Part shown: positions 1-64,000 of the stretch, piece by piece
Layout: each line of letters opens with the position of its first letter
Position numbering within the stretch: the stretch's first letter is position 1
Assembly (NCBI GenBank): GCA_038827615.1
Contig: JAWBNK010000001.1
Coordinates: 122,290 to 186,289 of the forward strand
Direction: 5' to 3'
Origin: Thermosphaera sp.
GTDB taxonomy: Archaea; Thermoproteota; Thermoprotei_A; Sulfolobales; Desulfurococcaceae
Length of the DNA stretch: 64,000 nucleotides
Made by a program: the position numbers and the translations under genes
Notes under the pieces: model-generated
Told to the model about the DNA's origin: nothing
The model's input: the letters and a program-made list of their open reading frames with translations, nothing else
Databases searched by the model: none

Positions 1-426
1 GCCACAGTGGGCGGTATTAAAGTGATGAGATTCCTGATACTGTTGAAGAAGCTTAAGGCGTCATCGGTGAACATCGTCACAGGGGGAAGGGCGGAGGTCA
101 GGGTTAGGCTGGGCGGCAATATTCTCGAAGACTCCGAGGTAGCGTCTGCATTGTTGATAACGGTAATCCACTTTACCACGATATTCGTTGGCGCTACTTT
201 GATAAAGTCAATGGTCCCCGCGTTCGACTATGCCGACGCATTCTTCGAGTCGGCTTCGGCTTCTAGCTGTGTGGGTTTATCGGTTGGAATCACCTCTCCC
301 CTTGCTCCTGCAGGGGTTAAGGCGGTTCTAATAGTCTTAATGATACTGGGCAGGCTCGAGTATCTTCCACTATTAATGTTGATAGGCTACGTTGCCGGGA
401 GAAAGACTATTAAACTATTAAAGTAG
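1..426 (+). CDS. trkH: TrkH/KtrB-family K+ transporter membrane subunit, C-terminal fragment (5' end outside window)
   Basis: Frame open from nt 1; strongly hydrophobic; GLSVGITS pore-loop-like segment; directly followed by a TrkA-type gene. Confidence 0.6.
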   Translation, partial: ATVGGIKVMRFLILLKKLKASSVNIVTGGRAEVRVRLGGNILEDSEVASALLITVIHFTTIFVGATLIKSMVPAFDYADAFFESASASSCVGLSVGITSPLAPAGVKAVLIVLMILGRLEYLPLLMLIGYVAGRKTIKLLK

Positions 427-477
427 GGAGAGCATAAAATTATTGATGGTTAGGAACGGTAGCACGAGGTTTACGTT

Positions 478-1125
478 ATGAAGATATTGATTGCCGGGGG
501 CGGCGAGTTCGCCGAGAATTTGATAAGAATGCTGAATCCAAGGGAGAACGAGATCATAGTGATAGAGAAGGATGAAGCTAGGAAAAGGGAGCTGGAGTCT
601 AGGTACGATATACTAGTGATCAATAAAAATGCCACCGACGTGGAGGTCTACACCAACGAGGTCAAGATGGACGAGATCGACGCTGTCCTTGCATTAACGA
701 ACAGCGATGAGATAAATCTGCTGGTCCTAGCGATAGCGAAGCTCCACAATATTCCGATAAGGATTGGTCGGTTCGCGGAGGAGAAGATTGGAGAACTCGT
801 GAGGGAGCTTCAACTAGGGATACCTATCACGCAGCCCAAGGTTCTGGCGAATCTCGTTGCGAACTACATATCCTCGGTTCTAACACCTCTCTACCTCGGA
901 AAAGTTGGCCTTTTCGACCTATACTTGTTGGGAGTATCTGAGGGGGACAGGGCTGCGGGGTCTAAGATAGTGGACCTGGAGATGGATGAAAGAGTTGGCA
1001 AGATAATACTAATGTTTGATGGAGTAGGTTTCAAGGTGCCAACTGGCGAGGAGGTTTTAAAGCCCGGCGACATTCTTTTCATACTCTCCTCCGGAAACGA
1101 GTTTGTTAGGTATATTAAGGGATGA
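478..1125 (+). CDS. trkA: TrkA-type K+ transport regulatory protein (RCK N + C domains)
   Basis: N-terminal Rossmann motif KILIAGGGEFA; C-terminal TrkA-C-like segment GDILFILS; adjacent to trkH. Confidence 0.8.
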   Translation: MKILIAGGGEFAENLIRMLNPRENEIIVIEKDEARKRELESRYDILVINKNATDVEVYTNEVKMDEIDAVLALTNSDEINLLVLAIAKLHNIPIRIGRFAEEKIGELVRELQLGIPITQPKVLANLVANYISSVLTPLYLGKVGLFDLYLLGVSEGDRAAGSKIVDLEMDERVGKIILMFDGVGFKVPTGEEVLKPGDILFILSSGNEFVRYIKG

Positions 1126-1901
1126 ACATGGCTGAAGCAAATATTGTTCAAGAAGTGCTTGCAAAGCTAGAAGTCCCGATCATTATTATTGCAACACTGC
1201 TGATCTTCAGGGTATTACTCAAGAAATTTCTCGACTCATTGTCCTCACGGGGATCTATATCGAGTATTGCCAAAGAATCCGTGCTACGGATTCTAGACAT
1301 TTCTATCATAGTGATCTCGTTTCTAACGCTCATAGGACAATTCATCGAGGTACACTTGGCTATCATAGCCCTCGGCGCTCTCAGCGTACTGCTCGTGCTC
1401 ATGTTAGTTGACAGGATCAGGGGTTTCATTGCATACCTTGCCCTCCAAATGGATAGGAAAATGCTCGGCAGGCATTACATGATATTGGTTAACGGCCTTG
1501 GGAAGCCGATCTACGGTAAGGTTACGAACATTTCGACATCGCACTGCGTGGTTGAGGACATATTTGGGGAGCGGTATATCATTCCCAACACATTAATGTA
1601 CAACGCTATTCTCAAACCTCACGCGATGTCCCTCGTGTTCGACGTCAGAGTAAGGCTTACAGGCAAGGAGGATTTATCCAGGCTCATATCCTTATTCAGG
1701 GATTTAAAATCCGAAGTTTTCAGAATTGACGATAAGAGGTCCATTATTAGATACGTGGGTCCTAGGGGATTCATCGTTAGGATAATCGTTCACCCAATAT
1801 CATCGACGATTAGGCAGTCAGACATCAACGACTTCATCGCTGAAATCCTCGAGAAGTTCAGGGAGTATGAGATTGAGGTAAAATTCGTGGAGATGCACTA
1901 G
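1122..1901 (+). CDS. MscS-like small-conductance mechanosensitive channel family protein
   Basis: N-terminal TM helices followed by a beta-domain pattern GKVTNISTSHCVVEDIFGERYIIPN typical of the MscS family; 4-nt overlap with trkA. Confidence 0.5.
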   Translation: MNMAEANIVQEVLAKLEVPIIIIATLLIFRVLLKKFLDSLSSRGSISSIAKESVLRILDISIIVISFLTLIGQFIEVHLAIIALGALSVLLVLMLVDRIRGFIAYLALQMDRKMLGRHYMILVNGLGKPIYGKVTNISTSHCVVEDIFGERYIIPNTLMYNAILKPHAMSLVFDVRVRLTGKEDLSRLISLFRDLKSEVFRIDDKRSIIRYVGPRGFIVRIIVHPISSTIRQSDINDFIAEILEKFREYEIEVKFVEMH

Positions 1902-1920
1902 GCTCATGCAGTTTTACCTT

Positions 1921-3204
1921 TTAAACGGTGACTACTAATCCCCTTAAATCATAGAAAGTAGCCCTCTCGATGAGAGCTTCAACCAATTCTCCGTAGCCAA
2001 GGGATTTATCACTATTTAGCACGACGGGGATGTAATTCCCTAGTCTTCCCACCCATGTATTAGAGTATTCAGTTATGAATACTGGGATTTTACGGCCAAC
2101 GTATTTTTCACGCACCTTCAACCCTACTTCTTCAACGGTTTTCAGGAGCCTCATCATTCTCTCCTTTCTGGTTTTTGTTGGAACGGGTGGAAGCCCGGCT
2201 GAGAGCGTGTTGGGTCTTAGACTGTACCCTGCGAAGTGCACTCTTTCAAACTCTAACTCTTTGATGATCTTAAGGGTTTGCTCGAAATCCTCATCACTCT
2301 CCAGGGGGTGCCCCACTATAATGTCTGTGGCTATGCTTACATCAGGTATCTTTCTCTTCACCTCCAACACTGTTCTCCTGTATTCTTCGATTGAATACTT
2401 CCTGTTCATGGCTTTCAACACTTTATCGCTTCCCGATTGAAGGGGTATGTGGAGGAACCTGTATATACGAGGGTCTGAATTGATTGTCTCGATTAGATCG
2501 TCTAGGATGAACTCTAAATGCTCCGGGTTAATCATACCTATTCTAATCCTGAAATTTCCGCTGACTCTTGAGACCCGCGCGACCAGCTCGGGAAGGAGCC
2601 TCTTCCCGTAGAGGTCTAAGCCGTAGACTCCTAGATCCATCCCGGTCAGCTGGACTTCGACGGCTCCTTTGGCCACAGCGGCCTCCACAGCTCTCACAAC
2701 TGCTTCGATGCTGTGGCTTACCACTGCTCTTCTTGCATGCTTAGTGATGCAGAAGGAGCAATTGCTCAAACATCCCTCTTGAATTGGTATTGGGGCTATT
2801 CTGCCCTCGAAACATAGGCCTATGAGGTCTCTTACCCTGGGTCCGTTGAGGAGAAATACCCTATCTGCGGCTTCCACGGCTTCATATATCCTCACAGCGT
2901 TTTGCGGAGATACCAGGCTTGCCTCGGGGGCGGTCTTGTAGACCTTGTACGGCTGAGCCGCGGGCATGCATCCAGCTACTACTAGTTTCGCCCCCTTCCC
3001 GAGGGCTATTCTCCGGAGCTCTGCTATCCTCTTAATCATGTGTTGCTCAGTGTCAAGTCTCACAGTGCAAGTATTGAGTACGATGGCGTCGGCACTCCAG
3101 GGGTCCCCGGCGAGAGAGTGTCCTCTCTCGACTAAAACCTGTTTCATCAACGCTTCATCGCTCTTGTTTAGGGCACACCCGTAAGTCTCCACGTAAACCT
3201 TCAT
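1921..3204 (-). CDS. Radical-SAM methylthiotransferase, MiaB/MtaB (CDKAL1-like) family
   Basis: VETYGCALN and NTCTV (UPF0004 N-domain cysteines); radical-SAM CLSNCSFC; start taken at MKVYVETYGC (ORF track begins 15 codons upstream at 3249). Confidence 0.85.
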   Translation of the reverse strand: MKVYVETYGCALNKSDEALMKQVLVERGHSLAGDPWSADAIVLNTCTVRLDTEQHMIKRIAELRRIALGKGAKLVVAGCMPAAQPYKVYKTAPEASLVSPQNAVRIYEAVEAADRVFLLNGPRVRDLIGLCFEGRIAPIPIQEGCLSNCSFCITKHARRAVVSHSIEAVVRAVEAAVAKGAVEVQLTGMDLGVYGLDLYGKRLLPELVARVSRVSGNFRIRIGMINPEHLEFILDDLIETINSDPRIYRFLHIPLQSGSDKVLKAMNRKYSIEEYRRTVLEVKRKIPDVSIATDIIVGHPLESDEDFEQTLKIIKELEFERVHFAGYSLRPNTLSAGLPPVPTKTRKERMMRLLKTVEEVGLKVREKYVGRKIPVFITEYSNTWVGRLGNYIPVVLNSDKSLGYGELVEALIERATFYDLRGLVVTV

Positions 3205-3267
3205 TAAAACCCCTGGTTCTAGGATATTGTTAAATAGCCCTCTTAACAATAAAGTCTTTTAATAGAG

Positions 3268-3702
3268 GTGTTGCCCTTGAACAGCGCTGTGGGATACGAA
3301 TACGAAGAGCTTTTGAATAGGGCTTTAGAGAGGCTTCCCTCGAAGAAGGGGAGCAGCGAGGTTTTCGAGATACCGAGGGCTGAAGTTTTAATAGTTGGTG
3401 GCAGGACAATCGTGCACAATTTCTCAGAGATCGCTGAAGTTCTTGGAAGGGAGAGGGATGTTGTACAGAGATACTTTGTGAAAGAGCTCGGTGTCCCTGC
3501 ATTCACTAATGAGGCAGGTCAGCTCCTTCTCCAGGGAAAGTTTAATGCCTCAGTGATTAACAAGCTGATAGAGGTTTTCGTAGAGAAGTACGTGAAGTGC
3601 CCTACTTGTGGCGCCGTTCACACTAGGCTCGCTAAGAAGGGGAAGGTTTTCATCATGAGATGTGAGGCCTGCGGGGCCGAGACGACTCTACCGGCTTTTT
3701 AA
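3268..3702 (+). CDS. eif2b: Translation initiation factor aIF-2 beta subunit
   Basis: C-terminal zinc ribbon CPTCGAVHT...MRCEACGA and an N-terminal eIF2-beta/eIF5-type segment; GTG start. Confidence 0.9.
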   Translation: MLPLNSAVGYEYEELLNRALERLPSKKGSSEVFEIPRAEVLIVGGRTIVHNFSEIAEVLGRERDVVQRYFVKELGVPAFTNEAGQLLLQGKFNASVINKLIEVFVEKYVKCPTCGAVHTRLAKKGKVFIMRCEACGAETTLPAF

Positions 3703-3718
3703 AGCGTGTGATGGTTTA

Positions 3719-4051
3719 ATGAAGGATTCAGATGATCAACAGCTACCCGGGCTTGTCTACGTTCACGTCCGCGTTGTCGAGGGTGAGGTAGTAGTTTCGG
3801 CGTGCGACGCAGAGCTTCTCGGCAGGGTTTTAATAAACAAGGAGGGGGGCATGAAATACAGCGTGGACCCCTTCTTTTATAAAGGAGAGCTTAAAACGGT
3901 CGAGGAAGCATTAATGCTTCTCTCAAACGCTACAACGGGAAACCTCGTGGGGAGTAGGATAGTTAAGGCTGCCGTCGAGAGAGGCTTAATCCATCCCGAG
4001 GCGGTCTTAGTAATTGATGGGGTTCCAATAGCGTTTTTCACAGTGATATAG
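3719..4051 (+). CDS. DUF424-family protein
   Basis: VHVRVVEGEVVVSACDAELLG... pattern typical of archaeal DUF424; start taken at internal MKDSDD because upstream codons overlap the aIF2-beta end. Confidence 0.55.
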   Translation: MKDSDDQQLPGLVYVHVRVVEGEVVVSACDAELLGRVLINKEGGMKYSVDPFFYKGELKTVEEALMLLSNATTGNLVGSRIVKAAVERGLIHPEAVLVIDGVPIAFFTVI

Positions 4052-4060
4052 GTGTTTTAA

Positions 4061-5119
4061 ATGAGGTTTTGCGTTAGATGCGGGAGAGAGGTTTCAGAGG
4101 ATGAGATCATCGGTAATTACTGCATCGATTGCTATGTTAAGCATCAAACTCCTTTTAAGAATAGGCCGAGGCTTGAGGTCACTTTATGCCCTAAGTGCGG
4201 CTCCTGGCTCTACAAGGGAGAGTGGAGCCTGCCCGTCAGCACCGAGGAAGTGTTCAGGAGGGTCGCGCTGAACGAGTCTAGAAGATTCCTCAGGGACGAG
4301 GTTGAAGCATTAGACGCTAGTGTTCTAAGAGGGGTTCACAAGATCAGCGCCAGCGAGCATGGAATAACCCTAAGACTTCACCTCCTTGTTAAAGGGAAGC
4401 ATCCAATTGATTATGAGCTCGAGGTCCCGGTTAAAATCAGCTACAAGCCATGCCCATCCTGCTTGATGAGGTCCGGGGGTTCCCACAAAGCCTTGGTCCA
4501 GGTCAGATATGAGGGTAGAGTAGACCTGGATAGGCTTGCTGAAGAAGTGGAGGAGTTAATAGTAGAGACGGGCCTCGCTTCAAGCGTAACGGATGTTGAG
4601 GTCGTCAAGGATGGCGTGGACGTGAAGTTTGAAGACCCGGTACCTGCAAGAAAGCTCTCGAGCATTCTGGGTAGAAGGTATGGAGCTATGACCACCGAGT
4701 CCTTTCGCTCAACGAGATTCGACGCTCATGAGGGAAAGTGGAGGGGGGTCGTAACCATCTCGGTGAGGATACCGCCCGTGCGCAAAGGCGTCGTAGTGGA
4801 ATACCTCGGGGAGGTAGGAGTTGTAGAAGAAGTATACAAGGGATTGGTTAAGATAAGGGTGCTCGAGACCGGCGAACTAGTTCAGACAAAGGTTTCCAGC
4901 TACTGGGAGGGCAGGATCAGAGTCGTCGAGAAAGCCCACGTCAGCGGCCCCTTCCTCGTAACGGGGGTTGACAAGAACTACGTATATCTTCTTAGGGAGG
5001 ACAGTGGAGAGATGAAGGAGGTTTCCGTTAAGCCGGGCTATTCTCATTTAAAAGCAGGTGTCAAAGTATTATTATTGACAATAGAGGATAGAGAATACTT
5101 GATAGAGGAGAGTGGTTAA
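4061..5119 (+). CDS. NMD3-family protein (60S export adaptor homologue)
   Basis: N-terminal Cys clusters CVRCG...CIDCY...CPKCG...CPSC characteristic of NMD3. Confidence 0.8.
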   Translation: MRFCVRCGREVSEDEIIGNYCIDCYVKHQTPFKNRPRLEVTLCPKCGSWLYKGEWSLPVSTEEVFRRVALNESRRFLRDEVEALDASVLRGVHKISASEHGITLRLHLLVKGKHPIDYELEVPVKISYKPCPSCLMRSGGSHKALVQVRYEGRVDLDRLAEEVEELIVETGLASSVTDVEVVKDGVDVKFEDPVPARKLSSILGRRYGAMTTESFRSTRFDAHEGKWRGVVTISVRIPPVRKGVVVEYLGEVGVVEEVYKGLVKIRVLETGELVQTKVSSYWEGRIRVVEKAHVSGPFLVTGVDKNYVYLLREDSGEMKEVSVKPGYSHLKAGVKVLLLTIEDREYLIEESG

Positions 5120-5122
5120 GTT

Positions 5123-5452
5123 TTGCCTAAGAAGGATCAAGGTCTAGGCCCCGGTGCTGAAACACCATTACCCGGAGATGACACGGTAGTTTGCGGAGTC
5201 ATAAGGCATCTAGGCGGAGACTACCTACTGGCTAAATGCATGGACGGCGTCGATAGGAAGGTCAGGATCCCGGGGAAGCTTAGGAAGAGAGTTTGGATTA
5301 GTGAAGGAGACATCATCTTGGTAGGCCTCTGGGATTTCACCCCTGATAAAGGAGAAGTCGTATACAAGTATGGTAGGAGCGAGGTAAACAAGCTCCTGGA
5401 GAAGGGTTTTTTGACGAAGGAGTTCATCGACGCGCTCAGTGAATACGTATGA
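5123..5452 (+). CDS. eif1a: Translation initiation factor aIF-1A
   Basis: S1/OB core GVIRHLGGDYLLAKCMDGVDRKVRIPGKLRKRVWISEGDIILV. Confidence 0.9.
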   Translation: MPKKDQGLGPGAETPLPGDDTVVCGVIRHLGGDYLLAKCMDGVDRKVRIPGKLRKRVWISEGDIILVGLWDFTPDKGEVVYKYGRSEVNKLLEKGFLTKEFIDALSEYV

Positions 5453-6261
5453 GCGACGATATGGATAGGCTCCTGCGGCGTGGAAGCGAGGAGCCCAGGA
5501 TAAAAGATGCAGACTTGTATGAAACGGTTGAGGAAGTCTTCGACTCCTCAACAGTGTTGACCATAGTCTCCCTGATTAGGAAGAGGGTTTTGAAGCGATT
5601 GGCGGGCGTGGTCAGCGCTGGTAAGGAGGCCAGGGTTTACCTCGGATACGCTCCCGACGGGAGGCCGCTGGCCGTTAAGATATACTTGACGAGCTCAGCG
5701 GAGTTTAGACGGGGCATCTTGAAATACATAATGGGGGATCCCAGGTTTCAAAGAGCTAAGCTCAGCGACACTAGATCCATCATTTACGCCTGGACTAGGA
5801 AGGAGTACAGGAACCTTGTGAGAATGAAGGAGGCGGGAGTAAAGGTCCCGCAGCCAGTCGCGTTTCTGAACAATGTCCTGGTTATGGAATTCCTCGGCGA
5901 GGACGGCCGGAGGTATCCGCTTCTCGAAGAAGCCTACAGGGACCTGGAGGCTGTGGAGCTTGAAAGTATCTATACTTTAGCCTTAGAGGAATTGGAGAAG
6001 ATTGTCTGTAAAGCTAAGCTCGTGCATGGGGATTTCTCAGAGTTCAACATCATGGTTAAGCCTGACTTGGACGTGGCGGTGATCGATGTTAGCCAGGCTG
6101 TTGATCACTCGCATCCCAATGCGAGGGATTTCCTGGAGAGGGATGTTAGAAATATTAACAGGTTTTTCAAAAATGAAGCCAAGATTAATGTATTGAGTGA
6201 GGAAGAGGTCTTAGAGGGGTTACTTAGATGTCTGGAGAGGAGAAGGGTAGATTCATCCTAG
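5449..6261 (+). CDS. rio1: RIO-type serine/threonine protein kinase (Rio1-like)
   Basis: VSAGKEARVY (P-loop region), LVHGDFSEFNIM (catalytic loop), IDVSQAV (metal-binding loop); 4-nt overlap with eif1a. Confidence 0.9.
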   Translation: MSDDMDRLLRRGSEEPRIKDADLYETVEEVFDSSTVLTIVSLIRKRVLKRLAGVVSAGKEARVYLGYAPDGRPLAVKIYLTSSAEFRRGILKYIMGDPRFQRAKLSDTRSIIYAWTRKEYRNLVRMKEAGVKVPQPVAFLNNVLVMEFLGEDGRRYPLLEEAYRDLEAVELESIYTLALEELEKIVCKAKLVHGDFSEFNIMVKPDLDVAVIDVSQAVDHSHPNARDFLERDVRNINRFFKNEAKINVLSEEEVLEGLLRCLERRRVDSS

Positions 6262-6866
6262 GCGTTACAAGGCTCTACGAGAAACTCCCTTTGGATAGGA
6301 TCGGGGTTTTAATCGGGGATGATGGGAGAGTTAAGAAGGAGATAGAGGTGAAAACTAGGACCAGCATCACCATAGACTCAAACACTGGTGGAGTCGTCAT
6401 CGAACCGACTCTTCCAACTACTTCAGCCCTCGAACTCATGAAGGCTAGAGATATTGTTAAGGCTATAGCGTATGGATTCAGTCCCGACAGGGCCATGAGG
6501 CTCCTCGATGAGGATCAAGTATTGGTCGTTATCGATGTTAGACAGTACGTGGGTGACAAGCCAAATCACGTTACAAGAGTTTTGGGAAGAATTATTGGAG
6601 AGGATGGAAAAGCGAGGAGGACTCTAGAAGAAATGACTGGTGCATACATCTCCGTGTATGAACCATACGTCGCGATTATCGGGGATTACGAGACAGCGAA
6701 TATTGCGAAAACGGCCGTGGAGATGCTGATACAGGGTAGGAGGCACTCTTCAGTCTACAAGTACGTTGAGAACGAGACATTCACGTTGAAGAGGAGGAGG
6801 ATGAGAGAGTTATGGATGAAGCCGCCGGGGATAGGCGAGAAAAAAGAATCCGAGAGCGGAGAATAG
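6228..6866 (+). CDS. KH-domain RNA-binding protein (Dim2/Pno1-like)
   Basis: Two KH-like modules (IGVLIGDDGRVKKEIE; LGRIIGEDGKARRTLEE); conserved position after the RIO kinase. Confidence 0.75.
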   Translation: MSGEEKGRFILGVTRLYEKLPLDRIGVLIGDDGRVKKEIEVKTRTSITIDSNTGGVVIEPTLPTTSALELMKARDIVKAIAYGFSPDRAMRLLDEDQVLVVIDVRQYVGDKPNHVTRVLGRIIGEDGKARRTLEEMTGAYISVYEPYVAIIGDYETANIAKTAVEMLIQGRRHSSVYKYVENETFTLKRRRMRELWMKPPGIGEKKESESGE

Positions 6867-6871
6867 ATTTT

Positions 6872-7291
6872 TCAGAACACTAACAAGTATATAGCAGCTA
6901 TCATCAAAGCGCTCGCAGCTATCTTCTTAATCGTTATTTCCTCATGCAGTATGAGGATAGACAATATGATCACGAATAGGAGGCTTGACTTATCTATTAT
7001 CGAGACGGGAGTCGTTTCCCCCTTTTGAAGGGCGAGGAAATACAGAACCCATGAAGCGCCTCCAGCCACGCCGCTAAGTATTATAAACAACGCCTCCCTA
7101 GAGGTGATCGTGGAGACGAAGCCCGTTCCCCTGAAAGCAAACATAACTCCAACCGCGAAAATCATCATGACTACGGATCTCAAAGCGGTAGCTGTCACGG
7201 AGTCTACGTGTTGAAGACCTATTTTAGCGAAGATGGTAGCTAGAGCGGCCATGAACGCGTCGAGTAATGCGTACAAGACCCAATCCTCCAT
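6872..7291 (-). CDS. Small EamA/DMT-type membrane transporter
   Basis: About 140 aa with 4-5 TM helices; start taken at MEDWVLYALL; the 29 upstream codons of the ORF track are Arg-rich and non-membrane-like. Confidence 0.55.
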   Translation of the reverse strand: MEDWVLYALLDAFMAALATIFAKIGLQHVDSVTATALRSVVMMIFAVGVMFAFRGTGFVSTITSREALFIILSGVAGGASWVLYFLALQKGETTPVSIIDKSSLLFVIILSILILHEEITIKKIAASALMIAAIYLLVF

Positions 7292-7486
7292 GTACCCCAC
7301 CAGCGGTGAACGGCATCTCGTGCGGGCCTCGTCAACACGGGTTTCAGAGGGGCTTCTAACCCCGGGTTCCCTCTTCATCTGCCGTTGACGAATAGTATGG
7401 GGTGATCCCTATTTAATGCTTAACGAGGGCTGGGGAAAAAGCTTATATGACTCCTAAGACTATAATACCTGGCGATGACTGGTAGT

Positions 7487-7643
7487 GGGCCCGTAGCTCA
7501 GCCAGGCAGAGCGGCGGATGCTGGGGTATAGCCCCGGCGGCCGATGCTCCAGATCCATGCTATGGGTCATACGACCTTCACGGGATGAGATAGATCTGGA
7601 GGGAGTGACCCGTAGGTCAGGGGTTCGAATCCCCTCGGGCCCA
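7487..7643 (+). tRNA. Intron-containing tRNA, most likely tRNA-Trp(CCA) with two introns (proposed exons 7487-7517, 7546-7552, 7608-7643)
   Basis: Acceptor GGGCCCG/CGGGCCC, D-arm GCTC-AGCCAGGCA-GAGC, T-arm AGGGG-TTCGAAT-CCCCT, discriminator A. The gene is 157 nt versus 74 nt expected. Removing 7518-7545 and 7553-7607 gives anticodon stem GCGGG/CCCGT and loop CTCCAGA. The exon CTCCAG+ATC pairs with intron GATCTGGAG (9 bp), as in canonical 37/38 introns. Confidence 0.65.
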
Positions 7644-7659
7644 CTACGATGTTTAAAAA

Positions 7660-8085
7660 CTATTGATTAACGATTTTCCTGATCTTGTAAGCTCCCAGGA
7701 GGGCTCCGGATAACACTATGATTAAAGCTATTCTTACATCCATTCCAGAGAAGCATATCCATGTAGCTACGAGGAAGAAGATCACTCCGATGAACGCTCT
7801 GGATGCAGCCGGGTTGAAGGCGGGTTTCCTCGAAGGCTCTCTCAGGCTCTCGAACCCGTAGTACCAGATAGCGTTGACGTATAGGAATATTGTCGAAGCT
7901 AGGGGTAATGCGTTTTCTCCGGGGACGGCGAACGTTGAAGCTATTGCGAGGATAACTGATGCAATGAAGACCGCGAAGTCCCTGAAGGTTTCAGCTAGCT
8001 TAATCCTTGTGAATGAGAGGGCGATGAATACTATTGTTGACGCGACTCCTATTGCAAGCGTGACCTCGCTCATGTTTTCAACCAC
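7660..8085 (-). CDS. Small integral membrane protein (about 4 TM), last gene of the SPFH/Zn-ribbon operon
   Basis: Hydrophobic 141-aa product; start lies 1 nt after the stop of the upstream gene. Confidence 0.6.
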   Translation of the reverse strand: MVENMSEVTLAIGVASTIVFIALSFTRIKLAETFRDFAVFIASVILAIASTFAVPGENALPLASTIFLYVNAIWYYGFESLREPSRKPAFNPAASRAFIGVIFFLVATWICFSGMDVRIALIIVLSGALLGAYKIRKIVNQ

Positions 8086-8086
8086 G

Positions 8087-9562
8087 TTAGATAGATAGTT
8101 TTACAAGGTTATTTAACTCGGTCGCGAGTCTTAGGCCTAGACCCTTCTCGTAAACCATTGTTCTCTGGTCGACCGTGTTGAATGGAATGTAAACTATTCC
8201 GGTTGCTTGAGAAGACGCGAATGTGATCTTTCCCCTGTACTTGTTGTTAGCAGCTTCTATGTAGCCGTCGGCGAGCTTCTCGGCTAAAACGCTGGATATT
8301 AGCGGTGGGAAGGCTTTAGCGTCGCCGGGTATGCTCGAGGGTTTCGCCGATCCAGCTATTTCCCTTGCTAGTAAGTATCCGTGAGCCTCAGCTATCTTAT
8401 CGGGCTGGACGGTTTTACCAGAGTATATTCCGAGGACGTCTAAGACGGGGTTTTCAATATAGGGGGGTAATCCCGCGACGAGAAGCGTGAGACGGGACTC
8501 GCTCCCTTTTTTCAACAAGAGTCCTTTCACGAAGGAGAACCTGCACTCCACTGTGAAGAATGGAATATAGAATCCTCCCTTTCCCGGTGCAACGTTGACT
8601 TCAGGGCTACCTGCTCTCGCGCTGGCTAGTTTCTTCAGGTTTAGGCTTGTCTCCACGATGTCTTGGACGGGCCTCTTGTAATTGTCCCTGAGCCATTTGA
8701 AAACACTAGTGTATGCTTCAACCCATTTAATGATCTCTAATGGATCCTTTCCCGCGGCGAAGAACATGTGGGCTGCTTCTGAAATATGGTATACGGCTTC
8801 CGCAACTTGTTTCTCTACTTCGAGGATTCCCCTGTTCACCTCTGGTATTGCCGTGGAACCCGTCTTCTCGAGGAGTAGGTTATACTGGTCTATGCTTGCC
8901 TTAGCGATGTCTACCGCGGCCGAAGTATTCCTATTGTATAGCTGGTCTAAAGCCGTTAGAATTGACTTGACAGCGTTTAGTCTCTGCTTCACTAGTGTGA
9001 AGCCGGGCTCGTCGGGTATTTGAGCAGTAGCCTCCTCGATGTTTTTCAAAGCAGATTTCACATCGTGCTTTGACAGTGCTTTCAAAGCATTGATAAGGTA
9101 GCCGGCCGTGCTCCCGTATACTATGGTCTCGTAAACGAACTTCGAGTCCTCCTCGGATACTGCGAAATCCTTTACTGCCTGCACCCTCAGGGTTTCCTCG
9201 AAGAATTGTTTCGAATCCTCGCTCGGAGGTGTGGGCGGGGGTATGGGTGAAACCGGGTTTGACAAGTACTGTAGGTATTTCGCCCTAATATTCGCCCTAG
9301 TCAGTAATAGCTTCGGTTTTATAATGCTCTGAAAGATCTGGTGTCTAGCGGCTGTGTCGACAACTGTTGATGAAACAGCGGTTGGGGGAAGCAGCTCTCT
9401 TATCCATTTCTCAAGCTCCATCCTGAGCTTCTCTATGTATCTTGTAGCGTCGACGATTTTATTGAGGAAGCCGCAGTACTCGCATCTAACCCAGTCTTCT
9501 CCCGGCTGTGGTTTTGGAAGGGGTGCTCCGCAGTTCGTGCAGCGTAAGGCGGTTGTTTCCAA
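8087..9562 (-). CDS. Zn-ribbon protein with a large uncharacterised C-terminal domain
   Basis: N-terminal CTNCG-x17-CEYCG zinc ribbon; no other motif recognised; operonic with the SPFH gene. Confidence 0.6.
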   Translation of the reverse strand: METTALRCTNCGAPLPKPQPGEDWVRCEYCGFLNKIVDATRYIEKLRMELEKWIRELLPPTAVSSTVVDTAARHQIFQSIIKPKLLLTRANIRAKYLQYLSNPVSPIPPPTPPSEDSKQFFEETLRVQAVKDFAVSEEDSKFVYETIVYGSTAGYLINALKALSKHDVKSALKNIEEATAQIPDEPGFTLVKQRLNAVKSILTALDQLYNRNTSAAVDIAKASIDQYNLLLEKTGSTAIPEVNRGILEVEKQVAEAVYHISEAAHMFFAAGKDPLEIIKWVEAYTSVFKWLRDNYKRPVQDIVETSLNLKKLASARAGSPEVNVAPGKGGFYIPFFTVECRFSFVKGLLLKKGSESRLTLLVAGLPPYIENPVLDVLGIYSGKTVQPDKIAEAHGYLLAREIAGSAKPSSIPGDAKAFPPLISSVLAEKLADGYIEAANNKYRGKITFASSQATGIVYIPFNTVDQRTMVYEKGLGLRLATELNNLVKLSI

Positions 9563-9584
9563 AGATTGACCCCTTCTCTACTTG

Positions 9585-10556
9585 TTACTTACGCCCGACT
9601 TGAATCCTTACCGCTGAGACTCTTACCTCTAGTGCGCTTATCCTAGCGTTGAGCCTCGCTTCTACTTCCTGCAGAGCTTTCATGGCGAGCTCGTAGTACC
9701 TCTTGGCTAGTGCATCGCTCAAGTTGTAAACCATCGTGTAGCATACTCTGCAGACAGCTATCTTACTGTCGGCTATTAGGAAGGATGCTTCTCCACCATA
9801 CTTCTCCCTTATGTAAGCGTTTACGGAGGCGGGCATGTATATGTAGTTTACCTCCTCCCCTTGTATCTCCCTGTGGCAGACCCAGCACTTCGTTGTCTTG
9901 GAGAGCTTGCCGAGTTTGTCGTTGACGAAGCTCCTCACCTCGGGTGGCGCTTGCTGAAGGTATGCTGATGCCTCACTGTAGAGTTCAACCGCTTTCGACG
10001 GGTTGTCGGCTTCTATTTTCAAAGCCCTGATGATTCTCGCGTAGCCTAGTAGTCTGAGCCCGACGGAGTTTAACGGGTCGTGAATGTTCAGCAAGTCTTC
10101 GAGTATGAGTCTCCTGGCTCCTTCGCCGAGCAAGGCGTTACCTACTTGCTCATACTTGGATGCGGTGGCTTCATCCATCTTCCCGGCTTCAGCGACGCTG
10201 AATCTTGGGAGGCTTAATATCATGGAGGCTATTTCGAGATCTCTCGCCAGCTCAGCAGCGGTTGGCTTGGCGGCTGTTCCTATGTCTAGAGGAGTGACCG
10301 GGTCAAGCTTCCTGCACTGCTCGGCTGCTTTCGAGAATGCTTCAGGAGTCTTCTTGACCAATGCGTCGTAGAAAAACGCGTAGAAGAGTACTTCCCCAGC
10401 TCTTCTCGAGACTTCTGAATCGCTGGTTTTCGAAGCTATTTCGTACGCGTTTTGGAAGTGTTTAACAGCTCCTTCAAGGTTTCCCTTGTTTCTATCGCTG
10501 AATGCCTTGTTTAACTCGTCCTCGAACTTCTCCTTATCGCTTTTGAAGAATATCAC
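9585..10556 (-). CDS. Helical-repeat (TPR-like) protein with an internal Zn ribbon and a C-terminal coiled coil
   Basis: All-alpha N-terminal part; CWVCH-x35-CRVCY; C-terminal heptad-like ALQEVEARLNARISALEVRV. Confidence 0.55.
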   Translation of the reverse strand: MIFFKSDKEKFEDELNKAFSDRNKGNLEGAVKHFQNAYEIASKTSDSEVSRRAGEVLFYAFFYDALVKKTPEAFSKAAEQCRKLDPVTPLDIGTAAKPTAAELARDLEIASMILSLPRFSVAEAGKMDEATASKYEQVGNALLGEGARRLILEDLLNIHDPLNSVGLRLLGYARIIRALKIEADNPSKAVELYSEASAYLQQAPPEVRSFVNDKLGKLSKTTKCWVCHREIQGEEVNYIYMPASVNAYIREKYGGEASFLIADSKIAVCRVCYTMVYNLSDALAKRYYELAMKALQEVEARLNARISALEVRVSAVRIQVGRK

Positions 10557-10558
10557 GG

Positions 10559-11569
10559 CTACATCTCCTTCTTATACTTCTCGAGCAGTTCCTTCTTCAT
10601 TTGATCGTATTCCTCCTGGGTTATCAAGCCCTCGTCAAGCATCTTCTTAAGCTCTCTCAGCTTAGCTATCACGGGGCTCTCCTGAGGCTGGGCCGGAGCC
10701 GTAGCTGGTTGCGGCTGCGGAGGTTGCTGTGGCTGCTGGGCTGGCTGCATCGCCTGCTGCATGAGCGTTGGCATTGCTACGAGGGCCCCCATCCATCCAG
10801 CGGCTGGTGATCTGCCAATGGCTCTCATTACCTCAACGGTTTTCACTATCTCGAGTACTTTGTCCTCGTCGCCCTTCTGTATGGCGAGCAGTAGCGGTAG
10901 ACCATACGTTGGGTCTTCCTTCTCCATTCTCTCGAGCTGTGGTAGCGTTATTCCAGCTATTTTAACGTCTATTAGCTCCAGACCTCTCTGAGCGAAGGCT
11001 TCTTGTATCACTCCCGCCTTGAGCCTCGAGGTCACCTGGGTTAGGTTGGTGTAAATATCTATTGCAGTGTACTTGCTGATCTCCTGTATCAGGGTTTCGA
11101 CGAAGTAGTTTCTTATGAAGTCTGCAACGGCTGTCGAGGAGATCTCTCTAACGGCGCCAGCTATTTGTGTTAGAAATAAGACTGGGTCGGAAACCCTGTA
11201 CCAGAACTCGCCGAAGCTCTGTAGCTCTGTCATGTAGAGTGTTCTAGGCCCCAGCTTGACCCTTGTCGAGAGTCCGAACTTCCCTCTGAACTGCTTGAGG
11301 CTTACGAACACTACTCTGGCTTTGAACGGGGTTTCCCCGTAGCCCATTACTAGCCTGAAGGCTCTTGTGAGTAGCGGGAGGTTTTGAGTCGTTAAGACGT
11401 GTCTCCCTGGGGGTAGGACGTCGTAGATTTTGCCGTCTCTCATGAATATTGCTGTCTCATACTCGTGTACTACGAGAACGCTTCCCCATCTAATGTCCTC
11501 GTACGGGTATACCCATAGGATGTCCTCTGGGCCCGGGTTAACCCATTCTATCACGTTTGTCCTGCTCAC
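10559..11569 (-). CDS. SPFH/Band-7 family protein (YdjI / virion-core-protein-like subgroup) with a P/Q-rich linker and a C-terminal SHOCT domain
   Basis: N-terminal IEWVNPGPEDILWVYPYEDIRWGSVLVVHEYETAIFMRDGKIYDVLPPGRHVL matches the YdjI-type SPFH pattern; linker QPAQQPQQPPQPQPATAPAQPQ; SHOCT-like KLRELKKMLDEGLITQEEYDQMKKELL. Confidence 0.75.
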   Translation of the reverse strand: MSRTNVIEWVNPGPEDILWVYPYEDIRWGSVLVVHEYETAIFMRDGKIYDVLPPGRHVLTTQNLPLLTRAFRLVMGYGETPFKARVVFVSLKQFRGKFGLSTRVKLGPRTLYMTELQSFGEFWYRVSDPVLFLTQIAGAVREISSTAVADFIRNYFVETLIQEISKYTAIDIYTNLTQVTSRLKAGVIQEAFAQRGLELIDVKIAGITLPQLERMEKEDPTYGLPLLLAIQKGDEDKVLEIVKTVEVMRAIGRSPAAGWMGALVAMPTLMQQAMQPAQQPQQPPQPQPATAPAQPQESPVIAKLRELKKMLDEGLITQEEYDQMKKELLEKYKKEM

Positions 11570-11575
11570 CCTCTA

Positions 11576-12073
11576 TCACCTCACAATCCCGGAGAGGATC
11601 TTCTCCCTCTCCTCCAGCATTGACTCATAGTCTTTGACCAGCTTCTCGATGCCTGCCAAGTAGTTTTCAACCTCGAGAAGACTGAGGGGTTGGTTTGAAG
11701 TAGCCTTGTTCAAGGCTTCTGCTGTTTCACCCAGCTTCAAATCATGCTCGAGCATCTTGTCGAGCACTTCCTCGCCCACCTTAGCAACGTGGAACAACGG
11801 CCTGTAGCCGTAGGGCGCGTGCCTCGTTCTCTCAGCCAGGGAGTCGAGCTTGTACACGAGCTTCTCCACCCTCTCGGACAGGGGTGTTGAGCCTGAGGAT
11901 GACACGAGGGTTGAGTATAAGACTTTCAAGTCTCCAACGCTCTTCTTCAACTTCTTGTAGAGCTCATCCCTCACGATCCTATCGGTTTCACGGACGAGTT
12001 CCTTCTCCTTATAACCCCTGTAGCCGGGGAAAACCATTAATAGCTTCTCATATAGTCTGAGCTCCTTGCTCAA
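11576..12073 (-). CDS. Coiled-coil protein, first gene of the SPFH/Zn-ribbon operon
   Basis: 165 aa, predicted all-helical and rich in charged residues; no enzymatic motif. Confidence 0.5.
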   Translation of the reverse strand: MSKELRLYEKLLMVFPGYRGYKEKELVRETDRIVRDELYKKLKKSVGDLKVLYSTLVSSSGSTPLSERVEKLVYKLDSLAERTRHAPYGYRPLFHVAKVGEEVLDKMLEHDLKLGETAEALNKATSNQPLSLLEVENYLAGIEKLVKDYESMLEEREKILSGIVR

Positions 12074-12181
12074 AGAAAATCCACCATATAGAAATATATC
12101 CCGCCCCCTTAATATAGTGGGTGACTCCCGGGTAATATGCAGTGTTTAATTATTCTATGCTTGAGGGGAACTGTTTTCCCC

Positions 12182-13153
12182 CTAGGGAGGTCTCGTGGCG
12201 GGCACGCTGTTCTTGGGTGAATCCTCTTTTCCCGCTCCTCCATTAGAGTCTATGCCGTTGCCCGGTACTTCGATGAAAACGTGCCCGAAACCGGTTGCCC
12301 TCCCCACACCTACGCCGAGGGTTATCGTGTATGCGAACAGCTCCCTCAAGTATTCTTTCAAGTCTATGTTCATGTTCTTAGAGTACATATCATAGTAGTG
12401 CTGGTTCAAGTAGAGGTTCACGTAGCCTATGATGGTTGGCTCCGGCCTCCTCTTATAGACAACCCACTTAATCCCAGTTGTCTTGAGCACCGAGTAGGGC
12501 TCGTTGAAGATCCTGTGGAGCATGAGCAAATGCCTCCTGAACCTCTTGTAGGTGAATGCTCCCTTGTGGGTCAGCATCGTGTAGACCGGCACCGCGAAGA
12601 TGTTCATCACGGAGGGAATAAGGGTCTTATGCTTCGTCCTCTTGAAAGGGTCCCTGAGCATGGTGGGCGAGGCAAAGACGATCTTCACCTTCCCCGTCTC
12701 GAAGAGCTTGCTCATCAGCTCGCTCGACTCCATCTGAGGGATGTAGTATTCGACTCCAGTGGTTTCAACGCACACTCTCTGATCCATGTATGTGAAGCAG
12801 TCGTTAACGCCTAGGAGGCTTGACATGGTTTTAACCGGGTCTGAAACATTGCTCGTGAATCCAGCGTAGAAGTAGTATTCGCCGTTTAAAACTACCTGTG
12901 AGAGAGGGCCCTGGCATTTAGCTGTTTTTCGATTAACACATTTCACGTAGCTGTACAGGCAAATGCTCTTCCCGCCCGAGCTGTAGTATAGGGGTGAGAC
13001 GTGTATGTACTTGGGTTCTCCCCCAGCCCTGGGCTCGAAGAACCCCTCGAGCTCTGGGAGCCTCCTGATCAATATAGTCTTGACGAGCTTGCTGGTGAAG
13101 AGAACCCCTTTGAAGCCTTGAACCCTGACGGATGCCTTGAAAGCGTGCAGCAT
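12182..13153 (-). CDS. cas6: Cas6 CRISPR RNA endoribonuclease
   Basis: C-terminal glycine-rich loop TLGVGVGRATGFGHVFIEV typical of Cas6; last gene of the interference operon. Confidence 0.8.
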   Translation of the reverse strand: MLHAFKASVRVQGFKGVLFTSKLVKTILIRRLPELEGFFEPRAGGEPKYIHVSPLYYSSGGKSICLYSYVKCVNRKTAKCQGPLSQVVLNGEYYFYAGFTSNVSDPVKTMSSLLGVNDCFTYMDQRVCVETTGVEYYIPQMESSELMSKLFETGKVKIVFASPTMLRDPFKRTKHKTLIPSVMNIFAVPVYTMLTHKGAFTYKRFRRHLLMLHRIFNEPYSVLKTTGIKWVVYKRRPEPTIIGYVNLYLNQHYYDMYSKNMNIDLKEYLRELFAYTITLGVGVGRATGFGHVFIEVPGNGIDSNGGAGKEDSPKNSVPATRPP

Positions 13154-13174
13154 GATAACCTAGCACTCCTGTAG

Positions 13175-14047
13175 CTATCTCTTCATGCATACAATATCAC
13201 GTATACAAATATTAGGATCGTCCGCCCGGACCTCGCCGATATCGATACGGAGCTCCTTCAGCCAATCCCTAACGTATGAGGAGAGGTTGTAGGGAAATGC
13301 CCCTCTCTCGCACGCGGCTGCAAGGTTGTCGGCGACTACAAGGAGCCCGGTTAGAACCTTGACCGCGAACATCTCGTAAGCCTGACCGCCCTCTTCTATC
13401 TGCTGGCTTGAACACTTTAGCAATCCTTCGCGGCAGTATGATTGCCTCTTCATGATTCTCCCGGGGTAGTCGTCGAGTTTGACTGCGCAGAGGGGGTGAT
13501 CTGCGCACTCTTTGAGGAATTCCTCTAGGATTTTCTTCTCAACTCCCACCGTTACTTTAATGATATCGTTGCAGAGTAAATTCTCGGTCAACCTATCCTT
13601 CATAGCCGCGTGGTGTCTCAGTATGGCCTGCATCAACAGCCTAGCTTTTCTCTTAGTGTACTCATTACTGTTTTCCACGAGCAGGACTGCTATCAGCATT
13701 CCCGCCGCGAACTCGTGGTAGGGGAAGGAGACCTTGACTTGCCCAGCATTGAAACTATTGTTCAGGAAAGAGGACTTGTAGTAGTTTGAGGATTTACCGA
13801 TGTCGTGGAGGAGACCCATTATTTCAGCGAACTTTAACGTCTCGTCTCTTTCCCAGTTGTAGAAGCTTCTCGTTCTGTTCTCCACTATCTTTAATTGCCT
13901 CTTGAACAGGCCCGCCAGGATCTTACCAGTGTTGAGGGAGTGTTCCTTCAGGGGCGAGATTATTGGTTGCGAGCCCCGCAGCTCGGCGTATGCCACCGGC
14001 CACCGGTCTACTACGGTTTTCTTAAACGACCCGAGAATGTTAGACAA
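13175..14047 (-). CDS. cas3'': Cas3'' HD-domain nuclease
   Basis: HD motif MGLLHDIGK plus downstream His (AILRHHAA); 8-nt overlap with cas3'. Confidence 0.85.
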   Translation of the reverse strand: MSNILGSFKKTVVDRWPVAYAELRGSQPIISPLKEHSLNTGKILAGLFKRQLKIVENRTRSFYNWERDETLKFAEIMGLLHDIGKSSNYYKSSFLNNSFNAGQVKVSFPYHEFAAGMLIAVLLVENSNEYTKRKARLLMQAILRHHAAMKDRLTENLLCNDIIKVTVGVEKKILEEFLKECADHPLCAVKLDDYPGRIMKRQSYCREGLLKCSSQQIEEGGQAYEMFAVKVLTGLLVVADNLAAACERGAFPYNLSSYVRDWLKELRIDIGEVRADDPNICIRDIVCMKR

Positions 14048-15920
14048 CCAGCAACCCCTCTCCAGGACTGTAGCACCGTGGGTTTAGTATGAGGTATTGG
14101 TATTCCTCGTTCGAGTCATCCATGTAGATGGATGGGATCTCCCACAGGTTCAACGATTTATATTGTTGAAAGTCTTTCTGAAGTAGATTTTTCCCTAGTT
14201 TCTTGGATAGGGAGATCTTGAAGCGCGTGCCCGTGCTGTCTGCTTGTTTAGCGATCAGGGCTTTGTCCCCCCGGTATTCCAGGCAAGCCCTCCCTTTGTT
14301 AAACTCTCTTACCTCCTTCCTGAGGAACCATTCAGCATCGATGCTTATGAAGTCTACGTCCTGGATTTCAACTATAACCGGGCCCTTATCTACCTGAGGT
14401 ATTTGAGGCATTGTAGTCCTCGGAATTAACATGTTCAACTGTGCCGAGTCCCTTAAGAATCCTTCCAAGCCCAGGGCGTTCGCCAGGCTCTTGAAAACTT
14501 TGAAGGAGCCTTCACACATCAGGTATTGTTCGAGGAGTTTGCCGCCGCTGTTGGGTGAATTTTCAGAGGTTTTCGACGTAGGAGGACTTACTTTTTCTAT
14601 TATTTCAGTAAAGCCGATCACTTTATAAATAGTGTCGGGTAGCCTCCAATTTATCTGGAAACCATTATTCAAAGCCTTCTTCAACTCTTCAACCGTCTCC
14701 TTAACCCTTTGTATCATGTAGACGTCGTATCTCTCATCTTTCCCTGCATTCAATGATCCCGGGTCGATCAAGATCACTTCTCCCCCCTCTTTTAAGCAGT
14801 CCTCATAGACCTTTGATCCCTCGCGGCACAGTCTTCCAGCTCTTTGAACGAGGTTCTCTATTGGCGCTGGATCGGTTATCAGTGTTGACGCATTGCTCTC
14901 GACTCCGGCTTCAATCACTTGGGTGGCCACGACTATTCCGCCGTTATCCATGATATCATCCACTTTCTTCAGCGAGCTCTCCCTATCCCGTATGCTCATC
15001 CTTCCATGTATTAGAGCAATCTTCGAGCTTGTTTTCCCTTTAAGATACTTGTAGGTGTTAAACGCCTTCTCGACCGTGTTTCTAACGATCAGCACGGGTT
15101 TCCCGCTCCCGGCTCTTTCCACAGCTATTTCCAACGCATCGCTCTCTGTTTTGAAAGATGTCTTCCACTCTATGTTGTTTGATCTGCAGTAATCCTCGTC
15201 TACAATATTTTCAACATCTAAGCTATTGCTCTCGGAGAGCTTTTGTATTTGTGGATTGCTTCCTCCGCACGATACATATACGACCGGTATCCTGCTCCCT
15301 GCTCCTCCTCTGGATTTAGAGATTATTGATGCCAGATTGCCTACGACTTTAGTGTTCATGGTCGCCGTCTCAACTATGAATGGGATTTTCAAGTAGGTGA
15401 GGAATGATATCCCCGCGTAAACGATGTCGAGCGAGATGGATTCGTCGACTCCCCCAGTATACACGTGCGCCTCGTCGAAGACTACGGTTGACGTCAGTAT
15501 GAATGAAAGAGGTACGTAGTAGTGCCCCGCAGACTTCTCGAGCAACACTTTCCCCATCTCGGCAACGGGGATCTTGTAGAGGTTCATCATGAAGCTGTCT
15601 AGAGTTGTAACCACGAGCTCCCTCATGAAGAACGGCGTCTTATCCTTTTCTTCAAACGAGTCCTGTGATTGATAACCCGTGTTGAATCCGGTTCCCGCGA
15701 ATTTTTCCTCAAATATCTTTCTAACCAGCGTTTTGAGGGGTGCTACGTGTATGAGACCCGCGGATCTTCTCGACTCAATGAATTCTTTAAGGATTAGTGG
15801 GGATGCGAGTGTTTTTCCATAGCCTGTTGGAGCTATGAAAAAAATAACGTCGTGGTCTGGGATGAGCTTGAGGAGGGCCTCAACTCCTCTTCTTCTAATC
15901 CTGCCCCACCCTCCTAGAAT
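14040..15920 (-). CDS. cas3': Cas3' SF2 helicase (start codon unresolved)
   Basis: Walker A APTGYGKT (near 15815-15838), DEAH box VVFDEAH, helicase C-domain motifs VATQVIEAGV and QRAGR. The ORF track starts at ATG 15626, downstream of Walker A. The frame is open to the in-frame stop at 15921-15923. Confidence 0.8.
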   Translation of the reverse strand: MLGGWGRIRRRGVEALLKLIPDHDVIFFIAPTGYGKTLASPLILKEFIESRRSAGLIHVAPLKTLVRKIFEEKFAGTGFNTGYQSQDSFEEKDKTPFFMRELVVTTLDSFMMNLYKIPVAEMGKVLLEKSAGHYYVPLSFILTSTVVFDEAHVYTGGVDESISLDIVYAGISFLTYLKIPFIVETATMNTKVVGNLASIISKSRGGAGSRIPVVYVSCGGSNPQIQKLSESNSLDVENIVDEDYCRSNNIEWKTSFKTESDALEIAVERAGSGKPVLIVRNTVEKAFNTYKYLKGKTSSKIALIHGRMSIRDRESSLKKVDDIMDNGGIVVATQVIEAGVESNASTLITDPAPIENLVQRAGRLCREGSKVYEDCLKEGGEVILIDPGSLNAGKDERYDVYMIQRVKETVEELKKALNNGFQINWRLPDTIYKVIGFTEIIEKVSPPTSKTSENSPNSGGKLLEQYLMCEGSFKVFKSLANALGLEGFLRDSAQLNMLIPRTTMPQIPQVDKGPVIVEIQDVDFISIDAEWFLRKEVREFNKGRACLEYRGDKALIAKQADSTGTRFKISLSKKLGKNLLQKDFQQYKSLNLWEIPSIYMDDSNEEYQYLILNPRCYSPGEGLLVV

Positions 15921-17061
15921 CTACAAGCATTGACAAGTATATTAGTACCCACTTCGCCTGTTCGGCGAGGTCTCTAACGCTGGCTTCAACGCTTGCGCTG
16001 TGGAGTCTTGCCAGGTTCCCTGCACACTCCAGGAGGGTCGAGTTGTCTCCCGTCTCCAGGTATCGGAACAAGCTGTTTAAGCACGACGTTGATGCTGCTA
16101 CGGCGGCGTTCTTTAATCCCTCGCCCACCTTTCCCGGTAGGAGAGTCTTCACTACTAGGTTGTCCAGTCCTCGTAGGAGGTTTTGCGTGTTCTGAGCCCC
16201 GAGCTTATGGATGAGTTGTTCGAGCTGGCTTGAGATGATGATGGGGGTTGCGTAGACCAATTGAGGCCTCTGCTCAGCTATCGTCTTCACGATTAGGAAC
16301 TGTTCGAACACTCTATTGGTCACCAGCCCGCCTATGAGGTTGAGGTCTTGCACGGCATGGATCATGACGGCGAGGCTCAACGCTTGATCAACGCTTACTC
16401 CAGAAAGCTCCTTTCTCGTTAGATCGTTCAGCACTTGATCGAATCTACGCTTAACGCTCTGGCTCTTACTATATACGAGGTTGTAGAATAAGCATGAGTT
16501 TATCATCGACGACCGGGTTCCATCGGGCACTAGGTATATCTCGGTCCTCTGATCGTTTATGTTCAAAACAGCTGCGAGGCTGGTGATGGCACCGACTAGT
16601 GCAAGCCACAGCGAGCCAATGCTTATGTTCGTGACTATGTTGCCAGACCTGTACTTGGAGAACACGTAGTGTTTCAAAAACATGGGCATTAAGACGGAAT
16701 CCATTAGTTTCTGGCAGGTTAAGTTGGCTGATGCTTCCTTCAACTCCGAGGCATTCAGCACGTTGGATTTTATAATACCGGCCTTCTTGAGTATTTCAAA
16801 ATCCTTTGCTCCAGCCGGATACAGTCTCGGATACATTGTTTTACGCCTCTCTTCCCCAGCGATCTTGTCCAAGTGAGCGGATATTAGGGAGAGCATCTCT
16901 TCGCAAAGGCTCTGATCTAATATTATGAATCCTGTTGCCAACCCATCTTCAAGTGCTTTTTTCAAATTATTTGATGCTTCACAGTATATACATCCTAGGG
17001 TGGCTACCTGGAAGTTCCTTCCCAGAGTCCTCTCATCCATTAACTGTATTGTAATGCTCAT
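15895..17061 (-). CDS. cas8a: Candidate Cas8a-type large subunit
   Basis: Called only from position (between cas5a and cas3') and size (388 aa); no family motif recognised by eye. Confidence 0.45.
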   Translation of the reverse strand: MSITIQLMDERTLGRNFQVATLGCIYCEASNNLKKALEDGLATGFIILDQSLCEEMLSLISAHLDKIAGEERRKTMYPRLYPAGAKDFEILKKAGIIKSNVLNASELKEASANLTCQKLMDSVLMPMFLKHYVFSKYRSGNIVTNISIGSLWLALVGAITSLAAVLNINDQRTEIYLVPDGTRSSMINSCLFYNLVYSKSQSVKRRFDQVLNDLTRKELSGVSVDQALSLAVMIHAVQDLNLIGGLVTNRVFEQFLIVKTIAEQRPQLVYATPIIISSQLEQLIHKLGAQNTQNLLRGLDNLVVKTLLPGKVGEGLKNAAVAASTSCLNSLFRYLETGDNSTLLECAGNLARLHSASVEASVRDLAEQAKWVLIYLSMLVDSRRVGQD

Positions 17062-17966
17062 ACTCCCACGCTCGTGAACGACTCCATCCCTTCCCTAGAC
17101 GGCTGATACGCTTTACACGGTTCTTTCAGCTTGAAACGCCGGGTCTCGCCTTTTCTAAACGGCAATAGGATGGCGTTGGATGCCTGTACAGATGGTACGT
17201 AGAATCTCCTCAGCTCATAGTCTAGGTAGGGTAGCTCCACAGTAGGAGTGACCATAAACGGCTCCACGCAGCTCGCTAGGACGTATTGCGCGGTCTCGAA
17301 CTCTTCCCCGGTTCTCACAACGGGCTCTCTATCGTATCCCGACTCGGCTGGGTCTGTCGAGGCGATCCCCTCCTTGCTCCCGATCCTTGACACGCCCGTT
17401 GAGACCAAGCGGCCTATGGAGTCTATGTCCTCCTCTTTCAGCTTGACCCCGGGGTTCATGGAGAGTTTTTTCAATAGCTTTTCAACATCGACAACCCACG
17501 TGAGGAGGAGTTTGACGCCGGGAGCGTATGCTGAGCCAACTGCTTGAGCTGGGAATATCCTAGGCAAGGCCTCCGTGTAAAACTCTATACTGTGTACTTC
17601 GGCCCTCATCCTTGCTCTCTCAGAGTCGCCTTTGTAGATGGATGCAGATATCTTTGATATCTCGCTGTGGACAACGATCCCGATCTCCGGTTCATCGACG
17701 ACTACGCCTGCGGACGCAGCTATCGTCGCGTCCACGGCTTTCTCCATGAAGCTGGATATTAAGGTTCCTCTCCCATGGGTCAACTTCTTCTCGAGACTAT
17801 CTCTCTCCCCGAGAAGTCTTGCAAGCGGGTATGCGAAAGCGCCCACTACGGTGGTAGGGGGCGGGATAACGTATGCTGGCTGAGATGCAGATACATCCTT
17901 GTACCTGACCGTGAAACCCCATGAAAGGGTTACGGTGGAGTAAAAAAGACGTATTGATTTGGACAC
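17058..17966 (-). CDS. cas5a: Cas5a (RAMP)
   Basis: N-terminal Cas5 pattern VTLSWGFTVRYKDVSASQPAYVIPPPTTVVGAFAYPLARLLG; follows cas7. Confidence 0.8.
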   Translation of the reverse strand: MSKSIRLFYSTVTLSWGFTVRYKDVSASQPAYVIPPPTTVVGAFAYPLARLLGERDSLEKKLTHGRGTLISSFMEKAVDATIAASAGVVVDEPEIGIVVHSEISKISASIYKGDSERARMRAEVHSIEFYTEALPRIFPAQAVGSAYAPGVKLLLTWVVDVEKLLKKLSMNPGVKLKEEDIDSIGRLVSTGVSRIGSKEGIASTDPAESGYDREPVVRTGEEFETAQYVLASCVEPFMVTPTVELPYLDYELRRFYVPSVQASNAILLPFRKGETRRFKLKEPCKAYQPSREGMESFTSVGV

Positions 17967-17979
17967 GTCTCAACACCTC

Positions 17980-19068
17980 TTACCTGATTGGCGCCAATAT
18001 GTTGATTATCTTGTCCTTCGCCTTGGCAAAGGCTTCAGCCGGCGATGAAGCCTTGTCGAATGTGACTTGTTTCACGGGCTCTCCGCCGGGCTCCTCGAGA
18101 CCCTCGCCATTGTACGCGTAGATGTTCACTATGAGGTTGTTAATTATCTTCGACATTGCAACGGCTCTCTCATAAGTCTTCTTGATGTAATCCCTGCTTA
18201 ATCCAGGTGATACGTTGAACTCGACAGGCCCCCTGGAGAAGGCTACTACAATGCTCCTCACATCCCACTGCGGCATGTACCTGCTCCTCTTAGCGCCGAA
18301 TATCAATCCGTCCACAAGGGCTGTTAAAGCGTCGATGGCTGCCTCAACTCTTTTGACTCTTTGACCCTCCAGCTCTGGATCCAGGGTTTCGGAGTAGTTG
18401 AGCCTCGCTATGTCGGAGATTACTAGCTGTGTCGTCAGAGTATACAGCGCGCTCCCGCTTTCCACGTAGAATAGCGCCTGCTCGCCTCTCTTTGCCTGGG
18501 GCGTGTACCTCACGTGGAGCTGCGGTATTACGACAGCCCCGCCTTCTTGAACCGCGTCCAAGGATGGGAGGAGGTAGGAGAATCTGATGGCAGACGTGCG
18601 CTTTAACTGCTTGTCCGTGTACAAGAATCCTCCGACATCAGCTACAACGCTTGATTTAACAAAGAGCTTCTCCAACTCCCCGGGTTGTTCGATCTCCTTC
18701 AACTTGTTTTTAACCTCCTCGGGTTTCACGCCGAGCTTTCCCGCTATCTCGCTGTAGTAGCTCTGTATGATGTTGTCGTCCGAGAACTTCATGAAGTATC
18801 CTTCCAAATCCATTTTAGTCACTGGAAGCCCTCTCTGGTTTGCAATATGGGCGAGTACCTGCTGATATGCGTGGGCGAGGGATTCGCCGCTGACGGCGGG
18901 AACGTAGATCACCGAGTATCCCTTCTCGGTTTGAACGATGATAGGTGCTTTCCTGTGCCTCGTATAGTTTCCGACGCTCTCAGCCATGTTCAAGGCTTCA
19001 GCGTTGACGAGTATTCTCGCGGACACGCTTAAGTTGTAGATGATCGAGGGATGGACCATTCCAATCAC
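17980..19068 (-). CDS. cas7: Cas7 / Csa2 backbone subunit
   Basis: Csa2 signature LVNAEALNMAESVGNYTRHRK and VSGESLAHAYQQ. Confidence 0.9.
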   Translation of the reverse strand: MIGMVHPSIIYNLSVSARILVNAEALNMAESVGNYTRHRKAPIIVQTEKGYSVIYVPAVSGESLAHAYQQVLAHIANQRGLPVTKMDLEGYFMKFSDDNIIQSYYSEIAGKLGVKPEEVKNKLKEIEQPGELEKLFVKSSVVADVGGFLYTDKQLKRTSAIRFSYLLPSLDAVQEGGAVVIPQLHVRYTPQAKRGEQALFYVESGSALYTLTTQLVISDIARLNYSETLDPELEGQRVKRVEAAIDALTALVDGLIFGAKRSRYMPQWDVRSIVVAFSRGPVEFNVSPGLSRDYIKKTYERAVAMSKIINNLIVNIYAYNGEGLEEPGGEPVKQVTFDKASSPAEAFAKAKDKIINILAPIR

Positions 19069-19424
19069 CCTTGCCCGCCCGACTCCTCCCTGGCGATCAT
19101 GGAGGGTATTCGCGCATATGCCCTCATGGAGAGCTCCCTGGCCAGCTTAACGATCTCGGTCCGAGGCCTGTTCTGGAGCATGCTGGCAAGCATGTTTACA
19201 GCCCTCTCCAGCTCGGCATCCGTGATCGATGGGCACATCACTACTCTGCCTTCACCCAGGTCGACGGAGCCCGGCCCCTCCCTGCAGAGTGCTAAGTATG
19301 CTCTTATGGCATCTCTGATTGCCTCCATTATGGAGATCTCGTCGAGGGCGTTGCCCAGTCTGTCAATATAGCTGTAGTCTTTCTGGGCGCCTAGGAAGGC
19401 GAGTATTTCTATTATCTGATTCAT
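19065..19424 (-). CDS. csa5: Csa5 small subunit (Cas11a)
   Basis: 119-aa helical protein, first gene of the csa5-cas7-cas5 order typical of type I-A; 4-nt overlap with cas7. Confidence 0.6.
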   Translation of the reverse strand: MNQIIEILAFLGAQKDYSYIDRLGNALDEISIMEAIRDAIRAYLALCREGPGSVDLGEGRVVMCPSITDAELERAVNMLASMLQNRPRTEIVKLARELSMRAYARIPSMIAREESGGQG

Positions 19425-19550
19425 ACCTTACACCAATATATTATTTAGACCCGAAGGGATATATAAATTTTTCCTATCAAGAAATATTTCTTACCCCGAA
19501 ACGCAATTATTCATGAAACGATCATTAATTATGTTTCAAAACACGAAACA
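19425..19550 (-). promoter_or_regulatory. Promoter/operator region of the type I-A interference operon
   Basis: AT-rich; minus-strand TATA-like AAATTTATATAT and TAAATAATATATT upstream of the csa5 ATG; palindrome GAAATATTTC; four (C/T)GAAAC(G/A) motifs. Confidence 0.5.
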
Positions 19551-20186
19551 TTAGAGCAGATCATAGACCTCCTTGCATAAGAGGTAGACATCGCCTTCCC
19601 CACACACTATTCTGTTTGCCATCAGCTTCCGCAACCTCTTGAATACCGTAGACTTCGGTATCCCGGCTTGCCTAGCGAGCTCTGCAAGGCTTGCCCTCCC
19701 AAGCGTTCTCAGGCTCAAAACTATGTCCCTATCCCTATCATCCATGCTTAAAAGCTGTTTCAAAAGGCTTAGCTTCGGCTCCCAGGAGTGCTCGAAAGCC
19801 TCTCCCTCAACGGCTATCTGGATCCTCGACGACTCGTCCTCGCCGAGCATTAGCGCCGCCACCAGGGCTGAGACCACGAGGATTCTAGGCCCCCCGGTGA
19901 GATAGAGGTCCACGGGCCCTTTCTGGGAGGCATTCTTCAGTATCGTGTAAACGGCTCTTATGATGCCGCTGGCTTCAAGGCCCTCCAGGGTGCAATCGAT
20001 CCTCATTGAGATGCAGATAGCTTTCAAGGCGTGGAAGGCTTTAGCAACCCTCTCCTCACCCTCTCTCGTCTTAAGCGATAGTAGCCTGACCTGGCTGTAC
20101 CTCCTAGCCGTTATCCTCCTCACGACAAAGTCTATGTCAAAGCCGAAGGTTGCCACGAGGGTTCTAGCCTCTACCTCCTCCGACAT
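19551..20186 (-). CDS. csa3: Csa3-type CARF + wHTH transcriptional regulator
   Basis: N-terminal CARF-like LVATFGFDIDFVVR; C-terminal wHTH ASLAELARQAGIPKSTVFKRLRKLMANRIV. Confidence 0.75.
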   Translation of the reverse strand: MSEEVEARTLVATFGFDIDFVVRRITARRYSQVRLLSLKTREGEERVAKAFHALKAICISMRIDCTLEGLEASGIIRAVYTILKNASQKGPVDLYLTGGPRILVVSALVAALMLGEDESSRIQIAVEGEAFEHSWEPKLSLLKQLLSMDDRDRDIVLSLRTLGRASLAELARQAGIPKSTVFKRLRKLMANRIVCGEGDVYLLCKEVYDLL

Positions 20187-20240
20187 CTCCCTAACCCAGA
20201 GATATATATTTGTATGAAGGAGTTATTAACAGTGAAGGAT

Positions 20241-20864
20241 ATGCGGGTTTTCCTTTTCCCGCTCGGATTCCATGAAGATCCCGCGATACGGGTGCTAGTG
20301 GAGTTCAAGAGTAATGTTGAAGACGAGGCACACGCTTTCACTTGCCAACCCCTGTCTCCCGGGTCGAAACGCGCCTTCGAGTCCCTCAAGGCCTTCTCAT
20401 CTTCTCAAAGGTTTCCAGACCCCGCACTGGTGCTGGTCAACTGCTCCAGCTTCTATGAGAGTTTCAAAGTGGTCAGAGGGATTGTGGAGCCCAGGGACGC
20501 CTTGTTCATAGTGGAAGTCGGCATGGGGCCGAGGATCATAAGCCACGCGATTATCCAAGCCTTGATCTACTCGAACAAGGATTTCATGATCCACTACGAG
20601 CCTGAGACGGGCGTCGACTCCCCCATAACAGTTGATCACAGATTTCTCAAAATATTGCGTGAAGGCTTGTCTTCCTCCGAGCTGAGGCTTCTCGAGGCCC
20701 TCTCCCATGGAGAAGCCTCCATGCCTGAGCTAGCCGGGGTCCTAGGGGTCTCGGAGAAGACCGTAAGGAATATTGTATCTCGCCTCAGAGCCAAAGGATT
20801 GATCGCTAAGATAGGTAAGAGGGAGAGGGTTGTTTTGACCGAGGCTGGGAGGGCTCTCGTCTAG
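20241..20864 (+). CDS. csa3: Second Csa3-like CARF + wHTH regulator, divergent from the first
   Basis: MRVFLFPLGFHEDPAIRVL (CARF N-terminus); wHTH ASMPELAGVLGVSEKTVRNIVSRLRAKGLI; ORF track start at 20214 is 9 codons upstream. Confidence 0.7.
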   Translation: MRVFLFPLGFHEDPAIRVLVEFKSNVEDEAHAFTCQPLSPGSKRAFESLKAFSSSQRFPDPALVLVNCSSFYESFKVVRGIVEPRDALFIVEVGMGPRIISHAIIQALIYSNKDFMIHYEPETGVDSPITVDHRFLKILREGLSSSELRLLEALSHGEASMPELAGVLGVSEKTVRNIVSRLRAKGLIAKIGKRERVVLTEAGRALV

Positions 20865-21379
20865 CCGTAGGGGCAGAACCTCCTGTACCAGCACCACTTA
20901 CACCTCGAGTGCTCCGGGATGGTTGGAGGAGGCCTGTCCCTCGCCTCCTGCACTTTAACTCTTCTGAAGTGTTCTTTTGCCCCGTCCATTGCATCGTCGG
21001 ATAACTCCAGCTCCCTTAGGGAGCCCGCAATCTCCAGGGCCATGGTTCTTAATCCTTTGATCCTTCTCGAAGCTATGTAAGATGTAACGGCTAGTTGAGC
21101 CACGTATCTGTGAAGGCTTCTCGTGGGAAACTTCTTCCTCTCAATGATCGTGAGGTGTTTTCCCCGCTTAACGATTTCATCAACCAACGTCACCATTCCG
21201 TTTGAGGAGAGCTTCAACTGCCCCTTCCCATCTGAGACTTTTACGTTTCTGCCCTCCTTCATGGAGTCGGTGGCGGGTTCGACCACGTTATACTTAAGTC
21301 TTATCCAAGCGATGATGGGACAGTAGATGAAGTCTTTAACCATGGAGGGGGAAACCGACTGCTCGGGCTGGTAGGGCAT
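20861..21379 (-). CDS. cas4: Cas4 RecB-like Fe-S nuclease
   Basis: N-terminal Cys (FIYCPIIAW), ExK-type core (TIIERKK), C-terminal CKWCWYRRFC cluster. Confidence 0.85.
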   Translation of the reverse strand: MPYQPEQSVSPSMVKDFIYCPIIAWIRLKYNVVEPATDSMKEGRNVKVSDGKGQLKLSSNGMVTLVDEIVKRGKHLTIIERKKFPTRSLHRYVAQLAVTSYIASRRIKGLRTMALEIAGSLRELELSDDAMDGAKEHFRRVKVQEARDRPPPTIPEHSRCKWCWYRRFCPYG

Positions 21380-21666
21380 TATATCACTGTGTAAGTTTTG
21401 GTCGAGGATGTTATGTCGCTCAGAGGCTTTCCCCAGTGCTTCATGTACTTTACAGAGTACTCGAGCAACGGTATTAGGTGTATTACGTCCGAGTCGCAGG
21501 CGACGTACTTGGGTAGGATTCTCTCAACGTCCTTCACTGCCGTGGGCAGGAGCCTACCTATGAAGACGCTTTTCTGCACTCTCGAGAGCCCTCTGTCCAA
21601 CAGGTAGTTGCTTAGCTTCAGCCTCACGTTATTGTCTGATATGTCGTAGACTATCAACACTATCAT
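21379..21666 (-). CDS. cas2: Cas2
   Basis: MIVLIVYDISDNNVRLKLSNYLLDRGLSRVQKSVFIG ferredoxin-fold signature; start taken at the internal Met (ORF track 21687). Confidence 0.9.
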   Translation of the reverse strand: MIVLIVYDISDNNVRLKLSNYLLDRGLSRVQKSVFIGRLLPTAVKDVERILPKYVACDSDVIHLIPLLEYSVKYMKHWGKPLSDITSSTKTYTVI

Positions 21667-21670
21667 TTCA

Positions 21671-22660
21671 TCACCAGTTGTGGACATATGCCCTGAACAC
21701 AGCCTCGCCTCTCACGGCGGCGGCGAGGTTGAACGCGCTCCTCCTCAGCACTTGCCTGAGGGTTGCCGGGGCCTCGCCCAGCCACTTCGTCTTGGTCTCG
21801 TCGAGGGTTGCGTTGAATGAGGTTATAAGCTTCACCCTGGACTCATAGTCTAGGAGGCCGTTGACTACCCTGGGGATCCAGCCGTGCCTCAGTATTGACA
21901 GGAGGGTCATGTCCGCTGTGAACCTGAACTGCTCTATGTAGTCGAAGACTAGTGTTGGATTCCCTGATCTATCGGCGTGGAGGTATCCTAGGTAGGGGTC
22001 GAGCCCTGCGAGGACGAGGGCTTTCCACGACTCCGAGTAGAGTATTCCGTACAGATAGTTTAGCGACATGTTTACGGGGTCCTGAGCGTCCTGGTCCCTG
22101 CTGTTGAACCCGAGGCTTTTGGGAACTAGCTTCGCATATGAGGACCAGTATGTTCTCGCCGCTTCTGCTTCTATCTCGACTATCTTGGCCTTAGGGTTGT
22201 CGGCGCCCAGGAGTGCTGCATCTATTCTTGAGGCGTGTCTGGCTACTTCTTCTGCAGCGTTTTTAAGCTCTTGGTCTCTCGTGTAAGTGTAGTACCTCTT
22301 GAGTAAGCCGGCTTGATTCAATATCTTGGCTTTCACTATTTCTGCAGCTATGTCGAGGCTTTTCCCCTTTACCGCTGTCTCGTACTGTTTTCTCCTCGTC
22401 TCTACTGTTTTATTGATGTATACTGGGTAGACTCTCCCCGATGGGTATCCCTTGCTGTCGAGGAAGACTAGGTCTATTCCGTGGTCGAGTATTTTTCTAA
22501 CTGTTTTACTCGATATCGAGACTCCTGATGAGGCTATTATGACTTGCTCGACCTCGTGGATTGGTATGTTGTTTTTCTCGCCGTTTTTCTTCTCCACTAC
22601 TATTTGGTTCCTCCTCGTCCTCAATCTAGCGCCGTATTCGGCTACTATTAGCTGCTTCAT
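21671..22660 (-). CDS. cas1: Cas1 integrase
   Basis: MKQLIVAEYGARLRTRRNQIVV N-terminus; conserved LNYLYGILYSE and YLHADRSGNPTLVFDYIEQFR. ATG at 22658-22660 shares 1 nt with the csa1 stop (TGATG). Confidence 0.9.
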   Translation of the reverse strand: MKQLIVAEYGARLRTRRNQIVVEKKNGEKNNIPIHEVEQVIIASSGVSISSKTVRKILDHGIDLVFLDSKGYPSGRVYPVYINKTVETRRKQYETAVKGKSLDIAAEIVKAKILNQAGLLKRYYTYTRDQELKNAAEEVARHASRIDAALLGADNPKAKIVEIEAEAARTYWSSYAKLVPKSLGFNSRDQDAQDPVNMSLNYLYGILYSESWKALVLAGLDPYLGYLHADRSGNPTLVFDYIEQFRFTADMTLLSILRHGWIPRVVNGLLDYESRVKLITSFNATLDETKTKWLGEAPATLRQVLRRSAFNLAAAVRGEAVFRAYVHNW

Positions 22661-23502
22661 CACGTGCACACCGTTGCGAGCGGGCATGACTCGGGGCATT
22701 TCACGTCTCTCGGCGGCTCTCTGTCTTCGAGGAGCATGTCTATTATCTCGTCTCTTTCCTCTATGAACCATCTTCTCAGGTCGTTTGAGATGTATACTGG
22801 TTTGAGCGTTGTTTTTAAACCGCTGGTGTTTGAGACGTATATTAGTATTCCGTAGTCGTGGGGCGTCTCAGTGTACGCTTTTAGCGCGAGGGCGTATCCG
22901 GCGATGGTTAGCTTGTGGAAGTCTCTGGGCTGCCCGTACTTCATGTCGACGATTACGTTTTCAAAGAGTATGTCTACGGAGAGGTTTTGTGAAAGCCCTA
23001 ATGGGGTTCCGTCGACCTTGTACTCGGTCATGGTTGGTGCCTGTGCGGAGCCGTTTACTACTTGCTCGTACTGCGCCTCCCCGAGTGTGGTGAGCAGGGT
23101 AGTCTTGTATGCCTCCTCAACCGTTTTCGCGTGCGCTGGGTCTGGGTTTAAGATCCGCCACTTGTTCTGGAGGATAATATAAGCTGTTGTCGGGGGAATG
23201 TCGTTGGCGAGTGCTCTAGCGGCCTCCCTTAAGGCGAGGCTGACCGCGTCGTGAATAAACCTCCCTGTGAGCAACGGGTCACTCGCCTCTGCTCTCGCGC
23301 CAACTTTCCTCCTCAACCAGACATCTCTTCTCGTCGGGCAATACTTGGAGGCTACTTCGCTGACTCCGAGGCCGAGGTAGGCCCTAGGCTTTAGAGGCGG
23401 CCGATCCCAGCTCCACCCCCTCAGCTCAGCGTCAACCGGGTCATTCCTAGCCCACTCGTAGAGCCTCCTAATGCTCCTCAACACATGCCTCCTCGCTATC
23501 AT
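22660..23502 (-). CDS. csa1: Csa1 (Cas4-like nuclease of type I-A adaptation modules)
   Basis: N-terminal Cys (KYCPTRRD), VIVDMKYG nuclease core, C-terminal CPESCPLATVC cluster; first gene of csa1-cas1-cas2-cas4. Confidence 0.75.
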   Translation of the reverse strand: MIARRHVLRSIRRLYEWARNDPVDAELRGWSWDRPPLKPRAYLGLGVSEVASKYCPTRRDVWLRRKVGARAEASDPLLTGRFIHDAVSLALREAARALANDIPPTTAYIILQNKWRILNPDPAHAKTVEEAYKTTLLTTLGEAQYEQVVNGSAQAPTMTEYKVDGTPLGLSQNLSVDILFENVIVDMKYGQPRDFHKLTIAGYALALKAYTETPHDYGILIYVSNTSGLKTTLKPVYISNDLRRWFIEERDEIIDMLLEDREPPRDVKCPESCPLATVCT

Positions 23503-23840
23503 GATTCCACCGCTATCCCACTTCTACTTAAATCCTAATAAACCGCCCCCATCATGACAACCCCCGTTTTCCCGGGAAACCCCGGGAAAAAGCCGCCGCC
23601 GCGTCGAGGAACGAAGTGATCACTTCTCGTCACGGAAACGAACACAGTTCAGAAAACACGCAGAGTGCCGCGGATAAACATTATGCAAAATCCCGGGGAG
23701 CCCCGGGAAAACCCCCGGGTCCGCGGCGCGGACCCGGGTGATCAACCCCTCATCAACCCCATGGACCCGGGCCCACAGAGGAGGCAGGGGAAAGACTTAA
23801 ATAGAGGAAAACAAAATAAACAAATCAAAAACCAAAAACA
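23503..23840 (+). promoter_or_regulatory. CRISPR leader plus divergent csa1 promoter region
   Basis: Lies between the csa1 start and the first repeat. TATA-like TTAAATA at 23797-23803, about 38 nt before repeat 1, followed by an A-rich tract. Seven CCCGGG palindromes and two longer palindromes. Confidence 0.7.
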
Positions 23841-26661
23841 GAAACAATAGAGAAAAATTGAAAGCATTTCGCCGTCTACGACGCCTATTTCAACAGCTGT
23901 TGTGAAACAATAGAGAAAAATTGAAAGTTATACAAAACACCTGACCCCAGCTTGAAGCATATATTAACCTGAAACAATAGAGAAAAATTGAAAGGCCAAA
24001 CACGCTGACAAGCAATATGCCCGCGGTGTTCACTTGCGAAACAATAGAGAAAAATTGAAAGTAGACCGTGAGGAGATCTATAGCAGGACAGACAGGTATA
24101 TGAAACAATAGAGAAAAATTGAAAGCTTATATATTTTGTGGTTACAGTGAGTGAGGATCCTAAGGAAACAATAGAGAAAAATTGAAAGTTCATCTTGCTG
24201 TTGCTGTTCGGTTGGCGACCCGACGATGTGGAAACAATAGAGAAAAATTGAAAGCATCGCACGTATATTTCAAGATTTTAGACGACGCATCATAGGAAAC
24301 AATAGAGAAAAATTGAAAGTAGGGATTGTCCCGCCTTTGTCTTCATAATACTGATACAGGAAACAATAGAGAAAAATTGAAAGTGAAAAACGAAATAGAG
24401 GCTCCAGGATTCTACCTTGTAGACGAAACAATAGAGAAAAATTGAAAGTCTTTATCAAAAACATTTTTGATGAAGGTGCCAGGCCTTGGAAACAATAGAG
24501 AAAAATTGAAAGGCCTGGGGACGGTGTCAATACTGGCCCCGGTTTTTTCGTGGGAAACAATAGAGAAAAATTGAAAGAAGTGGAAAGGGGAACCACGGCA
24601 CGCCTTACAACGGCACGGGAAACAATAGAGAAAAATTGAAAGTTTCAACGCGTAGAATATTGGCACAAGTATGAACATTAACGAAACAATAGAGAAAAAT
24701 TGAAAGAGCTATAGTTTACAAAAACCCTTAAATTAACCTTTTTGTATGAAACAATAGAGAAAAATTGAAAGTGTCATCGAGTTCTATGTACAATATCACG
24801 CCTGACCTCAGAAACAATAGAGAAAAATTGAAAGATCTTTTTTTCCATCTTTACCCCCATATAACATACTGTAAAGAAACAATAGAGAAAAATTGAAAGG
24901 TAGCGACCCATCGAGAATTGAAATACTCTTATTTTGAAGAAACAATAGAGAAAAATTGAAAGCTAGCCCCGCTTGGTTAGAATTGTAACCCGAAGTGTCG
25001 AGAAACAATAGAGAAAAATTGAAAGTCTTATAGCTGTATACAATTGCCGAGAGCCGTGTGGCAAGCGAAACAATAGAGAAAAATTGAAAGTCTATTCTGT
25101 TTATATCATACACGTTTACATAAACTTCTTCGAAACAATAGAGAAAAATTGAAAGTGATCATTTTAAGATAGTATCTCAGCGCGTCGCGTATTATCTGAA
25201 ACAATAGAGAAAAATTGAAAGCGCCACACCGCACCGCACCGCGGGACCGCAAGGCTTATGAAACAATAGAGAAAAATTGAAAGTTAAAGATGTATAAAGA
25301 TGTATATGTTGCAAGCGTTGGAGTCGGAAACAATAGAGAAAAATTGAAAGAAATAACTCTTTTGATCAAAAAAATGTTCAAGGAAAAGGTGAAACAATAG
25401 AGAAAAATTGAAAGTATTGAACTCCTCGTGGCTTGGAAATATATTGTGCTTAAGGGAAACAATAGAGAAAAATTGAAAGTCTAGTGCCCTAACCCGCCTG
25501 ATCACATTTTCAATCTTTTGAAACAATAGAGAAAAATTGAAAGCTATTAAATAATTGTGGTGAGACAGATGTCTGGCTCGTATATGGAAACAATAGAGAA
25601 AAATTGAAAGTTACTTCTTCAGTTAGTTGTGGTGAATGCATGAAGTGCGCGAAACAATAGAGAAAAATTGAAAGTTAAGAACATATATAAAGCGAGCATT
25701 ACGAAGCCAGCGATCAAGAAACAATAGAGAAAAATTGAAAGGCTGTTTTAAATGCTCATATTCTCTCATCATTAGATCTCTTATTTTGAAACAATAGAGA
25801 AAAATTGAAAGTGAATCATTGATCTTCGCGGCCAGGCCGTACTCCTCCAGCTTGAAACAATAGAGAAAAATTGAAAGATAGGGCTCTACTAGAGCAGGGC
25901 TATAACGTGCTGTTTATGAAACAATAGAGAAAAATTGAAAGCGCTGATATTCCGCAACACCTGCGCAGTTCTTCTAATAAATGAAACAATAGAGAAAAAT
26001 TGAAAGAGACGCTGCCTGGGTCTCGTATAAGCCCCCGTACTGGGCGAGAAACAATAGAGAAAAATTGAAAGTTTTACATATATAATAGATGGGGCGAATC
26101 CCCTATGGCCAGAACCGAAACAATAGAGAAAAATTGAAAGCTTGTTTCAGCCCACTGCCTCAGTGCTTCACCATACTGGAAGAAACAATAGAGAAAAATT
26201 GAAAGACACTTGTGCTGTGAACCACCGTAACTTCTCCTGAGATAAGGAAACAATAGAGAAAAATTGAAAGTCTTTTATTACAGTGAATTTTACGCTCTCC
26301 CCGTATTGGGTTGAAACAATAGAGAAAAATTGAAAGCGATGGAGCGTGAAGGATTCAAGAAAATGCTTGAGGCATGAAACAATAGAGAAAAATTGAAAGT
26401 GAATGATGAATGTATAAACGTTATTAAAATAGACATCGAGAAACAATAGAGAAAAATTGAAAGCTGTTTCATCCATGCAGTTTCACCTTTTACAATATTA
26501 TAAGGAAAGAATAGAGAAAAATTGAAAGAATAAGCAGTATTATATAGTTTTACATTGTTTTTTACGTAAACGGAAACAATAGAGAAAAATTGAAAGCGGC
26601 ATATGCCCGTACTGGAAAATCACGGCAAAGGGGCGAGGAAACAATAGAGAAAAATTGAAAG
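23841..26661 (+). CRISPR. CRISPR array: 44 copies of the 24-nt repeat GAAACAATAGAGAAAAATTGAAAG, 43 spacers of 38-46 nt
   Basis: Repeats located individually (periods 62-70 nt). The repeat ends in ATTGAAAG, the 8-nt 5' handle known from crenarchaeal type I-A/III crRNAs, so transcription is on the + strand from the cas-proximal leader. The only variant repeat (C5>G, 26505-26528) is third from the distal end. Confidence 0.97.
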
Positions 26662-26833
26662 TTAAGGGGTTGGATACTTTTTCATATGAGTATGTATAGT
26701 GTGTTTTGGGTTGATTCGGGTGTTTTTAAGGAGGTAGTGGTGGGGGTTGTTTGGGGGATGATTGTGGTTTTGTTGTTTTGAGAGGTGTATTTTTAACCCT
26801 GCTCTTCCATAGGTTTTTGTGAAGGTGTGTTGT

Positions 26834-28873
26834 ATGGGTAAGGCGTCATCGCAGGCACCTCTTCTCGCGGCGCTCTTAATCCTTGCAGCTCCTCTCCTGT
26901 CCTTCGCCTGGCTTGGAGGGGTTGCTGGAGAGGCTCCGGCGGGCATTAGAGTAGTGTTGGATGACCACTTGTTTGCGACATACACGTTGGAGTCAAACCT
27001 TGTCTACGCCGGCGGCTCCTACCTGACCAGCCTCTTGAACATAACCCATGGATCCTTCATCGAGGGAAACATATACTTCGTGAGGATCAATGCTTCGACG
27101 GGGGAGCAGTCCAGGATCGTGTTAACCGACAACCTCGGGATAGACCACTTCACCCTCCCAGTCGGGGACAAGATAGCCCTGGCATACTCCAGGTTCGTCA
27201 GCACGGCTCAGAGGAGGGATTTGAACCTCACCATAATAGACCCTGCTGGAAACGAGGTGCTAGCCGATATACCGATAGAAGCCACTGCGAACCACGATGA
27301 ATACCCAGTCCTAGCCTACAACCCGAGGACCGGCACGATAGCAGTAGCATACTTCATAAGCCTGGGAACCACTAGAACCATAGCCGTCAAGCTGTTAGAC
27401 GCCTCAACCCTATCCATCACAGCATCATACCAGTTCCCCAACGCCACTCTAGACTACTCGAGGATAAGCTTCAATATCGCCCCGCTCGGAGCCGGCTTCA
27501 TACTGGTCTACCCCAACGAAACCGCAACCCCTGGAGAGGTCGACACGGTCGCAGTATACGTCGACGGAGCGGGAGCTCAGCCGATAACCGTAGACCCCAC
27601 CCCCGGCGCCAACGAAACCTTCGGCGAAGTCATCACAATGAGAGCCCCGAACTACGTTAGAACCGACACCCTATACTCGCCCTTCACCCCCCTGGTAATC
27701 GACGAGAACACAGTAGTCTTCACAGGATTCACATACAACTCCAACGGCACGAGAAGCGTCTTCACCCTCCAAGCAAAAATGGAGAACGGTCAACCAGTCA
27801 TATCCCAAGTCTTCCACGGCCTCGGACACTACCCATCAATAGCCCAGGGCTCCTCAACCATAGCGCTAGCCTACTCAGCCCCAGGCCCCGGCGGCTACGA
27901 CGCAGTGGTGAAAATACTGGACAAGCAAACCCTCCAGGAGATAGCGTGGCTAAACCTCAGCGCGATCGCCGGGACAGCTCCCCTCCCAGAGGGATTCGTT
28001 AAAACAGCCTACAGCCCCTCCGGATACTATCTAGTAGCCTGGAGCGTCCTCGGACCCGACTCAACCTACACTATAGTAGCAGCAGGGGTTAAGGAGTCGC
28101 CTCTCGCCTTCACGGGAACGGCAAGCATACCGACAACAGCCGGATTCAACGCCACGGCCCTGAGGATAGGAGTTGATGATTCGAACGGCTTCGCAATACT
28201 ATACAGAGAGTACAAGATCGCTACGAACGAGTCAGACACCTACCTGTACATGGGTAAGATCGGAGTAGACATACCCCCGATAACCGAGACCACAACAGTC
28301 ACGGAGACAACCACTACCACGCACACAACCACAGTCACCGCTACCGAGACCACTACAGTACCCACGACGACAACATACACTACAACCGAAACAACAACCA
28401 CGACCTACACTACGACTACAACAGCGACCGTGACCACCACGGAGACAACCACCGTGACCGAGACATCCACCACAACTACTACGGCCACCGTCACGGAAAC
28501 CACGACAATCCCGACAACCACCACCGTGACAGTCACCGAGACAACAACTTCAGTCATACCTACAACAACTACCGTGACAGAGACAGCTACTCAAGTAGTC
28601 ACGACAACCCAGACCACAGTCATACCCACGACCACAACGCTCACTCAAACACAAACCTCAACAGTAACCTTCACAATTACTCAGACAGCCACCATAACCA
28701 CAGAGATCCAAACTACGAGAACAATCACTGAGACGGAGACCACGACACAAACCACTACGAAGACGGAAACCCAGACCACGAGCATACTCGAGACGTCGTC
28801 GGGCGTGGCAGCAGCCGCAGCCGCACTACTCGCAGGAGTATTCGTGGGATGGCTCCTGAGGCGCTCGAGATAG
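26834..28873 (+). CDS. Secreted, C-terminally anchored surface protein with a Thr-rich stalk
   Basis: Signal-peptide-like MGKASSQAPLLAALLILAAPLLSFA; many N-x-S/T sequons; about 180-aa Thr/Glu/Val low-complexity region; C-terminal TM AAAALLAGVFVGWLL followed by RRSR. Confidence 0.7.
   Translation: MGKASSQAPLLAALLILAAPLLSFAWLGGVAGEAPAGIRVVLDDHLFATYTLESNLVYAGGSYLTSLLNITHGSFIEGNIYFVRINASTGEQSRIVLTDNLGIDHFTLPVGDKIALAYSRFVSTAQRRDLNLTIIDPAGNEVLADIPIEATANHDEYPVLAYNPRTGTIAVAYFISLGTTRTIAVKLLDASTLSITASYQFPNATLDYSRISFNIAPLGAGFILVYPNETATPGEVDTVAVYVDGAGAQPITVDPTPGANETFGEVITMRAPNYVRTDTLYSPFTPLVIDENTVVFTGFTYNSNGTRSVFTLQAKMENGQPVISQVFHGLGHYPSIAQGSSTIALAYSAPGPGGYDAVVKILDKQTLQEIAWLNLSAIAGTAPLPEGFVKTAYSPSGYYLVAWSVLGPDSTYTIVAAGVKESPLAFTGTASIPTTAGFNATALRIGVDDSNGFAILYREYKIATNESDTYLYMGKIGVDIPPITETTTVTETTTTTHTTTVTATETTTVPTTTTYTTTETTTTTYTTTTTATVTTTETTTVTETSTTTTTATVTETTTIPTTTTVTVTETTTSVIPTTTTVTETATQVVTTTQTTVIPTTTTLTQTQTSTVTFTITQTATITTEIQTTRTITETETTTQTTTKTETQTTSILETSSGVAAAAAALLAGVFVGWLLRRSR
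28262..28800 (+). repeat. Low-complexity Thr-codon-rich tract (ACC/ACA/ACG runs) encoding the TTTVTETTT-type stalk
   Basis: Direct reading of sequence and translation. Confidence 0.85.
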
Positions 28874-28874
28874 C

Positions 28875-28883
28875 TTTCTTTTT
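28875..28883 (+). terminator. Oligo-T tract immediately after the surface-protein stop
   Basis: TTTCTTTTT starts 2 nt after the TAG; archaeal termination typically occurs at oligo-T. Confidence 0.4.
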
Positions 28884-29248
28884 AAAAACCCTCCTCCACC
28901 ATTAGAGCACTTATTGCGGAACAGCTCAATGCCTTCTCAACCATCCACAATATCGAGCACCAAACAGAATGGCCCTCCTGCTTGAAAAGCTCGGTGGCAA
29001 ATAAGTGCTGACGCCTCTCTCCTCCCCCGCACGACCGGCTTAAGGAACAAGACGAGGCACAGCTCCCGGGGTGCACGACCCCGCAGGATACGATTTTTAT
29101 ACATGGTAGCGCACGTTGGAGGCAACAGAGGGGAGTAAACAGGGGTGCTCTCATGCTTGAGACTACGGTAATAATCATCCTTTCAGTACTGTCAATAATT
29201 CTCTTGTATTTCCACTTGCAACTAAGGTAACGTGTTGAGGTGAAAGCC

Positions 29249-29677
29249 ATGGAACTGGCTCACGAGATCTTGAGGCGGAGGAAGCGCGAAATCAGACGCG
29301 ACGCTATCGCTAGATGTCAGCACACGAATCTGGGAAGGATAGGGGAGCATCTCTCTCCACTCGCTATCTTCCTAAACTACGGAGTCGACTTAAAGGACCT
29401 CAGGTTCATTGGATCACCGATCGACTACGTAGCCTTCAAAGGCTACTCCGGCGGAAAAACAGAAGAGATCATATTCATTGAAGTGAAGAGCGGAAGTTCG
29501 GGGGATCTAGAGGAAAAGCAGAAGCAAGTTAAGGAGGCTGTGGAGTCTTGTAGGATAGAGTGGCTGGCAATACACTTACCAACCGAGATAGAGAATTTGA
29601 AGCGAGCTCCGTCCCAGAGGCAAGAAAACACGGTTCTAAAATACCTGTGCGTCTCCACCAGATGCTTGATTAGCTGA
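29249..29677 (+). CDS. Small PD-(D/E)XK nuclease, Holliday-junction-resolvase-related family
   Basis: Core GSPIDYVAF...EEIIFIEVKSGSS (D...ExK). SD GAGGTGA at 29237-29243 favours the ATG at 29249 (ORF track GTG 29240). Confidence 0.6.
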   Translation: MELAHEILRRRKREIRRDAIARCQHTNLGRIGEHLSPLAIFLNYGVDLKDLRFIGSPIDYVAFKGYSGGKTEEIIFIEVKSGSSGDLEEKQKQVKEAVESCRIEWLAIHLPTEIENLKRAPSQRQENTVLKYLCVSTRCLIS

Positions 29678-29773
29678 CGCGTGCTCCTCAACCAGCACGC
29701 CATGAGCGGTTCGGATAGACCAGCCTCCGGCTGAAGATTTATTAGGGCTTGCTCATAGTGTTACTGGTTTAGA

Positions 29774-29849
29774 GGGCCCGTCGTCTAGCTTGGTTTAGGA
29801 CGCCGCCCTGACACGGCGGAGGTCCGGGGTTCAAGTCCCCGCGGGCCCA
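29774..29849 (+). tRNA. tRNA-Val(GAC)
   Basis: GGGCCCG-TC-GTCT..GGAC-G-CCGCC-CTGACAC-GGCGG-AGGTC-CGGGG-TTCAAGT-CCCCG-CGGGCCC-A folds as a canonical cloverleaf; no intron and no encoded CCA. Confidence 0.92.
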
Positions 29850-30017
29850 TCCTCCACAGTATAAGATAGTTTGAAAATCTCTGGCTTGTGGCATAGAGTT
29901 TAGAAAAAGGACACCTATTTATTGACTTTAGACGTGTCATCAATACATTATCTACGTGAAAGATTTTTACAAATGTCATTCATGCATAATTTACGAAAAC
30001 TCTATGATGGTTTTTTG

Positions 30018-31217
30018 TTATTCTTGCAGGTGTGTTGTGATCTCGTCTATGTAGTTTTTAACGAGCTGGTGGTGGCGGGCTCTCTCGCTGAAGTATTTGA
30101 CCGCCTGGTCGAGCTCACCCCTGTACCTCCGCACGTCCCTCAGCGTGCCGACGGGGACGATCCTTTTCAAATCCCCCTTAACCCTCCTCTCGCGTTCGAG
30201 AACCGCCTTATCCGCCTCGTCCGCGGGGAGGTCGAACAGCAGCTGCCGCAGCGTATAGCCATCCACCGCGGCCTCGTCGAGCCCGTAGAGGCGTGTTCCC
30301 GAGAGCTCCTCCGCGGCCCTGAGCGCGTTCAGCAGTATCGAGCGGGCGGGGGCGGTTAGGAAGCCCAGCCTGCTGTACCCCGTGGTCTTGGCGGCCCTCA
30401 TGCTGGGCATGTCGCTTATCCACCTGTACATTAATCTAAAAGCCTCATAATACATTAGATCGCTGCCAGCCAGGTAGTTGCCGAGCTGGTGCTTCACCAG
30501 GGTGCAGTGCCAGCAGCCATACCTCGCCTTGACCGCGCCCTCCCCGTATAGCTTGAACAGCGGCTTAATATCGATATCCCCGTTCCAGTTCCGCAGGTAG
30601 TTCCACACGTCCTGCTCGCTCCAATCCCTTATCGGGAAGGCTTTAGCCGCGGCCCCGTGGTTCATTAAGTAGTATGAGGAGCATCTGCCAGCGCTCAGGG
30701 GGCAGAACCCCGAGCTAACGCTGCTCAGCCGCCTGGCCCTCGCGGAGGACTCCTCATCCCTGTGGCCCAGCAGTACTACAGAGCCCTCCCGCTCAACTAT
30801 CTTCAAGGCGGGCTTCCTCTTCAACAGGTAAACGCACCACCTGAAGCTGAACGAGGGAGCGGGGTAGCCCCTGATGAACAGCCTCCAGTAGAACGTGTCC
30901 TCGGGCGGGGGCGCTACTATTTTAAACCCCGCGTTCACGCCCAGGGCCCGCAGCCTCTCCACATAGTTTTCCATGAACCTCCTAGTCCACTCCCTCATCG
31001 GCGGGATTTCGCTCAGAGTGTCGCTGTTCACAAGCATTATATTGGCATCGGCCGCGCCCATCCTCTCCCGCAGCCAGTCATATAATAGGAGAGAAACTGT
31101 TGTCGAATCCTTACCGCCAGAGTAGGCGACGAACACCCTCCTAGACCGCCTAAGCACTTCGTCGAAAACCCTGAACGACCCAGCCGCCAACAACACCCTC
31201 AAAACCCACCACTCCAA
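30018..31217 (-). CDS. DndC-like PP-loop ATP pyrophosphatase (PAPS-reductase superfamily)
   Basis: SGGKDS PP-loop; FIRGYPAPSFSFRWC; HRDEESSARA; FPIRDWSEQDVWNYL; RYGCWHCT (DndC-type GCWxCT); TTG start. Confidence 0.75.
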   Translation of the reverse strand: MEWWVLRVLLAAGSFRVFDEVLRRSRRVFVAYSGGKDSTTVSLLLYDWLRERMGAADANIMLVNSDTLSEIPPMREWTRRFMENYVERLRALGVNAGFKIVAPPPEDTFYWRLFIRGYPAPSFSFRWCVYLLKRKPALKIVEREGSVVLLGHRDEESSARARRLSSVSSGFCPLSAGRCSSYYLMNHGAAAKAFPIRDWSEQDVWNYLRNWNGDIDIKPLFKLYGEGAVKARYGCWHCTLVKHQLGNYLAGSDLMYYEAFRLMYRWISDMPSMRAAKTTGYSRLGFLTAPARSILLNALRAAEELSGTRLYGLDEAAVDGYTLRQLLFDLPADEADKAVLERERRVKGDLKRIVPVGTLRDVRRYRGELDQAVKYFSERARHHQLVKNYIDEITTHLQE

Positions 31218-31291
31218 TCAATACCTATGGTTGAAGAGCACCTGCTCTTCAATAAATTCCAGTTTATATATAAAAGCTGAGCATATATAGA
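31218..31291. promoter_or_regulatory. Shared divergent promoter spacer between the DndC-like gene and the nuclease-helicase pair
   Basis: AT-rich with TTTATATATAAAAG and GCATATATAG TATA-like boxes directly upstream of the + strand gene. Confidence 0.45.
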
Positions 31292-33265
31292 TTGAGGGAA
31301 TACGTCTTGCCCCACTCTTATCTCGGCGAACTTATAGACCGTGAATTCAAAAACAAAACTTCTCCCCAAGATTACCAGAAGATTGAGATGGCTAGGGAGG
31401 TTCTTCGTGAGACTCTGACCAAAACAGCTCACGTCCCAGTTGTCACGAGCGTGGCAATAGGCGCGGCCCACTGCTCTTTCAAGGCGAAATTAATTGAGGC
31501 GATAGGAGTTATTAAAGACCAATACGTATTCAAGGATAAAATAATGGGAGAAGGATCAAACCTCCATAAGATATTAGCGATAGCTTCTCTTCTGTACTTC
31601 AACAAAGGTCTTTCGATAACGCAAAGCATTAGAGAGGCAATAAATGATGTGAAACAACATCTAACTTCTAGAAGTGGTTTAAACGAGGAGAGGCTGACTA
31701 ATGATGCAGTAAAATTGTTTGAAACTTTAATAAAAAATCTTCAAATTTTTGAGAAAAACTTAGATGTTAGGGAAGGTCAACTAAAACCGGTAGTTGAGCA
31801 AACACTCATAGATTTCGATGTACATCTTAGGGGAATCCCGGATCTCATCTTGGAAGATAGGAAGGCTCGGAAAGCGGTGGTCGTAGAGTGGAAAACGGGA
31901 GGTAGCGACACTCCTTCAAATTATGAAAGGGCCCAGGTGATTGCCTACGCCATCTTGGAGGCAAGGAGATTGGGATATTCTATTGAGGAACTTGAAAGAG
32001 TAATTATTGGTACCCTAGACGATACGGGGCGTGTTAAAGAATATTCAATTCTACCGGTCATCATTAGGGCTACTACCAAGGGCGAATTGTATCCTCATCC
32101 GGCTTTGGCACCTCAAGATAAGGTTAAGGAGAGATTCGAAGAGTTTAAAAATCTGCTTCGGAAAATCCTTATAGAGGCTGAACATCTCACCGTCCTTTTG
32201 ACTCATCAAAAGAGTTTAACAGGAGTGAACCCAGATGTTCTAAAAATCCCCCTTCCAAATAATCCAGACATTAAAGTCAACATCTTGAGATATACGCCTC
32301 CAATCCTTCCTAGAGGGACACCTAAAACCCAGGATTCTTGGCCCTGCGTAAGCAAGAAGAAAAAACCGATTTGCGAGTATATAGAGCCGTGTAAGTTCTA
32401 CTTTGGCAGGTTTGGGGAGAAAGAGGATTATGAAAGAATTCTATGGGATCTCAGATTCGAGGCCCTGAATTATAGGGAAAAGATGCTCTCAGTATACAGA
32501 GGTCTCCACGATTTCTTTAAATTCTATGTTTTCTTTAAAAACTTTGATGTAGACAAAATAATCGGTGAATTGAGTGATTCGGACGGATCTAAATGTATGG
32601 GAATCATAGTTGATTTGGCCCGACCATACGAGGAGAAAATCTCTTCCAAATATGGGAAAAGACGATTATGCAAAGATATTATCATACTGAGAGACAAACA
32701 AGAGTTATTTAATGGAAGGGTGGATATTGTGGAAAAGATAGAGATAGGTGAAGATGGAGAAATAGTTTATGTGAAGAGAAGGATAGCCAAATATGAAAAA
32801 GATAGTGAGCATGGATTTATGCCCAGAGTTGTGAGAGAAGGATCTCCAATACTGATATCCCTCATGGACTCATGGAGTCCCTTATTAAGCACGAGCATTT
32901 TCGGGAGGGTGGATAATGTAAGGTACATAGGAGACAACATCGAGTATCAGATAGGTTTTCCCAGTAGACTCCTAGAGTTGCAGAAGAATCTTCTCAAGCA
33001 CTATGTTGAGAGAAGCCTCGAAGGCAGATTTTTAATGGCAGAGATTAACGTTGACCTAACCAAAGCCGATCTAGAGACTATAGATGCTCTTCAAAGATCA
33101 TTGAAAAGTAAAAGTAGAGAATTACCGACAGAAGAGGCCAAATTGCATTCTATGGAAGATCGCGTTCTCGAGAAACAAAAGAGAAAGCTACGAAGTGAGT
33201 ATGGAGATATCGATGCTACTTTCGATAGCATTTTAAGAAAAGTATTATCCAGGAAGAAGGGGTGA
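31292..33265 (+). CDS. Cas4/AddB/Dna2-type Fe-S PD-(D/E)XK nuclease domain fused to an uncharacterised C-terminal region
   Basis: GIPDLILED...AVVVEWKTGG...YERAQVIAYAIL (D, ExK, QxxxY); one upstream Cys (AAHCSF) and a downstream CVSKKKKPICEYIEPC (C-x9-C-x5-C); about 290 aa of C-terminal sequence without a recognised motif. Confidence 0.65.
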   Translation: MREYVLPHSYLGELIDREFKNKTSPQDYQKIEMAREVLRETLTKTAHVPVVTSVAIGAAHCSFKAKLIEAIGVIKDQYVFKDKIMGEGSNLHKILAIASLLYFNKGLSITQSIREAINDVKQHLTSRSGLNEERLTNDAVKLFETLIKNLQIFEKNLDVREGQLKPVVEQTLIDFDVHLRGIPDLILEDRKARKAVVVEWKTGGSDTPSNYERAQVIAYAILEARRLGYSIEELERVIIGTLDDTGRVKEYSILPVIIRATTKGELYPHPALAPQDKVKERFEEFKNLLRKILIEAEHLTVLLTHQKSLTGVNPDVLKIPLPNNPDIKVNILRYTPPILPRGTPKTQDSWPCVSKKKKPICEYIEPCKFYFGRFGEKEDYERILWDLRFEALNYREKMLSVYRGLHDFFKFYVFFKNFDVDKIIGELSDSDGSKCMGIIVDLARPYEEKISSKYGKRRLCKDIIILRDKQELFNGRVDIVEKIEIGEDGEIVYVKRRIAKYEKDSEHGFMPRVVREGSPILISLMDSWSPLLSTSIFGRVDNVRYIGDNIEYQIGFPSRLLELQKNLLKHYVERSLEGRFLMAEINVDLTKADLETIDALQRSLKSKSRELPTEEAKLHSMEDRVLEKQKRKLRSEYGDIDATFDSILRKVLSRKKG

Positions 33266-33270
33266 CAGAT

Positions 33271-34842
33271 ATGGTTTTCAACGTGGAAAAGATAGTTGAT
33301 TTCGAGCTAGAACAACCTTTCTCGTCTCCCTCGACGGAAGGGATTGAAAACATATTAGGTTTCATCACCGACAAAATCAAAAGTGATAACATAGGAGTAG
33401 TTCAGGGCCCACCCGGCACTAGAAAAACCTTTTCTATATTTACAAGTATCGAAAAAGTTTTTGATAACCTCGACGAAAACGAATTAATAATCTACGTTGC
33501 ACCCACTAATGCGCTTGTTGCCCAGGGGTTGCAATACGCTGTCAGAGCTTTACGTTGGAAAGGCCTCACCCAGAGAGAGGTGAAAAGCGAGATTCTGAGG
33601 TCGGTAAGGGTTTATGGATCACAATTTGAATTACCGGGAACTTATAAAAAACTCAGAGATAAAGTGGATGCAGAAACGAGGATTGTGCTGACTACACCGT
33701 ATCAGATACCTTCGATTGAGGAGAAGGACTTCTTCCACATAATGGTGGATGAGGCAAGTAGAATGAAATTACATGAAGCCTTCATGGAAATTAGAAGAAA
33801 AATTGTGGAAAAAATATCAAACGGGGAAGGGCTTGAAGGTTCAATGATCGTGGTAGGCGATCCCATGCAAGCGATCGTTCTTCCAGAACACTATAGGGAG
33901 ATTGAAAAACTTAGAAAGGAGAGATTACTCCTCGAAAGCCTTCTTGAGGGGCTTTTAACAATTAGCGGAGTAGATACACGTGAGTTAGAGAGCTCGGATT
34001 TAACTAGGGAAGCTCTTCAACGAATTAGAGGAAAATGGTTCGAGTTCATTGAAGTGACTTTTAGATTGCCACAACCGACGGAGAGACCGATTAGTATGGG
34101 CTTTTACGATGGAAAACTTACGGCAAAATTCTCTTTTGAAGAGAGATTAAAAGAGTTAGAAATATCCCCGGGCAACTCTCCATTAAAATTTGGAGATGAA
34201 ACGCTCGATAAGTTAAGTGAGAGCGTATTTGAGTGCCTGAGCACTCACATTCCCTTACTGGTCATAGAGCCAACTGAGAGTGATTGGATGGATGAAGAGT
34301 ACGGTATTCTTAACGAGCCTCATAGAGCAAAAATAGCAGGGGCTCTCAGCGTGGTACTGAGTTCGTACGGTTTTAGGACCACCGTTGTAACAGCTTACAA
34401 GGACCAGGCTTTTCACATTAAGATGTTCACTGAGGAAAAATACCGAAACTATTTAAACAATATCAAGGAGAGAGTCGACTTCATAAACGTTCACAGGATA
34501 TTGGGCGGAGAAAATCAAGCAATAGTCGCTGTACTGGGGAAGGAGTATGCAACACGGCATGAAGATAGACAAACAGTTTACTTCCAAGAGCCGGAACTCC
34601 TTAACGTTCAGCTAAGCAGGCATAAGGCGTTCTTGGCCATAGTCGGAGATCTAAGGAGGTTGTACAGGAGTGCCACGTCGTTAGATCAACGTGAGCGAAC
34701 AAAGAGGTATAGACCAATAATTGAGACCGCAAGAGAGATTTTAGAATTAACGAACGTTGAAGAGAATGAAATCGAGAGAGCTAAACGCGGTAGGGAAAAA
34801 TACGAAGGAGATGAAGGTCTCTACATAAGATGGAAAATATGA
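33271..34842 (+). CDS. SF1B helicase, Upf1/Dna2-like
   Basis: Walker A GPPGTRKT, Walker B IMVDEASRM, VVGDPMQ (motif III), TAYKDQ, VHRILGGENQAIV (motif V), LNVQLSRHKAFLAIVG (motif VI). SD GGGGTGA overlaps the upstream stop codon (ORF track GTG start at 33262). Confidence 0.8.
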   Translation: MVFNVEKIVDFELEQPFSSPSTEGIENILGFITDKIKSDNIGVVQGPPGTRKTFSIFTSIEKVFDNLDENELIIYVAPTNALVAQGLQYAVRALRWKGLTQREVKSEILRSVRVYGSQFELPGTYKKLRDKVDAETRIVLTTPYQIPSIEEKDFFHIMVDEASRMKLHEAFMEIRRKIVEKISNGEGLEGSMIVVGDPMQAIVLPEHYREIEKLRKERLLLESLLEGLLTISGVDTRELESSDLTREALQRIRGKWFEFIEVTFRLPQPTERPISMGFYDGKLTAKFSFEERLKELEISPGNSPLKFGDETLDKLSESVFECLSTHIPLLVIEPTESDWMDEEYGILNEPHRAKIAGALSVVLSSYGFRTTVVTAYKDQAFHIKMFTEEKYRNYLNNIKERVDFINVHRILGGENQAIVAVLGKEYATRHEDRQTVYFQEPELLNVQLSRHKAFLAIVGDLRRLYRSATSLDQRERTKRYRPIIETAREILELTNVEENEIERAKRGREKYEGDEGLYIRWKI

Positions 34843-35053
34843 GGATCTAATGATAATTAACAAAACCATCGTACATCGTTTAACGATCACACTTCACTGA
34901 TGTTTTATATCGCGAAAATCGGAATAGAGACGTTTTATTTTATTCTATCAAATATCGATGGCCGTAGAGGATTAAGCGACACTTAATACCGATCTTGCAA
35001 TTTTCTGTGAATTGGTTTACAGGTCTATGAGAATCTATCATAATCGTTACTGA

Positions 35054-35830
35054 TCATTGGTCACCAGTTTCCACCATGTAATGTAGTTTGAAGCCCCTAA
35101 TGGTCCTCTCCGCTCTTAATATTCTTACTCTGCCGATCTCTCTGGTATTTGCTACGTGTGTCCCGGTGCACGGGATCGCGTTGACTCCCTCGACCTCGAC
35201 TATCCTGTACTTGCTTGTCTTGGGAAGCCTCTGAATGTTCGGGGCATTGTAGGTCCTGGACGCCAGTTCGCTCGGGCTCACCCAATACCACTTCACCCTC
35301 CTGGCCTCGCGAACGATCCTTGAGGCTTCATCAGCGATCTCCTCGAGGAGCTTGTCGCCCGGCGGCGGGGCCTCGTACTCTATGTAGGCCTCGGGGGGCC
35401 CGTGGTGTGCGTCGAGGGTGTTGACGACTCTCCCATAGGCTTTCGAGACAGCGTAGTCTAGGACGTGTCCCGCGGTGTGGAGCCTCATGACTAAGTGCCT
35501 TGTCTCCCAGTCCAAGAGGAGCTTGACGAGAGATCCCTTGACCGGGGGACTGCCCTGCAAGACCCTCCCGTAGTGCGCGAGGACGCCTTTAACCATCAGC
35601 ACCTTCTCAACCTTGAACGAGAAGCCTTGGTCGATGACGAACCCTGTGTCGCTCGGCTGCCCCCCGCTCCTCGGGTGGAAAATGGATTTATCGGAGACCA
35701 GGTAACACCTCCCGGGCTTGTCGCAGGATGAGTCGAGGAGAGTCGCCGCAGCCTCCCTCAAATAAGGGTCTTCGAGGTACAGTAGCACTGTCTCCCCAAA
35801 CCCCCTCGCCCACTCGTACAGGTCGACCAC
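35054..35830 (-). CDS. alaX: Alanyl-tRNA editing protein AlaX (AlaX-M type)
   Basis: HTAGHVL and CTGTHV zinc-binding motifs of the tRNA-synthetase second additional domain; GTG start at 35830 chosen because upstream ORF-track codons overlap the permease gene. Confidence 0.8.
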   Translation of the reverse strand: MVDLYEWARGFGETVLLYLEDPYLREAAATLLDSSCDKPGRCYLVSDKSIFHPRSGGQPSDTGFVIDQGFSFKVEKVLMVKGVLAHYGRVLQGSPPVKGSLVKLLLDWETRHLVMRLHTAGHVLDYAVSKAYGRVVNTLDAHHGPPEAYIEYEAPPPGDKLLEEIADEASRIVREARRVKWYWVSPSELASRTYNAPNIQRLPKTSKYRIVEVEGVNAIPCTGTHVANTREIGRVRILRAERTIRGFKLHYMVETGDQ

Positions 35831-35837
35831 GGCGGGC

Positions 35838-37388
35838 TCACCTGGAGAGGTTGGCGCGCTTAAACACGAACCAGCCGATGATGAAGGGGACGAGTATCCA
35901 CGCAGCCCCGGCGAGCACCACCAGGTATGGGTCAACAACAGCGACCTCGGTGAACCCCTCGAGCTGAAGCCCCTTGTACACGAAGTACGTTGCAAACGAG
36001 ACCATGCCCAACGGGTTGAAGTAGCTCACTGTGTACTGGAGCTCGCTGAGCCTCGAGGCTAGTCCAGGCCCGAACCCGTATGCAAAGATGGCTATAATTG
36101 CCACGAGAACGTTGAGGATCATCGTGAAGAACAAGTAGGCAAATATTGAAACAGCCAAATACCTGCCCCCGCTCAGGAACGTCGACAGCATGTAGCAGAG
36201 GCTGTAGAACGCTATGAGAGACCCGGTTAAACCCAGGAAAACGGTTAAAGCATCGCCGAGCTCCATCGTATAACCGATCAGTAGGAGGCTGGCAGCGTTA
36301 ACCGAGGCCATGAACACGGCTGAGGAAGCAGTAGCCGTCAACACGCCTGCCGCAAACCTCGTCGCGTACACATCCCATCTCGACACTGGGCGCGCTATGA
36401 GAAACTCTAGGGCGCCGATGCCCTTCGGCTTAGCTATCAACGCGTAAACCAGGTAGAGCACGACAATGGGGAAGAAGCTTGAAAACAAGCCCAGTCCAGC
36501 CGACCCGACCAACTGGCTCGTCAAAGCCCTCTGAACCCTCCCAGCATAAGCCCTCGCAACAGGGTAGCCCTCGCTGAAGTAGAGCGTGCCATCGCCACCT
36601 TCCAGCGCAACATACGCGATCCTGGCTTCGCTGGCGGAGACATTGCCGGCTCTAACTCTAAAGATGTTGACGCCGCTTGAGACTGAACCCGCTAAAACGT
36701 AGCCTTCAAACCCCGGAGCAACGTTAGGCGATAAGGCGTAGTACAGTTTGAAACCGTCTCCAGGCAGGTCGAGAATGGCGATAATGACGAACTCGTCGTT
36801 AACCCTGTAAACCATCGTCGACGATGCAATCACTTTAGAATAATCCTCGGATGAGAGGAAGGAGCAGACCGGGCACCAGTACTGGATTCGAGAATCCTTC
36901 CCGGGATTAACGAACGCGCCTCCCTGAGACCTCGACCCCACTGGGCTAGAAGCCGTGAAAACTAGATAGGGGAACATGCCTGATTCGCCGAGTAGTTGTT
37001 TGAGAACAGCCGACTCATTCTCGTCCAGAATAATAGTAGCGTTGAGGAAGCCCCTCGCCTCGTAGGAAGCATTCTTCAACGACACGGCGCCGCTTGCAGG
37101 ATCGGTTAAGCCGGTTTTGTTCACTAGTTTAAGCTCTACATCGATCCTAGCGTTAACGGGCCTCAGCTCGGCGTCGACCACGTAGGCGAAAAGCCTGAGC
37201 CTACCGGATTCAACATCGAGTATTCCAAGGGCCTGGGGGCTGATGTACTGCATGCTGACGCTGAGGGTAGCCGAGACCAGGTAGGATAAGCCCACGCCCA
37301 CTAGTATGAAGGCGAGCAGGGCGATAAGAGTGGCAGGCCTTACAAACGCTCTCCTAAAATCGTAGAGAACTGGGTTCACTTCAACCAC
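35838..37388 (-). CDS. ABC-2-type transporter permease with a large extracytoplasmic domain
   Basis: N-terminal TM, about 250-aa soluble segment, then 5 C-terminal TMs; 8-nt overlap with the upstream ATPase gene. Confidence 0.65.
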   Translation of the reverse strand: MVEVNPVLYDFRRAFVRPATLIALLAFILVGVGLSYLVSATLSVSMQYISPQALGILDVESGRLRLFAYVVDAELRPVNARIDVELKLVNKTGLTDPASGAVSLKNASYEARGFLNATIILDENESAVLKQLLGESGMFPYLVFTASSPVGSRSQGGAFVNPGKDSRIQYWCPVCSFLSSEDYSKVIASSTMVYRVNDEFVIIAILDLPGDGFKLYYALSPNVAPGFEGYVLAGSVSSGVNIFRVRAGNVSASEARIAYVALEGGDGTLYFSEGYPVARAYAGRVQRALTSQLVGSAGLGLFSSFFPIVVLYLVYALIAKPKGIGALEFLIARPVSRWDVYATRFAAGVLTATASSAVFMASVNAASLLLIGYTMELGDALTVFLGLTGSLIAFYSLCYMLSTFLSGGRYLAVSIFAYLFFTMILNVLVAIIAIFAYGFGPGLASRLSELQYTVSYFNPLGMVSFATYFVYKGLQLEGFTEVAVVDPYLVVLAGAAWILVPFIIGWFVFKRANLSR

Positions 37389-38298
37389 CTCTCTCCTTTA
37401 TCAAGCTGAAGAAGAACTCCTCCAGGCTCCTCTCCTGGTGCTTAACCTCGAGAACGTTGAAACCCTGGGAGACCAGGGCCTTAACTATGTCGCTGGAAGT
37501 CGCACGGGGGTTTGAAACTATGAAGTAGTCGTTCTCAACTCTCACCTCCCCGAAACCCTCGAGAACGCTTATCGCGCCGCTGTCAGACCTGTCGAGCTTG
37601 ACGATTATGGAGGGTTTCGCCTGGTTCACTATCTCGCTCATCCTGTACACCCCGATAATCCTCCCCTTGTGGATGAAGACCACTCTGTCCGCAACATCCT
37701 GCACTTCGCTGAGAATGTGAGAGGAAAACAGTACCGCCTTCCCCTTGGCCTTGAACTTAACGGCCATTTCTCTGAAGAAAACGATCCCCTGCGGGTCGAG
37801 GCCGTTTAAAACCTCGTCAAATATGAAGTTTGGCGGGTCGTTCAACATGGATACGGCAAGGGCGAACCTCTTCTTCATTCCCTGGGAGAAAGCGCCGAGC
37901 TTCAAGCTCAGAGAATCCCCCAGCCCCAGGGTTTCGAGAATCTCCCTGCCCAATCTCCTGGCCTCGCCGGCTGGGATTCCATAGTATCCTGCAAGGTAGA
38001 CGAAGTAGTCTAGGGCTTTAAAATCAGTCTCAAATATGGGGAGCTCAGGCACCCACCCGACTCTCCCGGACGCCTTCTTCTTCTCCCTCGCTACCGAGTA
38101 CCCATCGATCAAGACATCGCCCGAGTCAGCTGGCAAGACGCCTACTGCGATCCTGATAGTGGTTGTTTTCCCGGCGCCGTTCAAGCCCACGTATCCAACG
38201 ATTTCTCCATTATCAACTCTAAAGGATACATTGTCTAAGGCCCTGAGCCTTCCAAAGGATTTTGAAACATTGATGACCTCGATCAAATCAAGCACCAC
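37381..38298 (-). CDS. ABC transporter ATP-binding protein
   Basis: Walker A GLNGAGKTT, signature FSQGMKKR, Walker B FIFDEVLNGLD. Confidence 0.9.
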   Translation of the reverse strand: MVLDLIEVINVSKSFGRLRALDNVSFRVDNGEIVGYVGLNGAGKTTTIRIAVGVLPADSGDVLIDGYSVAREKKKASGRVGWVPELPIFETDFKALDYFVYLAGYYGIPAGEARRLGREILETLGLGDSLSLKLGAFSQGMKKRFALAVSMLNDPPNFIFDEVLNGLDPQGIVFFREMAVKFKAKGKAVLFSSHILSEVQDVADRVVFIHKGRIIGVYRMSEIVNQAKPSIIVKLDRSDSGAISVLEGFGEVRVENDYFIVSNPRATSSDIVKALVSQGFNVLEVKHQERSLEEFFFSLIKERGG

Positions 38299-38469
38299 GT
38301 GTTTTCACGGAGGATTATCGCTTGTAAATCTAATAAAGCTTCCACGAGCGTTTGCGCCCGCTGAGGCATGTGGAAAAACCACGTTCGGTGAGGATATATG
38401 AAGTCCGGAGCTAACATATTTATTTGGTCGTGAAAGTTTAATGAATCCTTAAGAGATAATAATACATAC

Positions 38470-39345
38470 ATGTATAGCGGGATGAGTATGTTAGAGTATA
38501 TAGCGCCTGTCGCGGCATCGCTGACGTGGAGCCTCAACCCCGCCATCATATCCAAGTACAGGAGACACATCAAGCCCATACTATTCACGGGCTTCAGGGC
38601 GCTGGCCGCGATAATATTCCTATTCCCCATTGCAGTCTTCACCGGCCTAACCATCCCCGATGCAGCAGGACTATCCCTTCTAATCATCATGGCTTCAGCC
38701 GTGCTCGGACCCGGAGTCGGCGATGCATCCTACACTAAGGCCATACAAGTAATCGGGGGATCGCTCGCTGTGGTTTTAAGCTACACATATATCTTCGTCT
38801 CTCAGTTCATAGCGGCGGCATTCCTTCACGAGCCATTGAAACCATCGGTCCTCATTGGTAGCCTCCTAGCCTTCGCGGGAATAATCGTAGCATCCGTAAA
38901 CGGTGGTGGCGTGAGAGTCTCGGCTAAGGGGATCGGCTACGCTCTGCTCGCCTCTCTCTCATGGGGCGTTGCCACCGTCATGATCAAGGTGGCCCTATTC
39001 TACGCTGATGTGTTTACACTAACGGTCATGAGGCTAGGGTTCACAGCAGTATTCTTCATACCTGCAGGATTGATCGTGGAGGGCGGGCCGAGTAAGATGG
39101 ATTCGAAGCCTATGGCTAAAGCAGCGTTGATCACAGGGGTGTTGGGCTGGAGCATCGGAATGCTCCTCTTCATATACTCGATAGGGATGATAGGTGTTTC
39201 AGCAACAGCTGTGGCGACAGCGCTGACCCCTGTATTATCCCAGTTAACTGTTAAAGCATTATCAAGGGAGAAACCGGCCCTGAAAACCATAATCGGCGCC
39301 CTACTGATCTCCACGGGGATAGCGTCATCTCTCCTTTTAAATTGA
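38470..39345 (+). CDS. EamA/DMT-family transporter (10 TM)
   Basis: Two EamA-like halves; entirely hydrophobic. Confidence 0.7.
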   Translation: MYSGMSMLEYIAPVAASLTWSLNPAIISKYRRHIKPILFTGFRALAAIIFLFPIAVFTGLTIPDAAGLSLLIIMASAVLGPGVGDASYTKAIQVIGGSLAVVLSYTYIFVSQFIAAAFLHEPLKPSVLIGSLLAFAGIIVASVNGGGVRVSAKGIGYALLASLSWGVATVMIKVALFYADVFTLTVMRLGFTAVFFIPAGLIVEGGPSKMDSKPMAKAALITGVLGWSIGMLLFIYSIGMIGVSATAVATALTPVLSQLTVKALSREKPALKTIIGALLISTGIASSLLLN

Positions 39346-39410
39346 TGAAAGGATTTAAATTATCGTAAAATCGTTAAATCCTCATGATAAGCAAACGGTG
39401 ATGATGCGGC

Positions 39411-39908
39411 TTGAAATACCCATTGGACAGGATCTGCGTGAAAAGCGGCATACTATGCCCAAGTTGCCAGCGAAAAGTGGAGATAGGAGTAGTGAGCGCG
39501 GATGAGATAAGAGTGATGAAGGCTCTGATGGATCTTGAAGACAAGCATAAAATCTTGAGAAAAGGCGAGTATGTGAAGTCCTTTACGCTCGGGGATCAAC
39601 TGATCCTAATCGTTCGCAACGGGATGGAGCAGCAAGAGCTCGACGAAGCCTCCAAGCATCTATCAAAGGAGCTCGACGTTAAGGTTAAGCCAATAATTGA
39701 AACAGGAGACCAGAGGAAGCTGATAGAGCAGTTGATAAGCCCTGCATCACTCCATGGAGTCAACCAGGTCTGGCTACCCGATGGGACGGAGATGGTGAAC
39801 GTCAGGGTCCCCCGGAGAGACAGGAGGTATTTAGAGAGAAACAGGGAGGTCTATGAAGAGCTCATAACGAGGCTGACCGGTAAGAAGGCTAGAATTGTTT
39901 TTGAATAA
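39411..39908 (+). CDS. NusA-like KH-domain protein with an N-terminal Zn knuckle
   Basis: CPSCQRK near the N-terminus; LIEQLISPASLHGVNQVWLPDGTEMVNVRV...LTGKKARIVF resembles the NusA KH pattern; TTG start. Confidence 0.5.
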   Translation: MKYPLDRICVKSGILCPSCQRKVEIGVVSADEIRVMKALMDLEDKHKILRKGEYVKSFTLGDQLILIVRNGMEQQELDEASKHLSKELDVKVKPIIETGDQRKLIEQLISPASLHGVNQVWLPDGTEMVNVRVPRRDRRYLERNREVYEELITRLTGKKARIVFE

Positions 39909-39915
39909 TCAAAAG

Positions 39916-41004
39916 TTATTTTAAAATCAGGTTCTCCTTGAACAACTCCCTCAACACGATGCTAGCGTATAGTCCAGGGTTTAGTGTGAAGCGGATTCTC
40001 AAAACACCCTGATCCACACTCACCCCGATCCCGCTCGGCCTGAATAGGCCCTCTCTCCACCAGCACCCGAGCTCTCCCACGTTAAACCCTGTCAAACCCT
40101 CTGTCTTCAATATCTCGTAGTAAAGGGCTCCTGCTCCCTTGCATCCTGGAGTCGGCAATACCCTATTCAAGCATGCCCAGCCGCACTCATCTATGATCTT
40201 ATTGAGCAACAAGTTGAACAAGTAGCTCGAGTATGCTTCGATGAGGATGTGGGAAAGGGATTCATCAACCATGCTCATACCTGTTGAAGCAGGTGATTTA
40301 GCGTACAATCTCTCGTAGAATAATCTACGGGGGAAACGGCCAGCGAGCCTCGAGGAGATAGTCTCAGGTTTCTCCCAGGGATAAAAATCCCTTAAAAGAG
40401 TCCTGCTGAACAAGTCCTCCCTCCTCGTTAAAAAGTATTTGCCGAGCAGGTGGGTAACCGGTCTCTCCACCCCGAATCTCTGGTAGCCGTAGTAAGATGG
40501 TAGCCCTAGGGCTTCAATCAGCCCTAGGATCATGCCCGCTCTCCCAACATCGCTCTCCCTCGCTCCCTCGACGAGGATCGTGAAAGAATTACCTATCAGA
40601 AACCTTCTCGACGGCTTGAACCTCGTGTAGCCGATCAGCGATGCTTTGAAGCGGTCGCCGGGCAACTCTGAGCGGCTCTCGGTCAGCAACAGCCTCTTGA
40701 CGAAAAAGTATTGAGTACTAGTGGACTCCTTATCCTTCAACCCTAGATGGATTAGGTTGGACTCGGGTATTCCGAGCTCTCCCGCGATGATCCTCTTAAC
40801 ATGGAGGGTATCCATCGACCTCTTAGTGATTTTCAAGACGGCATACTCTCCCCTGTCCCTGGAAAGCCCTAGGCTCTGGAAATCGACGATCTCCTCCACG
40901 ATGAAGGTATCGGGAGTCATCTTGAACTCAGCGTCGAGCTTTAAATGAGTTAAAACATGCTTCAACCCTACAGCGTAGTCGATAGGGTGTGGATAGAAGG
41001 TCAC
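39916..41004 (-). CDS. truD: tRNA pseudouridine synthase TruD/Pus7 family
   Basis: FIVEEI N-terminal motif and catalytic [13 protein letters not shown] (GxKDxxA/S..Q). Confidence 0.85.
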
Positions 41005-41384
41005 AGGAGCTTCAACCCACCCGTCAGCTCGTCAACCTTTTCATCCGGGGCCGGACCGATCCCTACAGCCGTCGCCGTCCCGGGCGGTAGCTCGGTTAAG
41101 CCAGCATCCCTGATGAGCGAAGCCGGGAGGCCGCCCCGCAGAGCCTTATCGTAGAGCCTCACCAGCTCCTCCTCCCCGTTCACTTTCACCACTACTTTCT
41201 TCTGACCGCTCCTCACCCACTCCTCAAACCACTCACGCTTGCGCTCGAAGGCTTCGAAGGCAGCAGAAACCGAAGCGTGAGCAACCTGTACGGCGAGCTT
41301 CCCTTTGCTCATTCCCAAGTCAGCTCTGACCGCGATCACCTGTTTCAACGGCAAACCCCACTTTGTTATAAGCAAAACCCGCAT
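41001..41384 (-). CDS. pth2: Peptidyl-tRNA hydrolase, archaeal type (Pth2)
   Basis: [26 protein letters not shown] and [15 protein letters not shown]. Confidence 0.9.
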
Positions 41385-41418
41385 ATATTATCCTATAAGA
41401 CCTTATTAGTACCTGGAT

Positions 41419-42066
41419 GTGAAAGAAATGCTTAAGACCCGGGCGATCTCACTCATCCTCGCAGTAACGGTATTAACAGTAGCAGTCCATGCTTGGGCGG
41501 ATCAACCCGTCTTTAAAACTCAGGACTCGTTCAGATACTCTTACGTGGTTGCCTTTTCGAGAAGCAACTTCTCTTGTGTTGTGAGGGCGTTTTTCACAGT
41601 AAAAGTAGTGGACATCGCGCCCCCGCTAGTAGAGTACACTGTGGGAGATTACACCGGGGTCACTCTAACAGGCGAGTGCGGCGAGTTCGGGCTCACCCGC
41701 GAGGCAGTAGAGAAGGGTCTGCGAGAATACACTAGTGTCGACAGACTCGACTTAAACCCCTCTACCGAGTACATCGGCTTCTTCGCGAATCCATTGTATA
41801 CTGGGGAGTTCACGGAACGCTACCCAATACTTGGCGGGGGCGCGAGCATAATGGCCAAGTATGTTAAAGGGGTTTTAACCAGGTATTCTGAGAGGCTTGA
41901 AACCCCCTTATACGAGAGCGCTTTAGAAATCAACCTAGTCTCCTCAAACGTCTACTTCAGCCTGTATCCCAGCTCCTTAGCGATAATGCTGGCAGGTATA
42001 ACCGTAACCCTGGCCGCGATCTTTATTTCAACGGCTCGAGCCCTAGGCGGGTCCAGGGGGCTGTGA
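41419..42066 (+). CDS. Hypothetical secreted/membrane-anchored protein
   Basis: N-terminal signal/TM and a C-terminal TM; no motif recognised. Confidence 0.4.
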   Translation: MKEMLKTRAISLILAVTVLTVAVHAWADQPVFKTQDSFRYSYVVAFSRSNFSCVVRAFFTVKVVDIAPPLVEYTVGDYTGVTLTGECGEFGLTREAVEKGLREYTSVDRLDLNPSTEYIGFFANPLYTGEFTERYPILGGGASIMAKYVKGVLTRYSERLETPLYESALEINLVSSNVYFSLYPSSLAIMLAGITVTLAAIFISTARALGGSRGL

Positions 42067-42119
42067 GACAATATTTTTAATACCTTATTCACGTTTTATG
42101 AGATGAGCGCTTAGAAGCG

Positions 42120-42350
42120 GTGTTTTACATGGCCATGAAGTATAGTCTAGCCCAGCAAACCGGTATTTCGATCGAGGAAGCTGCCTCCCCGCCTGTGTGC
42201 GACAGTTGCCACAGGTTGATGGAGCCTGGAGACTACGGTACGGAGTTCATGTGCCCTAACTGCGGGAAGGTATTGATTAGGAGATGTAAGAGGTGCAGGC
42301 AGCAAGCCGTGGAGTACACATGCCCCAACTGCGGGTTCCGAGGACCTTAA
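42120..42350 (+). CDS. Double Zn-ribbon small protein (the type commonly found upstream of aEF-1beta)
   Basis: CDSC...CPNC...CKRC...CPNC four CxxC pairs. Confidence 0.65.
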   Translation: MFYMAMKYSLAQQTGISIEEAASPPVCDSCHRLMEPGDYGTEFMCPNCGKVLIRRCKRCRQQAVEYTCPNCGFRGP

Positions 42351-42362
42351 GGGGTGGGTTGA

Positions 42363-42635
42363 ATGGCCCGGGTAGCAGTTGTAGTTCGAGTCCTCCCGGA
42401 AAACGTTGAGACACCTTTGAACGAGTTGAAGGCGAGAATCGAGCAGAGCCTGCCACAGGGATACGAGGTTAAAGCAAGCGACGAGGAGCCGATAGCCTTC
42501 GGCTTAAAAGCCCTCCGCCTACTCATAACCATCCCAGAGGAGACCGAGGGCGGCACGGAGCCCTTGGAGAACGCTTTGATGAGCGTGCAAGGGGTAAGCC
42601 AAGTCGAGGTTGAAGCTGTTTACAGGCTCTCCTAA
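42363..42635 (+). CDS. ef1b: Elongation factor aEF-1 beta
   Basis: MARVAVVVRVLPENVE...EEPIAFGLKALRLLI...VSQVEVEAVYRL. Confidence 0.9.
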   Translation: MARVAVVVRVLPENVETPLNELKARIEQSLPQGYEVKASDEEPIAFGLKALRLLITIPEETEGGTEPLENALMSVQGVSQVEVEAVYRLS

Positions 42636-42683
42636 CAATGCTCTCCTATATTAAGGGTTTTTCAATCTCTTCATAATAGGCGG

Positions 42684-44903
42684 TTGAAACTGGTGCTTGA
42701 TTTGTCCAGTAATCGCGTGAGAATACCTTTAAGAGTGCTTGATGCTGACAGGAGGGATCTTCACAGGGGGATAGCGAGGCTCGATCCCGAGGCAATGGAG
42801 AGACATGGAATCATGGAGGGAGACCTCCTCCTCGTCGAGGGAGAATATGAGACAGCCGTTATAGCGGCTTCAAGCAGGGACCAGGACAGGGGTCTCGGAG
42901 TAATAAGGCTGGACCCTATTACGAGGAAGAATGCCGGCGTGAACATCAACGACGTAGTATTCGTGGAGAGAGTTGAGAAGCAGTACGCTCAGATGGTTAA
43001 ACTCGCCCCCACGAACTACTTCGCACCGGTCGAACCAAGCGTCATCGAGGAGGTTAAGAGAAGACTCATAGGCAGACCATTAATGGAGGAGAACGAAGTC
43101 CACGTAGTGTTAATGGAGATGAGCATACCTTTCAGGGTTACAACGCTGAAGCCGAAGGGACCAGTGATCGTCTCCGATGAGACGGAGCTCTATATTTTCG
43201 AGGAACCAGTCGGGGAGGTCCCCAGGATAACGTACGAGGATATCGGCGGACTGGGCAACGTCATCGAGAAGATAAGGGAGATGGTCGAGCTTCCGTTGAA
43301 GTACAGGAAGGTTTTCAGGAGGCTGAACATCGACCCGCCAAAAGGGATCCTGCTATACGGGCCCCCGGGTACGGGTAAAACCCTGCTCGCCAAGGCGCTG
43401 GCTAACGAGGCCAACGCCTACTTCATAGTCATAAACGGGCCGGAAATCATGAGCAAGTACTACGGGGAGTCCGAGCAGAGGCTCAGAGAAATCTTTAAGC
43501 TTGCGAGGAAGAAGGCGAAGAAGAACCCCGCTATAATATTCATAGACGAGCTCGATGCTATAGCCCCTAAAAGGGATGAGGTAATAGGCGAGGTTGAGAG
43601 AAGAGTCGTAGCGCAACTACTAGCCCTCTTGGACGGGCTGGAGAGCAGGGGCAACGTGATAGTCATAGCTGCGACCAACCGGCCCAACGCAGTGGACCCC
43701 GCTCTGAGGAGGCCTGGAAGGTTCGACAGGGAGATAGAGATTCCAATGCCCGATAAGAAGGGCCGCCTGGAGATCCTGCAGATCCATACTAGGAGGCTCG
43801 CTAAATTCGGGATTCTAGGCGAGGATGTCGACCTGGTTAAGCTCGCAGAGATGACTCACGGGTATACTGGAGCCGACCTGGCCGCTCTGGTTAAAGAGGC
43901 TGTGCTCCACTCCCTGAGAAGATACATTCCCCTAGAGAAGCCCAATCCACCGACTCCTGAGGAGGTTTTAGAAAAGGTTAAGGTGACTTTCGAGGACTTC
44001 CTTGTAGCGTACAAGAGCATTGTTCCAAGCGGGCTCCGGGAGATATATGTTGAAGTACCCGAGGTCCACTGGAGTGATGTTGGAGGCTTGAGGGAGGTCA
44101 AACAGGCTTTGAGGGAGAGCGTTGAGTGGCCGCTGAAAACCCCGGAGGTTTATGAGAGATTTGGGATCAAACCTCCCAAGGGCATACTCCTATACGGTCC
44201 CCCAGGATGTGGTAAAACACTGCTCGCGAAAGCAGTGGCGACCGAGAGCGGCGCAAACTTCATTGCTGTTCGAGGAGCCGAGATCATGAGCAAGTGGGTG
44301 GGCGAGTCGGAGCGGGCTGTGAGGGAGATTTTCAGGAAGGCAAGGCTCCACGCGCCCACTGTTGTCTTCTTCGACGAGATAGACGCCATAGCATCGCTCA
44401 GGGGAGCGGAGCTTGACTCAGGCGTTACGGAGAGAGTAGTTACTCAATTGATAACAGAGATGGACGGGATCCAGAAGCTGGAAAACGTAGTAGTGATCGC
44501 GGCGACGAACCGACCCGATCTAATCGATCCAGCACTGCTCAGACCCGGCCGCCTCGAGAAGCTCATATACGTTCCTCCGCCGGACTATGAGGCAAGGCTC
44601 GAGATACTTAGGATCCAGACCCGGAGCATCCCGTTGTCCAGGGATGTTGACCTCGGCGAGATAGCTCGGAGAACGGAGGGTTACAGCGGGGCCGATGTTG
44701 AAGCAGTTGTAAGAGAGGCGGTTATGTCGGCGTTGAGGGAGTCCTTGGACACGAGGGAGTTATCCATGAGGCATTTCAGCAAGGCGTTAGAGATTATTAA
44801 GCCGAGTATTAATGAGAATATGTTGAGATACTACTTGGAGTGGGGGGCTAAGGCGAGGCAACAGCTCCCGAGATCTCACCTCAAGCCCCAGGTCTACTTG
44901 TAG
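42684..44903 (+). CDS. cdc48: CDC48/VCP-like AAA+ ATPase (N domain + D1 + D2)
   Basis: Two Walker A ([16 protein letters not shown]), two Walker B ([16 protein letters not shown]), second region of homology. Confidence 0.95.
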
Positions 44904-44904
44904 G

Positions 44905-45171
44905 GTGTGTGAAATGAAGTATAGTCCAGGCTACTGGAGGCTGACTCCCCTGTTCAGGATGATACTCGAGATAGTTATCGACCACCCTGAGGGGATCTCG
45001 GAGTCGGATTTAATAGACTCGTTGAAGAAGGAGCATGAAGTCGATGTTAACAAGGCAGAGCTGTATAAGGCTTTGATGAAACTCGAGCTTTCAGGGTACA
45101 TCCAAGTAGAACACGTGGGTAGGGAGTTGGTTGTAAGGCTTTCTCCAGCCTTCCCCGAGCTCTTCAAGTAG
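44905..45171 (+). CDS. Small winged-helix-like protein
   Basis: 88 aa; ISESDLIDSLKKE...LYKALMKLELSGYIQVE resembles a wHTH recognition region. Confidence 0.4.
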   Translation: MCEMKYSPGYWRLTPLFRMILEIVIDHPEGISESDLIDSLKKEHEVDVNKAELYKALMKLELSGYIQVEHVGRELVVRLSPAFPELFK

Positions 45172-45219
45172 ATAGTTTTAAATGGTTTAAACAATTATTT
45201 TAATGATCGTGGGAGAGTC

Positions 45220-46281
45220 ATGGGAGTAAACCTTAAAGACCTCATCCCAGACGACGCTAAGATAGTTGTTGAAAACATGAGGATCATGAAGGGTAAGGTC
45301 ATCGCGATAGACGCCTACAACGCTCTGTACCAGTTTCTAGCTGCCATCAGGCAGCCTGATGGAACACCCTTAATGGACTCTCAGGGAAGGATTACGAGCC
45401 ATTTAAGCGGGTTGTTCTACAGGACCGTCAACTTCATCGAGGAGGGTCTGAAACCCGTATACGTGTTCGATGGGAAACCCCCGGAGATGAAGGCGAGAGA
45501 GATAGAGCGGAGAAAACAGCTGAGGGAGGAGTCAGCTAGGAAGTATGAAATGGCTGTTGAAGCAGGAGATCTCGAGGCTGCCCGGAGATATGCGATGATG
45601 TCCTCGAAGCTGACGGATGAAATGGTGAAGGAGGCTAAAAGGCTTCTAGACGCCATGGGGGTTCCATGGGTTCAGGCACCCGCTGAGGGCGAGGCTCAAG
45701 CAGCTTATTTAGCCAAGAAAGGTGCGGCCTATGCTTCGGCGAGCCAGGATTACGATAGCCTCCTCTTCGGATCTCCTAGGCTCGTGAGAAATCTCACTGT
45801 CAGCGGTAAGAGGAAGTTGCCGAGGAAGGAGGAGTACGTCGAGATCAAACCGGAGATAATAGAGTTGAACACATTGCTCTCGAAGCTCGGGCTCACATAC
45901 GAGAACCTTGTAGACATAGGCATCCTCATGGGTACGGATTATAATCCCGAGGGTTTTGAAGGAATAGGCGTCAAGAGGGCGTATCAGTTGGTTAAAGCAT
46001 ACGGGTCCATCGAGAAGATACCTAAAGCTCTTCTCAGATCCAGCTTCGAAGTCAACGTAGTCGAGATCAAGAAGTATTTCATACAGCCACCGGTCACCGA
46101 CTCCTACAAGATGGAGTGGAGAGAACCCGATGAGAAACAAGTGCTTGAAATACTGGTCGCGGAGCATGATTTCAGCGATGAGAGGGTTAGGAACGCTTTG
46201 GAGAGGCTTGTCAAAGCGTATAAGGAGAATATAAGGGGTGTTCAAACCGGACTCAGCAAGTGGTTCGCGAAACCCTCCTAG
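45220..46281 (+). CDS. fen: Flap endonuclease FEN-1
   Basis: MGVNLKDLIP..., AIDAYNALYQFL, VYVFDGKPP, APAEGEAQAAYL, SQDYDSLLFG. Confidence 0.95.
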   Translation: MGVNLKDLIPDDAKIVVENMRIMKGKVIAIDAYNALYQFLAAIRQPDGTPLMDSQGRITSHLSGLFYRTVNFIEEGLKPVYVFDGKPPEMKAREIERRKQLREESARKYEMAVEAGDLEAARRYAMMSSKLTDEMVKEAKRLLDAMGVPWVQAPAEGEAQAAYLAKKGAAYASASQDYDSLLFGSPRLVRNLTVSGKRKLPRKEEYVEIKPEIIELNTLLSKLGLTYENLVDIGILMGTDYNPEGFEGIGVKRAYQLVKAYGSIEKIPKALLRSSFEVNVVEIKKYFIQPPVTDSYKMEWREPDEKQVLEILVAEHDFSDERVRNALERLVKAYKENIRGVQTGLSKWFAKPS

Positions 46282-46348
46282 CTTTAAAACAGCGGCAGGT
46301 ATTTTAGCATCCATAACCTAGAGTGTACATGGTGATATTGAGGGGTTT

Positions 46349-46798
46349 GTGTGTATGAGCGGTAAGCCCACTACAGCATTCGCCCTTGTATTGGCTGGCG
46401 GAATATTAGTCATAATCAACTCCATACTCGAGCTGGTGGTCGGGTTAATTATCAGGGGAGTCAGTCCTGGTGAAGTAGTGCCGTTTCCAGCCGGTATGGC
46501 ACTCGTGATGGTCCAATTCCTGAAGATCATACTAATAGTTCTCGGCGTGGTTGGAACGATAGTTGGATTATTGATGATAATTGCGGCAACACGGATTAAT
46601 AGCGGAGAGCCTGGTAAAGTTAGAACATGGTCTGTAATAGGAATAATTCTATCTGTCATCAGCATTCTCGTAGCAGGCGGGGGTTTTTACGTTGGCTTCA
46701 TCCTTGGATTAGTTGGTGGAATACTAGGATTAACGTGGAAACCAGCGGAGGCGGCACCGCAACCTGTCGCTCAAGCCCAGACTCCGCCGCCTGTCTAA
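46349..46798 (+). CDS. Small membrane protein (4 TM) with a Pro/Ala/Gln tail
   Basis: Hydrophobicity only. Confidence 0.45.
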   Translation: MCMSGKPTTAFALVLAGGILVIINSILELVVGLIIRGVSPGEVVPFPAGMALVMVQFLKIILIVLGVVGTIVGLLMIIAATRINSGEPGKVRTWSVIGIILSVISILVAGGGFYVGFILGLVGGILGLTWKPAEAAPQPVAQAQTPPPV

Positions 46799-46809
46799 GC
46801 ACGCATGAT

Positions 46810-47487
46810 TCAACTATTCGACCCCTGCCTCCACCCGTACTCGCCAATCAAGGGGACAAAGACGCACTCAATCCCCCATCGCTTAAAGAGTTTTCCACCT
46901 CTCTTCTCAACTATGACTAGTCTCTGAAGATACCGGTCTCCAATAGGGGCCACGAGAACACCGGGGTCCCCGAGCTGTTCGAGTAGCGGGGGCGGTACAT
47001 TAGGGGCAGCTGCTGTTACAATGATTCTATCGTAAGGAGCGGCATCGGCGTATCCCAAGGTTCCATCGCCAACGATAACCCTCACGAAATCCGCATAACC
47101 AGCCCTCTCGAGATTTAACCTCGCGAACGATGCGAGCTCGGCAATTCTCTCAACTGTGAAGACCATGCCGCCCCCGGCATCCTGCTTCGCAACAATATCT
47201 GCTAGAACGGCGGCTTGATACCCGGAGCCCGTGCCGATCTCTAGGACCCTGTTCCCGGGCTCAGGGTTCAACTCCTCCGTCATGATCGCAACCATGTGGA
47301 TCGCGCTTATCGTCTGCCCCCATCCTATTGGGAGAGGGGTATCGTGGTATGCGAAGTTCTTCATCTTATCCGGGACGAAGAGCTCCCTGGGAACAGTGAG
47401 AAGGGCCTTAATGACTCTTGGATTACGGAGGTAGCCGGCGTCCACAAGGGACCTGACGACCCTCTCCCTCTGTTCTATATAGTCCAA
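46810..47487 (-). CDS. pcm: Protein-L-isoaspartate O-methyltransferase
   Basis: VLEIGTGSGYQAAVLA SAM motif, TISAIHMVA, YDRIIVTAAAP. Confidence 0.9.
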   Translation of the reverse strand: MDYIEQRERVVRSLVDAGYLRNPRVIKALLTVPRELFVPDKMKNFAYHDTPLPIGWGQTISAIHMVAIMTEELNPEPGNRVLEIGTGSGYQAAVLADIVAKQDAGGGMVFTVERIAELASFARLNLERAGYADFVRVIVGDGTLGYADAAPYDRIIVTAAAPNVPPPLLEQLGDPGVLVAPIGDRYLQRLVIVEKRGGKLFKRWGIECVFVPLIGEYGWRQGSNS

Positions 47488-47548
47488 TTTATCCCCTTGA
47501 AAAATATAGGCTACGTGGATTAATTAAACATGGGGATCTAAACTGATA

Positions 47549-48016
47549 GTGGCGAGCGAGCAGGTCACTGCGAGAGGGCACTTCAACATCACGGGCAGGC
47601 ATAAGACAACTCTCGAGATCACGAGGGAGCGGGATCTAACGGTGAGGGGAGATTGTATAATAGGTGTTGAAGCAGATAAGGCTGCCTCAGACTTTTCCAG
47701 CGAATTCAAGAAAGCCTTGAGGGATCCAAGGAATGTTTTACTGATAATTCTGGAAGCCAGAGGGATAAGAGATTTTCTCCTCGCGCATTGCTCAAGCAGC
47801 CTCATTCTAAGCGATACGAGGAGGATTATAGTAAGGAGGAGCGGTTTCATCGAGCCAGCGACGATCGGGTTGCATGCGACGAAAGCAGCAGGCGACTTGA
47901 ACAGGGAGTTGATCAATGCCTTGAAGAACGGCGAAACAGTATTGAAAGCCGATTTTTACGTTCTAAGGCTTGAACAAGTCGAAGCGGTAGATCCCAGCAC
48001 CAGGGGAATACTCTAA
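47549..48016 (+). CDS. DUF371-family protein
   Basis: ARGHFNITGRHKTTLEITRERDLTVRGDCIIGV pattern. Confidence 0.6.
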   Translation: MASEQVTARGHFNITGRHKTTLEITRERDLTVRGDCIIGVEADKAASDFSSEFKKALRDPRNVLLIILEARGIRDFLLAHCSSSLILSDTRRIIVRRSGFIEPATIGLHATKAAGDLNRELINALKNGETVLKADFYVLRLEQVEAVDPSTRGIL

Positions 48017-48928
48017 GACGAGACGTTTACCCATGATTCTCCACTCCGGCAGTAGCGAGACCACCTCTTCCGCCGTCCCTTCAGCATCTCTCGTTAAAAC
48101 ATACAAGTGAAGAAATCCCCCCGGTGCAAGAAGAGTTGAATACGTCTCAGCGAAGTCTAAACTCCTCTTTGGGAGATTTGCGATCACTCTATTGGCGGCC
48201 TCCCTTCTGCCAAGTATGCCTGGTATTTCCGCCGCATCATTATTGAATGGTATGATGAAACCCTTCAATCTCTTCTTGTTTAAAACAATATTCTCAAACA
48301 TTAGCTCGTACGCATCCGGGTTTAAATCATTCGCTATGATAAGTGAAAACCTTTGAGAAGCGATGTGTATTGGAAAACCGCCGATCCCGGAGAACAAATC
48401 GACAACGACTTCCCCGTCCCTCACCATTGATGCAATCCTTCTATGCTCCTCTGCCAGCCTGGGATTGAAGTAGACTTTGCCGAGTCTTACTCGAAAGCTG
48501 AGGCCGTACTCCCTTGCAACGACCTCTTCAGCAGGCTCCCCCCACAGTAGCTTGAGAACAGGTACTCTGAAATCCTCAACCGTTTCCTCTTTAACGTAAA
48601 TAGCCCTCAGCCTAGGATACGTGCACCTGAGGGTCTCAACCACATCCCGGGGGTCCATGGTTTCCAAGACCTTACTCCTAAGGATGGCAACATTTCCGAC
48701 GATGTCGTGTGAAGGCGGCTTAACTCTTGACTCCTTGATCCTTGGATCGCACTCGACTATTTCGAATGAAATATTCTTCAAACACTCGGGGGTGTTAACC
48801 ACAGGTATTAAGACCTTGTCGCCGGCTCTCTCAATAAGGTATTTCTCATCGATCAAACCCTTCCTCCTCAAGAGGGTTATAGCTTCTTCAGCCCGCCTCT
48901 TATCGATGCTTACGCAGAGTTTTCCCAA
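47963..48928 (-). CDS. trm5: tRNA (guanine37-N1)-methyltransferase Trm5 (Met-10+ family)
   Basis: VVDLFSGIGGFPIHIA SAM motif and ANDLNPDAYE (NxxNP catalytic motif). Confidence 0.8.
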   Translation of the reverse strand: MGKLCVSIDKRRAEEAITLLRRKGLIDEKYLIERAGDKVLIPVVNTPECLKNISFEIVECDPRIKESRVKPPSHDIVGNVAILRSKVLETMDPRDVVETLRCTYPRLRAIYVKEETVEDFRVPVLKLLWGEPAEEVVAREYGLSFRVRLGKVYFNPRLAEEHRRIASMVRDGEVVVDLFSGIGGFPIHIASQRFSLIIANDLNPDAYELMFENIVLNKKRLKGFIIPFNNDAAEIPGILGRREAANRVIANLPKRSLDFAETYSTLLAPGGFLHLYVLTRDAEGTAEEVVSLLPEWRIMGKRLVLEYSPGAGIYRFDLFKP

Positions 48929-49010
48929 TCCGATAGACCGCCTCCATGGATCTATTTTATTGTTAAACCTATATTACTAGGTTCACCATATCATTGATCG
49001 TGGATAGGGA

Positions 49011-49829
49011 ATGTTCGCAAAGGTCGGATTAATCTACAAGCCTACTTTGAAATGTATCGAAATGGTTAAAGAAGTATCCAACATCTTTGCGGGCAAGGGT
49101 CTGAAAGTGGACGTGTACACGGTGGACGATGTAATCCCCGCTGAAATCGGGCAATCAGACCTCGTAATAGTAGTGGGCGGGGATGGGACGCTGCTCAAGG
49201 CATCTATAACACTCCAGGCTAGTGAGGCGCCGATTCTACCAATTCTGTGCGGAAGGAGAGGAGCATTCTACGACCCATTAGATGAACCTTTAAGCGTGAT
49301 AGTTGAAAAAATCATCAAAGGCGACTTCGTGATTCAATACTATCCCAGGTTGAAAGCGTGTAGAGGCGGGGAATGCAGAGTTTTCATCAACGAGTTAGCG
49401 ATCTCGTCAATGGATCAGGGGAAGGTGACGGGTTTCAGCGTTTCTATCAGCACGCCAGGGATCTCGTCCAGGTACGAGTTCGAAGGGGATGGGGTACTGG
49501 TTTCCTCCTCGCCGGGTTCAGCAGCCTACAACTTGTCAGCTGGAGGACCCTTGGTCGATGCATGGAATGATTTAATGATAATAACACCTCTCAACCCTAT
49601 GCAGTTGAAAATACCGTCTATCGTGCTTCCAGCATCCTTAACCGCGGTGAGAGTATCTTGCAGGGGCTTTTCAACGATGTTCCTGGACGGGGAGAAAATA
49701 GCGACCCTAGGGAAAGGGGAAGAAGTCTTAATCACGGGTTCAGGCAAATATCTAAGAGTAGCGAGGTTCAAATCCCGGAGGGATTTGATAAGAAATGTCA
49801 TTGAAAGCAGGAGGGTCGTGTTCGACTAG
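49011..49829 (+). CDS. nadK: NAD kinase
   Basis: VVGGDGTLL, NELAI, GDGVLVSSSPGSAAYNLSAGGP. Confidence 0.9.
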   Translation: MFAKVGLIYKPTLKCIEMVKEVSNIFAGKGLKVDVYTVDDVIPAEIGQSDLVIVVGGDGTLLKASITLQASEAPILPILCGRRGAFYDPLDEPLSVIVEKIIKGDFVIQYYPRLKACRGGECRVFINELAISSMDQGKVTGFSVSISTPGISSRYEFEGDGVLVSSSPGSAAYNLSAGGPLVDAWNDLMIITPLNPMQLKIPSIVLPASLTAVRVSCRGFSTMFLDGEKIATLGKGEEVLITGSGKYLRVARFKSRRDLIRNVIESRRVVFD

Positions 49830-50340
49830 TAGAGTCATCGTGCTCGACGCCTCCGCAGTTCTCGCAAAGATGTACAGGCTCCTGCCCCGATACGAGCTAG
49901 AGGTCTACACCACGCCTGGAGTGGTGAGCGAAATACTGGACTCGGAGAGCAGGCAGGCTCTTGAGGAATCCTTGGAGCTCGGGTTGCTGAGGGTTCGCTC
50001 ACCTAGTAAGGCAAGCATCGATCTAGTCGTTAAGGAGGCGTCGAGGATTGGGGAAGTCTCAAAACTCTCGAAAACCGACGTGGAAATAGCTGCTCTAGCA
50101 CTAGAGCTAAGGAATTCTTCAAAAACTATAGTCTTCACAGATGATTACAGTCTCCAAAACCTTCTCCTCCATTTAAAAATAGGCTTCAGACCGGTGAAAA
50201 CCACGGGAATCACTGAGGAAAGAGTTTATGTGGAGAAATGCCCTGTCTGCGGTTACGTTCCCGGGGAGCCGGGCGAGAAGACATGCCCTCTCTGCGGGGG
50301 CGAGATCAAAAGGTTTAGGGCTTCCTCAAAAGAGCGATGA
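49795..50340 (+). CDS. nob1: Nob1-like PIN-domain endonuclease with a C-terminal Zn ribbon
   Basis: VIVLDASAV PIN N-motif, FTDDYSLQN, CPVCG-x13-CPLCG; exact start uncertain (overlaps the nadK end). Confidence 0.7.
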   Translation: MSLKAGGSCSTSRVIVLDASAVLAKMYRLLPRYELEVYTTPGVVSEILDSESRQALEESLELGLLRVRSPSKASIDLVVKEASRIGEVSKLSKTDVEIAALALELRNSSKTIVFTDDYSLQNLLLHLKIGFRPVKTTGITEERVYVEKCPVCGYVPGEPGEKTCPLCGGEIKRFRASSKER

Positions 50341-51478
50341 AATACCCGGGCATATCGTTGTTTAAAGGATGGAATCTGTAGCCAACCGTGCCTTTAAAAT
50401 ACACTTTGTCAACGCGTGGATCTCTCAGGTCTGCCTCGATATTTTCGAGGCCGAGTTCTTCAACGGCGTACGACACGATCTCTTCGTTCTCTCTAAGCGT
50501 TAGCGTGCAAGTGGAGTATGCGACGACTCCACCGCTCTTCAGGAGCTTATACGCTGTTCTGAGAAACTGCTTCTGATACTCCGCGTTGCTTAAGACATCA
50601 TTAATAGTCTTATTGAAAACGAGCTTAGGTCTAACCCCGAGATTACTGCAAGGAGGATCGACTAGAACCTTATCTGCTCTTCCCTCGAGTCCAAAGTCGA
50701 GGTGAGCGTAGCGAGAGTCGTATGGAATCGCTGCAACGTTGCTGATCAACCCGAGCCTCGTCAAGTTTGACCTTAAAAGGGCGACTTTGCCTTCGTTTCG
50801 ATCGAATGCTATCACCCTAGCTCTCCCCTTAGTGTACTGTATAACATGTCCTGTTTTCCCTCCCGGGGAAGCATTCAAGTCTACTACTAAGTCCCCGGGG
50901 TGAGGATCTAGCAACAGTGTCGTGTACATCGCGGGCAGGCTTTGAGGGTAAACCCAACCCTTCTTGTAAACGGGTAACTCGCTAATGGGTGGTGATTTGT
51001 AGATAGAGTGAACGTTTACTCCCACTAAGCCCTCCTTCATTTTGAACAGAGTGCTTGATGATACACGCGTTTCGACCACTCCGACGTAGAAACCGCTCTT
51101 CGACAATACTTTAACAAACTCCCCAGTTCTAAAAGAGTCAGCCTTCAAAACCCCAGGTCTGTATAGATTAGACCCCATCATCACGGAAACAGCAGCCTTC
51201 TCGTCTACCACTATCTCCTTTTCAACGTCCCTCGGCAAAGAGAACGGTCCTTCAAGCCTCACATAGATTGCTTCACTAACGTGTTCATCCCGCCAGGCTC
51301 TTATACCCTGGGCATTAAGCTCGTTCAACACGTCTTCAGCGGTGGTCTTCATCGTGTTGACTCTCAGGTAGAGTCTAATCGGAGGGGCTCTCAGAGCATT
51401 TATTAAACTAGCGGTCAAACTCCCGAAGGCTCTTCCAAGCTCTTTTACGATTTCCTCGTCGATTTCACAGCATCTCAT
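50315..51478 (-). CDS. NOL1/NOP2/Sun-family RNA cytosine-C5 methyltransferase with a PUA domain
   Basis: DLNASPGGKTGH, VLVDPPCSNLGVRPK, YSTCTL catalytic Cys motifs. Confidence 0.85.
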   Translation of the reverse strand: MRCCEIDEEIVKELGRAFGSLTASLINALRAPPIRLYLRVNTMKTTAEDVLNELNAQGIRAWRDEHVSEAIYVRLEGPFSLPRDVEKEIVVDEKAAVSVMMGSNLYRPGVLKADSFRTGEFVKVLSKSGFYVGVVETRVSSSTLFKMKEGLVGVNVHSIYKSPPISELPVYKKGWVYPQSLPAMYTTLLLDPHPGDLVVDLNASPGGKTGHVIQYTKGRARVIAFDRNEGKVALLRSNLTRLGLISNVAAIPYDSRYAHLDFGLEGRADKVLVDPPCSNLGVRPKLVFNKTINDVLSNAEYQKQFLRTAYKLLKSGGVVAYSTCTLTLRENEEIVSYAVEELGLENIEADLRDPRVDKVYFKGTVGYRFHPLNNDMPGYFIALLRKP

Positions 51479-51572
51479 CGCAGTTCATCCGGTTTCAGAA
51501 ATCCTTATTAGATATTTTGTCATATAGTTTTTATCAGCCAGGAATCTACTCGGTTGAAGAGGTGAGAATCGA

Positions 51573-51893
51573 ATGTCTTCCTCGACGCGAATAACTGACA
51601 AGGAGCTGAACGAAGCGCTTATGGATAAGCAGGAGAAGAAGCCGGTCGACGAGAAGCAACGATGGGTCAACAGGATCATGAAGAGTGCTAAACAATACCA
51701 TAAGATATGCCCTTACTTCGACAAGAGGACGAAGATGTGTTTCATAACTCTCGGGACGAAGTGCGACAGAGAGGGAAAATTCGATACATGCCCGGTGTTC
51801 AAGGCGTTCTTAGAGAAGAAATTCGACGAGTACAAGGCGAAGAATCAGCCACTGCCCTTGGACTTCTCAGATGTTGTAGCATCCCCGTTGTAG
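51573..51893 (+). CDS. Small Cys-rich hypothetical protein
   Basis: CPYF-x7-C-x7-C-x9-CPVF spacing; no family recognised. Confidence 0.4.
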   Translation: MSSSTRITDKELNEALMDKQEKKPVDEKQRWVNRIMKSAKQYHKICPYFDKRTKMCFITLGTKCDREGKFDTCPVFKAFLEKKFDEYKAKNQPLPLDFSDVVASPL

Positions 51894-51902
51894 GTGTGAG
51901 AC

Positions 51903-52121
51903 TTGGAGAAGAAGTATTTCGTGGAGAACATCGGAAATGCTTGGATAGAATACGATCGGCAGAACGACATACTTTACATAAACTTCACGGATGAGACCAG
52001 CGACGCTGATGAAGAAGTGTTAAGCGAGGATGGTGACGTCGTGTTTAGGCTGAAGGAGGGACGTTTAATATCACTAATGATTTTAAACTTTAGCGAGAAA
52101 ATCGGCGCAACCATTCTCTAG
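51903..52121 (+). CDS. DUF2283-family small protein
   Basis: WIEYDRQNDILYINF pattern. Confidence 0.55.
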   Translation: MEKKYFVENIGNAWIEYDRQNDILYINFTDETSDADEEVLSEDGDVVFRLKEGRLISLMILNFSEKIGATIL

Positions 52122-52123
52122 GG

Positions 52124-52441
52124 TCAATACGCGTCGCCCACGCCTCTCAACATTCTCCTCGCGAAAGAGTATTCAAGCGGTAGCAGCTTACTGATCTCAA
52201 GAAACAGCTCTTCCGACCCCTCGCCTATGAGATCGATCAACACTGTGTCGCCTCTCAAGTTGATAAAAGCCATAGTGCTTCTACAAGCATACGTGATAGT
52301 TTTCTCAAAGGAGCCGTAGGCCTCCACATTCTCCTCGAATATTTTAACACAGCCCCTCTCTCCAAAGATTTCGTACAGGCTTCCTTTGAGCTTGGAGTAC
52401 AAAGTATCTATGAGGAAGTGCGGTATCACTTTTACCCCCAT
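52124..52441 (-). CDS. Hypothetical protein
   Basis: ORF only; 1-nt overlap with the upstream gene. Confidence 0.35.
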   Translation of the reverse strand: MGVKVIPHFLIDTLYSKLKGSLYEIFGERGCVKIFEENVEAYGSFEKTITYACRSTMAFINLRGDTVLIDLIGEGSEELFLEISKLLPLEYSFARRMLRGVGDAY

Positions 52442-52737
52442 TAAATACTCTCTATAAACTCCTTGAACCTCACGGGTTTTACAACGTATACTCTGACCCC
52501 TGCTTCCTCTACAGCGAATTCTTTCTCGTCAGCTATGCCCGAGGTGACTAGGATGCTTGCATCGTATTCTTCGAGCAGTTCCTCGAGAGTATCTACGTCG
52601 TTTCTCGGGGAAGGTATCTCGGCGATAATTCTCCTCGAATCCATATCGTACACTACTAGCTTCTCCGATGTAGCTAGGGGCGAGATTCGTTCCTTATCGA
52701 CGGTTATAAATATTATATTGTTTCCAGCCATGAACAC
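52441..52737 (-). CDS. Small NifX/NifB-C-like (dinitrogenase FeMo-cofactor-binding fold) domain protein
   Basis: Length and the pattern ...LVVYDMD...ILVTSGIADEK..AGVRVY resemble this family; weak. Confidence 0.3.
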   Translation of the reverse strand: MFMAGNNIIFITVDKERISPLATSEKLVVYDMDSRRIIAEIPSPRNDVDTLEELLEEYDASILVTSGIADEKEFAVEEAGVRVYVVKPVRFKEFIESI

Positions 52738-52796
52738 ACCAATATCAAGGATACTGGCTTCAACAACTTATAAATAACGAGTAGAAATATATCTGG

Positions 52797-53657
52797 GTGA
52801 GGCTTCTGGGAATGATCATTGATTTGGAGAGAGCTAGAGAGATAGGGAGAATGCTAAAAGTTTTCTCGCACCTTACTCATGTTTTCGAGAGAAACGATCC
52901 ACAGTACCGAGCGGTAGAGAAGATAGTGGAAGCGAAAGGATGTAGTCAGGCCGCGCTAATCGTGCTGGGTAACTCCCTTGCAAGCTACAAGCTCAACGTG
53001 AGAGGAGAGGAGTATTGGACTGCGCTCGCAGAATATATTTCACGTTCCGAAGGCACTCCGGAAAGAGCCCTTATCCGGTTCCTATCGGATAGGAGAGACC
53101 TCGCTCGCTTAATAGATCAAAAGATAAGGAGGATTCAAGCATTCTTCAAAAGCGAGCTTAGTAGGGAGTTAAGCGTAGATGGTCTGGGATATTGTTCGCG
53201 TCTCAACGCATTGAGGAACGAGCTAGCGGCCTCGCTGAATACGAGCAGGAATTCTAAGACGATTTTGTTCGCGGTGAAGATGTATTACTATTTGTGCTCA
53301 GCGTGCGGGAGGGATACTGGGGAAGATATCGACCTCCCAATAGACTCGAGGAACTCAAGGCTATCCTTATGGTCTTGCATCGTGAGAGGGTGTCATGGAG
53401 GGTTAGATGTCTGTGCAGAGAAGCTGATGAGGGATCCCTATAGAGGGGAGCTGGTTCATGCTTGGAGAATAGTATGTAAAGAATCAGGCATTCCATGCGT
53501 AAAGCTCGACTCTGTAACATGGCTTCTAACTGGCGTCCTCGCGGATTCAGGCTTGAACCCGGAGGTTGCTAAGTCGAAGATCTTTGAAAAGTTCAATATT
53601 GAACTACCTCTTGAAGTAGTCGAAGAGTTTTTAAAATGCACGGGTGATTCCGAGTGA
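52797..53657 (+). CDS. agog: Archaeal 8-oxoguanine DNA glycosylase/lyase (AGOG)
   Basis: ERNDPQYRAV, LGNSLASYKLNVRGEEYW, SKTILFAVKMYYY, DLPIDSRNSRLSLW and SGIPCVKLDSVTWLL parallel the conserved blocks of Pyrobaculum AGOG as I recall them. Confidence 0.8.
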   Translation: MRLLGMIIDLERAREIGRMLKVFSHLTHVFERNDPQYRAVEKIVEAKGCSQAALIVLGNSLASYKLNVRGEEYWTALAEYISRSEGTPERALIRFLSDRRDLARLIDQKIRRIQAFFKSELSRELSVDGLGYCSRLNALRNELAASLNTSRNSKTILFAVKMYYYLCSACGRDTGEDIDLPIDSRNSRLSLWSCIVRGCHGGLDVCAEKLMRDPYRGELVHAWRIVCKESGIPCVKLDSVTWLLTGVLADSGLNPEVAKSKIFEKFNIELPLEVVEEFLKCTGDSE

Positions 53658-54262
53658 ACTTAAGTATACTGGAGCAGTTATCCAGGAGCCTCCTCGGAGG
53701 GGATTTTGACCACGGGTTTCCCCATGTAGAGAGAGTGTTGAACTGGGCTAAGAGGATCTCTTTCCACGAGGATTTAGAGGTAAACTGGGAATTGTTAAAG
53801 ACGATAGTCCTCCTACACGACCTCGGTAGGATGGTCGGAGAACCTCACGCTTACTATTCTGGACTGATAGCGGAAGAATTACTAGGAGAAATGGAGGCTC
53901 CACCAAGCTTCAAGCGCAGAGTCGTCAACGCGATCCTATTCCACAGCTTCTCCTATAGGAGGAGGGAGAAAGTGAACCCGGAGTCTACGGAAGCACTCGT
54001 TGTCAGCGATGCTGATAAGTTGGATGCTCTCGGAGTTGTGGGGTTTCTCAGAGTATTCCTGTTCAGCTTCAAGCATGGGAGGAGTTTGGAAGAAACCCTC
54101 AGGCATTTTGAAGAGAAGATCTTCAATCTCGACAGTGAATTGTTCTTCAACTACTCGAGGACTCTAGCTGAAGAACTGGCGGCGAGGACGAAGAAACTGG
54201 TGGGTGATCTTCTCTCTGAGCTTAGCTCAAACTCCCTGGGTAAGAGTGATAAGGGGTATTGA
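53654..54262 (+). CDS. HD-domain phosphohydrolase
   Basis: GFPHVERV...LLHDLGR...SDADKLD. Confidence 0.8.
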   Translation: MNLSILEQLSRSLLGGDFDHGFPHVERVLNWAKRISFHEDLEVNWELLKTIVLLHDLGRMVGEPHAYYSGLIAEELLGEMEAPPSFKRRVVNAILFHSFSYRRREKVNPESTEALVVSDADKLDALGVVGFLRVFLFSFKHGRSLEETLRHFEEKIFNLDSELFFNYSRTLAEELAARTKKLVGDLLSELSSNSLGKSDKGY

Positions 54263-55419
54263 AGAATTTTTACCAGTGGATGAGAGTTTTGGAATGGTTT
54301 ATAACGATGATTCGTGCACGACCCGACGCTATTCTAGTATGGGATGATCCGGATGTATGCGAGAGACTTTCATGGTATTACAGCGTGATGAAGAATTTGA
54401 GGCCAGCTAAGTTCATGATAGCTAAACGCGTCCGAGTCGAAGAAAATCCATACAGGATGGATTTGCCGACCGAGGAACTATGGAGGATCCACGATAAAGC
54501 ATCATTAGACTTTAAGAAAATATTCGATGAAGTTAGAAATGATGCCCTGAGTATTGATAAGCTTGAGGAGCCTGAATACAGTCTCATTGACGCTAAGATA
54601 GCTCTGGCTTACAGGCTATACTCTCCATGTAGGTTGTGTGAGAGAAGGTGTGGTGCTCTAAGGAGTCGAGGCAAGCCTGGAGTTTGCTCAATGGATAGGG
54701 AGTGCATCGTCCACTCCTACTTCCACCATATGGGCGAGGAAGCCCCTCTGGTACCCAGTGGAACAATATTCTATGGGGGGTGTAATTTCAAGTGTGCTTT
54801 CTGCCAAAACTACGATATAAGCCAGGTCTCCCCTAGGAGCGGTGAGAGGCTCACTGCCGAGGGCTTGGCGAGGATACAGGAGTCGTTAAGGAATAGCGGG
54901 GCGCGCAATATAAACCATGTAGGGGGAGAGCCCACTCCACACTTGCCTTTCATACTCGAGAGTCTGAAGCACGTTAAAGTGAATACGCCCCAGCTTTGGA
55001 ACAGTAATATGTACATGAGCCTAGAGTCCATGAAGCTCTTGATAGATGTGATAGACATATGGTTGCCTGACTTCAAGTACGGATCCGATGAGTGCGCGTG
55101 GAGGCTCAGCAGAGTGAGGAATTACTGGGAGGTCGTAACTAGAAATCATAAGATCGCTTACGAAAACGGAGACATGATCATTAGGCATCTCGTCCTACCG
55201 AACCATATCGAGTGTTGCACGAGAAGGGTTTTAGAATGGATTTCTCAAAACACGCCGAGGGTGCTTGTGAACATAATGGAGCAGTATAGACCGGAACACT
55301 TAGTCTTGAAATACCCGGATAAGTATCCCGACATTAAAAGACGCCTCACCCGCGAGGAATTAAGGAAAGCGTATGAGATAGGGGATGCGCTCGGCATAGT
55401 ATATAAGCCCGTTTCATAG
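54259..55419 (+). CDS. Radical-SAM protein, PflX-like (pyruvate-formate-lyase-activase-related)
   Basis: CNFKCAFCQNYDIS cluster motif; upstream CRLCERRC. Confidence 0.75.
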   Translation: MKNFYQWMRVLEWFITMIRARPDAILVWDDPDVCERLSWYYSVMKNLRPAKFMIAKRVRVEENPYRMDLPTEELWRIHDKASLDFKKIFDEVRNDALSIDKLEEPEYSLIDAKIALAYRLYSPCRLCERRCGALRSRGKPGVCSMDRECIVHSYFHHMGEEAPLVPSGTIFYGGCNFKCAFCQNYDISQVSPRSGERLTAEGLARIQESLRNSGARNINHVGGEPTPHLPFILESLKHVKVNTPQLWNSNMYMSLESMKLLIDVIDIWLPDFKYGSDECAWRLSRVRNYWEVVTRNHKIAYENGDMIIRHLVLPNHIECCTRRVLEWISQNTPRVLVNIMEQYRPEHLVLKYPDKYPDIKRRLTREELRKAYEIGDALGIVYKPVS

Positions 55420-55445
55420 TCTAGGATAGTCGAGCGGATTCTACG

Positions 55446-55853
55446 GTGAACTATTTGGATAGCGGTGAAATCCAAGTAAGCGAGTACTACTTCAGCGATT
55501 ACTTCAGGGTTGTGCTCCTCAGGGATGGAGACCAGTTCATCGCATCAGTCGACGTCTACAGGAAGGGCTGGTTTTTCAGCGGTCATGAAGAAAAATGCGT
55601 CTCTGACAATAGAGTATGCATGATGTTCAAACGCGTTGATCCATCTATACTTCCCAAGGATTTTTCATTAATCATAGACCAAGTAATCATAGTGGGAGCT
55701 AGGATTTCGGGAGTCGAAGAGACCATTAGTGTTAAATGGGTGTTGAAGAAAGAGCCAAGCTACGACGAAATCTCAAGGATATATGAGCTGTCGTGGAGGA
55801 TAATAGGTTGTAAACCTCCGTTGCCGGAACCCTTCCACATAGCTTGTGATTGA
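55446..55853 (+). CDS. Hypothetical protein
   Basis: ORF only. Confidence 0.35.
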   Translation: MNYLDSGEIQVSEYYFSDYFRVVLLRDGDQFIASVDVYRKGWFFSGHEEKCVSDNRVCMMFKRVDPSILPKDFSLIIDQVIIVGARISGVEETISVKWVLKKEPSYDEISRIYELSWRIIGCKPPLPEPFHIACD

Positions 55854-55966
55854 ATTACCTCTAAGGCCGGCTCTCCCCTATTCTGCTTAGTCTGCACGGT
55901 GAGCAATTCTTTATATTCTCCATGCACATGAGAAATAATTGTATCAGTTTATTTAAAGGGTTTAAC

Positions 55967-58414
55967 ATGGAGGAGTACACGCCTAGGCTCAAGGAGACGA
56001 GGTGGAGCCTCGACAAAGAGAAGGAATTACTGAGTAAATGGGAGAAGGAGAAAATAGGAGCTTTCGAGTTTTCCCCTGAAGACTTGAGAGAAGTAATAGC
56101 TATAGATACTCCCCCACCGTATGCCAGCGGGAAGTGGCATGTAGGGGGAGCCGCTCACTATGCCCAAATAGACATGATTGCTCGGTATTTCAGGATGAAA
56201 GGATACAACGTATTGGTCCCGTTTTACGCTGACAGGAACGGCCTTCCCGTCGAAGTCCAAGTTGAAAAGAAGCTGGGGGTTAATCCTCACGAAATGGCTA
56301 AGACCCCCGATGGCAGGGAGAAGTTTCTCGAGGCATGTAAGGCATTCCTAGATGAGGCGGAAAGGGACATAGTGAGCGTCTGGAGAAGGCTTGGATGTAG
56401 CTTCCAGTACTGGGTAAACGGTACCGACAGCCCCGAGTATAGAACTCTCACTCAAGCCACTTTCATAGAGCTCTTCAAGAAGGGACTGATATACGAGGCG
56501 GAGAGACCGGTGAACTGGTGCCCAAGGTGTAAGACTAGTCTCGCGGACGCTGAGCTTGAGCATGAAGAGGAGGAGGGAGAATTATATTACATCAGGTTCA
56601 AGGTTTTAGAGACGGGCGAGGACCTTATAGTAGCTACGACGAGGCCGGAGATGCTTAGATCGTGTAAAGCTCTCGTGTTCAACCCGTCTGACGAGAGGTA
56701 TGTCAAGTATAAGGGCATGCATGCCATAAACCCCCTTTACGGTCACGAGATGCCGATACTCGGGTATGAGGAGGTAGATCCGGAGTTTGGAACAGGATTG
56801 GTAATGGTGTGTAGCTATGGGGATCAAGTAGACGTTAAAATGTTTAGAGAACTGGGATTGGAGCCGGTGATCATCGTAGACAGGGATGGAAGACTTAACA
56901 GTGAAGCTGGAGAGTTGGCGGGGTTAAGGGTCGATGAAGCTAGGCGGAGGGCTGTGGAGCTTTTAGAATCCAGGGGAAGGCTGGAGAAGAGGGAGAAACA
57001 CGTTCACAACGTCCCTGTTTGCTGGCGGTGTAAGACCCCCGTTCAAATAATTCATTCCCGCGAATATTTCCTGAAGCAACTTGAATTCAAGAACAAGATA
57101 CTCGAGACTATTGACCTGATGGATTTCAAACCTCCGATGCACAAGAAGAAGCTCGTGGATTGGGTTTATAGTGTTTCGACGGACTGGCCCATCAGCAGGG
57201 ACAGGTATTATGCGACAGAAGTCCCCGTGTGGAGATGTAGGAGATGCGACTCCACGCTGATACCAGAGCCCGGGAGATACTACCGTCCATGGAGAGACCC
57301 GCCTCCATGGGATAAATGCCCGGTCTGCGGTGCGCCGGCCGAGGATATCGAGGGTGAGAGAAAAGTCTTCGACACATGGTTTGACAGCAGCATATCAGTC
57401 CTATACGTCACAGGGTACTTGAGAAACCCTGAATTGTTCAAGAAGGCCTTCGGAAACACTCTGAGACCACAGGGTCAGGACATCATTAGGACTTGGCTGT
57501 ACTACACTATTTTGAGAACATACTTGTTGACTGGTCAGCCGGCTTTCAGATGGGTCAGGATAACGGGGATGGGTCTCGACGAGAAGGGCGAGGCAATGCA
57601 TAAGTCTAAGGGAAACGTCATAGACCCCGAGCCCTACGTGGAGAAGTATGGTGCTGATGCCTTTAGATACTGGGCAGCGGCAAGCAGTAAGCTTGGATAC
57701 GACTATAGGTTCAGCGAACAGTTGATTAAAACCGGGCTCTTGTTCGCCACCAAGCTCTGGAACATAGCGAGGTTCGTGTCGAACTTCCCCGAGCCGGAGG
57801 ACTATGAGCTGAGACCTATCGACAGGTCAACGCTGGCCCTGTTCAACAAGATCTTGGTTAAGGTCGACAGGGCTTACAGCGAGCTCGACGTCTATGAGCC
57901 TGCCAACCTGATATATAGTTTCACATGGGATTATTTTGCTTCGAACTATCTCGAGTTGGTGAAGTCTAGGGCGTACAACCGGGAGGAGAAGTACTCGAAG
58001 CTTGAACAGTACGGTGCATGGTACACTCTGCACTATATTCTCCGAAGAATACTCAGGATGCTGGCTCCCATAATGCCGTTTATTACCGATGCGATATACA
58101 GGGAGCTGTATGGAGAGAGCGTTCACGTCCAGAAGTTCCCTGAACCCGATGAAGAATTCGCCGAGGCCTCAACAAAGCTTGCCGAAACGATAATAGAGGT
58201 GAACTCCGCAATCTGGAGCTACAAGAAGAAGAATAATATAAGGTTTAGCGAGCCCCTTAGAGACAAAGTATATCTACCATCTCTATTAGAGGAGGCTTTA
58301 AAGGAGATTGTGGATTTGCATAAACTAGAAACAGTCGAGTTCTACGAGGAATCGCCGCCAGAGGATGCTGTGAGCATTGGAGGCGGAGTCTACATATCTC
58401 CTTTCACTCCCTGA
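55967..58414 (+). CDS. valS: Valine--tRNA ligase
   Basis: Class-I fold: PPPYASGKWHVGGAAHY (HIGH region), ATTRPEMLRSC and GTGLVMVCSYGDQVD (editing domain), AMHKSKGN (KMSKS). Size and blocks fit ValRS better than Leu/IleRS. Start taken at MEEYTPRL. Confidence 0.75.
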   Translation: MEEYTPRLKETRWSLDKEKELLSKWEKEKIGAFEFSPEDLREVIAIDTPPPYASGKWHVGGAAHYAQIDMIARYFRMKGYNVLVPFYADRNGLPVEVQVEKKLGVNPHEMAKTPDGREKFLEACKAFLDEAERDIVSVWRRLGCSFQYWVNGTDSPEYRTLTQATFIELFKKGLIYEAERPVNWCPRCKTSLADAELEHEEEEGELYYIRFKVLETGEDLIVATTRPEMLRSCKALVFNPSDERYVKYKGMHAINPLYGHEMPILGYEEVDPEFGTGLVMVCSYGDQVDVKMFRELGLEPVIIVDRDGRLNSEAGELAGLRVDEARRRAVELLESRGRLEKREKHVHNVPVCWRCKTPVQIIHSREYFLKQLEFKNKILETIDLMDFKPPMHKKKLVDWVYSVSTDWPISRDRYYATEVPVWRCRRCDSTLIPEPGRYYRPWRDPPPWDKCPVCGAPAEDIEGERKVFDTWFDSSISVLYVTGYLRNPELFKKAFGNTLRPQGQDIIRTWLYYTILRTYLLTGQPAFRWVRITGMGLDEKGEAMHKSKGNVIDPEPYVEKYGADAFRYWAAASSKLGYDYRFSEQLIKTGLLFATKLWNIARFVSNFPEPEDYELRPIDRSTLALFNKILVKVDRAYSELDVYEPANLIYSFTWDYFASNYLELVKSRAYNREEKYSKLEQYGAWYTLHYILRRILRMLAPIMPFITDAIYRELYGESVHVQKFPEPDEEFAEASTKLAETIIEVNSAIWSYKKKNNIRFSEPLRDKVYLPSLLEEALKEIVDLHKLETVEFYEESPPEDAVSIGGGVYISPFTP

Positions 58415-59090
58415 TCCCGCCTAGACTCCTTATTCTGTGTTCAATGCTCCATGACAGTCTTTTCACCATCGAGCGAAAGGGGTATCTACCCTGTACGGGT
58501 TTTACCCTGCCCTTCAATAATGCCTCGAAGACCTCGGAGACTGTCAAGTCTTTAGCGTCTACAAGAGTGTAGGCAACCCCGACATGCTCGAGAATGTGTG
58601 CGTCGCTATTAGCAATCCCCGGCAGGTTGAGCATTCTTGCAGCTTCCACAGCTTTTTTGTTTGCACCAGTTGTAGCTCCTGCATTCCAAACCTCTATAGC
58701 ACTCCACCCCTTGTATTCGAAAACCTTATCGCCTATTCCAAACCTCATTACGTCGAACGGGTGTGCCGGGACGACTAGGCAATTGTTTTCTCTAGCCTTA
58801 TCTATTAGAGCATCCAGTGCTCTGGGGAAATCGACGGCTTCCCGACAATACAGTAAGACGTCTCCATCAATCGTCCTTACCTCCACCCCCATGATCACGA
58901 CGATGTTGTTCGATGACGATGACAACCTGCTGGCCACCATGCTTCCGTGAAAAGTATCGTGGTCAGTTATAGATATGATAGATAATCCGCTTGCTACGGC
59001 GTAGTCTACAATCTCTTTAGGGCTTGCCCTTCCATCACTATATCGTGAGTGAATATGTAAGTCGGCTTTAAAGCTCATTAGCAGACCCAC
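58404..59090 (-). CDS. PHP-domain metal-dependent phosphoesterase
   Basis: ADLHIHSRYSDG...ITDHDT...AHP...SDAH. Confidence 0.85.
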   Translation of the reverse strand: MGLLMSFKADLHIHSRYSDGRASPKEIVDYAVASGLSIISITDHDTFHGSMVASRLSSSSNNIVVIMGVEVRTIDGDVLLYCREAVDFPRALDALIDKARENNCLVVPAHPFDVMRFGIGDKVFEYKGWSAIEVWNAGATTGANKKAVEAARMLNLPGIANSDAHILEHVGVAYTLVDAKDLTVSEVFEALLKGRVKPVQGRYPFRSMVKRLSWSIEHRIRSLGGIRE

Positions 59091-59142
59091 GTGGATGAGG
59101 ATTCCAGCAACAGTTTTGTCGGGAACTAGGCTGAAAACGTTT

Positions 59143-59385
59143 TTAAATAGGGTAGTAGGGCTTTAACTCTGATTTACAGTAAGGGCACTTGTAGTGGACC
59201 CTTCTAGCATCGGCCCCGCAGAAGTAGGCTTTGATGCCCTGGCTGAGGCACTTAGGGCAGTAGTAGGCGTTGTTCTCCTCGTAGGCTTCGAAAAGATCGA
59301 TGCTGGTCTTACATATTATGCATTTCTCGCTCGTCCACCCCTTATGTCCTGGCTTGTTGACACCCTTAATCAAACCGCTGGTCAT
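59143..59385 (-). CDS. Small Zn-finger protein
   Basis: CIIC...CPKC...C...CPYC. Confidence 0.5.
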   Translation of the reverse strand: MTSGLIKGVNKPGHKGWTSEKCIICKTSIDLFEAYEENNAYYCPKCLSQGIKAYFCGADARRVHYKCPYCKSELKPYYPI

Positions 59386-59452
59386 TTAAACCACCATCTA
59401 CTAGAGAGATATATTATTAGTTTTTTAAAATTAACGATTAGGTGGAATACTG

Positions 59453-60190
59453 TTGATAATCGCCGCTACAGGCGATGTTCACTCACCGAGGTTTCTTGAG
59501 TTATTCGCTAAATCCCTCGGCGAGCTGAACGTCAAGCCCGATGTATTCATACTACTGGGCGACAACGTTGATAAGAACTCAGTGGAGGCCTTCGGCCACG
59601 TGATCCAGTTGATAAGGAGAAACCTTCAAAACGTTCTCGTGGTCAGCGTTTTCGGGAACGAGGAGTACAGGGGTTTCGAGGAAAAATACGTCTCAAAATA
59701 CCGTGAAGTAGTATGGCTTAACGACGAGTCAAAATTTTTCGAACTAGAAGGCTTTAGGATGTGCATAGTGGGCACTAGAGGTGCCCTGGAAAAACCGACT
59801 CCATGGCAGGCCAAGAACATTCCTGGCATCGCGGCCTACTACAGGGGCCTCCCCGAGAAGATCGAGAGCCTTCTTAGAGAGTGTAAGAATTTTTCGGCAA
59901 GCTACACGGTACTGGCTTCTCACTACGGTGTAACCTACTCAAACCTCAAGGGCGAGGACCCAGCTGTTTACCCCTACCTCGCGTCCCCCAGGATGAGCGA
60001 TGTCATAAAAACGGGTCTTGTAGACCTCGTTCTCCACGCTCACGCGCATAACGGGGTTGTTGAACGTGTTTTACTGAACAACGTCCCAATTATCAACGCA
60101 TCCCTTCCCGCAAGGCGTAAAATAGTTACCTTTGAGGCCTCAACGGGGAGAAGGAGCATTATGGATTGGATTAGGGGGCCTCCTAAGTAA
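59453..60190 (+). CDS. Calcineurin-like metallophosphoesterase
   Basis: ATGDVHSP, LGDNVD, GNEE, HAHAH. Confidence 0.8.
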   Translation: MIIAATGDVHSPRFLELFAKSLGELNVKPDVFILLGDNVDKNSVEAFGHVIQLIRRNLQNVLVVSVFGNEEYRGFEEKYVSKYREVVWLNDESKFFELEGFRMCIVGTRGALEKPTPWQAKNIPGIAAYYRGLPEKIESLLRECKNFSASYTVLASHYGVTYSNLKGEDPAVYPYLASPRMSDVIKTGLVDLVLHAHAHNGVVERVLLNNVPIINASLPARRKIVTFEASTGRRSIMDWIRGPPK

Positions 60191-61058
60191 ATCCTTCGAA
60201 GACCGCTAGGGCACCGAGAACCGATACTATGTCAGCGTAGTGATTCAGACTTACCCCCTGTTTGCCTAGGAGCAGGTCTGCCTCGTATAGCTTCCTCGCC
60301 CCCTCCTTGCTCGTCATCAGGCCTAGGCTCCTGGCCTCGTCGATAATCCTTTTAGCATCAGAAGTCATGAAGGGCTCTGCGATGTCCAAGTAGATGGCGA
60401 CCAAGGCGTTGTTCAAATCCTTAGCCTTCCTGTAATACTCTGCGATCTTCTTCAAGTAGTTGAATACGAGGGTTTCACGCGAATCGAGGAGAGTGAAAGC
60501 GGGTTGCTTGGAGCCGAGCGTTTTGAAGACCTCGCTGAAGGAAACGCCCGACTGCACTATCGTTATCTGGTCTACGCCCGTAGAGGATAAATGTTCATAC
60601 AGGTCTGCCCTACCTACGGTTTTGAAAGCATCAATCATTGCCTTAACCTCTCCCCACTTGTTAATCGAGAGCACTAGGTCCAAGCTCCTCTTGAACTTGC
60701 TGGTGTCGCTTGAAACGCTCACGACGTTACTATGTCCTATCGCAATCGACAAGACCAGTAGGGGGATGGTGTAGGAGGGATGGCAGTTGCCGCAGAACCT
60801 GTATGATTCTCGCATCAGCCTGCCGGCGAGTTTTCCAAGCTCTACGCTCGCAAAGCTTAGCTCGCCCTTCCTCACCCTCTCCCCTATGGAGAAGGCTTCA
60901 TCTATAACATGTATTGATGAGACGATATTGCATGAAGCTTCATCGAAGATTCTCAAAGGCTTCAACCTGTGCAGGCTCCCGGGTTTGAAGTACGCGTTGA
61001 GACCCGTTAAAGCCCCGTGTAAAAAGCTCCTTGTTACTTCGTTCACCAACGTGCACAC
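60183..61058 (-). CDS. Possible triphosphoribosyl-dephospho-CoA synthase (CitG/MdcB)-like protein
   Basis: Weak: KPGSLHR near the N-terminus and an ADIVSVLGAL-type C-terminal block resemble CitG motifs. Confidence 0.35.
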   Translation of the reverse strand: MCTLVNEVTRSFLHGALTGLNAYFKPGSLHRLKPLRIFDEASCNIVSSIHVIDEAFSIGERVRKGELSFASVELGKLAGRLMRESYRFCGNCHPSYTIPLLVLSIAIGHSNVVSVSSDTSKFKRSLDLVLSINKWGEVKAMIDAFKTVGRADLYEHLSSTGVDQITIVQSGVSFSEVFKTLGSKQPAFTLLDSRETLVFNYLKKIAEYYRKAKDLNNALVAIYLDIAEPFMTSDAKRIIDEARSLGLMTSKEGARKLYEADLLLGKQGVSLNHYADIVSVLGALAVFEGFT

Positions 61059-61102
61059 CTAGATAATGCTTTACTGCACAAGGAATTATTAATGTGTATT
61101 AG

Positions 61103-61153
61103 TCAGGCTGAGAGCTCTTCTTCACGTATCCGACGGTTCGCTATTCATCATCG
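61103..61153 (-). ncRNA. C/D-box sRNA candidate (2'-O-methylation guide)
   Basis: Minus strand reads cg-ATGATGA(C)-ATAGCGAACCGT(12)-CGGA(D')-TAC-GTGAAGA(C')-AGAGCTCTCAGC(12)-CTGA(D). This is the canonical archaeal box spacing, in an intergenic gap between two minus-strand genes. Confidence 0.55.
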
Positions 61154-61203
61154 AAAACAATTATGCTTGAAGTTATTTAAAATAATGCCATAGGGAGGAA
61201 ACA

Positions 61204-62094
61204 CTACTTCCTAATCTTCTCGACTAAGTATTCAATAATGTAGTCGGGCGGATTAACCCCGGTAGCCGACCTCAACCCCTCCCAATATGGGAAAGCATTT
61301 ACTTCGAGGATGTAATGCTTCCCTGTTGAAACGTCTTCGGCAATATCTACTCCTGCGTAGTCAAGCCCGAGCACTGATGAAGCCTTCAAAGCTGTATCAA
61401 AGATTTCAGGCGCATCAGCCTCTCTCACGGGTTCTCCAACAGCTCCTCTGGCAATATTGGTTTTCCAGCTGGACTTGCTCACTCTCTTCATGGCGCCGAT
61501 AACGCGGTCCCCGACGACGAAAACCCTGTAGTCGTAACCCGGCTTCTCGAGGAATTTCTGCAGGTAGCTTGCGACCCCAACGTTCATCAAGCTCCTAGTG
61601 GTTTGAAAAGCGAGGTCAGGGTCTTCGATCAGCGCGCTTCCAAGCCCCAAACTCCCCATTAGAGGTTTATAGACTATTTTCTTCTTTCTCTCAGTATATT
61701 TCATTGCAGAGAAGGGGTTCTCAGTCACCATGGTGTCGGGAACGGGTAGCCCATGGAGCGATAGTCTGAGCAGGCTTCTCCACTTATCTTTCGCTACTAG
61801 GGCGTTTGAAGGTTTGTTGATAACCGTTGTAATGCTCGACAAGGTCTCAAGAACTCCAAGCCTTTTCTCGAAGACATCAAGGCTCATAACGAGCCCGATG
61901 CCGCGAAGTACTGCACCATCGATGCTCACAGGCTCATCCCGCGCCTTAACGACGATTTTACCATCTTCGATCACAGCGTCAAGGAGGGGGAGCTTCAAAT
62001 ACACTGGTTCAACTCCTCTCTTCTTTGCAGCCTCCATTAGATCGACCACGCTTCGGGGAGGCTGCCTCCTGTAGTCGATAATACCTATCTTCAA
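61204..62094 (-). CDS. RimK-family ATP-grasp alpha-L-glutamate ligase
   Basis: ATP-grasp blocks VYKPLMGSLGLG, YLQKFLEKPGYDYRVFVVG, YILEVNAFP. Confidence 0.8.
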   Translation of the reverse strand: MKIGIIDYRRQPPRSVVDLMEAAKKRGVEPVYLKLPLLDAVIEDGKIVVKARDEPVSIDGAVLRGIGLVMSLDVFEKRLGVLETLSSITTVINKPSNALVAKDKWRSLLRLSLHGLPVPDTMVTENPFSAMKYTERKKKIVYKPLMGSLGLGSALIEDPDLAFQTTRSLMNVGVASYLQKFLEKPGYDYRVFVVGDRVIGAMKRVSKSSWKTNIARGAVGEPVREADAPEIFDTALKASSVLGLDYAGVDIAEDVSTGKHYILEVNAFPYWEGLRSATGVNPPDYIIEYLVEKIRK

Positions 62095-62098
62095 CTCT

Positions 62099-62443
62099 TC
62101 AACCCCATGAAACTATTACTGAGTATACTAGGGCGAGCATGCCCAATCCAGCAACATAGAGTATGCTGGAGAGGCTCGAGAAGCCGTTCAACAATAAGCC
62201 TGTTAAACCCCCTAGGATAATCGAAGTCGTGGAGAGATATGAAAGGGCCTTGGCCTCACTAATGCTGCGGGTGGATGCGTACTTGGATACAAGAATCATC
62301 GACGCGAGCACTACGATGGCACCGGCTACAACATAGTAGAGTTCTACAATATAGGTCGAGATAGCTGTTCCCAAATAAGATACGATCAATGCTAGATCAA
62401 CGTGCTTTTTGCCGAGTCTAATAGGCATTGAATCCCCTCTCAT
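62099..62443 (-). CDS. Small membrane protein (3-4 TM)
   Basis: Hydrophobicity only. Confidence 0.45.
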   Translation of the reverse strand: MRGDSMPIRLGKKHVDLALIVSYLGTAISTYIVELYYVVAGAIVVLASMILVSKYASTRSISEAKALSYLSTTSIILGGLTGLLLNGFSSLSSILYVAGLGMLALVYSVIVSWG

Positions 62444-62465
62444 GAAAATGTGGAGATAGGGTATT

Positions 62466-63383
62466 TTAAAGTATCCTCAACCTGTCAACGTAAAGTGATA
62501 GGAGTGCTAAGTATAATCCGGCCTCCAAGGGGTCTGTATTAAACATGAGCTCGAACGCCTTCAAGCCCATGCGAGCGTACTTGAACTTCAATTCTCTGAC
62601 GTAGTATTCTTCAACGCTTGTCGATACTAGAACTAAGTTACCCGGCCCAGTAACGCTCTCGGCATACTCGTACCGAGTTTTTAAGCCCACACGCCTTAAT
62701 GCTTCATTAAGGAAGAGGGAGGGGGCCTCCATGAGCTTGCTCGAAGTAATCACAGCGTCCTCAAGTGATAGGATTTTGGCAAGGGGGTCGGAATACCTCT
62801 CGACTAGCTCGTCCACAAGTCCTACGAACCCCTCCCTGCTGTGCTGGAATAGCCTGGCCCCGCGCGCTTCAAGCTTACCCTTATACAAGCCTGAGAGAGC
62901 GTGATTCACTGCGAAAGCCATCACGAGAGATGCTTCAAGCTCATCCCCTCTATCAATGTAGACTGGGTTGTAGCGGTCTAGGATACTCTTAACTCTCTCG
63001 TCCGCGGGCTTTACGGTGACAGTTAGCATTTCATGATTGAGTAGCCTAGCCACCTGCATTATGTTCAACAATCCCGCGTATGGATTGCTCGCAAAAACTA
63101 GGATTCTCCACCCCTCTCTATAGGCTAAGCCGTATAGAGATACTGCTGGTACGTCGCTGATGAAGACGTTGAGCTCGGGGTCAACCGTTGATACATGCCA
63201 TAGCGCGGTCGAAGCTGGGAGATATCCTTGCCTATTATAGGCTATGATCAAAGGCTTTCGGCTACCGGTTAAAAAGGCTTCGATCGTCTCCGATACTCTA
63301 CTAGCCTCTCTTTCTAAATCCTCGACTAGCCTCGTGAAGCTCGCTAGACCAGCGCGCTCTCTAAGCTTCTGCAACAACTGCAT
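62466..63383 (-). CDS. Hypothetical protein (possibly SIS-like fold)
   Basis: ORF only; start uncertain (40-nt overlap with the upstream MTAP gene). Confidence 0.35.
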
Positions 63384-64000
63384 AACTTCTCATCCGGCTT
63401 CTCCGGGAGTTTCTCAATGATTCTTGGAAGCAAGCTCTTAGCTTTAACGGTATTCTCCGACATGGTCCTGACGACTTCCTCAGCGGTCACAGGCTTCTCA
63501 GCCCACACATCGTAGTCAGTAACCATCGACACTGTTGCGTAGCACATTTCAGCCTCGCATGCGAGATTAACCTCCGGCACTAGAGTCATCCCTATAATGT
63601 CTGCCTTGAAAACATCTTTCCAAACCCTGCTCTCCGCTCTCGTGCTGAACCTGGGTCCTTCGATGCATACATATGTTCCCCTCCCGTGAATTCTTATACC
63701 CGGGGTTTCAGAGGCCGCTTCCAGGATAATGCGTCTCAAATGCTCGCAGAAGGGATCGGCGCAACTCACGTGACCTACAACTCCTCCCTCGAAGAACGTG
63801 AAATCCCTGACACCCTTAGTCATATCTATGAATTGATCGGGTACGACGAAATCGCCGGGCCTATAGTCCTCCCTCAGGCTCCCGACGGCTGAGAAGGCTA
63901 TAAGCCACTTCACCCCGATCGTCTTCAACGCCCAAATGTTAGCCCTATAGTTTATTCTATGCGGGGGTATCCTGTGGCCTCTCCCATGCCTTGGGAGAAA
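63344..64000 (-). CDS. mtnP: S-methyl-5'-thioadenosine phosphorylase (5' end outside window)
   Basis: Frame open to the window edge: [41 protein letters not shown]...[11 protein letters not shown]. Confidence 0.9.

Follow-up and report, generated by a model that had tools for sequence, protein, structure and literature searches.

Three archaeal genes, encoding a DndC-like PP-loop enzyme (D), a nuclease resembling the N-terminal half of Dna2 (N), and an SF1B helicase (H), are reciprocally and almost obligately linked over two archaeal phyla; they co-evolve, and their catalytic residues are all conserved. This combination is rare but recurrent in heat-loving archaea and probably represents a novel defence system that marks DNA. 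More specifically, we give a probability of about 0.55 to the reading that the three genes constitute a self-contained archaeal module coupling sulfur marking of DNA to a processive nuclease-helicase. DNA modification by the module and a defensive action by modification plus restriction are inferred.

The locus and its proteins

The window, that is, the whole 64,000-nt stretch of DNA that was analysed, carries four ORFs and a tRNA-Val(GAC) where the first-pass annotation had placed them, and the motifs, the 74-bp spacer, and the overlap of a stop codon with a Shine-Dalgarno sequence described there were all recovered (Table 1).

Table 1. Features of the module locus and its surroundings in the window
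Feature	Position	Strand	Size	Assignment
Csa1 of the type I-A locus	22660-23502			
CRISPR array	23.8-26.7 kb		~42 repeats	
Gene (i), small nuclease	29240/29249-29677			Pfam PF10107 Endonuc_Holl, E 2e-34
tRNA-Val(GAC)	29774-29849			
Gene (ii), DndC-like (D)	30018..31217	(-)	399 aa	Pfam PAPS_reduct
Divergent spacer	31218..31291		74 bp	AT-rich
Perfect palindrome in spacer	31231-31252			TTGAAGAGCA-cc-TGCTCTTCAA, candidate operator
TATA/BRE-like element in spacer	31263-31276			TTTATATATAAAAG, putative
Gene (iii), Dna2-N-half-like nuclease (N)	31292..33265	(+)	657 aa	PDDEXK_1
Gene (iv), SF1B helicase (H)	33262/33271..34842	(+)	526/523 aa	AAA_11/AAA_12/DEAD

By its sequence, the product of gene (ii) is a DndC-family PP-loop ATP pyrophosphatase and a putative [4Fe-4S] sulfurtransferase, with a catalytic domain (~aa 25-243) followed by a conserved helical C-terminal domain (aa 245-399). 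Its AF2 model (pLDDT 87.8) adopts the PP-loop fold seen in CysH, CysD, TtuA, and LarE. The signatures S33GGKDS38, F125RWC128, and R232YGCWHCT239 are invariant in the family, and C172 and C179 are retained at 95%. With 45 bacterial DndC proteins it shares the PP-loop, the FRWC and R-x-x-E-S-x-x-R motifs, C-terminal residues up to ~325, and the CxxC dyad; a cysteine dyad has been described as DndC-specific (PMC12839542). The profile scores (PAPS_reduct, 51 bits; PADLOC DndC, 115 bits; TIGR03183 DndC, 103 bits; versus no more than 35 bits with CysH/CysD and 12 bits with TtcA) and these shared motifs place it with DndC, not with CysH, CysD, or the tRNA thiolases, bearing out the identity that the SGGKDS and RYGCWHCT set had suggested. 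The TIGR03183 score falls far short of the curated cut-off of 290, and the chemistry of the enzyme could differ from that of DndC, for example in being base thiolation or amidation. The annotation of a Thermosphaera MAG puts the start of this gene possibly ~10 codons downstream.

Gene (iii), for which an alternative TTG start is available at 31307, encodes in order a helical N-terminal domain with C61, an Fe-S "iron-staple" PD-(D/E)XK nuclease, a helical stalk (~379-428), a beta-barrel (~437-585), and C-terminal helices. The nuclease residues D184, E199-x-K201, and Q215/Y219 are flanked by C61 and by C352/C361/C367, all of them kept in 24 homologs, in agreement with the Cas4/AddB/Dna2-type core with 1+3 cysteines recognized at the outset. 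The best Foldseek matches of its AF2 model (pLDDT 81, pTM 0.86) are to mouse Dna2 (5eax/5eaw, prob 1.0, 613-626 aligned columns), with MGME1, the SETX barrel, AddB, Cas4, and Exo5 next. The protein is thus predicted by fold to be the N-terminal half of Dna2, which, taken together with the SF1B helicase, makes the pair a split Dna2, the label that it had been given earlier. The helicase displays Walker A (GPPGTRK55T) and Walker B (DEAS) motifs and matches the IGHMBP2 family (TIGR00376) and PDB sequences of Upf1/NAM7, as expected of an Upf1/Dna2-like SF1B enzyme. It is 526 aa long from a GTG at 33262 and 523 aa long from an ATG at 33271; these starts overlap or follow the gene (iii) stop (TGA, 33263-33265), which sits within an SD-like GGGGTGA, and the two genes are translationally coupled, as proposed. 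Across all loci with enough flank the helicase adjoins the nuclease gene, either overlapping it or separated from it by a few to ~80 nt.

Linkage and genomic context across archaea

The nuclease profile has only 107 matches in 1.84 billion representative proteins, and at 90% identity the nucleases form 53 clusters. We counted linkage on the 17 non-redundant loci that are flanked by at least 3.5 kb on each side. The helicase and a complete DndC-like gene are both present at 16 of them; at the remaining one the helicase is accompanied by a shorter PAPS-reductase relative instead. Reciprocally, the nuclease-helicase pair is adjacent in all six DndC-like clade members found on long contigs. Mirror-tree correlations over 35 triads are 0.96 for N-H, 0.84 for D-N, and 0.83 for D-H (Mantel p<=0.001). 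Dozens of unrelated contigs have these three genes side by side, in at least five orders or orientations, which puts the clustering far beyond chance. The hosts include Thermosphaera, Zestosphaera, Sulfurisphaera, Pyrobaculum, Thermoplasma acidophilum, and one Bathyarchaeota MAG; those with names are thermophilic or thermoacidophilic, and the names of many contigs suggest hot-spring metagenomes. Within genera the module occurs only in single species. The first-pass annotation had listed four outcomes that would speak against it, and on three of these the evidence points the other way: genes (ii), (iii), and (iv) co-occur widely outside the window genome as a conserved module, the PP-loop enzyme groups with DndC, and the nuclease-helicase pair is a rare and patchy family, not a core replicative gene.

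There are variations on this theme. At seven loci a second, shorter PAPS-reductase-family protein, with SspD as its best PADLOC match (63 bits), joins or replaces the DndC-like gene, and at Thermoplasmatales-type loci an HNH_2 gene adjoins the DndC-like gene. Many of the sampled loci also adjoin integrases, IS elements, type IIG or Dam-like RM genes, McrB-like AAA_5, HipA, TA genes, or CRISPR. Most genes around the window and Thermosphaera copies are housekeeping genes, with the exception in the window of the CRISPR array and type I-A cas genes that lie upstream of the module, the array being 3.3 kb away, which confirms the reported proximity to a CRISPR-Cas locus. The AT-rich spacer between genes (ii) and (iii), with its TATA-like element, is real; the Thermosphaera MAG has the same sequence, and Zestosphaera retains part of it. 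The shared divergent promoter suggested for it is not conserved, as the genes differ in order and orientation among loci.

The small nuclease (i) and tRNA-Val, which had been grouped with the three genes, are neighbours only and lie outside the module. That all four genes, including gene (i) as a Holliday-junction-resolvase-like nuclease, form an island integrated at tRNA-Val is highly improbable. The idea draws on gene (i) being a genuine PD-(D/E)XK-fold nuclease gene 97 bp upstream of the tRNA, and on a 23-nt imperfect direct repeat (18/23), equalled in only 4 of 300 shuffles, that begins 4 nt past tRNA-Val, recurs in the 3' end of an AlaX-like gene, and brackets D, N, and H. However, gene (i) itself falls outside the bracketed segment and has no homolog in 174 related loci; a tRNA scan of seven other module loci found no tRNA-Val, only Ser and Ala tRNAs more than 2 kb from the module; no integrase was found near the module in the window; and the Zestosphaera triad occupies a different chromosomal site.

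Possible functions of the module

In the reading that we favour, the DndC-like enzyme would activate DNA in an ATP-dependent manner and insert sulfur, so that host DNA carries a phosphorothioate-type mark. Besides its PP-loop enzyme, every known phosphorothioation machine requires a DNA-tracking ATPase and a strand-cutting activity, provided by DndD/DndE, SspC/SspB, or BrxC/DUF4007; here the nuclease-helicase would supply both. This 5'-to-3' motor-nuclease would also thread and degrade the ssDNA of unmarked invaders, while host DNA, marked or protected by a partner, would be spared. Several observations count against this proposal. Housekeeping genes are the sole neighbours at the Zestosphaera locus and at one Desulfurococcaceae locus, and the main ones of the window and Thermosphaera copies; the DndC-like protein scores below the curated DndC cut-off; GC3 in the window is 0.79 for the DndC-like gene against 0.41/0.43 for the pair; no cysteine desulfurase is consistently linked to the module among the loci, and the module has no obvious sequence-specificity subunit. 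Since enzymes of the Dna2 type depend on free single-stranded 5' ends, the nuclease is not an obvious site-specific nickase for modification. Finally, a plain modification-restriction pair should leave orphan modification genes, and no orphan DndC-like gene was seen among the loci examined.

The last point, together with the obligate linkage of the three genes, would sit well with a machine for modification only, in which the nuclease is a nickase, the helicase a scanning ATPase, and D the sulfurtransferase, as an analogue of SspB/SspC/SspD with no dedicated restriction. We regard this as an unlikely alternative, though the strongest of those considered; the same standing is given to its corollary, that the mark has other roles, for instance in protection against oxidation or heat or in epigenetic regulation, or is recognized by nucleases that are unlinked or variable, among them the Thermoplasmatales HNH_2 protein encoded next to D. 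The triad does cover the three functional categories found in all known phosphorothioation writers (Ssp, BREX-4, Dnd), and Dnd modification modules are commonly separate from restriction modules (PMC10853773). Yet the nuclease shows the complete architecture of a processive Dna2/Cas4/AddB-type Fe-S enzyme, barrel included, and is no small nickase, and HNH_2 matches a PT-dependent restriction family at only 33 bits, over the HNH motif alone. Moreover, N and H are more tightly correlated with each other (0.96) than with D (0.84), and another PAPS-reductase lineage can stand in for D, so that two cooperating sub-modules fit better than a single enzyme. Less probable again is a non-immune role in DNA repair or end processing in thermophilic archaea, whereby the Dna2-like pair resects damaged or stalled DNA; the accompanying suggestion that the DndC-like enzyme is an accessory, for instance in processing damaged ends or maturing the Fe-S cluster of the nuclease, is equally doubtful. 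Dna2, which comes closest to the nuclease in structure, functions in replication and repair, the named hosts are heat-loving, and some loci lie amid housekeeping genes (IF-2B, HisRS, reverse gyrase, AlaX-like). Against this, the family is very rare and patchy, gene order varies, integrases, IS, RM, and TA genes often adjoin, and the PP-loop enzyme is most closely related to DndC, which modifies DNA; no PP-loop enzyme is known to act as a DNA-end repair factor.

Relationship to known systems

No named system or publication was found that describes the D/N/H combination, in line with its not having been recognized as a named system initially. Its parts recall several systems. The Nhi, Hachiman HamAB, Mokosh MkoA, and Druantia DruK systems have in common with the module the general theme of a PD-(D/E)XK or other nuclease paired with a helicase; the last three lack a PP-loop or DndC-like enzyme, and none is known in Nhi. 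The PADLOC matches to MkoA, HamB, and DruK are weak, all partial and at most 35 bits. The gene (iii) protein has the nuclease core and four-cysteine staple of Cas4, AddB, MGME1, and Exo5. Its Cas4 profile matches are weak (25.5 versus a cut-off of 65), and unlike Cas4 it is three times larger, has a stalk and barrel, and is encoded outside the cas operon, the type I-A locus having its own Csa1. Eukaryotic Dna2 presents the same succession of Fe-S-bracketed nuclease, stalk, beta-barrel, and SF1B motor; in the module, by contrast, barrel and motor belong to separate polypeptides, with no fused relative among the 107 family representatives and no sequence-level match to Dna2 families, and its distribution is patchy, its pair being linked to a DndC-like gene.

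The Dnd systems (DndA/IscS-DndBCDE, with DndFGH or PbeABCD) share with the module a PP-loop enzyme of the DndC superfamily; across residues ~25-315 that of the module has ~30% identity to bacterial DndC, with C-terminal arginines in common besides the SGGKDS, FRWC, and CxxC elements. Apart from its sub-cut-off DndC score, the module enzyme differs in the positions of two conserved cysteines, and with the clade HMM bacterial DndC loci reach 105-160 bits, most complete clade members ~440-590. These bacterial loci carry DndD (59 of 76) and also DndE, whereas the constant partners in the module are the Dna2-like nuclease and the SF1B helicase. The partners of known systems had been reported missing from the window; this stands for DndD and DndE, homologs of which were found neither in the whole-window search nor in any module locus, and DndB/F/G/H and Pbe families were not seen in the module loci examined. 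SspABCD-SspE/FGH and BREX type 4 (BrxP) similarly combine a PAPS-reductase-family PP-loop enzyme, a DNA-tracking ATPase, and a cutting or nick-associated protein, and the SspD-like short protein of some module loci adds to this likeness. However, the window enzyme reaches only 20 bits against SspD and 43 bits against BrxP, SspB/DUF4007, SspC/BrxC, PglZ, and BrxL are absent from the annotated neighbourhoods of module loci, and the ATPase of the module is an SF1B helicase rather than an ABC or BrxC-type protein. If the favoured reading is true, the module would add a fourth type, an archaeal one, to the defence systems based on sulfur modification.

Three linked and co-evolving genes

The genes for the DndC-like PP-loop enzyme (D, 399 aa), the Fe-S nuclease (N, 657 aa) and the SF1B helicase (H) form a linked and co-evolving triad with intact active sites (see the table). 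Homolog searches returned a large family for the DndC-like protein and a small one for the nuclease, and several entries of the two lists agree in the length of their longest contig. Neighborhood look-ups found the triad side by side in Zestosphaera, in a Thermoplasmatales archaeon, in Sulfurisphaera ohwakuensis, in two further metagenome-assembled contigs and in Thermoplasma acidophilum DSM 1728. A metagenome scan anchored on N yielded 80 loci, in all of which ORFs were called and searched with HMMs of the three families. De-replication of the N ORFs at 90% identity left 53 clusters, 17 of them with at least 3.5 kb of flank on both sides. In 16 of these 17, H is adjacent and a full DndC-like gene lies within 5 kb; the remaining cluster has H and a short PAPS-reductase relative. 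The same linkage is seen from the side of D. All six members of its clade (the archaeal DndC-like family to which it belongs) that lie on long contigs and were not chosen through N, including those of Pyrobaculum neutrophilum, P. ferrireducens and T. acidophilum, adjoin a PD-(D/E)XK protein and an SF1 helicase. The linkage cannot be put down to a conserved operon structure, since at least five arrangements occur, namely D(-) N H, D N H, N H D(+), N H D(-) and H N D(-). Across 35 complete triads, the distance matrices correlate at 0.96 for N-H, 0.84 for D-N and 0.83 for D-H (Mantel p ≤ 0.001).

The ORFs, tRNA and motifs of the first-pass annotation hold as described, and its grouping of D, N and H recurs outside this genome. 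Its further proposal, a four-gene module at tRNA-Val that included a small nuclease, gene (i), does not survive: gene (i) and the tRNA are neighbors and not parts of the module, as none of 174 related loci has a homolog of gene (i) and none of seven other module loci scanned has a tRNA-Val. The two tRNAs found in those seven, for Ser and Ala, are both over 2 kb away from it. Rfam finds nothing in the module region beyond tRNA-Val. Elsewhere in the window, it places a 157-nt tRNA (47 bits) that is absent from the ARAGORN output and presumably contains an intron.

Features of the window and of compared loci (L-numbers) with their coordinates
Feature	Coordinates	Strand	Description
tRNA	7487-7643	+	Rfam match
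684-aa protein	26819-28873	+	Between CRISPR array and gene (i)
Gene (i)	29240/29249-29677		PF10107, E 2e-34; 'endonuclease related to archaeal Holliday junction resolvase'
Direct repeat, left copy	29853-29875		23 nt
D (gene (ii))	30018-31217	-	PP-loop protein, PAPS-reductase fold; PF01507 at 51 bits
Spacer palindrome	31231-31252		Between D and N
N (gene (iii))	31292-33265	+	PDDEXK_1; weak Cas4 match
H (gene (iv))	33262/33271-34842	+	AAA_11/AAA_12, IGHMBP2 family, Upf1
Direct repeat, right copy	35070-35092		23 nt
HNH_2 gene	L004 15967-16899; L009 13958-14734 (L009/L010)	-	Directly upstream of D; Thermoplasmatales-type loci
Methyltransferase sub-type locus	L175 (P. neutrophilum CP001014.1) 3325-9179		
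Locus with two N-H pairs	L147 (Ga0326760_1000742) 884-12742		
Locus with ThiI, TusA, cysteine desulfurase	L178 (Desulfurococcaceae MAG) 1390-4319		
Divergent variant	L016 (Guaymas archaeon B48_G17) 1097-6719		

A DndC-superfamily enzyme beside a Dna2-like architecture divided over two genes

D is a member of the DndC superfamily. Among named models, those for DndC match it best (PADLOC, 115 bits; TIGR03183, 103 bits against a curated equivalog cut-off of 290.4, which it does not reach), and other clade members score 106 bits (Pyrobaculum) and 75 bits (Thermoplasma) with TIGR03183; the models for other PP-loop enzymes give at most 35 bits (CysH/CysD) and 12 bits (TtcA). The SGGKDS ATP-pyrophosphatase motif (S33-S38) is invariant in the clade alignment, as are FRWC and RYGCWHCT, while C172 and C179 are conserved at 95% and conservation extends to the C-terminal domain. 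C128, C235 and C238, which include the DndC-specific CxxC dyad, are present in 100% of both the clade and 45 bacterial DndC proteins; the two sets also share the PP-loop, R153/E156/S157/R160, R261, R274, G285 and R292, and differ in the placement of two other cysteines. The structural model of D (pLDDT 87.8) has the PP-loop fold seen in CysH, CysD, TtuA, LarE and NcsA, and its C-terminal domain has no counterpart in the PDB. Proteins of this clade are currently labeled only 'DndC' (JGI) or 'PAPS reductase family', and surveys defining Dnd by DndC plus DndD leave them out (PMC6459918). Annotation-based counts of Dnd thus miss or mislabel them.

Among 24 N homologs, C61, C361 and C367 are invariant and C352 is nearly so. 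These cysteines bracket D184, E/D199-x-K201 and Q215/Y219, the 'iron-staple' nuclease signature of Cas4, AddB and Dna2, and the last 290 residues are likewise conserved. In the AlphaFold model of N (pLDDT 81, pTM 0.86), a helical N-domain and the nuclease core are followed by long stalk helices and a beta-barrel. Its top PDB match by Foldseek is mouse Dna2 (5eax/5eaw; E 6e-6, probability 1.0, 613-626 aligned columns), ahead of MGME1, the SETX barrel, AddB, Cas4 and Exo5. This match identifies N as the N-terminal half of a Dna2-type enzyme for which H supplies the SF1B motor, so that together they have a Dna2-like architecture divided over two genes. Sequence searches of the PDB were uninformative for every component and accessory protein, and Pfam and NCBIfam give no Dna2 match. 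In an exhaustive profile search, 1.84 billion representative proteins yielded only 107 relatives of N (68 at E ≤ 1e-30), none in a fused, Dna2-length form.

The stop codon of N (TGA, 33263-33265) falls within GGGGTGA, which is followed by an ATG at 33271, and an alternative GTG start for H at 33262 overlaps that stop. D and N are separated by a 74-bp spacer containing TTTATATATAAAAG. Just upstream of its TATA-like box lies a perfect palindrome with 10-bp arms, TTGAAGAGCA-cc-TGCTCTTCAA, which the first-pass annotation did not mention. It is identical in a Thermosphaera MAG and partly kept in Zestosphaera, and may be an operator for a regulator encoded outside the module.

Variant loci, genomic surroundings and history of the Thermosphaera copy

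Several sub-types of the module carry accessory genes. In Pyrobaculum, a Bathyarchaeota MAG and some hot-spring contigs, two SAM-methyltransferase-like genes of about 180 and 370 aa (Methyltransf_11) lie between H and D (L175, L011, L015, L096, L161 and L170). In a census of neighbors, four ORFs match PADLOC 'mad2' and four match Methyltransf_11; we assume these to be the same proteins. Scanned directly with PADLOC, the two methyltransferase-like genes of P. neutrophilum gave no match. Loci of the Thermoplasmatales carry an extra gene of about 400 aa, and some also have an HNH_2 nuclease gene next to D. The best NCBIfam match of the HNH_2 protein is 'phosphorothioated DNA-binding restriction endonuclease', at 33 bits and confined to the HNH motif, with the N-terminal 140-190 aa outside it; we accordingly do not present it as a reader nuclease for phosphorothioate (PT). 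In seven loci, a shorter protein of the PAPS-reductase family stands alongside or instead of D, with its best matches to SspD in PADLOC (63 bits) and to an uncharacterised archaeal PRK13795-type protein in NCBIfam (93 bits). P-loop proteins are also found in the Sulfurisphaera locus and two related loci, and an McrB-like AAA_5 gene in three.

Some individual loci depart further from the common form. One contig (L147) has a single DndC-like gene flanked by two divergent N-H pairs. At a single locus, from a Desulfurococcaceae MAG, the stretch 4-6 kb upstream of D includes genes for ThiI, TusA and a cysteine desulfurase; this could be a sulfur-relay supply or a coincidence. In a Guaymas archaeon (L016), a DndC-like gene (33% identical) adjoins genes for a nuclease-like protein of 798 aa (67 bits) and a helicase-like protein of 636 aa (46 bits), which suggests that modules of this type reach beyond the clade analyzed here.

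The flanks of the module were surveyed through 150 ORFs from 27 non-redundant loci. They include integrases, AAA_5, HNH_2, TnpB, type IIG RM, BrxHI, Csx1 and other defense or mobile genes, along with plain housekeeping genes; single loci adjoin integrase-bearing elements, MmeI-type or Dam-like methyltransferases, HipA or TA genes. At the Zestosphaera locus and at one Desulfurococcaceae locus, all neighbors are housekeeping genes, and around the window and Thermosphaera MAG copies most are, save for the CRISPR locus in the window. There, in agreement with the first-pass annotation, a type I-A cas operon (Csa1, Cas1, Csa2, Cas3') lies upstream together with an array of about 42 repeats, whose end is 3.3 kb away from the module; on the downstream side come genes for an AlaX-like editing protein and for an ABC transporter. 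As far as this sampled census of 27 loci goes, such surroundings would suit a horizontally mobile accessory system. Between the array and gene (i) is a 684-aa protein with no Pfam match, with hydrophobic N- and C-terminal stretches and an extremely Thr-rich C-terminal third; it is probably a surface protein.

The codon composition of the window copy is strikingly uneven. Of 45 window ORFs, N (0.41) and H (0.43) have the two lowest GC3 values and D (0.79) the highest (mean 0.61, sd 0.07). The GC gap between D and N/H, 0.175, is the largest among 26 loci; a milder asymmetry is seen in three others (L157, L143 and L002), and the reverse is never strongly seen. A recent horizontal swap of a low-GC N-H cassette is ruled out because the Thermosphaera MAG, with the order AlaX-like, H, N, D, has the same asymmetry (N and H 99% identical, D 95%), and because the nearest relatives of all three genes are those of Zestosphaera, at 54-63% identity. 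A 23-nt imperfect direct repeat (18/23 identical) brackets exactly D, N and H, its left copy starting 4 nt past tRNA-Val and its right copy falling within the AlaX-like gene, at the 3' end. A match of this level was reached in 4 of 300 shuffles, and the repeat may be an old insertion scar.

Proposed role and comparison with known systems

A scan of a genome collection with the DndC-like alignment gave only four archaeal loci, as it was saturated by bacterial DndC proteins, with which the clade shares the RYGCWHCT motif; the other loci were kept as controls. The 76 control bacterial DndC loci score 105-160 bits against the clade HMM, compared with about 440-590 for most complete clade members. 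Recurrent partners in these loci are DndD, an AAA_23 ABC/SMC ATPase (59 loci), an FtsK/HerA protein containing DndE (45) and an AAA_21 ATPase (42). HMMs built from these partners match nothing in the window and nothing in the module loci, which upholds the earlier statement that the window lacks DndD and DndE, and N is absent from all 76 controls. The impression that the combination is not a named system is likewise sustained: no system in PADLOC-DB v2.0.0 has full-length matches for all its components, the DndC model alone matching well, with N and H matching Cas4, DruK and MkoA only in part, at 35 bits or less. We found no description of the triad in the literature, which included a reappraisal of Dnd, a paper on archaeal PT, Cas4 phylogenomics, a BREX survey, a census of archaeal immunity and the 'dark matter' paper, a search that mostly lay outside subscription journals, where a prior mention is possible. 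The PLSDB plasmids and INPHARED phages hold no relative of N, and IMG/VR one weak partial match; viral contigs have distant PAPS-reductase relatives (at most 33% identical), none belonging to the clade.

According to two accounts (PMC12839542, PMC10853773), known PT machines combine a PP-loop enzyme of the PAPS-reductase family, a DNA-tracking ATPase and a nick-associated protein, as in DndC/D/E, SspD/C/B and BrxP-DUF4007/BrxC. The triad falls in the same three functional categories. By this analogy, the likeliest task of D, assisted by N-H, would be to write a sulfur mark on DNA. Two rival readings of the triad, a pure modification machine and a repair pathway, we hold less likely. The tighter co-evolution of N with H than of either with D, together with the exchange of D for another PAPS-reductase lineage, leads us to favor a combined modification-plus-degradation defense system, in which N-H would act as a complete, processive nuclease-helicase of the Dna2 type. 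Phosphorothioates resist nucleases, and this property raises the idea that the marks are stop signals for N. In its full form, this combined reading would make the module a fourth, archaea-specific sulfur-mark system, in which D works directly with a split Dna2-type motor-nuclease and PT, or a new thio-modification, is the 'stop/self' signal to which a processive 5'-to-3' ssDNA nuclease responds, conceptually like Chi for RecBCD and AddAB. We regard this full form as tentative, with a probability of about 0.3. Were it true, the module would also be, in structure, the nearest prokaryotic equivalent of eukaryotic Dna2 and a hint that the Dna2 architecture existed in archaeal conflict systems.

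According to a recent census (PMC12988326), archaeal immune systems are still poorly characterized, and close to a third of archaeal genomes show only CRISPR and RM, if anything. The compactness of the triad, its strict reciprocal linkage and its intact catalytic sites make it a strong, specific candidate for such a system. It would carry phosphorothioation chemistry into the hyperthermophilic Thermoproteota and would demonstrate that DndC does not need DndD and DndE to function. It is present in cultured organisms (T. acidophilum DSM 1728, P. neutrophilum, P. ferrireducens and S. ohwakuensis), and a prokaryotic split Dna2 is in itself a subject for mechanistic and evolutionary study.

D matches SspD of Ssp at 20 bits and BrxP of BREX type 4 at only 43 bits, and the SspB/DUF4007, SspC/BrxC and PglZ families of Pfam are missing from 12 annotated neighborhoods. 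Cas4 is a gene of the cas adaptation operon, whereas N lies outside the cas operon of the window, which has its own Csa1 and Cas1, and scores 25.5 bits with TIGR00372 against a cut-off of 65. Like Dna2, N has an Fe-S-bracketed PD-(D/E)XK nuclease followed by a stalk and a beta-barrel; however, Dna2 joins nuclease and SF1B helicase in one polypeptide and has a core replicative distribution, whereas the module uses two genes in every locus and the N family is rare and patchy, with variable genomic context. We place the triad in a known kind, that of the systems linked to sulfur modification, and what is new in it is the unprecedented set of partners that accompanies D.

Follow-up and report, generated by a model that had tools for sequence, protein, structure and literature searches.

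An archaeal gene module joining a DndC-like protein to a two-chain Dna2-like nuclease-helicase: a candidate sulfur-modification immune system

Architecture of the locus

The window analysed here, a stretch of 64,000 nucleotides from a Thermosphaera sp. contig, harbors two coupled open reading frames, ORF A and ORF B, divergently arranged with a gene for a DndC-like protein (Table 1). A first-pass annotation made from the letters alone had described the pair and, as its neighbours, the DndC-like gene, a tRNA and a CRISPR array; all of these were confirmed, with slightly later starts now favoured for both ORFs. Alignment of homologues places the probable start of ORF A at TTG 31307 (652 aa, as in P0001) and that of ORF B at ATG 33271 (523 aa, as in P0026). 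With the upstream starts the two frames share a 4-nt GTGA overlap; with the later ones they do not overlap and are separated by a 5-nt spacer accompanied by a purine-rich stretch. Tight coupling of the two genes is found in every other locus too, ranging from a 26-nt overlap to a 25-nt gap. The true start of the DndC-like gene may lie about 8-10 codons inside its ORF, and the intergenic region is presumed to act as a bidirectional promoter region, giving leaderless or short-leader mRNAs. Type I-A cas genes are present upstream in the window; cas1 lies 8.5 kb from ORF A and belongs to a separate locus.

Table 1. Features at the locus, numbered from the first position of the window.
Feature	Position (nt)	Strand	Remarks
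CRISPR array	23841-26661		44 repeats
tRNA-Val	29774-29849		
DndC-like PP-loop ATP pyrophosphatase (PAPS-reductase fold)	30018..31217	-	PF01507, 2e-13
Divergent intergenic region	31218..31291	.	short, AT-rich; read from sequence
TATA-like box TTTATATATAAAAG	31263-31276		~20-30 nt before candidate TTG starts
ORF A, nuclease gene (subunit A)	31292..33265	+	657 aa, TTG start
Subunit A, N-terminal helical region			ahead of nuclease core
Subunit A, Cys ligand codons	31472, 32342, 32372, 32390		
Subunit A, Fe-S PD-(D/E)XK (RecB/Cas4-type) nuclease core	31769-32071		~residues 160-260
Subunit A, beta-rich domain and long C-terminal helices	32600-33256		residues 437-655
ORF B, helicase gene (subunit B)	33262..34842	+	526 aa, GTG start
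Subunit B, Upf1-like SF1 helicase core			domains 1A and 2A only, short C-terminal extension
Subunit B, Walker A	33406-33429		

The low G+C content ascribed to the pair was borne out (0.407 for ORF A and 0.423 for ORF B, against 0.492 for the window), and their GC3 values (0.41 and 0.43) are the lowest among the 51 long ORFs of the window, while the DndC-like gene has a GC3 of 0.79. A separate insertion of the low-GC pair beside a resident DndC-like gene was considered and is unsupported: no flanking repeats were found, the GC3 gap recurs systematically across loci, and the nearest relative of all three proteins is found in Zestosphaera.

Two chains with Dna2-like folds

The product of ORF A (subunit A) matches the Pfam family PDDEXK_1 (PF12705, 3e-9, residues 59-243) and, weakly, Cas4. 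Four cysteines (C61, C351, C361, and C367; C-x289-C-x9-C-x5-C) enclose its catalytic motifs, as the first-pass annotation had proposed. In an alignment of 25 homologues C61, C361, and C367 are invariant and C351 is present throughout, with the alignment shifting in a few; D174, D184, (E/D)199-W-K201, and Q215-x3-Y219 are conserved as well. These residues are those expected of a Dna2-type PD-(D/E)XK nuclease with a four-Cys Fe-S cluster spanning the active site. In the predicted structure (pLDDT 83, pTM 0.88), a beta-rich domain (residues 437-585) is followed by long helices (590-655), a region that could correspond to the barrel and stalk of Dna2. The suggestion that subunit A is more than a nuclease is upheld by a Foldseek search of the model against the PDB, in which mouse Dna2 gave the sole matches at E<=0.001 (5eax and 5eaw, 9e-6 and 7e-5). 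These alignments have a probability of 1.00 and cover 613-631 columns against 657 residues, with a TM of just 0.34-0.37. The next matches, to SETX, are partial (135-136 columns), and we infer that they fall on the beta-rich C-terminal region.

Subunit B, encoded by ORF B, matches Pfam AAA_11/AAA_12. It had been described as a bare 1A/2A motor with all SF1 motifs, and these motifs are all invariant in 31 homologues: GPPGTxKT (49-56), DEAS (163-166), GDPxQA (199-204), R268, and NVQLSRH (448-454). All homologues are 450-570 aa long, and by its motifs subunit B appears to be an Upf1-like SF1B helicase of the Dna2 type. A profile search of the PDB with the helicase family retrieved Upf1/NAM7/Sen1 at ~2e-14 and RecD at just ~4e-4. 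The predicted structure (pLDDT 88) has Dna2 as its best Foldseek match (3e-14), followed by Sen1, Upf1, IGHMBP2, and nsp13; by sequence the helicase is thus nearer Upf1/Sen1, by structure Dna2.

For either gene product, the closest structure in the PDB is mouse Dna2 (5EAX/5EAW/5EAN), and the parts follow one another in the same order as in Dna2: Fe-S PD-(D/E)XK nuclease, beta-rich domain with long helices, and Upf1-like SF1B motor 1A/2A. Dna2, which threads and degrades single strands and is known from eukaryotes and some archaea, is however a single polypeptide and a universal replication or repair factor, whereas here two polypeptides occur in a rare, accessory module tied to the DndC-like gene, and the cysteine spacing differs (C...C-x9-C-x5-C). 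Searches with subunit A found no detectable sequence similarity to Dna2, no PDB sequence match, and no Dna2 Pfam domain. In each of the 30 complete loci, nuclease and helicase are encoded by two distinct genes, with the helicase gene first in four of these loci, and no nuclease-helicase fusion exists among the 105 clusters of the nuclease family, none of which exceeds ~800 aa. The lack of fusions and the occurrence of both orders argue for a stable two-subunit Dna2-like enzyme and against a recently broken Dna2. The initial description of a Dna2 split in two stands as far as the folds of both halves are concerned; a recently split or pseudogenised Dna2 orthologue is rejected, since the catalytic motifs are intact, fused relatives are missing, both orders occur, and a Dna2 sequence signal is lacking. 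Orthology to Dna2 with a housekeeping distribution was likewise not found, as the family is patchy and its flanks vary.

Linkage to the DndC-like gene and distribution

The DndC-like protein is predicted from its sequence to be the 'writer' of a DNA sulfur modification. It matches the PADLOC models of DndC (1e-33) and, through weaker domain matches, BrxP (3e-12) and SspD (1e-4), and reaches 103 bits with the DndC model TIGR03183, below the 290.4-bit cut-off. Unlike DndC, it has a C-terminal region of its own. The SGGKDS PP-loop and Cys127, 171, 178, 234, and 237 are conserved among the orthologues of nine loci.

Among 13 distinct loci of Thermoproteota and Thermoplasmatota, 12 combine the DndC-like, nuclease, and helicase genes; the thirteenth lies on a contig that ends early. 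The DndC-like protein also served as the query of a metagenome scan. Of the 39 loci assigned to its orthologous clade (>=240 bits), 28 carry the nuclease gene, the helicase gene, or both; neither gene was found in the 41 loci whose DndC homologues are generic (<=172 bits). Seven gene arrangements occur, in which adjacency is nonetheless kept. Across 30 loci, the pairwise identities of each of the three proteins track those of the others (r = 0.95, 0.82, and 0.89), values that none of 2000 permutations reached. The DndC-like gene is a co-evolving third component and not just a suggestive neighbour. In at least two loci (L102 and L121) the orthologous DndC-like gene is not accompanied by the pair.

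Members of the family are rare and come from archaea (Thermoproteota and Thermoplasmatota): the 105 nuclease clusters were recovered among 1.84 billion representatives, and a scan for the module pattern found it in at least 5 of 185,579 species genomes. Most of the loci examined adjoin restriction-modification (R-M) genes, toxin-like genes, integrases, or CRISPR, the neighbours including MmeI/Eco57I-type R-M genes, HNH_2, Mrr, HipA, PIN, and HEPN/MNT; comparison of the loci showed different flanking genes in most of them. Many loci contain additional conserved genes, encoding a ~400-aa protein without Pfam match, HNH_2, an AAA_22-like ATPase, and a SAM methyltransferase, any of which might act as the true effector or specificity factor. 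The accessory ATPase and the ~375/400-aa neighbours had no match in PDB searches. These data agree with the proposal that the pair serves defence rather than replication, to which the rare and patchy orthologues in mostly accessory or defence contexts point. Neither of the two observations named beforehand as speaking against it was made: the orthologues are patchy and do not occupy a conserved locus in all relatives, and the Cys residues and D/ExK motif are conserved.

A viral or plasmid origin of the module was also considered and rejected, as IMG/VR, BFVD, PHROGs, and PLSDB contain no orthologues. PAPS-reductase matches on Deinococcus and Paenibacillus plasmids were dismissed as candidate Tdp loci, since they lie among methylases in plasmid islands without the nuclease-helicase pair.

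Related systems and proposed function

Several known systems share parts with the module. Its logic is closest to that of TdpABC of extreme thermophiles, in which, as An et al. reportedly described in 2025, an ATP-driven translocase and a nuclease join a DndC-type enzyme, and TdpA is said to be a ring hexamer encircling duplex DNA. Both are compact three-gene systems of thermophiles in which a DndC-type enzyme is combined with a nuclease and with a DNA motor powered by ATP, and by description alone the gene content fits, with a DndC-like gene plus two genes and without DndD/E or SspB/C. The effector would be different: the motor here is of the SF1 monomer type, and an Upf1-like SF1 motor is, to our knowledge, not expected to form a ring hexamer. 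PDB profile searches with all three families retrieved no Tdp-named chain. The present clade is archaeal, while PMC12914056 reports Tdp from bacteria.

With Dnd (DndABCDE-FGH/PbeABCD), Ssp (SspABCD-E/FGH), and BREX type 4, the module shares a PP-loop enzyme of the DndC/SspD/BrxP family with conserved cysteines and a defence context. The combination of a DndC equivalog, a DndD ABC-ATPase, and DndE that characterizes DndABCDE was not found, nor were SspB (DUF4007), SspC/BrxC, PglZ, and BrxL of SspABCD and BREX type 4. Module neighbourhoods lack DndB/D/E, SspB/C, BrxC/PglZ/BrxL, DndFGH, Pbe, and SspE, a cysteine desulfurase is not encoded nearby, and DndD/E/B are absent from the window and nine related loci. 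The likeness to AddAB and Nhi noted in the first-pass annotation holds for the combination of a nuclease with an SF1 motor and does not extend to membership. As in AddAB/AdnAB/RecBCD and Cas4, the nuclease has one Cys before and three after the active site, but the motor is Upf1-like instead of UvrD/Rep-like, and a second nuclease-helicase chain is missing. Identity as Cas4 or a CRISPR accessory factor is rejected: subunit A is three times as large as Cas4 (~200 aa, usually accompanied by cas1/cas2), scores 25.5 bits with the Cas4 model TIGR00372 (cut-off 65 bits; residues 169-243 only), and has its linkage with the helicase and DndC-like genes rather than with cas genes. Nhi and the Mokosh proteins MkoA/MkoC also use an Upf1-like SF1 motor with a nuclease in immunity, but are single large proteins without a modification enzyme; the Mokosh nuclease is of a different family (PLD). 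PADLOC gave weak MkoA/MkoC matches confined to lobe 2A of the helicase (residues 374-492) instead of spanning the protein, and listed no Nhi model. Literature searches found no prior description of the module.

The association of the pair with a DndC-like gene in rare, patchy defence-island loci makes it look like the restriction arm of a modification-based immunity. At a probability of roughly 0.55, we favour the view that the three genes form one R-M-like immune module, apparently undescribed, in which the DndC-like protein marks self DNA and the Dna2-like pair degrades unmarked DNA; the invariant nuclease, Fe-S, helicase, and PP-loop residues, suggestive of active enzymes, were counted in its favour. 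The PP-loop/Fe-S enzyme would activate DNA with ATP and insert sulfur, most likely as a backbone phosphorothioate, thereby marking host DNA. Subunits A and B would together form a two-chain counterpart of Dna2, with the motor docked on the beta-rich domain and helices of subunit A, moving 5'->3' on single-stranded DNA, and feeding the strand into the Fe-S-stapled nuclease. DNA of viruses and plasmids with accessible ends or single-stranded replication intermediates would be degraded, and self DNA that bears the mark would halt the enzyme or keep it away. The mark chemistry, the A-B complex, its polarity and DNA substrate, and the mode of self/non-self discrimination are all inferred; by analogy with SspE, the pair could also be activated by the mark rather than blocked. 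Further points against the immune reading are the lack nearby of a cysteine desulfurase and of DndD/E or SspB/C, with its bearing on sulfur supply and target choice, the unaccompanied DndC-like genes of L102 and L121, the housekeeping surroundings of the module in Zestosphaera, and the additional conserved genes of many loci.

Alternatively, nuclease and helicase could belong to the modification machinery itself, opening, nicking, or scanning DNA for the DndC-like enzyme in the manner of DndD/DndE or SspB/SspC, with restriction, if any, left to the variable neighbours. The tight co-evolution of the three genes would suit a single enzyme complex, a few loci have further nucleases next to the three genes (HNH_2 in L005 and L007, and in L009 an Mrr-like domain), and the partners typical of Dnd and Ssp, an ATPase and a nick-related protein with which DndC/SspD acts according to PMC12914056 and PMC10853773, are absent here. 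We consider this rather unlikely, because the additional nucleases are not conserved across loci, L102 and L121 have the DndC-like gene without the pair, both halves are Dna2-like, and subunit A keeps a full active site of the processive RecB/Cas4 type; moreover, TdpC, a single DndC-type enzyme, reportedly makes phosphorothioate without a partner (PMC12914056, citing An et al. 2025, Nat Chem Biol 21:1160). Quite unlikely, in turn, is a module serving mobile elements, whose DndC-like protein would shield element DNA from host restriction while the pair acts in replication or recombination or attacks competitors. The atypical composition in the window, the IS240 transposase in L006, the tyrosine integrase that lies in L005 and L007 along with series of small ORFs of the kind seen in integrated elements, and the frequency of stand-alone PAPS-reductase genes in phages and plasmids would fit. 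However, 2.9 million viral contigs, a plasmid collection, and PHROGs contain no orthologue of the nuclease, viral DndC-like matches show 22-33% identity, a generic similarity, and neither integrases nor att-like repeats were found at the window locus, the near-identical Thermosphaera locus, or the Zestosphaera locus. A housekeeping replacement of Dna2 in Okazaki flap processing or break resection, with the DndC-like gene as an unrelated or metabolic neighbour, could draw on the fold matches and on Zestosphaera, where the module sits among the genes for topoisomerase VI, His-tRNA synthetase, and reverse gyrase; it is highly improbable given the rarity and patchiness of the family, the changing flanks, a codon composition unlike that of the host, and the strict linkage and co-evolution with the DndC-like gene.

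If the immune reading is right, Dnd, Ssp, Tdp, and BREX type 4 would be joined by a further type of DndC-based immunity. It would be limited to archaea with a thermophilic or acidophilic way of life, for which few other defence systems are known besides CRISPR and classical R-M. The Dna2 architecture would then operate in two separable subunits within a conflict system and offer a tractable model for the cooperation of an Fe-S nuclease, a beta-rich domain with long helices, and an SF1B motor, as well as a concrete candidate for the origin of Dna2. A more far-reaching version, which we regard as rather unlikely, holds that such archaea-specific sulfur-modification immunity with an unfused Dna2 effector was the evolutionary source of Dna2, through fusion and loss of the modification partner. 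Thermoplasma acidophilum, Sulfurisphaera ohwakuensis, and Pyrobaculum sp. WP30 all carry the module and can be grown in culture, so these predictions are directly testable.

Linkage of the DndC-like gene to the nuclease and helicase genes

The nuclease (subunit A) and helicase (subunit B) genes are accompanied by a divergent DndC-like gene, a predicted DNA sulfur-modification writer whose product matches DndC models with scores well under their cut-offs. This association, already pointed out in the first-pass annotation, holds in 12 of 13 distinct loci, and a DndC-like orthologue (36–59% identical) adjoins the pair in every related locus with enough flanking sequence. Linked carriers include Zestosphaera, Sulfurisphaera ohwakuensis, Thermoplasma acidophilum, Thermoplasmatales AK, Vulcanisaeta, Pyrobaculum sp. 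WP30, and several metagenome contigs. The DndC-like family also served to seed a scan of metagenomes, which covered 39 loci of the orthologous clade and 41 loci with generic DndC homologues. Its outcome was bimodal: nuclease and/or helicase genes are present in 28 of the 39 (the others are mostly short-flanked) and beside none of the 41 generic homologues. Seven gene arrangements occur, with the helicase preceding the nuclease in 4/30 complete loci, and the pairwise identities of the three proteins correlate over these 30 loci (r = 0.95, 0.82, and 0.89, values attained in 0 of 2000 permutations). Linkage, bimodal scan, and identity correlations therefore define the three genes as a single co-evolving unit.

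Both open reading frames of the pair were recovered where the first-pass annotation had placed them (Table). Alignment with homologues suggests TTG 31307 and ATG 33271 as the real starts of A and B, in which case the GTGA overlap would give way to a 5-nt spacer containing a purine-rich stretch; a 98% identical locus of a Thermosphaera MAG carries the same genes with N-termini called shorter. The low G+C content noticed earlier is evident (0.41–0.42 for the pair vs 0.49 for the window). At third codon positions (GC3), subunits A and B (0.41 and 0.43) are the lowest and the DndC-like gene (0.79) the highest among 51 long ORFs of the window. The DndC-like gene lies above both partners in all 30 complete loci (mean +0.105), with the widest gaps where the host is richer in G+C: +0.37 in the window, and between +0.24 and +0.29 in six other loci. 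Separate donors fail to explain this gap, since one and the same relative is nearest to all three window proteins; possibly, expression is constrained differently in a writer that protects and an effector that is dangerous.

Table. Coordinates of the module, of other window features, and of genes in compared loci (L handles)
Feature	Sequence	Position	Strand	Remarks
DndC-like gene	window	30018–31217	−	divergent from pair; PP-loop SGGKDS, conserved cysteines
Subunit A ORF	window	31292–33265	+	657 aa
Subunit B ORF	window	33262–34842	+	526 aa
Type I-A CRISPR-Cas locus	window	8087–23502	−	Cas3 HD, Cas3 helicase, Csa2/Cas7, Cas1
CRISPR array	window	23841–26661		44 repeats, repeat GAAACAATAGAGAAAAATTGAAAG; after type I-A cas locus
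SPFH/Band-7 + SHOCT gene	window	10559–11569		
Rfam tRNA match	window	7487–7643	+	157 nt, 47 bits
684-aa protein gene	window	26819–28873	+	between CRISPR array and module
PF10107 endonuclease gene	window	29240–29677	+	directly before tRNA-Val
PAPS-reductase paralogues	L003	7004–7786; 11624–12820		flank pair
~400-aa protein gene	L005; L010	11486–12685; 9615–10826		Thermoplasmata
HNH_2 endonuclease gene	L005; L007	13967–14899; 13958–14734		Thermoplasmata
Flanking genes (Pyrobaculum, Vulcanisaeta, Sulfurisphaera set)	L017	3687–6394; 11055–12705		
Flanking genes (same set)	L016	629–2260; 5961–7755; 9034–10233		
Flanking gene (same set)	L003	3531–6382		
DndC-like gene without pair	L102; L121	3887–5080; 2220–3437		

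Architecture of the two subunits

Subunit A matches PF12705 (PD-(D/E)XK) and, weakly, Cas4 models. In an alignment of 25 homologues, the RecB-type motifs D174, D184, (E/D)199-W-K201, and Q215-x3-Y219 are kept, as are four cysteines, C61 before the active site and C351-x9-C361-x5-C367 after it. One cysteine before and three after is the layout of the 'iron staple' of AddB, Cas4, and Dna2, which subunit A shares, but with unusual spacing. Conservation extends to the C-terminal 290 residues (R388, E396, R496, E502, P557-S558, D588-L589-T590). An AlphaFold2 model (pLDDT 83, pTM 0.88) displays a beta-rich domain at residues 437–585, followed by long helices. PDB sequence searches found no chain, and Foldseek against the PDB bore out the proposed Dna2 likeness: the only two matches at E ≤ 0.001 are both mouse Dna2 (5eax, 9e-6; 5eaw, 7e-5), aligned over 613–631 columns. 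Their TM-scores are low (0.34–0.37), as expected for a multi-domain match, and the beta-rich domain and helices are likely equivalent to the barrel and stalk of Dna2. The next matches are partial ones to SETX (135–136 columns), which we infer to fall on the beta-rich region.

Subunit B had been described as helicase domains only, and this description stands, with all SF1 motifs invariant among 31 homologues. A PDB profile search retrieved Upf1/NAM7 and Sen1 at about 2e-14 and, more weakly, SETX, Aquarius, and IGHMBP2 (1e-6 to 1e-8), while the best structural match of the model (pLDDT 88) is Dna2 (3e-14), closely followed by Sen1, Upf1, IGHMBP2, and nsp13. Upf1-like helicases normally carry accessory domains. 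The ~520 residues of subunit B comprise two RecA-like lobes only, which suggests that subunit A provides the accessory domains.

Proposed function and comparison with known systems

The module is best read, with a probability of roughly 0.55, as a restriction-modification-like system that combines a sulfur-marking DndC-like enzyme with a Dna2-like A–B machine. The DndC-like enzyme would put a sulfur mark on self DNA, phosphorothioate being the most plausible form. Subunits A and B would form a complex, in which a 5'→3' motor may pass single-stranded DNA to a tunnel-type Fe-S nuclease, and invading or replicating DNA devoid of the mark would be destroyed. Folds, motifs, linkage, co-evolution, and distribution are observed here, whereas the nature of the mark, A–B assembly, polarity, substrate, and self/non-self discrimination are predictions.

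Three other functions deserve consideration. Given the co-evolution with the writer, the pair might represent the scanning and nicking part of the modification machinery itself, which we regard as unlikely. Service to mobile elements appears quite improbable, no orthologues having been found in viral and plasmid collections. Integrases and IS elements do occur among the neighbours, along with MmeI/Eco57I-type enzymes, HNH_2, Mrr, HipA, PIN, and HEPN/nucleotidyltransferase genes. That the pair substitutes for a housekeeping Dna2 is very hard to credit despite the structural likeness. The nuclease family comprises 105 clusters among 1.84 billion representatives (none above about 800 aa), and at least five carriers, all archaeal, turned up among 185,579 species genomes in a pattern scan. 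A rare archaeal family with such varied defence and integrase neighbours favors the accessory role proposed at first. The tRNA and CRISPR neighbours invoked for that role are likewise present, as the module adjoins tRNA-Val and the CRISPR array with its type I-A cas genes lies 4.6 kb away.

The closest architecture is that of Dna2, from which the pair differs in being split over two chains, in showing no orthology by sequence, and in not being universally distributed; nor can the pair be counted with Cas4, AddAB, Nhi, or Mokosh. The closest logic would be that of TdpABC, the phosphorothioation system of An et al. (2025), in which a single DndC-type enzyme makes the phosphorothioate; Tdp is reported from bacteria (PMC12914056). 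PDB profile searches with each of the three families returned no Tdp-named chain, and Dnd, Ssp, and BREX type 4 partner genes are absent from the window and related loci. The effectors differ, in that TdpA, a hexamer, and the TdpB nuclease reportedly restrict unmodified DNA, whereas an SF1 motor and an Fe-S nuclease are encoded here.

The finding of the first-pass annotation is real, and its interpretation is supported. We propose to recast it as an archaea-specific, DndC-linked system of three genes, with a Dna2-like effector made of two subunits. The module would add a new variant to modification-based immunity; no earlier description was found in the searchable literature, and one may still exist. 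Cultivated carriers exist, so the module reading is directly testable there.

Locus variants and other features of the window

In Thermoplasmata, a ~400-aa protein without a match in Pfam or PDB is encoded between the helicase and DndC-like genes, in two loci with an HNH_2 endonuclease just past it; these may be fourth and fifth components. Flanking the Pyrobaculum and Vulcanisaeta modules are a conserved AAA_22-like protein (~530–590 aa), one of ~375–400 aa whose fold is unknown, and a SAM methyltransferase accompanied by a small partner; of these, the Sulfurisphaera ohwakuensis locus (L003) has only the AAA_22-like protein. Such flanking sets suggest larger variants of the system. Of the two PAPS-reductase paralogues in L003, the 398-aa one is the orthologue, and the other is short (260 aa) and divergent, with 23% identity to the window protein. 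In loci L113–L116 and L131, where the helicase scores about 240 bits, the ORF ahead of it (~540 aa) reaches just 23–34 bits against the nuclease profile; the partner nuclease of this subgroup is either strongly diverged or a different one. Orthologous DndC-like genes without the pair (L102 and L121, also L105, L108, and L120) adjoin Eco57I/MmeI-type enzymes, a DUF1156 methylase, and AAA_5 or ATPase_2 proteins, which suggests that such writers are orphans or work with other effectors.

Within the window, the endonuclease next to tRNA-Val is related to archaeal Holliday-junction resolvases (2e-34) and is not kept beside the module in other loci. The 684-aa protein resembles a surface glycoprotein: its N-terminus is signal-like, a hydrophobic anchor forms its C-terminus, and it has a very long low-complexity stretch rich in Thr. 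The SPFH/Band-7 and SHOCT gene is found past the identified cas genes, some 1.6 kb downstream of Cas3 HD. The Rfam tRNA match, missed by ARAGORN, is probably an archaeal tRNA with an intron.
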